DNA of 54,548 bases, counting the filler, from Catajapyx aquilonaris (Eukaryota), in the NCBI GenBank assembly GCA_000934665.2. It is 2 parts of 2 records of this genome, joined end to end, with 100 filler letters (N's around TTAATTAATTAA, not from the genome) between each part and the next. Parts side by side here need not be neighbours in the genome. Positions count along the whole stretch, not along the records: positions 1 to 27,182 come from KZ539285.1; 1 more part is not named here. The stretch is one strand, 5' to 3'. Below, one piece after another: positions 1 through 54,548 of this stretch (position 1 is the stretch's first letter; each line of letters starts with the position of its first letter). Under the pieces are notes generated by a model. It was given only the letters and a program-made list of their open reading frames with translations. It had not been told where the DNA came from and did no database searches. Position numbers and translations under genes: made by a program.

Positions 1-199
1 GTTGAATCCTACCAAGGGTCAGGATCGCTGGTAAAAAAAATTCGAAGGTGATTATACACCCTTTTTCCCTTCTCCTTCCCTTTTGTTCCCTTTTTTTTGC
101 TTGTTCTTTTTTTCCTCCTCCACTTCCACTCTCTCGTATTTTTTCTAATTCTGACTTCATTTTGATTTTCGGGAACAACTGGAAGCAACCATTTCCTGT

Positions 200-3100
200 T
201 TATGTAGTGTTCTGTCTCTTCGCGTCCTTCTCGTCCGTCTCTTCTTGGACCTCCCTTTTTGCTTCTGGGAATACTAGATAGCCAGTGCCATATTCCACAG
301 GAACCAGGGGAATTCCAGTTGATTCCAAGGCTTGCTGCATGCAAAAGGCCCAGTGTGACAAAGAGACATATGCACAGTGATTGTCTTGCTAGGATACTCT
401 AACATTCATCAATAGCTTTTTAACTATTGTGCAGTTCCCTCTAGCATCCAAGCACTTTTGTGTGCGAGTCTGCATACCTTGTTTTGCAATATGCAAGGTA
501 AATAATGATAAATCATTTTGTTTGTTGATGATACAAAGGAATACAACTGTGTGGGCTGTGACTGGGCAAACACACAGCAGATGTAAATTTCGTACCTGGC
601 CGGCAGCACAATCCGTCACCCAGTGCCCTCGCTGGTGGCACTTATAACATCGGTAGTTCGCATTCGGACCTCCAGTTTGTCTGTCTCCATACCTCAGCCT
701 CAGGAACCTGAAGAAAGAGGAGGTCATATGCACATCCAATGATTACAATTACAATGTAGCAGGCGACAAAACTTGTTCTTCTTGTGCGATGAAGGTTTAA
801 ATCAATTAAATCTCTTTCCTTATCTGCCAGTGTTTCAATACAGAGGCAAAGAAAAGAAGCGACAGTGACTTTACAAACCGGAGATCATTTATTCAAGTGG
901 TTTCCAACCGGGGGGTCACGGGCAGGGTCGCGAGCCTTGGTTCAACTTCTTTTTTTGCAATTTCTGTGCCAATTGAACCATTTTTGCGGCCGCAAAGATG
1001 GTTCAATTGGCACAGAAATTGCACATTTATAGAAACATGTTTAGGGGGTCGCTGTTGGTAAAAGGTTGGAAACCACTTATTTATTCACTGACGTTGGAAT
1101 AGCTTACCGTGAACGATCATCATCTTGTGTAGACGGAGCCTCGATCTTCATCCCTTCTAGACTGGCGGTCATGCTAGACAATCCACCTGCCTACAATTGA
1201 TAGCAAAATGTCAGGCTACACGTCTCGAGCTATCACACGCATCTGAGTAAACAGGCCACCGTACCAAAAAACATGATGTATTGCATGATTAAATACAGGG
1301 TGTTTCAACTTTTTCGTCCGAACAGTTGTCGGATATATTGCACTAAGCTGCTACTTTTTAAGCAGTGTATGCCACTTCAACCTAAGATTCAACAAACAAC
1401 AACAACACCATCACGACATTTCCCTATAAGGGGTAGTCAGCAGGGGGGTACCTAGGTTACCTGGCGCCCTTGGCAAGAAGCTATACAGGCGCCCCCCCCC
1501 CCCTCCCAGCACGTCTCTAGAAAAATTTCTTTACCGCAAATAAGAGCTGACAGAGGCGGATCCCGGATTTTTTTCTGGGAGGGGCACAAGGGAACTTCTC
1601 GGGGCGGGGGGGGGGGGGGGGGGGGNNNNNNNNNNNNNNNNNNNNNNNNNNNNNNNNNNNNNNNNNNNNNNNNNNNNNNNNNNNNNNNNNNNNNNNNNNN
1701 NNNNNNNNNNNNNNNNNNNNNNNNNNNNNNNNNNNNNNNNNNNNNNNNNNNNNNNNNNNNNNNNNNNNNNNNNNNNNNNNNNNNNNNNNNNNNNNNNNNN
1801 NNNNNNNNNNNNCCCCCCCCCCCCTAAATCCGCCACTGGCTGATAATATGGGGAGTGTCTGGGGGCTGGTACCGAATCTTCGGAAGGGGCGCCTTAGGCG
1901 CCCCCCATCGGGTTGCGCCCTTGGCGGGGGCCAATTTCGCCACCCCCTAGGTACGCCTCTGGTAGTCAGCGATGACGGGAGCCACAAGCTAACCCAAAAT
2001 ATGAACTACAGTAAAACTTCTATAAGGCGAACTTCCCTAAGTCGAAAATGACGAGCTTGATTGGTCACAATGAAAAATAATAGGAAATAAACTTCCCTAA
2101 CTCGAATTTCTATAACTCGAAGTTCTCCATAACTCGAAGTGCAGGCAGGGCCTCACGATGATTCGCAGGGAATATTCCCCATTCCTCCGACAAACCGGTT
2201 GCAAGTCACTGCTTACAAAGTAGCAGCTTATAGTGCAATATTTCCGATAACTGTTCGGACAAAAAAGTTGAAACACCCTGTATATTTTTAACCATTTACT
2301 GTTACTACCATAATTAGCTCCAGAGTAAGATGGCCTCAATAATACTCCTCAAGTTCATACAAGCATAAGGAAACCAATACTATTTGCATATTTCAGAAGT
2401 TCATTTGGGATGCCAATTTCAAAACTATGACACTGCATAAATTGTATCCTACAATAAAACCCCATAGTTAGATCTTCAAAAAGTAATAACGTCTTGCTGC
2501 CAAAGTGGGTTTACTATTATGGATCCCATTTGATCGTTAGGCAGATTTTCCTCTAAAGACGAAAACCAAATTCAGTTGTGCGCATAAAACGCAATGCAAC
2601 AAAAAATAACTACCATTACGCTTAGAGAAGCAAGCGGGGTGTCTTACCGTAGGATTCAAGGTAAGCGGGATGACTATACGATAATCATGAAAGAAGCAAG
2701 GGAAACAGTGACATACCTGCGACCAGTGGGGGGGACAGCTAACAGAAAAATTAGCTTCGCTAACAGCTAATCAGATACCTGAAGACTTTAGTTTCGCTAA
2801 ATCGCTACCAGTTAAACAGCTCGAAAATTAAGCGGAAGCTAACGCTAACGTTTATTTGGTGAATTTAGTTGGTTTTTTGTTTATTTATTTATTTATTTTT
2901 TTTGCTCTACGAAACTTTAAAAAATAAAAACAGACCCCAATATATATTGCCAAAGGTTTTAGATGAGTGCTTCCCAATTGTTTTCGTTGGCGACCTCAAA
3001 AATAGTCTCGTAAAATTCGCGACCCCTCCCNCCCCCCCAGACGTGCACATCCCTCAACATGGAAAGACAGGTAAACAGTGAAATTAAAATCATTGATAAA

Positions 3101-5841
3101 TTTTATTGTCGAATATTTAAACTGTTCTGTAGGCTAACTTAACTACTTCTTCCTGGAAAACCCGGTTTATTTCCGATAACGGCCGGCAATCGGGCCGTCA
3201 GATGTGAACCGAGTTTAAACCGTATCCAGGGTTTACTTTTGCCCCGAGAAATGAAAATTTCTCTGAACTGGGTTCAAACCGGATTTGAACCTTGTTTACA
3301 TTTGAACCACTGTTCGAGAAATCGACCCTTATTCTAACACTTAAGCATAAAGTGGTGAGCATCTTCATTCCCAGCTCTTAAATACATGTTTACGAGTATT
3401 ACTCTTTTCACTGACAATGCCACTATTGCCACAATAATCTCATCAGATAATCCCCCTCTTTAGATTTCCTTAAAACTACTCATACATTAACACAATTTCA
3501 GTGAAAATCAAAACTTGGAAAATTTCTGAATCTAAAAAGCTACTTCATAAGCTCCATCAATAAGGTACAGTTGAATCAGGATATAACAGACTTCAAGGAA
3601 CCAAGAGAATCAGTCTGTTATAACCATGGTCTGTTATAGCCGAATACACTACCCATAATACGTATATGGAAGTATGCTGGGACCAACCTTTCGAGTCGGC
3701 TATGCTATATAACCGAATGTCTGTTATAGCCGAGGCTGTTATATCCAGATTCAACTGTATTAACTGAGCTGTCTTGACTTGTGGGTTTCATTATGAAACA
3801 GAATGTTGGAATACAAGGTGTTTCATGAAGATTCTGAAAAACTAATAATTCCAGAGCCAAAGAATCATTTATGCAGGAAACACCTTGTACAGCAGTAAAT
3901 CGTTCAGCAGCTGATGCAAATTCAACTCAGCATTTGCCACTGAATCAAACTCTAGACGACACTAAAATGCCAGCTATTCATGCAATTTGCCCCATGCCCA
4001 CTATCACTACTTAGCAATAAAAGATACGCTTGAGAGGTTTGTTGAATTACGCTGACCGACAAAATTGAACTTTTTTTTTTGTTACAAGATAGTCATGTAC
4101 GTGAATATGAGAATGATACCCATTGTATCATTTGCACTGATTTCTAATATACTAATCGATTCTTTCTATCACCCACAGTTTTAGTGTAATCGTCATTTTT
4201 ATGGTAGAAAAGAACTTTCCTTAATAATATAACTAAATTATGGACAAAATTGAACTTCTTTTTGATACATATTCATGAATATGCGATTCCTCTTGTATTT
4301 TGTGCGCGGATTTCGCATATCCAAACTTTTCCTATCACTCAAGAGTTTTTGAGTAATCAGCATTTTTATGGTAGCAATGTCATGCACTTTCAAATCTCAC
4401 ATAATTTGTAATTTGTGAGTAGGTAATGACTAATGGGGCTTAATAATTAATAGGTACCTATGTTATCCTTATTGTGATAGCAGTAGAAAAGCCGAAATCC
4501 TCATATGGAAGCATATTATTTTAAATATGCATAAGGTGTCCTTGAGCAATGTGCAGTACAAAAGGTAGATTTGTTACAAGAAAATTGATGCTGATAGAAT
4601 TTTTCTGACTTAATATTCAATATCAGTGCCTATATGAATGCATAAGCAGCAGCTAAAATTGATCTTGTAACAAAGCCATTGGTGGCCTATAAACTGGTGA
4701 TATTGAGCTATGCAAAGTAGGGCCTACTTTTGTTACTAGAAAACGGATGCCGATAAAAGATTTCTAACTTCATATTCAAAATCAGTGCCTAGGAATGCAT
4801 CAGAAAGAGCTAAAATTGCGCAATATTTAACAAAACCATTGTTGACCAATATATTGGTGACATTGAGTTATGCAAAGTACGGGGAAGTAAGGTTTGCTAC
4901 AAGAAAATGAAGGCTGATAGAAAATATCAGATTTCATATGCCGAATCAGACTATGAATGCATAAGACACAGCTGCTCGCATAGCAAAGCCATTTTGACCA
5001 ATATATTAGTGACAATGATCGATGTGCATAATTTTTTTGCAAAATAAGGGAGGTCTGTTACAGAAAAATTGAGGGTGATGGACACTTTCTGACCTCATAT
5101 TCGGAATCAGCGCCTACTAATACATAGGAAACGGCTAAAATTGTTCATGTTACAAAATCATCGTCGGTAGTGTTATTATTGACTAGCATCAGTTTGTACG
5201 TATACAAACATTTCCCAGTTCTAGTGAATTTATTAATAACTTTAAAAACTTGGAAAAAGTAAGTTCTCACCGGATGGCTTTCATGGCTTGGCCTGACTAA
5301 ACGATGTACTGCAAATTACATGTATATCACCTGAAACAGATAAACCCCCAGCATGCAATATCTATCGGCAGGATTAATGTAAAATTAGACAAAATTAGCA
5401 ATATTCCTATACTGTGCATGACACCCCTTCAACAAAACTAAGTTACACCTCAAGTAGGTACCACATGAAAAAGTTAATAATTTTATTGTACATACCAGTA
5501 CGGGCTCCGGGAGTGGAATTCGGGTCACCACTAGCGACGTGTTCTTGGGAATCAACACGTCGTCGTGCAGGTAAACTATAAACCAAAAAATACCATTAGT
5601 ATCACTGCCTGTGACGAGATATAAGGGCACTGAGCTTTCTAACATGAAACATGCCGAGTCATGAACGGAACTTACGCTCTTTCGTCTGGGCATTCATGAT
5701 TTGCAGATCGAAGTCATTGTTGAGTCCAAGCTCCCTCTGTTGGACAATTGACTTCTTCAGGTCCCCGACACGGATGTGCACTCCATCCAAAACAATCGTG
5801 TTGTTGTACAACGAAGACTCGAACTTGTAGTGCACAGACAT
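200..5841 (-). CDS. RBBP6: RBBP6/SNAMA/Mpe1-like protein, short form (DWNN ubiquitin-like domain + CCHC zinc knuckle, ~191 aa), 5 coding exons
   Basis: Exons 5841-5676, 5575-5496, 1190-1108, 707-596 and 334-200, all GT-AG with matching phases (576 nt). Translation: MSVHYKFESSLYNNTIVLDGVHIRVGDLKKSIVQQRELGLNNDFDLQIMNAQTKELYLHDDVLIPKNTSLVVTRIP (DWNN) ... NYRCYKCHQRGHWVTDC (zinc knuckle) ... ESTGIPLVPVE (resembles the RBBP6 KSTGIP linker), then TAA at 202-200. Probably a paralog rather than the canonical gene; linker exon choice is uncertain. Confidence 0.88.
895..1078. mobile_element. hAT-type MITE
   Basis: TIRs AAGTGGTTTCCAACC / GGTTGGAAACCACTT; exact 8-bp TSD ATTTATTC (887-894, 1079-1086); internal ~68-bp palindrome at ~956-1023. 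Confidence 0.85.
1441..1961. mobile_element. hAT-type MITE nested in the mariner-type MITE
   Basis: TIRs CAGGGGGGTACCTAGG / CCTAGGTACGCCTCTG; 8-bp TSD GTAGTCAG (1433-1440, 1962-1969). Confidence 0.85.
1551..1838. mobile_element. Small TIR element nested in the hAT MITE (spans an assembly gap)
   Basis: TIRs CAGAGGCGGAT / ATCCGCCACTG, GCTGA on both flanks, poly-G/poly-C arms around the N gap at 1626-1812. Confidence 0.7.
3568..3757. mobile_element. Tc1/mariner (pogo-like) MITE
   Basis: TIRs CAGTTGAATCAGGATATAACAG / CTGTTATATCCAGATTCAACTG with TA flanks; internal CTGTTATA subrepeats. Confidence 0.8.
4050..5172. mobile_element. Non-autonomous DNA element with ~115-bp subterminal repeats (possibly CMC/Chapaev/Transib-like)
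   Basis: Recurrent unit AAAATTGA..TGATAGAA..TCATATTC..ATCAGTGCCTA..AATGCATA (about 4 copies, 4580-5130), with inverse-orientation copies at 4130-4370; imperfect ends CGCTGACCGAC / GTCGGTAGTG. Confidence 0.55.
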
Positions 5842-6638
5842 TGCGCAAAAAACTCAAGCTGCTGAGAGAGAAATCAATCAGCAAACTAAATTGTGTGCAG
5901 TTCTGTCATTCCAAGATTTCAGAACAAGTTTGTTGCTGCCACGTTTGACGACCGGTTGTCAAGGCAAGTTGTCATGGAAGCGACCATTTGTCCCGCAATC
6001 TTGGGACGCACAAGTACTTGACTGATCGTAACCCACATCTTGCAGTGATGATGCAACCCAATGCACAGATCCTCTTTGCATGTGACGCTTAGGCGTTTTA
6101 ACACACTGAAAATGAGCCTTCCGCCTGGAAGCGGATTCTCGGAACATTCTCATGACCTATTACGGTTCACTTATCACGGTTCATTACTATTCAAATTACA
6201 TGGTGTGGCGTAACACTTGTAGCCAGGGCCGGCTTTATGCATTTTCTTTCTCTACAGGCCATTCACTTTGCACCTCCCCAACGCCACTCCATCCATTTAA
6301 TATTTATACAAACTGTGTATGTGGTTTCGTGTCATAACCTAAATAGCAGAAAATTATAGTCTGTTTGTTATTCTAAAGCCTGGTTGCGCCACAGAAGGTA
6401 GATCAAAGAAGGAAATGATTTATTTTTCACTACTTCAATGCACAAAACCTGTGTTTAGACTGTTTTCAACAATAATTATTGTTTTCTGCGTGATTTCTTC
6501 CTAGAAAAGGCGGATCGCTGGCCGCTGATTGGCTGTTTTATCCGTTTTGTGTCTCGGCTATATTTGCAAAGTTCACCCCCACGACTCGACTTACTAAATA
6601 CTAACAGCCACGGGGGAGGTGTGGTGAGATGGTAACGT

Positions 6639-7146
6639 ATGGTCATCTGGTAATATATTATTGCTGCTGTTGAAAGAAATAACAAGTCAAGCAGGGTTGG
6701 AAATAATAAATCCTGAAATATCCATTTTACCTTCTTTGGGCTCAATGTGTTCAATGTGGGGCTGGGTCAATTTTCAAGTTTCTTATGTTAAAAGAAGCGT
6801 CTTTTCATGCTTGACCTGGCGATGTAAGAACGATTGACCTACCCTGATCGGATCACCCTCGGGACATTTTTAAATGCACGGAAGATCCCCTCTAGCCCCA
6901 CTCAACGTTATTTGGCGTCTTGGGGGTGATCCGTTCAGGGTAGGTCAATCATTCTTACATTGCTAAGTCAAGCATGAAAGGACGCTTCTTTTAAAGTAAG
7001 TGAGGTTAAAATATACCAGCCCCACATTGAGAAAAATATATTACCCCAAATGTGACCATTAGGGTAAAATGGACATTTCAGGATTTATTATTTCCATCCC
7101 TGCTTAACTTGTTGTCTTTCAACAGCAGCAATTACCAGATGATCAT
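6639..7146. repeat. Long inverted repeat (fold-back element) in the presumed 5'UTR intron of the RBBP6-like gene
   Basis: Arms of ~230 bp are reverse complements, e.g. GGAAATAATAAATCCTGAAAT / ATTTCAGGATTTATTATTTCC and ATTGACCTACCCTGA / TCAGGGTAGGTCAAT. Confidence 0.8.
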
Positions 7147-7457
7147 GTCATGTTGCATAGATTCCCCAAGGCAGGCATGTCGGATGCACAGAAAATCCCG
7201 AGAAATCCCCCACACTGCATACTCCTTGTTATTTGGCACTGTATTGAAAATTTTGCTACTGGTTAACCGCTTACGGAAGGCGAATCGATCTTATACCACT
7301 ATATTAAGCATGAACATTCGCTTCTTTCGACGTATGTAACTTTAATATCGCCTCAGACCCACGTTGATAAAAATGACCCCAAAAGTGGCCAAATGAGGGG
7401 AAAGCGGACATTGCAGGATTTATTATTTCCATCTTGATGGGAATATGCCGTGAAGGA

Positions 7458-7487
7458 AATGAATGAATGAATGAATGAATGAATGAA
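7458..7487. repeat. (GAAT)n microsatellite
   Basis: Direct tandem GAAT repeats. Confidence 0.9.
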
Positions 7488-8227
7488 TTATTTCCAGGAC
7501 TGCTTGATCTGTGGTGTTGTACTTCTCTAGTAATAATCGCCAGCTGACTAGGTACCTACAATATTAATTTCACACTCTCAGCATGTGTTTAACAATGACA
7601 TTGGACCACCTGAAATGTGCCCTTTTTGCACATAAATGCGAATTTTTTTAGCACTTTTATTTTACGCTCTAGGTTAAAACCGTTGCCACCAAAATGTTCC
7701 TCATCACACTCCCGTTCTTTTGTAACATCATGGGGTCACAACAAGAACTCCACTTGAAATAAATTGTTCTTCCGGCTCCATTGTTGCCGAAAGACGTGGC
7801 ATATCTCCGTGGGATTTTCACTTGAGATGCTCTAATTTTGTTTTAAGTAACAACTCATGCGTGTGTGCACACATGATTTTTTATATCAAATTCTGAACTG
7901 ATCGAACCACCAACTTGTCTGTCTTGGCATGGAATGACCCAGCTCCCTATACAATGCACATGTACAGTACAGTACTTCAGGTTACGTGCCCAAGGAATTA
8001 ACAACTCCCCAAAATAGTGTAGCCTACACCAGATCCTGGAACCGGGTGGCTCCATCCGGTTCCATCCAGTTCCAAGCCGGTTCCGGGTCGGTTCCAGAGG
8101 GACCCTGTACACCGGTTCCACGACGTTGTTACCCCCTTGCGCGTGCCTATTATTGCCACTTGATAATTAATCGCACAATGAGGCTGAATGGGGTTAAAAT
8201 TAAGGTAAATTATTGCGAATTCCTTAC

Positions 8228-8310
8228 CTCCTTCACGACCTGCTTCCTCAGTCTCCGAGGGGAAAAAAAACAAAAAAACAAAAAAAAAACAAGATGGCGG
8301 ATGGAACGCG
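8228..8310 (-). promoter_or_regulatory. Probable TSS region / non-coding first exon of the RBBP6-like gene
   Basis: Strong donor GAG|GTAAGG at 8228/8227; YY1/Pho-type motif AAGATGGCGG at 8291-8300; matching acceptor TTTCTCTCTCAGCAG ending ~5859, just upstream of the ATG at 5841. Confidence 0.5.
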
Positions 8311-10149
8311 CAGGGCTGCAGATTCAGGCGTAATCACATTAGGCGTAATAGACAGAGTGATAATAGTTTAAACTGTATTACATCAGTTCCGTTTTTGCAA
8401 TAAGCAAATTTGAAATATGAGTACATGTTAATAGCCTATAGAATATGACTTTGTAAGGAAATGTCTGGTTCTGGCAACACTGCAGGCGCCATTTCGAATT
8501 TCTTCGCGGATGATTTTCATTTAGATTTCACAAATTAATGTCATCCCAGAACACTTCCAGGCCTCTTCGTGGCTGAGATTTCAGTTAGATATAAGTCAGG
8601 GTTGAGAGGCTGATATCGGGTCGACCCATCTCGTTGGGTCGACCCCCCTGATCAAATTAAATTTCAAGATAAAAGCAGTCATAATGTATGCTTGAAAATT
8701 CTGGGATGAATAAACAAATTTAAACCAGCAATAATTTATTTACCCAAAATGATGTTTTTCTCCCATTCATGGAGCACAAGTAACTATGTGATGGAAACCC
8801 ATACAAATATTGGAACTTACCATGTACCCACATCTGTCCAGCACCTGTCAGGTCCCGACATGCAAAATTGACCTGTACAGCCTAAAATGAAGGTCAAGGG
8901 TTCAATAAGACTAGTTCTTTTTATCCACGTTATGCACCCATTGGTGTGGCCTACCTACCCATCGAATTTGATTAAAATCTATTGGAAACTACAGGGTGAC
9001 ATTTTGTTGTTGGCTTTTTCCGTTGTGAAAAGCAACTCTATGTGTGCATAGTATTAAATAAAATGCAGATTTATAACGATCTATTTTTTAATGTGCCATC
9101 ACTATAAATTAGCATATCTCTATGATGTTGATGTTAGTCTGGCTTGATTATGTGTATTGTAGGCATAGAGGTGAGCCATAGCACTCAATCGTCACTTCCT
9201 TAGTAAGTCTTCTAAAGAGGAGTAAGATGTAGAGGGAACAGAATCTGCGGGAAGAAAAGACAATTTGTTATTTTTTATTATTTTCTCTTCAAAACACTGC
9301 CTACCATAATTATATCGCGCAATCTCAGTGTATTTTCCACCATCAAGATCTATGGTACAATGTATTCTTATTTTAGTGATAAACCTATATTAGGCCTGTA
9401 CACTGTTGCAAAGACTGCGACTGGATGATTATTGGCATTTACGCAACCAGAATGTAACTTATATAACAGCTGGATTCACTGACACAATTTTAAAAGCCTG
9501 GATAATTATATCGCATCATTATGAATGACAATATTGTCCTTCAGGATCGAGTGTTGGACCATGTGTTAGCACATAACAGAAGTTCCAAGTGTGGTATGCT
9601 AGTTCTGTTCTATTATTATTTTATTCTCACCTGAGCTCTCGAAGTGGAAAACTTTGGTAACAAATTAATCACGACGTTGTGACTTGGGCTTCACATCATG
9701 GGAGATAGTCCATTTATTCTGGAAAAATTCCAGCTTGGTCTGCAACCCTCGTATGATGGGCTGGAAGGATTACAATGTTTATCATAATAATATATGGCAG
9801 GCATATACAGAAACAACCTTAACTCAACTAGATCAGAGAAGGGAAACCCGAGCTTGTGATCTAAGTCATCTAACATAGCGTCTTTCTGTAATTATACGGC
9901 TAACTCTGGAGGTAGGTCTTGTTTGCACGCAGACCATAGTTACCCTTAACTAACGTACCGGTACTGCACTGTACTGAGGCGAATATTCTTTCCTCTATCG
10001 GCTTGGTGATGTCCATTTAGCCCTAAATATTTATAATGAGCCAGCAAGCCCGGATTTTCTGCGTTCACACTTGTGTAAGAAAGTGCAAGATCGAAATTAA
10101 TCTTTGCTTTTATTTGAATTAACTCGAAACTGGTTTTTAGTGTATAATA

Positions 10150-10511
10150 CAGGGTGATCAAACTTGTTTGTCGTTTTAGTTATTGACAAATTCGGCCTAA
10201 GCCCTGGCCTAAGCCCGTTCCCTGGCAACCCCGTCCGGCGGGCCAATTCAAACATCAGCCCATGGAGAGCGCTTCCATTGTTGCCACTGTTTACAAATCG
10301 AGTGAGTGAGTGCGCAGGCAGAAGAGACCCGTCGCTGTGTCGTCCGCGTCACTCACTCGATTTGTAAACAGTGGCAACAATGGAAGCGCTCTCCATGGAC
10401 TGATGTTTGAATTGGCCCGCCGGACGGGGTTGCCAGGGAACGGGCTACAATATAAGCAGCTTAGGCCGAATTTGTCAATAACTAAAACGACAAAAACGTT
10501 TGATCACCCTG
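10150..10511. mobile_element. Near-perfect palindromic Tc1/mariner-type MITE
   Basis: CAGGGTGATCAAAC...GTTTGATCACCCTG with TA flanks; ~165-bp arms are almost fully complementary. Confidence 0.9.
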
Positions 10512-10580
10512 TATACTAAATTTATCAATTCATATCATAATTAATGTAATGTAGGAATGCTGTGGAATTAGATTCCTCAC

Positions 10581-13500
10581 CATCGTGTCCTGTAGTCGTT
10601 CCAAATCATCGCCCTTCTTGGCCTTGTCTACGACAGCTGAAATAGCCTTCTCTACTTCTGTTTTGGTCAGTCGGATTTCCACACACTTGTCGAACGCATT
10701 GTACAAGGCAGTCAGTGATTTGCAATTGTGGTTCATATTTTGGAGGCAATATGCGATCATGATCCAGGCTGTTTCGTTGCAGGACTTTTTCATTTCGAGA
10801 CAGAAATTCTTCACCAGGTGTCCCAAGTACTTGGACCCATTGATCACACCACAGATAATGCTGGAAGATGGATTGTGTGTGAAGCAGCCAAATGGTGATC
10901 GGGGGAAAACAAAGTGATAATATAAAAATAAGAAATATAATATTAATTATACTCACTCCATTATTGAATACAGTTGATGGTCGGAAAGTTCACGTTGGCA
11001 TAGGCCAGATATTGCGCCAGGAAGCATGCCAGTCATGGTTTTAATTCTCTCTCCGATTTTAACCAAAATCATCTGAGATGATTTGTCCAAATCGAGATCT
11101 TCATCAACCACGCACAGCAGGAGCTGTAACATCATACCCTGCTTTAGTTTAATGGCACGCTCCATAATGAGCTCACAAATGGTGCTGTAAACCTTCCTCC
11201 TCACACTGATTTGGTAAGATTTATTCTGCAAGCTGAAAGAATGCATTGATTATTACTGGTGCACACAAACATCCAATATGTAATGAAACCTACACATAGT
11301 ACAGTGGGTCCATATGCTGCTCCATGCAACCTAAGTGGGCGTGTCCCAGCTTCAGTAAGTGCTCCAGAATTGTGATTTGAATATTATGAAATGGACACAA
11401 TCGAAGCATTCTCAACATGATCTGAAGATGAATAAAATAATGTAATTAGCTTAGCGCCTTAAAAGTAATTTTAATAACCTTTAGGCATTAAATTCTTTTG
11501 AAGAATTTTCCCCGAAATATAACATAGTCACACAATGGCCAGCTCTTTACAAAAACACCATATCGATCGAATAATTTTCAAGCAGTGTTACCAAATTTTG
11601 TAAGCCAAAGTCGAGCACTGTCAAACTTATTTCTTCGTCTCTTGGTCATACCCTACGCTGGCATTACCTGAACAGTTCCCTATTGATCCATATTCCAGCA
11701 TCCTTCTTACAGTCCTGATGTAGCAGCATTAGTAGTGTTTCAAATTTTTTTTTCCGCTATCTCAGGAAACTTTTGGCAAGAAAAATCTGAATATTACGTT
11801 TGACGATGGCACGCAGAAAAACGCCATAAAAAATCAACAAGAATACCTAATAATCCATAAATAATATTATTGAGATCTCCAGTAGTATTCAAATACCTGG
11901 GCCATCAAGATTGTTTTTTTTTGTAACATTCTTTTTATATAAATGATATAGCTCAACTGGTCAACTGTACTGATTTTGAGGAGCAGTAAGATTACATTGC
12001 ATATATGCTAATTTTCAGAAGTTACTAAAGAACCCTTTCCATTTCAAACGGAAATGCTATCTTGATCTACAGCAGTTGAGCAATTCCTATTTTTATATTA
12101 ATTTTGAAAAGAATCACATGAGACTTAGACAAATTGAAGAATGCCAGAACAGTATTTCTACAGTCGTATATCTCTCAGCATATAATAGAGTGCATTCCCA
12201 CTGAGGTGTCCGTTTCATTTAATGATTTTTCGCATTAAGCTGCTCGGTACTAAATAGTTAGTTTAGGGGTAATCACAAAATAATATTAGCTGTTAATATT
12301 GGGTGGATCAGGCACATCTTTTCAAAGCACTGAGGGGGGTCTAACTCAAACCCGAAAAAAATCGCAAGTTTTTTTTTCAGAAGGAAATGTAGTCTTGCTA
12401 GTTACCTCTATGTTGTCTGTGTAAAACTCAAGGGAATGCACCATGTATCTTAGGTTCATTAGTGATGCAGCTTCCCAGACGACTACGTTCTGGTACATTT
12501 GAGGATTGTTCACTAAATCCCAGGTGATCTTCCTGAAACATTAAATAATAATGTGTACACTAACGATATGTTTCTAATCACAGGCAGCAACTGAAACAAA
12601 AAAATAGGCACGTACATTACGCCAGTTCGGACAAGGCGGGATAGTATCATCTCGGTAGGAAGCATCCAATTGATGATGTCAGTCGTTTGTACATCACAGT
12701 CGGATTTGTTTGCCACTTTGCAATGGGATTTACCCTGACGTGGTTTGGATACTTTCTTCCTCATTTTATCCCACAGTTGCCTGATGAGAGGTCTACGAGT
12801 ACGACAACGCTTCGATCTCGGCTCTGGCGGACATGTGTCGGTGCGTGCAGCCATTTCCCCGGTCAAAATCTCCATCTGATCAAGATGAAGCATGGCAATG
12901 TGGGACACCAATAAGACGAGTTGCTCCTTATGGGTTATTGTCAACTCTTTAAATGATTTGGCTTTCGTCATCACGCTTGTTAATAAGTTCTCGCATACCA
13001 ATGGGGGATCCTCGGCCACCTGAAATGTATATGGAATCCGTTATTACCCAAGTAGGGTAAAACCTATGGTTTGTAGTGAACCAAGAGATATTCCCATACA
13101 TTGTATATACTTCAGTTGAAGTGTCTGTAGTGGTTAGAATGGTTAGTAATTTTTTGCACTAAGCTTCCTCCTAAGGCAACTGAGACACCTGCCCCATTGA
13201 TAGATAAAACGTCTGGCACAAAATTGTCACTCGCTGTTGCCAACATAAGATTTCCATGACAGAGCTCTCAGAGGCATTCCCTCATTCCCTGTATCGGATG
13301 TTTTGTCCAACAGTGGGGAAAGTGTCTCACTGGAATGCCCACCAATGACTATACTGGAATGCATGATTTATTAAGTGTAATAATAATTATTACACTTAAT
13401 AAATCATGCATTCCAGTAGTCATTAGCGCATATTTTTCTTTTGCCTTCCCCTTCTCCGCCCCATTTGGCCATGTGAGCACAATGTGACTCATCAGCCTTA

Positions 13501-16500
13501 TAGCGCTGGCGCTGGTGGTTGGATCCGATAAGATCTTTGGCGGTGTCTGTGGGAATATCTACTAGCTGTCCTACCATTCTGGTATAGGAACCAAATTAAA
13601 CAAGTCGATGTGACATGTGACATGTCCGGATTTTACCATAACCTTTTCGTAACCATGCCTGTATCTGCGTACAATTGACTGGCTCTATATTATTTTCATC
13701 TGAATGGACCCTTCCGTACCTAAAAGCACCTTACTTCCAATAAATCGTTAACTACTACAGACACTTCATAATAAGTCTATTATTGAAGCACTCTGCATAC
13801 TGAACACTTGTTCACTATTTTAAAAATTCGCAGAACGGAATGACTAAAATAGACTGGTGTTATTGCGGCACAGTCTTGTGTGAAGTTCTTGTTCACATTC
13901 TCACCTTCCAGATTGTTTTGAGTATTGTCTCTGTCATGGTGTTAAAATCTTTAGCTCCATTAACATACATAATCTCCTGAAGTGCGTCGCATAGTTGGAG
14001 TATCATGTCATGCAGTGCGTGGAACTTGGTCTGGCCATCATCACCTTTGGGAAAGCTGTCGTAATGTTCATCTAGTAGGGTCATGTTCGACAAAATTTGA
14101 CACGTGCAATGCACGAGAAAGACATCCCTACTGTCACGCAGTCCAACGGACAAGATATCAGGAAGCTCATGGACTTCAAGGCGACCTTGAGGCCTGAAAA
14201 AATGTAAATAAGGTTTTAATCTGTCGGAAATTGCCACCCGAAATGAAGTCAGAGATGGCCCAACTCTGCACGGATAAAGGTGGGGACCCCGGATGGGGAT
14301 CGAACCCGGGACCTTAATATCCGTAGGCGCGAGCGTTACCGCTGCGCCACTTCACCTCCCCACCCTTGCCATAATTATATTCCATTGTTATATCGTTTCC
14401 TGGTATACCGTCATGATTTCAAATTACAGGCAATGAAGGAATGAAATAATATTTCACAAAGACCATCACAAGACATTTTAAAAAAATAAAACGTACAAAT
14501 ACAAAATACTCCACTATGGTCGTAAATTGGACTGTGAGGTCACCCAAATGGGACTAGACCCAGTACTGTACAGCTCCTCCGCCATGATTTCCTGCTTTGT
14601 GGAAATTGACGACTCTTCCTCCTTTAACCCCTGAAGAACCTTTTCCACTCCTCTTCCAAATGGACCGCCATCATAAATAGTGTAAGTCAGTTAAAGGATT
14701 TCCTTTCCACATGAGGCGGGATTAGGCCTATTAGCCTCCAACAGAGGTGCTGCCTCCCCCCCCTGATGCAGTGACTCGCACTTCCCTAGACTCTAGCACC
14801 TCTGTTGGAGGCTAATAATACCGCCTCATGTGGAAAGGAAATCCGCATCGTCAGCTACACTCGGAATCCAAAGCAAGTGTGGACATTGTAGCCTATACAG
14901 TTTGTCAGTAGCTGAGTTCATTTTAACTCCAGAAGTGTCAAACTCGGGATTTGGCATCATGACTTGTATGCCTGCACATGCCATCTTTATCAAAAATATT
15001 GAGATTGTTTAAGTACAACCATTTCCTCAGGTCAGATGGAATGATGAAGTTATGGCACAATGAGAAACAATGACTGTCAGCAATGAAGCATATTGCTCAT
15101 CTCCATTTCTAATATAATTTCATGAACATCAATTGGCAGGGAAAATGTATTAGACTACTTTTAGACTGAGACACGACCAATATGTGAATGCTTTTAGTCA
15201 CACACAATACTGCCAGTCCCTGCAGTCAGAAAATACCTAGCTTATGGTGGAGCCTCACAAATGTATGGCTGTGCCGTACAGCTTTGTGATTCAACAATAT
15301 TATAAAGTATTATGCACTTACCGAGCGAGAATTCCTAACACAGCAATTCCACGTCTGCTTTCCTTATAATCTCCATCACTGACCAAATACCACAGAAGCT
15401 ATTCCAAAGAGACACAGTTAGTATCGATCAAGTACGTTTAGTGTATTCGCATATCAGCAATGAGGCACCAAAAGCGAGCAAATTTTGTCTTTTGAATGAT
15501 CGGTTTCGATGTCACTTTTTTCTGTTGACACATTTGAACACTGCGATGTGCAAGACACAGTGTCTTGGATAAGTATGAATCTTTGACGTATAGAGCGATG
15601 AACAATCCCTCTTCTTGTCATCACTCGCTTCTCAAGTATTGCTCGCATTTGGAGGCAACCTCCAATATATTTGTGAATGCCCCTTTAGACCACGATGTAG
15701 TCATACAGTGTATTAAACTTGATGTGATACTAAGAACATTTCAGGCAGTGGTGACTTATGTGAATGAGATGACATTTACATTATTGCATCTGATGACTTG
15801 TTTCCCACCGTGGTGTACAGTCATATTTGGTTCCCACTTTTTATTTACCTTGATAAAATGACGGCAGATGTCACCTGAATCAACCAGTGCCGAGATTACA
15901 AGGTGCAGAGGTGCCCACATTGAGAGGTCACAGTCTTCAACGAGTTTGCCGAAAATATGGACAAAAGCACTAGCTTTTTCTCTGAAAAAAAAGAGGTTTT
16001 ATGATAAACGTATATACTGGCACTGACATGTCTGACACCAGTTACTGTATACATTACTGGGTAGGAAAAATAAAACTACCATTGTCAGGGACATGGTCAG
16101 CGGTCAGGGATGAAGAGGATGGGAGGGAGGAGGGGGAAGCTATATTGACAAAACATGTCCCCCTCACGCCCGCAACCCATAACATTTTCCCACCAATCTA
16201 TAATCAATAGTAATAACAATTTTAACAAAACTTTAATCATGACCATACCTGTGTATCAAGTTGTGTGTGTTGGCCAGCTCTAAGAAGGCATTTGGCAAAA
16301 CTGTACTGATGATGTGCTCCGATCCACGTGCAAGAATTCTTCGCATTCCGTGATAGGCTGAATTTATTCCCTGGTGTAGTGCAATCACTAGCAGGCTAAT
16401 GGCTTTCGGTGAATTGTCACTGTCTGACATCACAATGCTGGCTACCCTGAGCATTGCGTAAGAGACGGTTTGCCTAAGAGCCATCAAACTCTTTATGCAT

Positions 16501-17239
16501 TCCACTTTATAGCGCAGACTCTTGCAGAGACAGTTTACACCTAGATCTTCATGCTTTTCTTTCGAGTCACAATGGAAGAACATGTGGGTCATCAGATGAG
16601 CCAACATGTCGCATTCCAATTCCACCTGTTCGTGGGTCAGATCATTGCTCCCGTCATCGTCCTCATTGTTTGCGTTGTTCCTAAAGTCATCGGTGTTAGT
16701 GATATCACCTGCTGCCAATATTTTGGGGACTTCCCACATGTATAAGAATTTTAGGAATCTCAGAATCGTAGGTTTCGACTTTGTGAACGTGGCTTTCTCC
16801 GCTTCATTGTAGGCACTTCGGTCTTTCTCCCCAGAACCGGCAGAAATGAACATAACCTCCATCCAATCCCTGCTGGGAAGAATGAATTCACTGCCAAATC
16901 ACATTACAAATGACAAAATGACTATGTACATGCCTAATTTCCATGTTAGATGGGCAAGCTTCAGCAAGGCTTCTTCCAACGTCAACTGCATCTTGGAAAC
17001 GACCAGTTCTGAGCAGCTGAGTCGCAGTTATCAAGGCCATATCCAATTTGTGAGGATTTTGTAGGTGCGTCCACTCTTCACTGGTTGATCCTAATAATTA
17101 TAATACTTATTATTATTATAGTTATAATAATTATAATAATAATTATTATTGTTATTATTATTATAGTTATAATAATTATAATAATTATTATTGTTATTAT
17201 TGTTATTATAGTTATAATTAGTATAATATATAATATTAG

Positions 17240-17315
<76 letters not shown>

Positions 17316-20300
17316 TGTTATGCAATAATTAGTCGACCACTCAACCCACATGAGAACAGTTTTTAGAAAACGTGCTTTGAATGTCACCTGTGCAATTAAT
17401 TCAGTGTCCTTTTTGGTCATTTATGGCAGAAGTATGCGGATTTCGCCCGCTTGATTTTAACTGAAGGAAGTACGATCCTTTGGGTATATGTGACATTTTT
17501 ATGGGTTGACACATTATTCGTAGACTGTACAGTATCCCCCCCGTGAGGTCAGAAACTTGTTATGTGGCAACTGCGCATCTAAAAACCCAATTTAGGGTTC
17601 AAGTTTTGCTCGATGGTTACCAGCGGCTCAATAATTATTGAATAATAGCAAAGATGCGATTAAAAGGAGATCACGCTGTGACTCATCCGACTGTTTAAAC
17701 TTACTGCTCGAGACAAGGGGCATTAGCCTGTCCTTCCACCAACAAACTTGCAAGGCAATTGTTACAATCACGGTAAGATGAGTAATGTCTGGACACTCCC
17801 ACTGTTATCGCCTTAGGGGCCTGACGGGGTGTTTTGCGGCAGGTGGCCGCTTGATAGCGCTTTTCAGGGCGTCGCAGACATGTGGCGACCCTACCGGACG
17901 GCGCTGAACTTAGGTAGAAGAGAATTCTCTTCGTAAATTCGTGGTTATGAATGAAGAAAGTACGAGCCAAAACTGGCATTTTAACATCTTAATAATCGAG
18001 CTAATGTTGATATCATGTGGGGCCTCTCATGCTATAGGAGCGTATAGGAGTACAGTATGTTCTTCTGATTATTTTGTTAGGATGACTTCTACATTATTCG
18101 ATCTCATGCGACTGCCTTGAATGGCACCCTGAATATATTTGGTAGTGTCTATTTCACAACCAACAGGTACTGTACAGGGTCCTCCGGTAAAAATTGCCCT
18201 GCATCACATTACACCGTCTCCATTTCTGCAATGACAGGATATAATTAAGTCGCGTTTCAAATCAGGCTTGGTGGAGGAAGCCAGTGGGTGATGATAATAA
18301 TATTGCTTGCCTTCATGTGCTCACCTCCTTTCCAGGCCGAAATTAGCAAGCACAATGTGATGCAGCATAATTTTACCCGAGCTCCCTATGTGTTGGTCAA
18401 ACAGTAGGTCTACTGTACCTGACTGTAGGCTACCTACCTTCTATTTCGTCATTAATGTAGGGAAGGACCTTCTTCTCTATTTCTGGCCACGTTTTTATCT
18501 TCGGAATGATATTTGGCCAGAGGGGGCATATTTCCCACTGATGCTTGCAAATGGTTAGCTTGCATTGAGCAAGGGATGGAACAGCCTAGCAGGTACAGTA
18601 CAAAAGACAGATTCTGTTATTGGCATATTCTTTAGACCAAAATTATTTGCAAGTCCCGGAAGGGTCTCAACTCACATCTGGAGTCACACACTATTTTCCT
18701 TTGTCAACCCCCTCTCCCTGCCCCGCCCGGGGATCGGAATCACATTCTCAAAAATGTGACTCCCTTGCAAAAGTCTGAGCCATAGGCAAATATGAATTTA
18801 GACTTAAAGGATGCGTGTTTACCTCTTCGATAGCAGGATAGATGGTGAAGAAGCGCAAAAACACATTTAATGCTTTTTCTCGAACTATGGAAGACTCGTC
18901 AACCAATGCTTTTGTACTCATCCGTAGGACGGATGCAAGGGAGGCCATAGGAATTTTCTCATCGTTTAGCAGGGAGAATATGTAATGTACAACCTGCAAC
19001 GTACAAGGTAAAAGTAAACTTAATGAACCTGTTGCATTATGGTAACATGAATTATTGGCGTACCCAAAAGCGAATGATAAAAACTTGATCATTGAAGGAG
19101 GCCAACATTAATCGAAGGTAGTCAGCCCATCGTGTTTGGTCAGGGTGGCGGACATCTTCGGGACCTGGCTTCTGCGCGATCAGGTTGTAGAGACGTTCAA
19201 TCATGCGTCTCCGAATTATGTGGGACTAGAAAGAAATGTCACCAGTGAAACAGTTACACGGCTGCTCAGGGACAATACCCAGTTGTGCCCCAAACAGGCC
19301 ACGGACACTACCCCTACAGTCTTATCTTATCGCCTGCCGGGGCGTTTTGCATGGGGTTCTCACCTGAGAGCGCCATGAGACCTTTCACTGCTGGATTATG
19401 TGGCGACCCTACCGGACTACGCTGAACTTTATAGGTACAAAAGGGAGCGCTACATTGGGGGACCCAATATGGTCGCCGGCGGCCATGTTGGGCCCGCATG
19501 TAGCGGCTTCTCTTCTACCTAAGTTCAGCGTAGTCCGGTAGGGTTGCTACACAATCCAAAGCTGTCTCATGGCGCTCTCAAGTGAGCACCTCATGCACTC
19601 CCACTTATCACCTGCCGGGGCGGCAGGTGATAAGTGGGAGTGACCAGACCTGAGTATTCTAAGATCGTGGACCCTAACCTACCTCTTGGTTCACTTCGTA
19701 CAGGAAGGAGCTCAAGTTTCCCATAACAGCTTCTGGATGAAGTTTGGAAAGACATGCCAAGAACTTGTTCAGCCTTTTATTTATGTCATCCTGGTCTTCG
19801 TCTGATATAGAGATGTTTTCAGACACTAGAATCATCAACTTCATTAGCATCATATTGGATTTGCACAGTTTGATGATTTCGTCGGTAAGGTTTACGAGAA
19901 ACTTAGTCGAACGATGCGATTCCACAATTGCGACTATTCGTTTCAAGAAGGAACTTTCATGTCCGTATTTCTGTATAAGAATAGCAATAGTTTTAGCAAG
20001 GTATGGATGGACTTCTGTATCCAGGTGAATAACACAGGTCTCCGAGATTTGGTACACAGCGTCCCCAATGTGCCTGAAACGATTCAAGTCAGTTATTCAT
20101 CACTGAAACCTTTCAAATCGGATAATTTTTGACCAAACATGCACTCACTCTTGAATGGCTGGTTCAACGAGATATTCGGGCCACATCTTATCGAGAGGGA
20201 GCTCCAACAATTGAACCAATTGCTTCATAAGTATCAATCGTTTGGCGGACCATCGAGTAGTAATCTTCTCTTTCCCCTGTAACAATATCTACTGCCAACA

Positions 20301-21426
20301 TATGCACACTACAACATTGTACATGCTGAAAATCCTTTATCCTAAATGCTTGGGATCGGAAATGTTTCGGATTTTGGAATATTAATGCGGTAGGTTATCT
20401 TTACACATTAAAATTGGACTGCCTTGGGATGGGACCTAAGCCTAACACGATATCCATCGTAAATAATATATTTCATGATAGAGGTTATACATAAACCCTG
20501 AAGGTACCGTCTCCTGAACTTTTTTCCTTACCTAACGTAACCAAAGAGACGGAAAGAACTCATCTTAAATGCAGTGTATTGGGAGTTTAGGACACATAAA
20601 CTACAGGTAATGAAGCTAGTCATGATTCACTCACATGAAATTATCAATATTAGTGGCGCGTCATGTCAGCACCCAAAACTTACGAGTTTTGGAATTTAGA
20701 ATCAAGACGTATATCCTCAACCTATGTTGCCTATGGAATAGTGTACGAGTAAGTTAACAGTATTTAACATTACTTCAGCATTTTGCATGACATACTCAGT
20801 TTGAATTATTCTTGAGTGGATTCTTCTGTTTAACACTAAGCAGGTGTTGTATGGTCACTTTATATTTGATTTCATTTCATTTATACAATCGCATTTGATT
20901 TCATTTGGTGCACAATATTATTATGCATATTCCATGCCAAGTACTGTCTTGTCCTATTCAGGGTTATCCAAAACACTTGCCTGACTAATATGGCTATTAG
21001 CAGGGACTAAGCTGCTTATTATTAAGCAGTTACTTTCGTATAGGGTTACTTTCAATAGTTTTCACAAGTATTAGCTGCTAATATTATGTTAAGTGTACAT
21101 ATCCCTTTTAAATCTCACAAAAGGATCTGGCCATGCACAAATTCGACATGAGATGCCAATAATAAATAATTGTTCCAATGGGCCATTCATAATCGGAAAG
21201 ACTGCTGTTCAGAGCTTGAATTGATGATTCTGTTTAGCAGAGCTCTGATACTTTTGATAACCAATAAAAGTAATTATGGAAAAGTAACTGCTTAGTGCAG
21301 CTTAGTGCCAACAAATAGCCATATTAGTCGAACAAGTATTTTGGATCAATCTGTGTACAGTATATAGTATGTAATATTATACGTTATATTATAAGTTATA
21401 CACTATAACTACTTTTCGTATTTGAG

Positions 21427-21499
<73 letters not shown>

Positions 21500-24400
21500 T
21501 AGAGTTAGTTTCTAAATAACCCCATTAACGTTGTTGGTTAATATATTGTTGCAGACATTACACACGGATAAATCTTTGGCCGGATTATCTGTTACATGTA
21601 GGGCTGGTTGCACAATTGAAGCTTTTACGATCGAAGATTTATCATTGTTAGTCACTCTTGAGATCAATATATTCCATTGGCCAATTCAATTCATTTCTGT
21701 ATTGCAATCAATTTATGCCTCAATTCAGGTCAATTCTCATGGTCAAGGAAATTGAATGGAAGCAATAATTCAATTCCATTTAAATATGAATGCTATCAAT
21801 CACAGATCAACCAAATTCCATTTAAGTAAGAATGTTTTCAACAACATTAATATTTCATTCCAATCATCAGTTTGGAAGTAATTCCGAATTAATTCGAGTC
21901 CAAATTTAATTGTGCCAGTCCTTATATGCATGTGCATTAAAAAGAGGCTACTTACGGTTTTTGGAAGAAATGAGCTTCTTGCAAACCTATTTTCCATCAT
22001 TGGAGCCAGTTGCGAGATGATATAGATATTCATTTTAACCGAGTTAAAATAATTGTCGACTTCCTCGGGTATCCACGCTGCCTCTTTGTTCAAGTAATCT
22101 ATGTAGTCCGATATTAGCAGGTCCAGAACTACAACATGAAATGACCAAGATGTTAATTTTTCTACTACTGTACATTCTCGAGAAAAGGTAAGGGCACTCT
22201 ACCACAGGTTCTTTTCAAGGCTTGCAATGCTGTGACAGCAGGTCAAGTCAATGATGCCAGAGTAAAGGGGATCTGCGGAGACCTGTGTAGTTGTTTTTTT
22301 TTTCTAGTGCCACGCAAAAGAACCGGTGATATGGTCGGTCCTTCCTCTTCTCAGCCAAGAGAACATGTTTAAATAGGATGTATTTTTCTGGATATTTGAC
22401 ATCTCTTCTGATGACAAATCTCCAAAACTGTCTACACATACCTGCCCTTTCCACATTCCAATAGCGGAGAACTAACTCGCTCGACAGATGGTGAAACCGT
22501 CGTATGACACTGTAGAAAACGTCGAATCCATACAGAATGAAGTGTTTATAATCTGGCCAACTTTCGCATCCTAATAATGAAATTTAAAGCATATAATAAT
22601 GAAACTTTCAAACGACCAAATTCATCGAAGGAAGTCAACAAAGTGAAGAGTGGTCATACAAAGCAGTTCACATCTATGAATTTAGTGAATATTATTAGTA
22701 TCGATTGAAACGTGGCGGAAGCGTCTTTGTCAGGTTGGTGCTCTGTGTGGCTCGTGTTTGATAATTCTGCATGAAATTTAATTATAACTATATTTTTTTG
22801 TATTGATTTAAAGTTTTCCCATGCATGTAACAGCCTGTGAAAAGAACCGAATAAGGCACATTCCCCACGAGCAACTGCTCACTGTGGATAATATACAGCA
22901 GAATATCATAACTCTTTATAAATCCTCTCACACACAATAATATTATTCCATCTTTGTCAAAATACTGTTTATGTGGATATCATGTGATATGAAGGTCACT
23001 ACGCCGAAACATTATGGCCACCAACTTAATATGATGCTGATGCTCCTCTCGCTGTATAAGCCCATATTCAGGAGTGTTCGATGAACAGTGTGTTTCAACA
23101 CACTAATACCATCCCCACTATTGAAACTGTCAGAGAGATGATATTACGATGAAGACGTCTGACCATCACAATTTTGATCTTGGTGGAAGTCGGATAAATC
23201 CGCCTTGACCATAGCATACCCCAAACAATGTCCCCCCAAGTGGGCCTCTGGCCCAGATACGTGGTAGTTAAAAATAAATAAATAAATAAATATCCCAAAC
23301 AATGAGGCTGGTGGGCTGTTCGCGGTCCAAACATGGCGAAACAACGAACCATCTGCAAGGCGTGGGCCCAGCGTGGGCCAGTCACGACTCACTAATGCAA
23401 GAGGTCAGCATACCAGTTATTACATATACAGTTCACATCTTGACCAACTGGGGGGCGCCCCGTCCCCCACTCATTGGATTGACAAATTGAAAAAATTAAT
23501 TATAGTGATAAAGTTTGAGGCAAAAATTAAGTAAAACGTAAGCAAAAATGAGAAAATATACAACAGTAGGGCTTACTGTAAACTATGGAGTCAGAGGACA
23601 AAGAGTGATGCATTCTTGTGTGATTTTCCATGAGAGTGTGCGTGTATAGACGTGATTTAGCAGTGATAATATTAATCATAAAGCAAAATTATTGGTCCTC
23701 TTGGTTTTGAGTCAAGGAAAGAGGCGCCCCACAGTGCTAGATTTATACAATGGACCATGGTGCAAATGTTGTAGATGAAACAGGGGCGGTTAGCCTTCCT
23801 CTGGGTTTCATGAGTGACAGGTTGTAAAACAGGAGAGGTTCTCTTATTGGAAGCTGGGACAATAATTATTCTTGGGGATCTCGTCCATGCACCAATTTGA
23901 TTTTGAGGAAGTGTTCCTTCTTCTTTGTACAATACTCGAATTGTTTATTTTTAAGGAAAAGCAAGTCTTTATTTAGGGTGACCCATTCCTACTGTACCTT
24001 TTTAGGTGAAACCGGACATGAGGAAATGGGGAAAGAAGTTGCTGGAATAAATCTGGCAACAGGGCAGATTATTTTTTTTTAATTATTTCTTGAATGACAC
24101 TTTAGCCCGGAGATGTCAAGATTTTACGCTTCTGTTATTGCGCACTTTGATGAAAGTGTAAAGTAATTGCGTACATAGAAATATGAGATCGGGATAACCA
24201 CACAAAAATACATTCTTTCTAGCCTAAATTTTCTTCAAAACTTTTATTGCTTTCGTTAATCGATCGAAACCGGCTCCAAATTTCATTGCTTTGCGTTTTG
24301 CAGTCTGTCCGAAGTTTACGAGCACAAGTGAATATGGGGTGGTGTCCCAGATATTCCGCTTCTAACTTCGCCATTGGAGTATTTAGAAAAAGATGGAGGA

Positions 24401-25348
24401 ATGGCGCTTCCCAGACCCAGCGCCGGCTTTACATACCATTTCGACAAAACCTCCAAAAACATCTCGTCCAATGAAATTTCACTAAATAACATTTTGTCCG
24501 AAAGATTTTTCGCCCAAATGACATTCGGTCCGAAATATTTCGCCTAATGATACATTTACTATGCAACTGGTGTCACTGAATTCTCGTGCACTAGGCACGA
24601 TTTTGTCCAAAAGGTATCGTGTGTAAAATAATTCCTCCAAACCCAAAGGCGCAGACGCGGGTATACCAAAACGGGTTAGTCTTTGGACAAAAACATTTGG
24701 ACGAAAAGATGTAATGTACGAAAATTAGTCCAACGAAATGCATTTTGGCGAAATAATTGGACGAGATATCTTTGCAAGAAAATGATTTGACTGAAGGGGT
24801 ACATAACCGTAATTATGTGCCAAGCATGTGAATTCCGTGCAAGAATGTGTCCTAATGGAATATTCAGACAGACGCCGATTTTTAGTAATTTAGCGGAAAT
24901 TTGCGAAACAATTATTAGTAATACACAAAATCTTCATAATTTGCTAGGAAGGGTATTTTGTCTCTTCCATAGGTTTATTCCTCACATCGGAAATGTACTC
25001 GGACCATTTCTTGCCTTAGAAGTAAGGTGCATTAGAACATTGGGAACACTGAGAACCATTTTTGTTGGTGTTCTCATGTTTTCACATGGTTTAGGATTAT
25101 GGGAGTTTCCCGACATGCTTTACTACTTTCGCATCATCTTTTCATCACATCAGATATAGCTCGGGCAGAGCTACAAACGACATATGGTCCGTCACTGTGT
25201 CACAATATGTCAAGAACAGTAGATACTCACGGAGAATGAGGTCATTCAATTCCCATTCGTCAAACAGATGGAATATCACATATGAATCATCTGGAGCTTT
25301 ATTCTTGCGAAGTTGCGATATGTTCTTCGGGAATTTAAATTCCATCAT
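10581..25348 (-). CDS. NCAPD2: Condensin complex subunit 1 (Cap-D2/NCAPD2/Cnd1)-like HEAT-repeat protein, highly divergent; terminal exon unresolved
   Basis: Exons 25348-25231, 22570-22442, 22128-21956, 20276-20149, 20073-19683, 19225-19064, 18993-18823, 18537-18438, 17090-16934, 16872-16249, 15981-15849, 15398-15322, 14193-13905, 13019-12616, 12532-12406, 11421-11294, 11232-10957, 10860-10581 total 3867 nt (1289 codons), phase-consistent and stop-free. Motifs colinear with remembered NCAPD2: FDVFYSVIRRF, FNSVKMNIY, LVDESSIVREKAL, GINSAYHGMRRIL, LVNNPQMYQN, IAYCLQNM. Confidence 0.85.
13345..13424. repeat. Short palindrome (hairpin)
   Basis: ACTGGAATGCATGATTTATTAAGTGTAATAAT / ATTATTACACTTAATAAATCATGCATTCCAGT. 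Confidence 0.85.
14225..14360 (-). mobile_element. tRNA-derived SINE, 5' part (family A)
   Basis: Minus strand has A box TGGCGCAGCGGTAA and B box GGTTCGATCCC followed by GTGCAGAGTTGGGCCATCTCTG, which is shared with the copy at ~52487. Confidence 0.75.
14696..14844. mobile_element. Palindromic MITE-like element
   Basis: GGATTTCCTTTCCACATGAGGCGG..TATTAGCCTCCAACAGAGGTGCT / AGCACCTCTGTTGGAGGCTAATA..CCGCCTCATGTGGAAAGGAAATCC. Confidence 0.75.
17092..17314. repeat. Compound (ATT)n/(TAA)n microsatellite
   Basis: Degenerate ATT/TAA array ending in a pure (TAA)n run; explains the poly-Ile and poly-Tyr/Asn ORFs. Confidence 0.95.
19325..19655. mobile_element. Fold-back (inverted repeat) element; related fragment at ~17788-17920
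   Basis: GAGAGCGCCATGAGAC..ACCCTACCGGACTACGCTGAACTT versus AAGTTCAGCGTAGTCCGGTAGGGT..GTCTCATGGCGCTCTC; similar core at ~17880-17920. Confidence 0.7.
20322..20724. mobile_element. pogo/Tigger-type MITE (same family as 44901-45261)
   Basis: AATCCTTTATCCTAAATGCTTGGGATCGG..TTTCGGATTTTGGAATA closely matches the reverse complement of ~45187-45255; degenerate TIR ends. Confidence 0.7.
20959..21353. mobile_element. Tc1/mariner-type MITE with long imperfect TIRs
   Basis: ATCCAAAACACTTG..GACTAATATGGCTATT..ACTAAGCTGC / GCAGCTTAGT..AATAGCCATATTAGTC..CAAGTATTTTGGAT. Confidence 0.7.
21428..21499. repeat. (CTA)n microsatellite
   Basis: Pure tandem CTA run. Confidence 0.95.
24425..24810. mobile_element. 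Degenerate non-autonomous DNA element with TTCGTCCAA-like subrepeats in opposite orientation at each end
   Basis: CTCGTCCAA/TTCGCCCAA/TTCGCCTAA on the left, TTGGACAAA/TTGGACGAA/TTGGCGAAA on the right. Confidence 0.5.
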
Positions 25349-26751
25349 ACGATCCGGTTGCCGCTCTGTCACATTGTAGGTCTCACTGTCAAAATTACAA
25401 TGTTTTTACTGCAATGTCCATCAAGGTCGATCAAAGAAAAATTGATGGTGATAAGTCACCTCTGGGCTGCATTTTAAATCCAGTCCAACTCGGCCCAAGA
25501 TTTAGGGCTTACTTTACATTTTAGTACGCTGCCGTCTTTCTTTACAGGGCCAGGGGTGAATATTCCATCAACTCTACTCCAAAAATACGGTATGTCAAAA
25601 AAATCTTCAAGGAGTATGTTTGCATACTACCAAGGCTTCGATTCCATGGCACAATGCTATGACTATACCTCAATATGCAAGACAATTCCAAAACAAGCGA
25701 ATGTGCCTATATCTGTTGCAGTGTTCCGCATTGTAACGTGTTTACATTCAAAGTAGCCTACAAATAATTTGGAACATCATAGAGCTTCCTATGATGTTTG
25801 AGTCTTCTTCCCGATGAAGATAATATGCGTTGCAAGAGTCCATCTAGGTAACTCTAATAATTGCCAGGAGAGGTCTCTGCTCCAACGTAATCTAATAATG
25901 CAATACAGCACTTACACTTACAGCAATCGAGTGTATGCATTTATACATAGTAAATGAATTGGAACCTTGAAATACGAATTTTCTGAATTCGTTTCAATTA
26001 AAGTAATCATATAACTCGAACTGAGTCACAACATCATATTACAATAAATGTCTTATTCGAGTGAAAATAAATCACTCACACTTTTCAGTCAATTTTTCTT
26101 AATGCTATTATTTACAGTTTTAAGTAAGAACAATTTCGAGTTAACTTCCGCCACCTAAAAGAGCCAAAGTCCGACACTTGTCTGATTGCTATTGCAATTT
26201 TTTTGTGCTGAGCTGCTGATTATAAGCATAGTTACTTTAGTGATTATCAAAAGTATGTCTGTACCCATCATTTATGAAGCTTGTTAAGGGGATCCGGTCT
26301 GCAAAAATGAATTCTACAGTATCATTCACGTTTGCTGCCAATAATAATGGGCCCGCATTTTAGAATCGGAAATTCATTGCAATTCATCATCATTATCATA
26401 AGTTTTTTTTAAAATCATGGTCGGCCTGCAGCAACGGCCACTTGGCCTACCAACAATGCCGTCACATTTCATTCATACACATCTATACACTCATACGAAA
26501 AAAATCACATATACCACACAAATACATTAAGAAATGATTTCATATCTGGAAAAAATACGATAGAAATTGCACAATATGCTACAAACATCATTTCTCTTTT
26601 ACTACAAGATATAATACGACCCAATATAATACTCAATATAATACATCATTGTTATGTCACTAGTCACTATACCCACCCTCGTTCTCCTGGCCCATGGTCT
26701 ACCCATCACTTTGTAGTCTATCTCCGTTTCTTTACCATTGCATGAGGTATA

Positions 26752-27148
26752 CAGGGTGAAAATGAATTCGGGGGACAAACTTGTAGGGGTAATTGTAATA
26801 GAGGGGACCAAGACAAACATATTTGACCTAGGAACCCGTGTCCGGAAACGCCATCTAGAGGGGGTTCATAGACAAGGAACGGGTGCGCTCAGACGCGTCA
26901 CGCGGGCGGCGTTAGCGAGCGGACCCGTTTAGTTGCTAGGTGGCGCGCGGATTGTACACAACTTTGCAATTCGCCATAACTTGGCAACAACAGAGTTGTT
27001 GTTTATTATCTGTGCGCTAAAACGGCGTATTCCTTAACCCTACCTGGGCTTAACTGGCGCTTCCGAATGCGCATCACCGCTCTCCCGCCGTGACGTCACA
27101 TGCGGGTGTTGGACGCGCTCTGGGACACGATTCAGGCAGCGGGAGCCG

Positions 27149-27150
<2 letters not shown>
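26752..27150. mobile_element. Probable end of a Tc1/mariner-type element truncated by the contig end
   Basis: Begins TA-CAGGGTG like the other mariner-type MITEs here; CpG-rich interior including TGACGTCA at 27091-27098; no second TIR visible. Confidence 0.4.
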
Positions 27151-27182
<32 letters not shown>

Positions 27183-27282
27183 NNNNNNNNNNNNNNNNNN
27201 NNNNNNNNNNNNNNNNNNNNNNNNNNTTAATTAATTAANNNNNNNNNNNNNNNNNNNNNNNNNNNNNNNNNNNNNNNNNNNN
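27183..27282. other. Artificial 100-bp contig spacer with six-frame stop linker
   Basis: Exactly 44 N + TTAATTAATTAA + 44 N. Confidence 0.92.
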
Positions 27283-27588
27283 CTTTCTGATGAAGCATTC
27301 TTCTGCCACTGAAGACTCGATTTAGTGTATATTGAGGTAGAGTTTGGCATCCTCAGAAAGAAACCTGTAAAGCCTTTTGACATTGGCCAGTTTCGAAGCG
27401 TTCGCGATTTGTGTGGTTCGTAAAACACACTGCACTCCCGCTTATCCGGGCTCGGGTGTCGCCAGATCCAATAATCGGAAAACACGGATAATCAGAAAAT
27501 GGTCCTACATACCGTAAAATGAGCTATTCGCAGGTTTTACAAGAACGACTGTACGTCTGTAGTACAATGTACATACTGTATCCTGCTT

Positions 27589-30500
27589 TAAATAATATTA
27601 ATCGTAATATTAGAAAAAAATCCCTAAATCTTTATTTTGTCTTCTGGAAAAAGTCTGTGATGATTGGGGACATTCACACATCACTTCCGGTGAAGGCCGG
27701 AGCCATTAAAAGTCAAGCATCCTTCCCTCCTCCTTGAGTCACGGTTACCTTCACGAAATGCAGTACAGTATCGAAAAAATCAACAGTCAACAATAGAATG
27801 GCTCTAACAATGGGATACGTGTTTTCCTCTGGAAAAGGGGCTGTCTTTTGCCTCGCCTTCAAATAAACCACTCCGTCCTCTATGGAAAGTATTTCTCATA
27901 GTCAGATAAATGCCAGAAAAATAATATCTGAAGCCCATGTCCACGAAGAAAATCTCTATGAAGGACGAAAAGCAATGCTCCTATGTGTGAGCTCGTTCCA
28001 TGCCAAGTATATCTGACCGAAATTATGGGGCTGTCTTTCATACTTAGTAAGGGGTTAATAATTATAAAAAAAACAATTATATCTAAACCAAAACTAATAT
28101 TAGCAAAGGTGGCGGTCCACTATTGTGGAGTGTTTCCTATACTGACAGTGAGCAGTCCACGTGTTCGTGTTGGGCTAGCTCGGGTCACTTGCCCGAGTAT
28201 ACATGCGGATGGTGGCAGCTATTGTATCTAAATGTATATGTTGTTCGTGAGCAAAATTGCCACTTTTTTCGATTGTGCTCTGTTTTAGCCATGAATGAAT
28301 AATCCTCATGCGGATAATCGGGAATACAGTATAATGCCATATAACAAATTGAATTCGTACACGTAGTCTGTATCTGTCTATTCACCCGTTGCATTATTCC
28401 ATGCACTCGAAAATTATCCGATCTTCGAGTACTTTCCCAATATAGAACCAGTGCCGGACTCTAAGGTACAAATTTCGGCCCCCTGCTTCGCCCGTGGGTC
28501 CTATCGGAGTGAAAATCGAAGGATAGGATGCCATGGCGATTTCAGACGTATTCACTTCATTGCCGCACATGTATCTCAAATAGTTTACAAATGGAGATTT
28601 ATTTCGTATACCACCACCTTTTTTCCAACTTATAGTTCGGCCTTTGTACTATATTGGGCTTATTCAAATATAGTCTATATTCTTTCAGAAATACATGAAT
28701 ATGGAAAATGACGATCCATGTGCATGTAGGTAAACCAAAACACTATGCAATTATTCCGCTAACATAACTGTCCACGTATTAATCAGGCGAACACAATGCG
28801 AAAACTATGCGATTGCATCTGCATTGCGTCAAAAGTAATTATTTTTACTTGCGTCCAAAATGTTATGCACTAAAAATTATCATCAGCCCAGCAAAAAAGA
28901 CATTCCCATCCCATAACTAGAATCTAGCTCGTAGCACACATCCTATATCTTCCGAGAGAATAGCATATTGGCCCACCAACCAGAGTCTCAACGATTTGTT
29001 ATTATATTCTTTGCCACGAGAAAAAGTTACGATTGACCCTTATGTGGGTCAGGTCTTGCAATTTTTTTTTAGAAAGGGTACTTATTTTTCACGTACATAA
29101 ACCAGCTTCCTGGTTCTATTAGTCTAATGACTAAAATGGAACTTGCATAGTGGAGCATATGAGAAAATAATAGAGGAAATAGATTATTGAGGCATTGACA
29201 TTGGATAGGGCTTAAGTCACAAATAATATTTTTTACAGCGGCTAGTCAAAAAACCAGTATTTAGAACACACCGTGAAGCAAAATATACGCAATATAATTA
29301 ATATATTTGGTTTGATTTGTTACACAAATTCATGAAAAGTCAAAGTAAACGCAGCTGATGAGTTTAACAATTATTAAATATAGGTTACTTTTTTGTGGGT
29401 CATTTCTCATTGTGACTTAACGCCCTTTCCCCTGTCAACGCCTCAGTTGAAATGCAGGTCACACTGACTTGCTGAATTTTGAGATTGACAGTTTAAAGTT
29501 TGAAAATTTCGTGTTTCCCTTACGGAACCAAAGTTTCCCAAGAATTTCTTAGGGTGCTTCAATTGTCTTGTCAAAAAATAATTTGACCATCTGACTTGAT
29601 TACAGAAAATTAAATGTCATTTCGACCAAATGTGTATCTGTTCTTTGGCATCTTGTCTTCAAATAAATTACCAAAGAATCCAGGCTCTATATAATTAAAA
29701 ATTTAAAAAAAGCATGAACTTCATGAATATGAATTGTAATCAAGAATTAGTATTGGGCACATATAGGGCTCAGACGAAGAAAATGAGGCCAAGTTCTGAT
29801 AGGGATTGGGTAAATATACGAACAGAATGCATACATTATACGGATCATGTTTATATCGTAATTGTAGTTTACAGTGTTTTTATGTATTGTTTATATATTT
29901 ACTTTGTTTGATTGTGTACTATGTGTGGATTCATGTATTCGATCTCATCATTACTTAATCCAATATGTTCTCCTCTTGTACCTGACCAATCATCAAAGGA
30001 TTGATTGTATTGGTCATACGAGCCCCTGTCATCGGATTAATGCCTTAGGCCTGTAGAAAATGAATGAATGTTTATATAGTATCAGTTATTTAACTTCATG
30101 TTGATTGCAATGTTAACATAAGTTTAATCAGGGAATGAATTTATTATTGCTTGCATGCTTTTACTCAATGCAGTATTTCCTCGGCTAAAATATTAATATA
30201 AATTCGTAGTTATTTTCCATAACCACCACATGCACCCGGTGAAAATTTAAATTCAGCGGTGAAAATGGAGTTACAAAAATCTGTACGGAAAGACAGGTCT
30301 TTCCTTGTACTTAAAGAAAACTACAATGAAATTCTTATGAACTTATTTAGAGATGATAATTATGTGAGCAGTGTTAGAGTACAAACAACCAGAAAGCATC
30401 TGGGGAACCTAACCGATGCGATGTTCTAATTCTGTATGATTGAGCTGAAATAGATGTTTGACTGAGTATAGTACTACATACTACGAGATGTTTTCCGGAA

Positions 30501-33500
30501 GCTACCGATGTCAAGTTACTTGTAATACAGCTTCAGAATGCTTTATCCTGCAAAAACTGAAAGTTATTTTTTAGTGCTGAATCCGGATGAATCATGACGC
30601 GCCACAAATGGAAAATTCCGCCTAAGTGTAAGCATGACTCTAGCAACATTTCCTGTATCTGTACGTAACGCAAAATTACTACAAACATTAAATTTAAAAC
30701 AATCCATCAAGGTTTAATCGGGGTTAATGTGTAACATCTATTCAAAAATGGCAATGATATGGAAATCGTGAAGAGGCATTTACGTGTCCCACCCAAAAGC
30801 CGCTTTATAGGTGAAATTATGGCGTAACTTATTCCGAAATTAGATACATGCCATACAGCACTTCACCACCACTCCACAGAACAACGGACATATACTCACG
30901 CCCTTATGCCATTTAAAAAATATATAAATAAACATAATTTGCAATACTGACAACATCACACATCTGGGTGACAATCGGTAAAAATAGCCCCCCCTCTGTC
31001 CCTAATTTATAAATAATTAAAACTGGTGAATTGTTAATTGAAAATAAAGCGCTTCAATGGAGGGGGGGGGGGGGGGAATAGTCCACCGGTGATTGGCGAG
31101 AGTTTGGGCGGGAAGCATGGTGATTGGCAAGGATTGGTAGGATGGCGGGGGGGGGGGGGGGGGGTGGAAGCTGTAAGTTGGGGTCCCATTCCAGCTTCCC
31201 GTTACCCCGAAGGATCAGTGAATAGGCTATAAATAATATTAATCGTAATTAGAAACTGTTCCCTGCATCTTTAGTTTGTCTTCTGGAAAAAGTCTGGATG
31301 ATTGGGGACAGGCCGGAGCCATTAAAAGTCAAGCATCCTTCCCTCCTCCCTGAGTCACGGTTCCCTTCACGAAATACATACCGTATCGAAAAAATCAACA
31401 GTCAACAATAGAATGGCTCTAACAATGGGATACGTGTTTTCCTCTGGAAAAGGGGCTGTCTTTTGCCTCGCCTTCAAATAAACCACTCCGTCCTCTATGG
31501 AAAGTATTCCTGAGAGTCAGATAAGTACCAGAAAAATAATATCTAAAGCTCATGTCCACGAAGAAAATCTCTATGATGGACGAAAACCAAAGGCTCGTAG
31601 GTGTGAGCTCGTTCCATTCCAAGTATATCTGACCGAAATTATGGGGCTGTCTTTCATACTTAGTAAGGACGGTGTTAATAATTAAAATATATATATATAT
31701 ATATTTATATTTATATTTATACCAAAACCAATATTAGCAAAGGTGGCGGTCCACTATTGTGGACTGTTTCCTATACTGACAATGAGCAGTCCACGTGTTG
31801 GGCTAGCTTGTGTCACTTGCCGTAGTATACATGCGGATGGTGGCAGCTATTGTAACTAGATGTATAATTATGTTGTTCGTGAGCAAAATTGTAATTTTTT
31901 TTCGATTGTCCTCTGTTTTAGCCATGAATGAATAATCCTCACCCGGATAATCGGGAATACAGTGTAATGCCATATAACAAAATGGATTCGTACACGTAGT
32001 CTGTATCTGTCTATTCACCCGTTGCATTATTCCATGCACTCGAATATTATCCGGTCTACGAGTAGCCTACTTTCCCAATAGTACCAGGGCCGGACTCCAA
32101 GGTACAAATTTCGACCCCTGCTTCGCCCGTGGGTCCTATCGGAGTGAAAATTGCGGGATAGGATGCCATGGCGATCTCCGACGTATTCACTTTATTACCG
32201 CACATGTATCGCAAATAGTGTACAAATGGCGATTTATTTCGTATACCCCCACCTTTTTTTCCACCTTGGAGTTCGGCCCTATGGTACTATTGGTCTTATT
32301 CAAATATAGTCTGTATTCTTTCAGAAATACATGAATATGGAAAATGACGCTCCATGTGCATGTAGGTAAACCAAAGCAGCATGCAATTATTCCGCTAACA
32401 TAACTGTCCACGTATTAATCTGGCGATCACAATGCGAAAACTATGAGATTGCATCTGCATTGCGTCAAAAGTAATTATTTTTACTTGCGTCCGAAATGTT
32501 ATGCACTAAAAATTAACATCAGCCCAGCAAAAAAGACATTCCCATCCCATACTAGAATCGAGCTCGCAGCACACATCCTATATCTTCCGAGAGAATAGCA
32601 TGTTGGCCTTTCACCAACAAGAGTCTCAACTATATTTTGTTATATTCTTTGCCACGAGATAAATAGAATATTGGCCTTTCAGCAACTAGTCTCAACTATT
32701 TACTATATTCTTCGCCACAAGAAAAAGATACGACTTGACCCCTACGTGGGTCAGGTCTTGCAATTCTTTAGAAAGAGTACTTATTTTTCACGTACATAAA
32801 CCAGCTTCATGATTCTATTAGTCTAATGACTGAAAGGAACTTGCATAGTGGAGCATTTGACAAAATAATAGAGGAAATAGATTATTGAGGCATTGACACG
32901 GGATAGGACTTAGGGCCAGTTGCACCGGCCTCAGTATAACTTAGAACCTCGGGTATAACAAGAATTGCCATAGCAATCATTGTTGACCAACAATGATTGC
33001 TATGGCAATTCTTGTTATACCCGAGGTTCCAGGTTATACTGAGGCCGGTGCAACTGGCCCTAAGTCACAAATAGTATTTTTTACAGGGGCTAGGCAAAAA
33101 ATCCTTTTTGAGAACACACCGTGCAGCAAAATATACGCAAAATATATCTTTTGTTAGGTTTTGTCCCACAAATTCATGGAAAGTCAAAGTAAACGCAAGG
33201 TTAGGAGTTTAACAATTATTAAATGCAGGCTACTTTTTTGTGGGTCATTTCTCATTGTGACTTAACGCCATTTCTCCTGCCAACGCCTCAATTGAAACGT
33301 AGGTCACACTGACTTCCTGAATTTTGAGATTGACAGTGTCAAGTTTGAAAATTTCGCGTTTCCCGTATGGAACCAACTTTTTCCAAGAATTTCTTAGGGT
33401 GCTTCAATTGTTTAGTCAAAAAATAATCGATTTGACCATCAGAAGATATGAGTCAATGGTCAATGACTGTCTTGATTACAGAAAACTAAATGTCATTTCG

Positions 33501-36200
33501 ACCAAATGTGTATCTGTTCTTTTGGCATCCTGTCTTCAAATAAATTAACCAAATAATTCCAGGCTCTGAATAATTAATTTTTTTTTTTAAAGCATGAAGA
33601 ACTTCAGGAATATGAATTCTAATCAAGAATTAGTATTGGGCACATATAGGGCTCAGACCAAGAAAATGAGGCCAAGTTCTGATAGGTATTGGGACAATAT
33701 ACGAACTGAATGCATAAATTATGTACGGCTCATGTTTATATCGTAATTGTTGTTTACAGTGTTTTCATGTATTGTTTATATATTTACTTTGTTTGATTGT
33801 GTACTCTCTGTGTATTCATGTCATCGATCTCATCATTACCAATCCAATATGTCCTCCTCTGGTACCTGACCAATTATCAAAGGATTGATTGTATTGGTCT
33901 TACGAGTCCCTGTCATCGCCTTAGGCCTATAGAAAATGAATGCATGTTTATATCGTATCAGTAAGTTATTTAACTTCATGTTGATTGCAATGTTAACGTT
34001 AGTTTAATCAGGGAATGAATTTATTATTGCTTGCATGCTTTTACTCAATGCAGTATTTCCTCGGCTAAAATATCAAGTTTATATAAATTCGCAGTTATTT
34101 TCCATAACCACACATGCACCTGGTGAAAATTTAAATTAAGCGGTGAAAAGGGAGTTACAAAAAGCTGTACGGAAAGACAAGTTTCTATTTGTACTTTAAG
34201 ACAACTACTATGAATTTATTAGGATTTTCTTTTAGATATGATAATTATGTGAGCAGTGTTAGTGTACAAACAACCAGAAAGCATCAGTTCTGGGGAATCT
34301 AACCGATGCGATGTTCAAATTCTGTAGGATTGAGCTGAAATAGATATGTTTGACTGACACTGAGTATAGTACAACCTACTACGAGATGTTTTCCGGAAGC
34401 TACCGATGTCAAGTTACTTGTAATACAGCTTCAGAATGCTTTATCCTCCCAAATCGGAAAGTTGTTTTTTAGTGCTGAATCCGGCTGAATCATGACGCGC
34501 CACAAATGGAAAATTCCACCTAAGTGTAAGCATGACTCTAGCAACATTTCCTGTATCTGTACGTAACGCAAAATTACTACAAACATTTAAACAATCCATC
34601 AAGGTTTAATCGGGGTTAATGTGTAACATCTATTCAAAAATGGCTATGATATGGAAATCGTGAAGAGGCAATTACGTATCCTGCCGTATCCTGCCGTTAC
34701 CCCCAAGGAACAGTGAATATGCTTTAAATAATATTAATCGAAATTAGAAAAAAATCCCTGCATCTTTAGTTTGTCTTCTGGAAAAAGTCTGGATGATTGG
34801 AGACAGGCCGGAGCCATTAAAAGTCAAGTATCCTTCCCTCCTCCCTGAGTCATGGTTCCCTTCACGGAATACAGTACCGTATCGAAAAAATCAACAGTCA
34901 ACAATAGAATGGCTCTAACAATGGGATACGTGTTTTCCTCTGGAAAAGGGGCTGTCTTTTGCCTCGCCTTCAAATAAACCACTATGTCCTCTATGGAAAG
35001 TATTTCTCATAGTCAGATCAGTGCCAGAAAAATAATATCTAAAGCTCATGTCCACGAAGAAAATCTCTATGATGGACGAAAAGCAATGCTCCTAGGTGTG
35101 AGCTCGTTCCATTCCAAGTATATCTGACCGAAAGGTGTGGCGGTGTTTCTTATATTCTTATGCTCCCTGAATTAATAATTTAAAATTTTTAAAAATAATC
35201 AAATAATATAATATGTATATCAAAACCAAAACCAATATTGTGGAGTGTTTCCTAATATACTGACACTGACAGTGAGCAGTCCTACTCCACGTGTTGGGCT
35301 AGTTAGGGTCACCTACCGTAGTATACATGAGGATGGTGGCAGCTATTGCATCTAGATGTATAAGTTGTTCGTGAGCAAAATTGCCATGGCATCCAATCCT
35401 GCGATTTTCACACCGTTAGGACCCACGGGCGAAGCAGAGGGCCGAAGTTTGTACCTGGGAGTTCGGCCCTTGTTCTATTGGGAAGGAGGCGGGGACTTAT
35501 GGTTAGGAAAAAAGGTGGGGGTGGAAGAAAAAAAAATCGTCATTTTAAAACTACAGTATTTAAGGTTAATGTGTGAGAAAGTAAATTCTTTTTGACCAAA
35601 ACCGCCGTGCCATCCTATGTTGTGATTTTCTCTCCGATACAACCAGTTGGCGAAGCAGGCGATGTATATGTTGTTCGTGAGCAAAATTGTAATTTTTTTT
35701 CGTATCGATTCTCCTCTGTTTTAGCCATGCATGAATAATCCTCACCCGGATAATCGGGAATACAGTGTAATGCCATATAACAAATGGATTCGTACACATC
35801 TGTCTATTCACCCGTTGCATTATTCCATGCACTCCAAAATTATCCGACTTTCCCAATAGAACCAGGGCCGGACTCCAAAGTATAAATTTTGACCCCCTGC
35901 TTCGCCCGTGGGTCGGAGTGAAAATCGCAGGATATAGGATGTCATGGTGATTTCAGGCGTATTCACTTTATTTCCACACGTGTATCGCAAATAGTTTGCG
36001 AATGGCGATTTCTTTCGTATACCCCCACCTTTTTTCCACCTTGGAGTTCCGCCCTTGTACTATTGGCCTTATTCAAATATAGCCTATCTTTCAGAAATAC
36101 ATGAATATGGAAAATGACGCTCCATGTGCATGTAGGTAAACCAAAACAGTATGCAATTATTCCGCTAACATAACCGACCACGTATTAATCAGGCGAACAT
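27589..36200 (+). repeat. Tandem segmental duplication with ~3.5-3.6-kb unit (units start ~27589, ~31230, ~34724; third unit partial and rearranged)
   Basis: Colinear near-identical sequence, e.g. GGCCGGAGCCATTAAAAGTCAAG at ~27695, 31311 and 34806; GAATTAGTATTGGGCACATATAGGGCTCAGAC at ~29744 and ~33627. Confidence 0.95.
32913..33060. mobile_element. Palindromic MITE inserted in duplication unit 2 only
   Basis: GGGCCAGTTGCACCGGCCTCAGTATAAC...GTTATACTGAGGCCGGTGCAACTGGCCC; empty site CTTAAG at 29211-29216 in unit 1. Confidence 0.9.
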
Positions 36201-37076
36201 TTGGTTACCCCTGCCATGGCTGCATCCTGTGGACCACGTGGACTCTGGACGCTTTCGTGCGGCTGTCGTGTTAAAATAAAACTAATGTATGTGTCTATGT
36301 ATGTAAAACTATGTATATGCAAATGCTGCAATTCAGTTCTCCCCACTCCTCCCAACCCGCCATCCCATCTAGTTGCCTGTTGCAAGATAGCTTGAAGACA
36401 GCTGTCAAAATGATCTCTTGTATGTTTCATGTCATCCGATTGAGGCACTGATTTGTATACCTAGATTCTAGATACAGTTCACCGGATTGAGGAAGGGAGT
36501 TATTTGTAAATATTTTAACACAAAAAGTGGTCATTACCCTGCCTACGCTGATCAAATGATAAGTATTTCGAAGACAGGTATTAAAGGAATGCGCCTAGAC
36601 AAATGCAAACCTGGACTAGGTACAGTACTGCACCATCAAAACGGTAGAAAATAGTAAAAATTAATTTATATTGCAGTGGTACATATTTACCTTATTGTGT
36701 TCAACCTTACACTGAGGCAACCCGTTGGGGAGTTGTAATAATAAACATGAAATATCATTTACGAGGGGCACAAAATTTAAGCTTATTCAGTAAAGTGTGC
36801 ATGACCAGGGGGAAAAAAGGGCAGTGCATGTTAGACTAAAGCAATATTACTCAAACGGCAACGATAGAGTAAGCTGGAATAATTACGCTGCATATCAGAA
36901 CACCAGGAAGTAAACATTGAGGATTGAGGGCATAACAGTACTTCAACTGTTCTCCTGATTGCAAAGGAATTTTCCATTCATAACAATAGGCGACGTTGGA
37001 TTCGTCAGGAAAGACACGTGACAGCCCACGTGCTGATAATATGTAAGCATGGATAAGAGTGGATTCATTCGAAGGA

Positions 37077-37161
37077 GGTACTGTCGGCGAGCGGTCTAAG
37101 GCACTGATGGTTTACGGCACCAGTCTCTTCGGAGGCGAGGGTTCGAATCCCTCCGCTGATA
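37077..37161 (+). pseudogene. tRNA-Leu-derived pseudogene
   Basis: CGAGCGGTCTAAGGC D arm, CCAGTCTCTTCGGAGGC Leu-type variable arm, GGTTCGAATCC T loop and a downstream T6 terminator; acceptor stem does not pair, and there is a 3-nt insertion in the anticodon stem. Confidence 0.8.
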
Positions 37162-37458
37162 AGCGTTTTTTATATTACTTTATATGTTGATTTGGCGATT
37201 TATCATATTTAATATGTATGTAGGCATCTTTATGTTGACATGTAATTACTCATTGCATACATTAAAATGTTGTTACATTAGGCAGATGTGAAATTATGTT
37301 TTGCAAAACATCAGTGACACAGTATGCCGCTATGATATTCTTTGCAACTTAAAATAATTGAGTATAGCTTGATCCAGAGAATGTTACTGACGTCACAATG
37401 GACATGAATGGATTTTAACAATGTCAACAAAGAAATAGATAACGCAATTAAAGACTTA

Positions 37459-37605
37459 AGGCCGTTTTCTCGAACAGTGGTTCAAATGTAAACCAGGTTC
37501 AAAGCCAGTTTAATCCCTGATTTGATTGTTGTTAGGCTGTTGTCAAGGGTTTAAATCGGCTTTGAACCGGGTTTACATTTGAACCACTGTTCGAGAAAAC
37601 GGCCC
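37459..37605. mobile_element. PIF/Harbinger-type palindromic MITE; related fragment at ~3265-3328
   Basis: AGGCCGTTTTCTCGAACAGTGGTTCAAATGTAAAC / GTTTACATTTGAACCACTGTTCGAGAAAACGGCCC with TTA on both flanks. Confidence 0.85.
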
Positions 37606-40600
37606 TTAGGACATCTGTCCAATCTGCTGGCACTTCCAACGATGCCACATCAGTTGGTGTTGGAATAATAATTTACGTAGTATTTCATATTCTGAAATAT
37701 TTTTAAATATTGCCTTTAAATATTTGCCTTTTGGGCTTCTACAGTCATGCTTATCGCCTTATCGGCCATCTTAATGCCAATTGTGTGCTCTCTGGTTATT
37801 TTGCAAATGAGTTAGAACTTAGAAGTTAGTAACAATATTAAACACACACAAACTGTCTGCTTTATATAGAGGGAATTTAGATAAGGTTCATCTTTAACAT
37901 GCGATGCAAGCTTGTTCTTTATAAGTTCATAAACATACGTACGGTAAGCCGTAAGAAATCTGAAATTATGCGTTGTAACACAACGTCGCGCAGAATTTTG
38001 CAAGTATACTTCATTAATATTTTAAAAAATACATTAAACGCCTACCTTGTTACTTAGGAAGTGATGACTCATTTTGAAACTTGACACCTTTCGTTAGGTT
38101 TGAAAGTTTCAAGTTGATAGAGAATGACAATAGAGGCTGTGATATCATTAGGCATATAGAGCAGAATGGCAAACCCCGTGCGATATGCTACGTAGCTTCC
38201 ATTTGCACAGCGTGACGAGTGCTGGGCCTGAAACAGCCGGAAGTTATGTGTAAAGCTTGGAGTGCATATTTTACTCTTCCTAATGCATCTGGGAAATAAT
38301 CAAATGGTCTATGTTTATGGGATGCGGGAGCCTATGGTCGGAATAATCTCCCAAGTACTTCAGTCCTAAAGGAAACCGTGGAGTAAATCCAACCCACATC
38401 CCCCCCCACCTGGGAATCTCTCTTCAATTATTCCGGCAGATTACGCTAGGGCTGTGCGTTTTCTATCCCTGGACTGGACGGCCGGACGTCACTAGAAGAT
38501 TGAGTAAAATGGGTTCTGTGATGGAATGGGAACTCATCCTCTTAAAGGATTGAGGCATTGGTGCAAGTTATCTCCAGCGTACTTTGGCGGAAATTGAGAT
38601 TCGCATAATTAGGCCGAATCTGCTTAGCTGAGGCATTGACTTGTATAGATAGCTTTCATTTCACCTTTGTCCTGGGATTGAAATTAATCAAGGAGAGAAA
38701 GCTTAGTGTCGATAAACAAGCGCGTAGTCGTATACGCGTACGATATATATTTTTTCTTCTCCCAGTTGGGATGCAGACTTGGGAAGAATCCAAAGTCTGG
38801 TGGACGGCAGCAGTTTTCCTCGTAAATCTCCCTCCCCAACGTCCATATATATACTCCACAGAGTTATCAGCACAAAGCTGTCGCGGCTTGAGTGAAAAGG
38901 CAAGACGAATGGATGGCGGAAAGAAGGAGATAACTTCCTTCCGAAAAGAGGTTTTAGGGATGTGTGGGAGCTAGGAGGGTGGGGAGGGGGGAATCAATGA
39001 TCCTTTGACTTCATCAAGAAATTCCGGTGACCCGGATGACCAGCGTCCGGGAAAAGAAGATTACTGGGGAGGAAGAAGTGGCAGAGGGGATTTTTTTTTT
39101 TTCTTCCAAACCCTAGCGATAACGTTGGACATGCCCTGTTTTTTCCCACCTCCCCCATCCTTGATCCAACTGCCGACCAAACGTGACTTGTGCTTGAAAT
39201 TGCCCCCTCCTTTCCACCTGACCTCCTTCCTTGACATAGTTTAGCAGCATTCTGTAATCCTAGACTGCGTCCTGTTTTCCCAGGAAATGACATAAGGCAA
39301 TTTCGAATATTGTAAGCCCCTGCTGCGTATTTCGGATACAGCTGAGTCTGAATGCAATTTGGCCTAACTAGTAGTGGGATTGCTCCAGTCGGACTTTCCC
39401 TGCACAAAGTGAACCCTACTGGCGAGGATCCCTCGTAAACAAAGCTTGAGATGGGTTGCGGGTTTGCAAAGGGAAGGCAGGGGGCATGGACCACGGGGAG
39501 CTTCCCCCCCCCCCCCCCCNCCCCCCCCCCCCCCCCCCCGAACCCATTTCGATAAATAGGGCCCAGGACTACAGGCGCGCTACAGCGGATTGGGGGAAGC
39601 AATAAACAGCATCATGGAAGCCATGAATCGCGGCTTAGGACTCGGCTGGCCAAGAACTAAGAACACCAAAGTCACTGCCTTTGCCCCTGTTCTTGGTAGG
39701 CCTCAAGATACGTATTAAATGCCAACAGCAGAAAGTGGGTCATTATCAAGAAGAGGGTTTTACGACACACTGTAAACATCATGGAGGTTACTGTAAATGC
39801 AAAATGCAACTCATTAAAACTGTATTTATTGCAGCTCTATTCTCTGACCGAGTTTCTAGGACCTTGTTTGTAATAGAGGGTGGTACGAAATGCGCGAATT
39901 TCCTTAGGGACTTAGGCTTCTTGCGAATTTCTAAGACAAAATTACCATATTTGATTTTGGTGGTTTCGGCTTCATTGCGGAGATAATCGTTTGTTAAGTT
40001 TTGAATCGCAATATAGCTGGGGATGGGGGTTCCTTCTGCAGACCAGGTGGCGCATATTGCAGAGATGCTTGGTCGCTGAAACAGCCCAAATCAACTAGAG
40101 TAATTTCGCCTTAGAAATGGGCAAAATTCGAGAAGTGCACCTTTCATACCACCCTAAACTTGGGCATAGAAATGCAATAAACACATCAATAATATCAGCT
40201 GCATTTTAGAAACAACCTTCTCCATGCAGTAACAATATTCCTACAGTATGCCATGAAATATAGTGCTTCTAGAATTTAATTGAAACTGTAGCATTACGAA
40301 GAGAATGATAAAATGCTTTCTTAAAACGGACCAGTTCGTCAACATATTCTGCCTAGAAATCTTGACAAACCCACTTCAAATTTCCAGGGCGACACAAACG
40401 GATAAAGCACCAGGAAAATTAGCGGGCTTGAGAAGCCTAAAGTATGCACCGCAAATCCAACAGTGTATAGATTTAATATTAGGCGACGCATGGATGGCAG
40501 CTTAACGAATGTCTTTTGGAGTGCGGACGTCGAGTGGGGCAAATAAATTTCACCGTGCTCTGTTAAATCTGCGCCCATTAATGCCTAGCGCAAACTAATG

Positions 40601-43600
40601 GATCGAGGAATTTGCCGAAAGGAATTCCAGTAGCTACCATTCAGACCTATACCTGGTGACAGCCCTAATAAGTCACGGCTTTGCAAAGTATGAAGCCAAC
40701 GATAGCTTTCAGCCGCATTTGCAGCACGTTATCCTCAACTATGGTCATCTAGGAGCTCAATCCAGAATATTCAACGGGTCAAATTGTCTGACCTTCATGC
40801 CTCTAAAATTAAGTTTATGCCGACAATCCCAAGGCACATAGATGGGCAAAAAAAAAAGTAGTTGGTGTGGAGCAGGCTTTCAGGGAAATGAGAGTGAGAT
40901 CCTTGGCTTGCTCGACCTCGACTAAGGATGCAAGTATGCCCTCGCACGGGTGCAAATGGAGCTGAATTAGCCAGAGGCGCCCCGAAAGCTCATGCTGGCC
41001 TCTCATAGAGAGAAGAGAGAGCCAGAGTGGGAGAGTTGGGGCCTAACTTGCAAGGAGGGCGCAATCATCCCCATTACCCCATCCTCCTCCTAACTACCTG
41101 CATTATTCCAAAGCCTGTTATTGTTTCCCAAGCAGTCGACATTGTCTGGGAGATTTCATTTGCGGGAGAGGAGCAGACCCCCTTTCCCTTGTTCGGGACT
41201 CATGGGCGCTTCCCGCAGATAAATAACCCAGCTTTCATCTCTTGGTGAGGCAAATTGAGACCTGGGGAACTAGTGGTCAGGCACCAAAACTCGAGGGTTA
41301 ATGGGGGGAGTCTGCTCACTTTGGGGAGAGGGGCAGTAAAAATTCATTGTATTCACTTTCCTGGGTGCTGGAAGCATTCTCGGTGGTGAAGTGAGTTCCC
41401 CGGAGGAGGACCCCGTTTGGGATAGATAAGTCTTAATTATTGGATGGATAGGGGCGTATGAGTCCAGGTATTCTCATTCATGGTCGAATGGTAGAAAAGC
41501 AGTATTAAAACAATATAACATATTATTGTGCATGCTACTGGATTTATAACCAGACTTGAAAATTCTTGAAGCTTTGAATTGGCTCAAAAACCATTGTTAG
41601 ATAAATGCATATTTTATCAAATTCTGTGGTCTTTTGGAGTTAAAAACTGCGCATTTTAAATCAGGGTTTTGAAAATTTTCTATTTGCTGCATGCTTGGGA
41701 CTATCTTACATTTATCCCTTAGGAGTACACTAATTCATTCTATGCTTTCACTGAATACCCCGGAGCAATATAAGCTTCGGACAAACTCTCTGCCTCGTAT
41801 TTGCCTCAAACTGCAATTCAGTGACCACTGGCTTTCCAAGCTTAAATCCAATCATGAAACTGGACTCGTCACATCCAATGCAAATGCCCACATTAGGTTC
41901 AAGTTGCTTCAAATCCGATTAGAAGGTGCATGAAGGCAGACATAGGAAAGTAAATAAATCGTGAATCCAGCAAGAAGCGCAATGCCCGATAATACCCACG
42001 GGACTCGAGTCGACCAGTATCCTCCCAGAAACTGTAAACCATTGTGAAAAGAGTGCGTGTAGCATTCGGGGCTTTTAATCAGTAGACGCGGCACGTTGAA
42101 AGGACATGTGGTGTAGGACAGGCTCCAACAAGAGAGTAGAGCGAATTAACATGCGCTCAATATCCGATGGCCCCTTGCAATTTTCCCAGTTCACCCCCTC
42201 CGAAATATGATCGGTAGGGGAAATTGCTCTCGGGGTGAAATCCTACTCGTGGAGAAGAGGAAGCCGTGGCTCGCCCAGAGGAGTGATATTGGATGCCGCC
42301 AAGGGTTATTTAAGAGGAAGAAGCCGCATGCTCGCGTGCTTCCTGCAGCTGGACAGAAAATATCTCCCTCTGGAAGAAAATATTTCCCCGTGAATTCCTT
42401 CTCCTGGTAGGCGAGGAAACCGTTCCGAATTCAATACTCCACCTGACCTAATTAGAGCCTTGTTCCTTGCGTATTAATTAGAGCTCCCTCTGCCATATAT
42501 TTGGTCTCTAATATCTTGGCAAAACGTGCACGCAATTTCTCTGGGCTTTTGCGGACGGAATGGGTTGCATGCCGAGTAATGAAGCAGTGCGAAAACGGCT
42601 CCGGCACTATCTCTCACATATACTTTGCCGTTGCAGCCAGTCTTTGCTCTGAGCACCTGCAGGCGACCAATGAGAAATGGCACTCCCCCAGTTTCAATTA
42701 CGACTCGGGTCACCAAAACTCAGCCAGCTCCAAAGCACCGAGTATAAATAACGCCCTAGCCAAGTTGCTGCGACTCTCGGCACTTTGGCACAGGTGCTAC
42801 CAGTAACACACAGCTACTTTTTTTTTCTGACGATTCTGAGTGTGCTTGTGACAAGCAGTCGTTCTGACGGTTCGACCGTAATGTGCAAAAATTCCAGGTG
42901 CTCTCTTCGAGAAAGAGCTTGGAAGTTGCAAGGGCCTGGAAGGGGTCGGGGAAAATGAAGAGTGTCGGATAGGTCTCTAGAGGAAAAGTGCACGACGTGA
43001 GGAGTTGAGTCTGGTTGGAAGACAAATGAGGTCACGTAGAGTATGAGACAGAGAAAGCCTTCAAGGAGTTTCCTTGCGCTTTGTTTCTCCAACAAGCCTA
43101 TATGTGTGCTGCAAATGCTAGAGAGTAACCGCAGGGTCTGGCACTGGAATAATATGCTTGATAACAAGATAGAGTATTGGACCTCCGCCCGAGTTCCAGA
43201 GATTGCTGGCCAACGCAACGGGAGGAGATGGGGGAAAAGGAAAAGCCATCGAGCGTGCTGAGACCTAATAGGCAGAAGGTCGTGGAACCAGTACTATGCG
43301 ACTAATTAGCTGCGATTGTACATACATGCGGTATAAAAGCCAATGCAGTATATGGTTTTTGCAAGCACCCTCGCATTTAGGCCGAGTGGTTTCCTCTATC
43401 CAAGTGAAGTGGTGGAAAATGAACTTGTCGTTTCAGCGCAATCAATTTCAAAGGACCCGTACTTGTATAGTCTAGGTCCAGCCAGACGAAATGGCCGCAT
43501 CATTATTTGGGAAATGAGCGGTATTCGAGGCACTTCATTGCTGGCAGTTATCATTAGACTGGCCCCGAGTGTAGGGCCGATAATTGGCCAATTACTTTGC

Positions 43601-44900
43601 AAACGTGTGTTGCACAGTGGTCCCATGTCCATGTTTGCCTCTTGCGTCGGGAGACTTTAACGGACCCGCCTTCGCGCTGTAAAGTCACACGGAATTATAG
43701 TCCCTCCAAGCTTTTCAAAAGAAAGGCACTAACGAATTTGAACCAGCATTTTGCCATCGCTTTTCTTGTCGACAAACATTGTCCCAGCGAAATGATTTCC
43801 GGAATAGATCTGCACCTATCTCGGCAGCGCTTTCGGCACAAAAAGATATGACGACCACCTTCCTCCATTTCAAGCTTAATGAATCTTGCAGCATTCGTCG
43901 GAATTATTCTCCGAGTCTTTCACAAACAAAACGCCTGGGTACAATTCCCACCACACTTTTCCGGCGTTCCTCTTCTAGCATCGATCCTTGTGGTATGACT
44001 TGAGTCCCGAGGTTCTCACCACTTGGCAGAGTCTTCATCTTGTTAGTTTTGAGTATGAATCACACGAGGAGGGGGGGAAAAAAATGAAGAATTTCATTAC
44101 CCCCCAGAATGCACCGATAAGTGGCTCATTTGTTAACACCCTAGCTGAAACAGCATTCAAAGCCGCGTGGAGGAATTTCTCAACGCCGATATTTTATCCC
44201 ATTCTTTTTAGAGAAAGAAATTTCCAGACCATTTCTGGCTTGTCCGGGCCCCCCCGGAGACGAGCGTTCCCGGAATCCATTTGATCGCGTGAGAGTACAA
44301 AGAACGGTCGAGAGGTTTCCTGCAGGAGCAGAGGGCAGACTGGAAGCAATCCATCCCCGACGCCTAACGTCTAATTGGAGTCGTAATTAGACTAAATGAT
44401 CGCCGCCCTCTTGCCCAGCCCACCCGCGTCCTTTTGATGTCGGCCAGATTGGACTTTCTTTTCCTGGACTACAGAAAATAATGGTGGAGCTAGAAGCGTT
44501 CCAAACTGCTGTTATTACGTTACGTCTAAATGGATATAGACTAGAAGCACTTGACAGTAATAAGGATGCCCTTCGCCGCTTGGAAATGCTGCTGGAATAA
44601 ATTACCGATACTTATTAGATGAAAGCGACCTAAGAAACTTCGCCGCATTGTTGATATTCTGGCCCGACATTTTGCAAACTGTCGACGATGTAGGACTTAA
44701 TTATCGCATTTTTCAGAGATTTTTCTTTATAGTCTGTTCATGTCATGCGAAAGAGTTGGCTTAAATTGTTAGTCGCACCCAGGAATGCGTCGAGCAGCTA
44801 CAAAGAAGTGCCGTCAACGAACATTTTTCCATGACTACGCTACCGTAATTTACGGATAACTTATTCCCCTAATGTAAGTTTATTTTTTGAATGCAATATA

Positions 44901-45261
44901 CAGTTGAGAATCCATTATGAGAAATTCCGAAATCCAAAAACCTCTGAAATCCGAAAGCCTCCAAAATCCGAAAGTTTTCACAAATCACAAATAGAAAATT
45001 CCATATGAGTGTGACATTATAGCGTCATTACCTGCATCTGCAAGTATTGATTTTTTTAAAAATGTATGTGAAACTACCTACAGGGTTTATGTATAACAAC
45101 TATTACGAAAATAATGTAAATAGATCTTGTGTGAAGGCACATATCACATCCCAAATCTGTCCCATTTTATAGATGCAACGTACACGTATTCCAAAATCCA
45201 AAAAAATCGAATTCCGAAATACACCCGGTCCCAAGCATTTCGGATAAAGGATTCTCAACTG
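44901..45261. mobile_element. pogo/Tigger-type MITE
   Basis: TIRs CAGTTGAGAATCC / GGATTCTCAACTG, TA on the left flank, AAATCCGAAA subrepeats. Confidence 0.8.
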
Positions 45262-45401
45262 CATAGTGCATAGTCAACTGTTGGATAGTTGAAAAAATCT
45301 CCATTACTGATTAATCCTTTATTAATATTGTAATTTTCTTTTTACCAACTTTTGAATCTTTGAGCAAGCAATTATTATTGCAGAGCATGCAGATCAAGAG
45401 C

Positions 45402-48387
45402 ATGATTGGGGACATTCACACATCACTTCCGGTGACGGCCGGAGCCATTAAAAGTCAAGCATCCTTCCCTCCTCCCTGAGTCACGGTTCCCTTCACGAAA
45501 TACAGTACCGTATCGAAAAAATCAACAGTCAACAATAGAATGGCTCTAACAATGGGAGACGCGTTTTACTCTGGAAAAGGGGCTGTCTTTTGCCTCGCTC
45601 TCAAATAAACCACTCCGTCCTCTATGGAAAGTATTTCTCATAGTCAGATAAATGCCAGAAAAATAATATCTAAAGCTCATATCCACGACGAAAATCTTTA
45701 TGATGGACGAAAAGCAATGCTCCTAGGTGTGAGCTCGTTCCATTCCAAGTATACCTGACCGACAGAATGATCTGTTTCTCATTCATAATTCTGAGTAAGG
45801 CAACAATAAAAAAATATTTATATCAAAATCCAAAAACAATATTAGCAAAGGTGGCGGTCCACTATTGTGGTCTGTTCCCTGTACTGAGCAGCTCACGTAC
45901 GTGTGGGCTAACTCGGTTCACTTGCCGTAGTATACATGCGGATGGTGGCAGCTATTGTATCTAAATGTATATGTTGTTCGTGAGCAAAATCGCCATGGCA
46001 TCCAATCCTCCCATTTTCACACCGATAGGACCCACGGGCGAAGCAGAGGGGCGAAATTTGTACCTTGGAGTTCGGCCCTTGTTCTATTGGGAAGGGGGCG
46101 GGGACATATGGTTATGAAAAAAGGTGGGGGTGGAAGAATCGTCATTTAAAACTACAGTATTTAAGGTTAATGTTTGAGCAAGTTAATCCTTTATGTCCAA
46201 AGTCGCCGTGCCATCTTCTGTTGTGATTTTCACGCCGATACAAACAGTGGCCGAAAAAGACACTTGTATTTTGGAGTCCTGCCCTTGGTTCGATTGGGGA
46301 AGTTGATCTGATATTTTTCGAGTGCAAGGAATAATGAACTCAGGCAGGAATAACAATCACGTACTGTACTATGGAATGTGCCTAGTATATTTTTATTTTA
46401 CTCTCAGTTATCAGGGATATCGCTTTCTGATGAAGCACTCTTCTGCCACTGAAGACTCGATTTAGTGCAGCGTGTACAGATTGAGGTAGAGTTTGGCATC
46501 CTCAGAAATAAACCTGTAAAGCGTAATTGCCTTTTGCGAGTTTCGAAGCGGCGTTCCCGATTTGTGTTGTTCGTAATACGCACTGCACTCCCGCTTATCC
46601 GGGCTAATGGCTGCTCGGGTGTCGCCAGATCCAATAATCGGAAAACCACGGATAATCAGAAAATGGTCCTACATACCGTAAAATGAGCTATTCGCAGGTT
46701 TTAAATGAACCACTGCACGGTTTGTACAATGTACATACTGTATTCTGCTTTAAATAATATGAATCGTAATTAGAAACTATTCCCTGCATCTTTTGTTTGT
46801 CTTCTGGAAAAAGTCTGTGATGATTGGGGACATTCACACATCACTTCCGGTGAAGGCCGGAGCCATTAAAAGTCAAGCATCCTTCCCTCCTCCCTGAGTC
46901 ACGGTTCCCTTCACGAAATACAGTACCGTATCGAAAAAATCAACAGTCAACAATAGAATGGCTCTAACAATGGGATACGTGTTTTCCTCTGGAAAAGGGG
47001 CTGTCTTTTGCCTCTCCTTCAAATAAACCACTATGTCCTCTATGGAAAGTATTTCTCATAGTCAGATAAATGCCAGAAAAATAATATCTGAAGCCCATGT
47101 CCACGAAGAAAATCTCTATGAATGACGAAAAGCAATGCTCCTAGGTGTGAGCTCGTTCCATTACAAGTATATCTGACCGAAATTATTGGGCTGTTTTCAT
47201 TTGGGTGTTAATAAGTTAAAAAATATATATATTTATATCAAGACCAAAACTAATATTAGTAAAGGTGGCGGTCCACTATTGTGGAGTGTTTCCTATACTG
47301 ACAGTGAGCAGTCCACGTGTTCGTGTTGGGCTAGCTCGGGTCACTTGCCCTAGTATGCATGCGGATGGTGGCAGCTATTGTATCTAAATGTATATGTTGT
47401 TCGTGAGCAAAATTGCCACTTTTTTCGATTGTGCTCTGTTTTAGCCATGAATGAATAATCCTCACCCGGATAATCGGGAATACAGTGTAATGCCATATAA
47501 CAAAATGGATTCGTACACGTAGTCTGTATCTGTCTATTCACCCGTTGCATTATTCCATGCACTCGAAAATTATCCAATCTACGAGTACCAAGGCCGGACT
47601 CCAAAGTACAAATTTCGTCCCCCTGTTTCGCCCGTGGGTCCTATCGGAGTGAAAATAGCAGGATAGGATACAATTGCGATTTCAGGCGTATTCACATTAT
47701 TTCCGCACATGTATCGCAAATAGTTTGGAAATGGCAATTTTTTTTCGTATACCCCGACTTTTTTTACACCTTTGAGTTCGGCCCTTATATACTATTGGGC
47801 TTATTCAAATATAGTCTATCTATATTCTTTAAGAAATACATGAATATGGAAAATGACGCTCCATGTGCAATGTGCATGTAGGTAAACCAAAGCAGTATGC
47901 AATATTATTCCCCTAACATAACTGTCCACGTATCGAAAAATCAACAGTCAACAATAGAATGGCTCTATCAATGGGAGACGCGTTTTACTCTGGAAAAGGG
48001 GCTGTCTTTTGCCTCGCTCTCAAATAAACCACTCCGTCTTCTATGGAAAGTATTTCTCATAGTCAGATAAATGCCAGAAAAATAATATCTAAAGCTCATG
48101 TCCACGACGAAAATCTTTATGATGGACGAAAAGCAATGCTCCTAGGTGTGAGCTCGTTCCATTCCAAGTATACCTGACCGACAGTATGAACTGTTTCTCA
48201 TTCATAATTCTGAGTAAGGCAATCAATAAAAAAAATATTATATCAAAATCCAAAAACAATATTAGCAAAGGTGGCGGTCCACTATTGTGGTCTGTTCCCT
48301 GTACTGAGCAGCCCACGTACGCGTGGGCTAACTCGGGTCACTTGTCGTAGTATAGCATATATGCTGATGGTGGCAGCTCTTGTATCT
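45402..48387 (+). repeat. Second cluster of the same duplication family (three more partial units starting ~45402, ~46423, ~47929)
   Basis: 46423-47930 is colinear with 27283-28778; 45402-46240 resembles the rearranged unit at 34790-35650. Confidence 0.93.
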
Positions 48388-50721
48388 GGAGCTGCTCTAC
48401 ATCAATAATGAATTGATTTAATGATCAAGCGAGTTAAAATAAGTGTCGATTTCACTGCATGTGTATGACCATCCACTACTGTGTAGATATTTGGAAGTTG
48501 TTAATTTTTTGTTCGAAAAAATCTTATTTCTCTGATCAGTTTGGCTCAATTTTGTTTTAAGAATCCTTTCCTTATCATTTCCCGCATTTTGCGAACACCC
48601 AGTTTATTTCAGGAATTTTTATAACTTCTTTTTTTTGTTGTTGTTGAACCTTTTAAAATCACACTGATATGTAACAGGATGATTCGTAATAAGAGTTTTC
48701 TACTATTTTTATGAAACCATTTCTTAAGTTTTTAAAATGATGGTAGATATTTCCCGAGATATGTCCAATTTAATATTTCAGGTGCCTATATCAGATATAA
48801 TGATAAGTGCGGAATGATAAGGTATGAACATAATACGTATATTCTTGCTTGATATCCGAAACGCATTACAAGTTTGAGAAACATGATTAGTGAAAGTCTA
48901 TCAGAAATGAAAGTTAGTTTCATGGTATCATCTTTTAAAGGCTTTTAATTTGCCATAGTACACATTGCGACATTAATTGAAATAAGCCGCAAAAAAAACA
49001 GCTTCAGGCAATCTGGAAAGTTCCTAATAGGATTTTTTCCCGAGGTAGTGTACATTTTGCAAATGCGAAACCAGTATGTAAACAGGAAGTATTGCAAATT
49101 CTGTTAGCTTGGCATGCGACTCGGAGGGACATCCATTAGTAGGGTCTTTTCAGCCTGTTTTTGAATCGATTTACATCCCCAGTGTGCACGTAACCTATTT
49201 GAGAGCAGATAAAAAGTACAGGATTTGTATCTATTGACTTTACGCCATATGTTTACTCAAAGTCCTGGTATGAAACACGCCAGAACATCCTGGGAAATTA
49301 CGCTCGGAGGATACGGACACAAATTGACGCATTTGCGAGGTAAACACGAAAAGGCATGCCAACCAGCTGCCTCCTATCACGCACTCTGATTAGAACGGTG
49401 GTTTTCATGATTGCCCAGCTTGTGATGAACAATGTGTGTTGCTGCCCCCATTCCGCTCAGTTTCAAATGACACCGGATTAAAATTTGCAGAATTCTATAA
49501 ATCCATACAAACGAACTGTGAGGTGAGGCAGAAATTATTGCCTTTTCACACGGCTTTTTGCACTGACGGCCTGTCGTCACCCAGGCTTTTCCACACTTCT
49601 CTCTCTCTCTCTGGCAACAATACAGCTGTACTAGCACAGAAAATCAAAATAATCTCTCTGCTGGAGCTTCTGCATCGCACCGGTGCACTTAATTAAATCC
49701 TTCTAGCTGGTGCAGATAGGGTAATCTTGCAGGCGATTCTGCGCAGCTGGACTTGCAGAGTGGGTTAGATTGCTAGAAGGGTGAGGTATCTCTTGCTACT
49801 TGTCCTTATTCCAACTCTGAAAAGCAAAGTACCCTTTCCATTCAAGGAAGGCTCGAAGAACGTTGAATAGGGGCAGAGGAGTAGGGGNAGTAGGGGAAGG
49901 GGGGGGGGGCAAGATGAAGGAGGGGACGGACATGAAAGTTGGTCCTTGTAAAGGTGGCCTCTTGGGAAGAAAAGGAGAGGAATTGGAGCGAGAAAGAAGA
50001 AGATGCCTACTGGAGGTGTTAGGCACACACACAAAAAAAAAAACCTGGTGAAGGATGTATGAGATTTGACTCCAATGGCTGCCCATTAGAGGGTCTGAAG
50101 ATTGTGGGGAGAAGAAGAGGTCAGTTGCTAAGAGCCTCTCTTACCTAAATTGGAGTAGTCGATTTATATTTCACTTGGTCTATGAGCTGCAGTTACCCGA
50201 GCCAATCTTGACCTTTCAGACCCCAAGTATAGGCACGACCTCGTTTCCTGTTTAGAGCCATGTTAGGTACAGTTGCACAGGAGTTTGGGAGTGCTCTTCA
50301 CATGCATTATTTATGGCGGGAAAGTCATGTATATAGTAGGTCGACTACTACTAAGCGGCAGAGAAAATAACAGAGGCTGTTGCAAGAGTGGAGCATGGAG
50401 ACGGTTGCAAATTCTAACGCGTAGTTTTCGTCAAGAAATGTCCTCTGAATCATAAAATAAAGGCTGAGTTCCTCTCGTGTGCGGCGGCGGAAATGTGTTT
50501 GTTGACGGCTTCAAGGGAAATGTATGTGTGCCGTCCTCATTTCGATCTAAGCACAATTTTTATGATATAAAAACGAATTTCATCCGGTTTAATAATCCGG
50601 AGAAAGCTATTCGTTATGCATTATAATGTCTTTTTCGACTATACTTTTCATATATTACGTAGTTTAAAATGTTTTGATTTCATTGAATGGTGCAATGCAG
50701 TGTGTGGTAATAGTTCAGGGT

Positions 50722-50897
50722 TCAAGCGCTATCTTTCTCCATACATTTTGCTATGGAACAAGCATTGCTGATTATGGTGATTCCACCCACCAAGAAGCTG
50801 ACCACAGATGTTTATGGTCAGCTTCTTGGTGGGTGGAATCACCATAATCAGCAATGCTTGTTCCAAAGCAAAATGTATGGAGAAAGATAGCGCTTGA
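50722..50897. mobile_element. Near-perfect palindromic MITE-like element
   Basis: TCAAGCGCTATCTTTCTCCATACATTTTGCT..AAGAAGCTGACCA / TGGTCAGCTTCTT..AGCAAAATGTATGGAGAAAGATAGCGCTTGA; ~80-bp arms with about one mismatch. Confidence 0.85.
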
Positions 50898-52486
50898 TTG
50901 AGACTACTTTTCGACAATATTGTCAGTATCACGTCGTGCAGACAAGGTTTGTTTTATAGTTCCCATAATTCTCATCTAACTTGTTCTCTCAAAATACTCA
51001 AATGGGCATCGTACAATAATTATTATGGCCGTCCATTTATTATTTTAGCCAGTATCACAATGTGATCCGCCAAGGCATAAAGTTATATCCCTCCCAAAAA
51101 ACAGAATATAACAGAGTTACTTAATGAATAAGTTATGACCAATTACTGACCTGCACTCTCACTGCCATGAAATACGCCAAGCTTAATCTACACGTCATAA
51201 TTATGTTGTGATTAATATAATTGTGGCCATTACACAGGAGTTACTGCGTGCTTTTGACATGGCCATAACTTTAACCCAAATGGCTGGGTAGGTAGACTGA
51301 GCTACCCAGTGACGTCATCGACAACCTGAAAGGACCCTACTAGCTACTACATAGTACCATAACTAAAGCAGTTGCTTATAAAAAGGTGATAGAGAGTAGA
51401 AGTCAATGAGCAAGCTGTTCTAAGGTACTGTGCTGTAAGGTTCTAACTATATAGTAACCTTATTTCTCCCAGAAAAAAAAAAACATTGGCACGAACCTTA
51501 GTTATTCTGTTTGTGATCACAAAGAATAATTTTTAAAAAGTATTGACAAATATCAGGAGAGCCACCTCATTTATTGCTTTAGATAACATATAATATTAGT
51601 TTCAAATGGAAAATCTGGAAATCGGATTGGACAGATTAATAAAACATTATTTTAAAGAATTCACAGCACGCACTTTCCGATGATGGGAGGGTGAAATGAT
51701 GACGCTTAGGCATTTCAGTCTCATATGCTTAAAACCGTATTCATTGACTCGCTGCAATGAATTCATTGCATCTACATAATTAATTAGTATACGCAAAGGT
51801 GCTCTATGGGTTTTTTGGGGGCTTTTGTTACAGTTTTACATCCAGGAAATAACTCGGGAAATAATTATGTGCTGTAATGTATCAATATCAGGTGCAATGG
51901 AAATGGGCAAAATAGTCTACTAATTACACTGTGCAGAACATTGTGATTAATGTTGTAATGCTGACAAATATAGAGAAGCTCAAATAATTACGAAAAAGCT
52001 TTTCCTACGGCTTAAACATGCAACCATAATTTTACTAATCACATTTTACTCATACTTAGTCTACCAATATGTTATCCATAGCCGAGGATTAAATTCCGAT
52101 TAAACCTTGGCACTGGAATTTTCAGATCATTTTTATTTCGATTAATTTTTTGCCGTATATTATGCTGTCACTCCCTTCATGAAAATGAAACATTTCTTAA
52201 TGAATCACACTCATTTAAGGCTGAATTCTAATATTTAAAAATTCAGTCGTAAATGACGGATTTGTCTTAAACTCGAGCAATGCGGTAGTTGAATGCCTAG
52301 AAACTATTCACTGATGAAACGCAGCCGTTTTCGAGTTCAATAATTATTGAAGCCATCTATTTTGGAACAGTCGAAGGTTGACAGGAGGGGGTTAGCATTC
52401 TTTGAATCGAGCCTCTTCCTACCAGCTCATCGGCCGGTGGCAAAGTGTCAGAAAATTACAATTTCTTGACAAAATTTATGATTCGG

Positions 52487-52615
52487 AACGCACGCGCCCA
52501 CGGATGTTAAGATCCTGGGTTCGATCCCAGCCCGCGGTTCATCTCGTGCAGAGTTGGGCCATCTCTGGCTTCGTCTTGGGTGGAAATTTCCGCTAGACTA
52601 ATCCACCCGGGGGAG
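52487..52615 (+). mobile_element. tRNA-derived SINE (family A), 5'-truncated copy
   Basis: B box GGTTCGATCCC followed by GTGCAGAGTTGGGCCATCTCTG, as at 14225-14360. Confidence 0.7.
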
Positions 52616-53550
52616 TTCACAAAATGACCAATATACGACATTGCACTTGCACTTTGCACATCCCCTCCTACTTACCCTTGGTACATCAAGTGTATGGTTC
52701 CAAACAAATGGTGGTATCCCACTCCCCCAATAAGGGCCCAAGGTCCGAGAACGGGGTACAATTAAAAATAAAAAATACAAAAGTTAAGTGTAAGCGAAAG
52801 TAGATCAAATATTTAATCAAAAGAAAAATGGACTCTTTTCAAGTTCACGAAAGCAGATTGAGCAAAGTGACAGTGGTCCATGCCATTCAGAAACGCGCAA
52901 ATAATTATGCCATACAAATAATTACGTAAATCGGGGACTGACCTTGCTTAGTAAGGGTGGAGAGAATAGCATTTTTTTCCCCCAAACACATTATATTTCA
53001 CCACGCTTGAAAAGTTGTAGGCCCTACATCACAGGACACAGATATTGGTTAAAGAAGGACAATAGCAGCATTTGATAGAGGAAGTTATGGTTGAAAACAT
53101 TACAGTAATGTTTTGGCCGCATGATGCACGTCTTCATACGTATTATTAGCTACATCTTGCATCATAGCCAGTTCTTTTGTCTTTTGCTTAATTGGCCGCA
53201 TAAAAGTACTTGTAGTTTCGTTATTATGAAACCACATATTGCAGACTAGCACTAATTGAAAAACTAGTCACACAACACATTATACTACTGGCTAATAATG
53301 GTGTTTTCGTTCATTATACTGTAATCATCAACTTGCATGAATGAAGTCTTTGTCGAAAAAAGAACCAATGTCAAAAAGTAAGGAAATTTTAAATATATTT
53401 TACATTCCGTATAATTTGTAAGAAATATACGGTACATATTATAGGATCCATCTGACATAACGTAGAATATGTAGTTTGTATGAAAAATTGCAATATTTAC
53501 TCGTAAACTTAACCGAAATTACCAAATATTTATTTTCACTACTAAATCTT

Positions 53551-53967
<417 letters not shown>

Positions 53968-54548
53968 TTTCACTACTAAATCTTCTGGTCTCAGCCTAAA
54001 TATAAAATTAGCACATAATGATCATTTTCATCAACACATTCTTGATTCATTACGTGAACTTCTGCTATAGGCCTACATATGAAAACTGTTTCATGAAGTT
54101 GTTGACGGTTTTCGTGAAGACTCAGCAGCACTCCCCTCCCTTCATGAATTACACACTCCCATATTGCGCCAAGTTAACATAATCCATATATGCCATAGAA
54201 ATGACAACCCCTTTGCATTAAAATTGTTTGCTTTATTTAAATTCTTTAACGTGTTCTTCCTTGCCAATCATTGTTGATTTTGGATAATTGTGTATTTATA
54301 TATCTGCATTTAGTGCTACAATTTTTGAATGCAAATTTTTATAGTAGGTACACTGGTAAGGTTAAGGCAGAATTTTGCAGGAAATTGTTTTTCTATGTTC
54401 GCCTCTCGCACTCTATTATGACACTGGCGTATGTTGTATTGGTGTCATTAGTCATTTTAGTTAGACCCGCTCGAAGTTGTTATTTTTGCATAGCATTTTT
54501 CGACCCCAGTCCGAGGTCACGTGGCGTAGGCAGGGGGGGGGGCCCGGG

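Follow-up and report, generated by a model that had tools for sequence, protein, structure and literature searches.

A divergent Cap-D2-like gene in Catajapyx aquilonaris, a candidate paralog of the condensin I D subunit

Introduction

Condensin I is indispensable, and across eukaryotes its subunits can as a rule be recognised with ease. A long gene of Catajapyx aquilonaris, found on the minus strand (25348-10581) of the 54.5 kb stretch of DNA examined here (the window), raises the question of whether a deeply diverged relative of the subunit Cap-D2 is the sole D subunit of condensin I in its genome or a duplicate. A sole D subunit of this kind would be a natural experiment in the extent of tolerated drift, and SMC4 should then show corresponding changes, whereas a duplicate would mark a variant condensin in an animal. 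Cap-D2 duplicates as such are already known in some insects, as reported in the available part of King et al. (PMC6759200). On present evidence, the Catajapyx gene is a lead rather than a result.

Gene structure and coding signal

The curated model (Table 1) runs from the ATG at 25348 to the GTGAGG donor that follows the last secure exon at 10581, and its 19 exons comprise 4113 nt, or 1371 codons with no stop. For the same locus, a crude, home-made dynamic-programming gene finder gave 20 exons and 1275 residues. Three of its small exons (18385-18325, 17903-17895, and 11714-11668) were dropped for exons 10 and 17, which were preferred because they fit the expected protein order. The locus proposed in the initial annotation, 10581..25348, is borne out and lies on the minus strand. 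The multi-exon, stop-free frame described there also stands, but its counts of 18 exons and 1289 codons could not be reproduced.

Table 1. Exons and related features of the Cap-D2-like gene, in positions of the window.
Feature	Position	Strand	Length	Remarks
Exon 1	25149..25348	-	200 nt	ATG 25348 is the first ATG in the open frame; donor GTGATG; other frames closed
Exon 2	22672..22834	-	163 nt	
Exon 3	22477..22570	-	94 nt	Uncertain; splice sites TTATTAG / GTTAGT; without homology support; keeps the frame
Exon 4	21956..22128	-	173 nt	Donor GTAAGT
Exon 5	20149..20276	-	128 nt	Sole Cnd1_N (PF12922) match of the gene, profile positions 87-113 of 164
Exon 6	19683..20073	-	391 nt	
Exon 7	19064..19225	-	162 nt	Starts and ends in phase 0; added by hand, missed by the gene finder
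Exon 8	18823..18993	-	171 nt	Weak matches: single HEAT PF02985 (E 0.18), CLASP_N (E 0.024)
Exon 9	18438..18585	-	148 nt	Donor GTAGGT
Exon 10	16934..17090	-	157 nt	GC-AG intron needed for the frame (AG/GCATGT)
Exon 11	16249..16869	-	621 nt	Longest exon, 206 whole codons; central, with an acidic stretch
Exon 12	15849..15981	-	133 nt	
Exon 13	15322..15398	-	77 nt	Donor GTAAGT
Exon 14	13905..14193	-	289 nt	
Exon 15	12616..13019	-	404 nt	Basic loop
Exon 16	12406..12532	-	127 nt	
Exon 17	11303..11421	-	119 nt	Alternative end 11296; contains QITILEHLLKLGHAHLG (11379-11329); Cnd1 start by position; no Pfam match of its own
Exon 18	10957..11232	-	276 nt	Alternative start 11225; Cnd1 core (PF12717), profile positions 35-119 of 162
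KG-loop counterpart	11133..11150	-		KLKQGM; Q splits the lysine-glycine pair
Exon 19	10581..10860	-	280 nt	Donor GTGAGG past 10581; last secure exon
Possible unspliced read-on	10530..10580	-	16 codons + stop	TGA stop at 10532-10530

Weak points of the model include exon 3, included for its decent splice sites and the requirement of the frame; exon 10, which is in frame solely with a GC donor; and the junction of exons 17 and 18, which has two equally weak solutions, both in frame. Two donors, those of exons 7 and 17, are weak. Each of the 18 acceptors is CAG or TAG, in most cases preceded by a pyrimidine-rich tract. The model also leaves the 3′ end open: should exon 19 remain unspliced, 16 further codons lead to a stop, and in the stretch from 10530 to the next gene (at ~5850) we found no convincing candidate for C-terminal tail exons.

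This many-exon gene is genuine, far beyond chance. If stop codons were as frequent as in the introns (0.058), 1371 codons would all be open with a probability of ~3e-36. The period-3 signal of the coding sequence is 29.1, compared with a maximum of 6.2 among 200 intron chunks of equal length, and the GC content at third codon positions (GC3) is 0.50, compared with 0.39 in introns. The frame used is the only open frame in 18 of the 19 exons. The stop-free length, the period-3 signal, and the raised GC3 support the open frame described earlier and its maintenance by selection.

Assignment to the Cap-D2 family

Among the Pfam families that can separate the two condensin D subunits, Cnd1_N is specific to the D2/Ycs4 line, and those specific to Cap-D3 are HEAT_NCAPD3 and Condensin2nSMC. 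Each of the 19 exons was scanned separately against 24,736 Pfam models with E-values up to 10. The sole match of exon 5 is to Cnd1_N (E 0.0098, 16.2 bits, below the cut-off of 27), and the best match of exon 18 is to Cnd1 (E 0.0018, 18.7 bits, or 19.5 for the whole ORF, below the cut-off of 26.4). These two domains follow each other in the expected N-to-C order. For two families named beforehand, the per-exon chance of such matches, estimated as E divided by the number of Pfam models, is ~4e-7 for Cnd1_N and ~7e-8 for Cnd1. The rest of Cnd1 was expected in exons 17 and 19, neither of which gave a Pfam match, and other exons have equally weak matches to unrelated families (TPR_14, E 0.0029; Spo0A_C, E 0.0034; MKRN1_C, E 0.015).

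A protein atlas also groups exon 18 with Cnd1 proteins. The three nearest named clusters all carry Cnd1 (0.96, 0.95, and 0.95), share 198, 184, and 173 of 256 features with the exon, and have Cnd1 on 40%, 95%, and 100% of their members. HEAT_NCAPD3 is absent from the families listed for these top three clusters and appears at ranks 11 and 16, on 13% and 27% of members. None of the 19 exons matched a Cap-D3 family in Pfam at E up to 10, which is a weak negative result given that HMMER filters discard most matches above ~0.1. With regard to the long, all-helical HEAT solenoid of ~1200-1400 residues that would be expected of Cap-D2, the observations are the length of 1371 codons, one weak HEAT match (E 0.18), and a helices-only model of exon 11 at a mean pLDDT of only 38.7. 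The weak but specific matches to Cnd1_N and Cnd1 suggest that the encoded HEAT-repeat protein belongs with Cap-D2, Ycs4, and Cnd1, the family that supplies condensin I with its D subunit. The colinearity with Cap-D2 that had been described from the N-terminus to the last HEAT repeats is backed by tools at two anchors only, namely the Cnd1_N match of exon 5 and the Cnd1 match of exon 18; over the rest of the length, colinearity with vertebrate Cap-D2 is presumed.

Divergence and the KG-loop

The KG-loop is a highly conserved element between HEAT repeats 18 and 19 that is also found in NCAPD3 and reads KVKGQL in yeast Ycs4 and KVKGQV in human NCAPD2; according to the available part of the source, it is required for Smc4 binding, ATPase activity, chromosome binding, and viability (PMC6591010). 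The corresponding position in the Catajapyx protein, placed by its location within the Cnd1 match and not by residue-by-residue alignment, reads KLKQGM. Both lysines are retained and the glycine is displaced by one residue, such that the lysine-glycine pair of the loop is absent. The two segments quoted in the initial annotation were both located, one in exon 17 (Table 1) and the other, LIMERAIKLKQ, at 11171-11139.

Beyond this loop, 17 of the 19 exons match neither Cnd1_N nor Cnd1 in Pfam. In the neighbouring gene, the DWNN exon reaches 62.6 bits over 53 profile positions, compared with 18.7 bits over 85 for exon 18, and because this DWNN domain scores normally, the divergence appears to be specific to the Cap-D2-like gene. 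Judged from these profile scores, the divergence of the protein looks real, and its degree is uncalibrated against a canonical arthropod Cap-D2 because a domain split over exons necessarily scores low. Taken as a whole, the earlier reading holds in its open frame, which selection has kept, in its likeness to Cap-D2 and not Cap-D3 (a Cnd1_N match, with Cap-D3 families matched by none of the exons), and in its eroded core motifs (Cnd1_N and Cnd1 below the Pfam cut-offs, KLKQGM in place of KVKGQ[L/V]), but not in its exon and codon counts.

So far has the protein diverged that both signature domains are now recognised solely by profile and language-model methods. A phmmer search of the PDB with five exon or ORF pieces (E up to 10) returned no condensin chain and matches at chance level only. 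A word-based protein search produced 839 candidates for the 221-aa ORF and 13 for exon 18 (E up to 10), none of which was scored; these blanks say little on divergence because the well-conserved DWNN exon of the neighbour, used as a control, likewise gave 10 candidates and none scored. With HMMER, exon 11 had no match at E up to 0.001 among 1.84 billion representatives, a set in which animal coverage is perhaps poor, and when metagenomes were scanned, exon 11 gave 77 pattern matches and exon 18 gave 118, none of them confirmed. The AlphaFold2 model of exon 11 alone is all-helical and unfit for a fold search because its mean pLDDT is too low. The atlas placed exon 19 among Mutator-type clusters with low recognition, which we treated as noise. 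No second copy of Cap-D2 occurs within the window, and our literature search found nothing relevant on crustacean or testis duplicates of Cap-D2.

Interpretation and alternative explanations

The observations are best explained by an intact, intron-rich gene that selection has kept open and that has nonetheless diverged deeply. Its protein would still serve as a D-type subunit, held by a kleisin and docking on the ATPase head of SMC4. The contact with the SMC4 head may have been rewired in Catajapyx, because the loop reads KLKQGM and not KVKGQL (yeast) or KVKGQV (human). In the accessible portions of King et al. (PMC6759200), all five condensin I subunits were readily found in every species of the phylogenies, among them a mite, Daphnia, and a springtail, and extra Cap-D2-like matches were listed in three of 12 species (table S10: Nilaparvata, Nasonia, and Solenopsis). 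Because of these two patterns, we lean to a lineage-specific, fast-evolving duplicate that coexists with a canonical Cap-D2 at another place in the genome, a reading to which we give an even chance and which we favour over a sole Cap-D2.

The gene may instead be the sole Cap-D2 of its genome, an ordinary mitotic condensin I subunit with unusually fast evolution, perhaps accompanied by corresponding changes in Cap-H and the W-loop of SMC4; we regard this as possible, although distinctly less probable. It would fit the full length, the many introns, the colinearity with both signature domains in place, the normal gene neighbourhood, the single copy in the window, and the two retained loop lysines, as well as the positive selection on Cap-D2 found with a McDonald-Kreitman test between Drosophila melanogaster and D. 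simulans (King et al., PMC6759200; as given in its available text). However, a sole Cap-D2 this eroded would be an outlier among the species of the same study as far as its available text goes, its KG pair is broken although yeast and human share it and NCAPD3 has it as well (PMC6591010, available part), and the gene next to it shows no unusual divergence. A further candidate is Cap-D3, the condensin II counterpart, because Cnd1 is common to Cap-D2 and Cap-D3, HEAT_NCAPD3 occurs at the lower atlas ranks, and condensin II subunits evolve rapidly, including in insects, as reported by King et al. (PMC6759200). We find Cap-D3 improbable, with no exon matching its families at E up to 10 and HEAT_NCAPD3 missing from the families of the top three clusters. 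The Cnd1_N match of exon 5 also speaks against it, as presumably do the HEAT-repeat count between exons 6 and 8 and the C-terminal part, which suit D2 better than D3.

The remaining explanations deny a functional condensin subunit. A non-working copy, silent or newly freed from selection, could owe part of its open frame to our choice of splice sites, and the GC donor in one intron, the inclusion of exon 3 for the frame alone, the weak donors of exons 7 and 17, the missing C-terminal end, and the altered essential loop are all consistent with this. A neutral copy so diverged should nevertheless hold many stops, and none are present in a frame whose chance of staying open is that given above; the period-3 signal is still strong and GC3 still raised, and every acceptor is CAG or TAG, mostly behind a pyrimidine-rich tract. 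Such a copy is slightly more improbable still than Cap-D3. Lowest of all we place an unrelated HEAT/ARM-repeat protein with two chance matches to condensin domains, which we consider very improbable. Both matches are below the Pfam cut-offs, unrelated families match other exons equally weakly, and no condensin chain of the PDB was matched; against this, both signature domains of a single family, specified beforehand, sit at the correct ends of a protein whose length also fits, and the atlas, an independent method, groups exon 18 with Cnd1 clusters.

If the favoured reading of a fast-evolving duplicate applies, a precedent for its use is the specialised condensin D of Tetrahymena, which combines a shared Smc2/Smc4 core with unique non-SMC subunits and is active in sexual reproduction. 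Tetrahymena differs because, as a ciliate, it has nuclei of two kinds, and its condensin gene set is expanded; we know of nothing comparable that is established for animals. By analogy, a second condensin I-type complex might exist in a metazoan, in which a deeply diverged Cap-D2 paralog with a K-Q-G loop and a rewired SMC4-head contact replaces the canonical D subunit, for example in the germline or meiosis; we offer this as a tentative and rather unlikely extension.

Comparison with other condensin D subunits

The Catajapyx protein resembles Cap-D2/NCAPD2/Ycs4/Cnd1 in its length (~1370-1390 residues), in having Cnd1_N near the N-terminus and Cnd1 near the C-terminus, in the K-x-K retained at the KG-loop position, and in exon 11, modelled as all-helical with low confidence. 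It differs from them in domains that score below the Pfam cut-offs, in the 17 exons matching neither domain, in its KLKQGM loop, in having yielded no long C-terminal tail past the last HEAT repeats, and in that sequence searches with its exons gave no relative. With Cap-D3/NCAPD3 it has the Cnd1 domain in common; the KG-loop position is also present in NCAPD3 (PMC6591010, available part), and rapid evolution in insects is described for Cap-D3 in the available text of PMC6759200. Unlike Cap-D3, the Catajapyx exons match no Cap-D3 family and match Cnd1_N instead.

The extra Cap-D2-like genes of Nilaparvata lugens, Nasonia vitripennis, and Solenopsis invicta are likewise additional loci, some of them diverged, but they were found by BLAST with the Cap-D2 of the same species and must be much less diverged; the available portions of that paper describe no functional study of them (PMC6759200). 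Their canonical partners are known, whereas no canonical partner of the Catajapyx gene was seen in the window.

As a point against the duplicate reading, the many retained introns and the ordinary neighbourhood beside an RBBP6-like gene are as compatible with an original locus as with a duplicate made at the DNA level.

Gene model and coding evidence

The window has a G+C content of ~40% (54,548 bases), and between 25.4 kb and 10.5 kb we found long open frames (221, 175, 152, 140, 138, 132, and 119 codons) that all lie on the minus strand in one consistent order. Our own small dynamic-programming gene finder gave a model of 20 exons, which was then corrected by inspecting the three frames at every doubtful junction. 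The curated model comprises 19 exons that join into 4113 nt, or 1371 codons with no stop, from an ATG to a GTGAGG donor. Every one of the 18 acceptors reads CAG or TAG, and a pyrimidine-rich tract precedes most of them. Exon 3 is in the model only because it keeps the frame, and the exon 17/18 junction has two in-frame solutions that are equally weak. The intron after exon 10 (64 nt) appears to be of the GC-AG type, which is rare; a GT donor preserving the frame was looked for at this intron and none was found, and the donor used (AG/GCATGT) fits the usual GC-donor consensus. The count of 18 exons and 1289 codons in the initial annotation could not be reproduced exactly, and both peptide segments that it quoted are present.

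The Cap-D2-like locus is a real, maintained gene. The frame used is the sole open frame in 18 of the 19 exons. Introns have a stop-codon frequency of 0.058, at which 1371 codons would all be open with a probability of ~3e-36. Joined together, the exons give a period-3 signal of 29.1; in 200 intron chunks of equal length the median is 4.0 and no value exceeds 6.2. The G+C content at third codon positions is 0.50, compared with 0.39 in introns.

Coordinates of features in and around the Cap-D2-like gene
Feature	Position	Strand	Details
Cap-D2-like gene	25348-10581	minus	ATG to GTGAGG donor
Intron 4 microsatellite	21427-21499		perfect (ACT)24
Exon 5	20149-20276	minus	Cnd1_N match
Intron 9 microsatellite	17092-17315		(ATA/TAA)-rich array, ~220 nt
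Intron after exon 10	16934-16870	minus	AG/GCATGT ... CAG
Exon 11	16249-16869	minus	206 residues
Quoted peptide segments	11379-11329; 11171-11139	minus	
Exon 18	10957-11232	minus	Cnd1 match
KG-loop counterpart	11150-11133	minus	KLKQGM
Exon 19	10581-10860	minus	
Possible stop	10532-10530	minus	16 codons on, if 10581 donor unspliced
MITE-like element	10147-10514		palindromic; outer arms 56 nt, 96% complementarity; inner arms 98 nt, 99%
RBBP6/Mpe1-like gene	5853-5662; 742-392	minus	continues beyond window start
DWNN exon of this gene		minus	PF08783, 62.6 bits, E 4e-17
CCHC zinc knuckle of this gene		minus	zf-CCHC, 19.2 bits, just below cut-off 20.8
Tandem repeat array	~27600-36200		three copies of ~3.6-3.9 kb unit
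Partial repeat copies	45350-48350		families D2-D20 (together with the array)

Family assignment and divergence

The D subunit of condensin I has two signature domains, Cnd1_N and Cnd1. Each of the 19 exons was scanned against 24,736 Pfam models with E up to 10. The single match of exon 5 is Cnd1_N (PF12922; E 0.0098, 16.2 bits, cut-off 27; profile positions 87-113 of 164), and the top match of exon 18 is Cnd1 (PF12717; E 0.0018, 18.7 bits, cut-off 26.4; positions 35-119 of 162; 19.5 bits for the whole ORF). Because the family had been named beforehand, the relevant chance is the E-value divided by the number of models, which by our arithmetic is ~4e-7 per exon for Cnd1_N and ~7e-8 for Cnd1. 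The two domains lie at the N- and C-terminal ends, respectively, as expected, and the whole protein appears to be colinear with vertebrate Cap-D2 through the N-terminus, the central repeats, and the region past Cnd1. Independently of Pfam, the three nearest named protein-atlas clusters of exon 18 are Cnd1 clusters (0.96, 0.95, and 0.95); exon 19 gave noise only. Judged from its sequence, the product is homologous to Cap-D2/Ycs4 and is predicted to work like it.

The divergence is considerable. Both matches fall under the curated cut-offs and 17 of the 19 exons match neither domain, and a domain split across exons scores low by construction. With five exon or ORF pieces, phmmer found no condensin chain among PDB sequences (E up to 10), which should include Ycs4 structures (PMC6591010). 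Exon 11 had no phmmer match at E up to 0.001 among 1.84 billion representative proteins, a set of uncertain coverage, and no relatives were found in metagenomes. A word-based protein search was empty even for the well-conserved DWNN exon of the neighboring gene, so its blanks for the Cap-D2-like pieces are uninformative, and with queries of exon size from this animal genome they weigh little. The best calibrated contrast is one between two exons of the window, this DWNN exon (62.6 bits over 53 profile positions) and exon 18 (18.7 bits over 85), from which the erosion looks particular to the Cap-D2-like gene and not lineage-wide.

The KG-loop

Hassler et al. (PMC6591010) describe a Ycs4 loop between HEAT repeats 18 and 19 with a conserved lysine-glycine pair, the KG-loop (KVKGQL in yeast, KVKGQV in human NCAPD2), as the likeliest contact to the Smc4 W-loop, and report that its conservation reaches NCAPD3. 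Its replacement abolished complex formation with the Smc4 head, crippled the ATPase, reduced chromosome binding, and was lethal in yeast (PMC6591010). The counterpart here, placed by its position within the Cnd1 match, reads KLKQGM; both lysines are retained and the glycine is shifted by one residue. It corresponds to the LIMERAIKLKQ observation of the initial annotation, which thereby gains functional meaning. The gene differs from Cap-D2/Ycs4 in its sub-cut-off domains, exon by exon, and its inexact KG-loop, and for these reasons is filed as Cap-D2-like rather than canonical.

Ortholog or duplicate

No second Cap-D2 copy was found within the 54,548-base window. In King et al. (PMC6759200), all five condensin I subunits were readily found in every species of the phylogenies, and extra Cap-D2-like matches occurred in three of 12 species (supplementary table S10). 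A sole ortholog so eroded would be an outlier and duplicates are not rare, so we give about an even chance to a duplicate and consider a fast-evolving sole Cap-D2 ortholog possible but rather unlikely. Assignment to Cap-D3 is improbable: Cap-D3 families are absent from the Pfam matches of all 19 exons at E up to 10. A non-functional copy is slightly more improbable still, as neutral drift to this extent would not leave an open frame, a period-3 signal, and raised third-position G+C. Least probable is an unrelated HEAT protein, given the Cnd1_N and Cnd1 matches.

Additional copies of Cap-D2 have been recorded in insects (PMC6759200) but are not known to have been studied, and Tetrahymena has an established specialized condensin whose non-SMC subunits are unique to it (PMC6724606). 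An animal counterpart of the latter, if true, would be new, and the gene as it stands is a well-defined lead.

Downstream neighborhood and repeats

No convincing further 3' exons were found between the Cap-D2-like gene and the next gene at ~5.85 kb, which is RBBP6/Mpe1-like. The palindromic MITE-like element directly follows the possible stop. On the gene's upstream side in the window, the other record (JYFJ02005097.1) carries the tandem array; five longer ORFs of the repeat unit (28.4, 32.0, 35.6, 47.5, and 49.8 kb) had no Pfam match. More partial copies of this unit lie 10-20 kb beyond the array.
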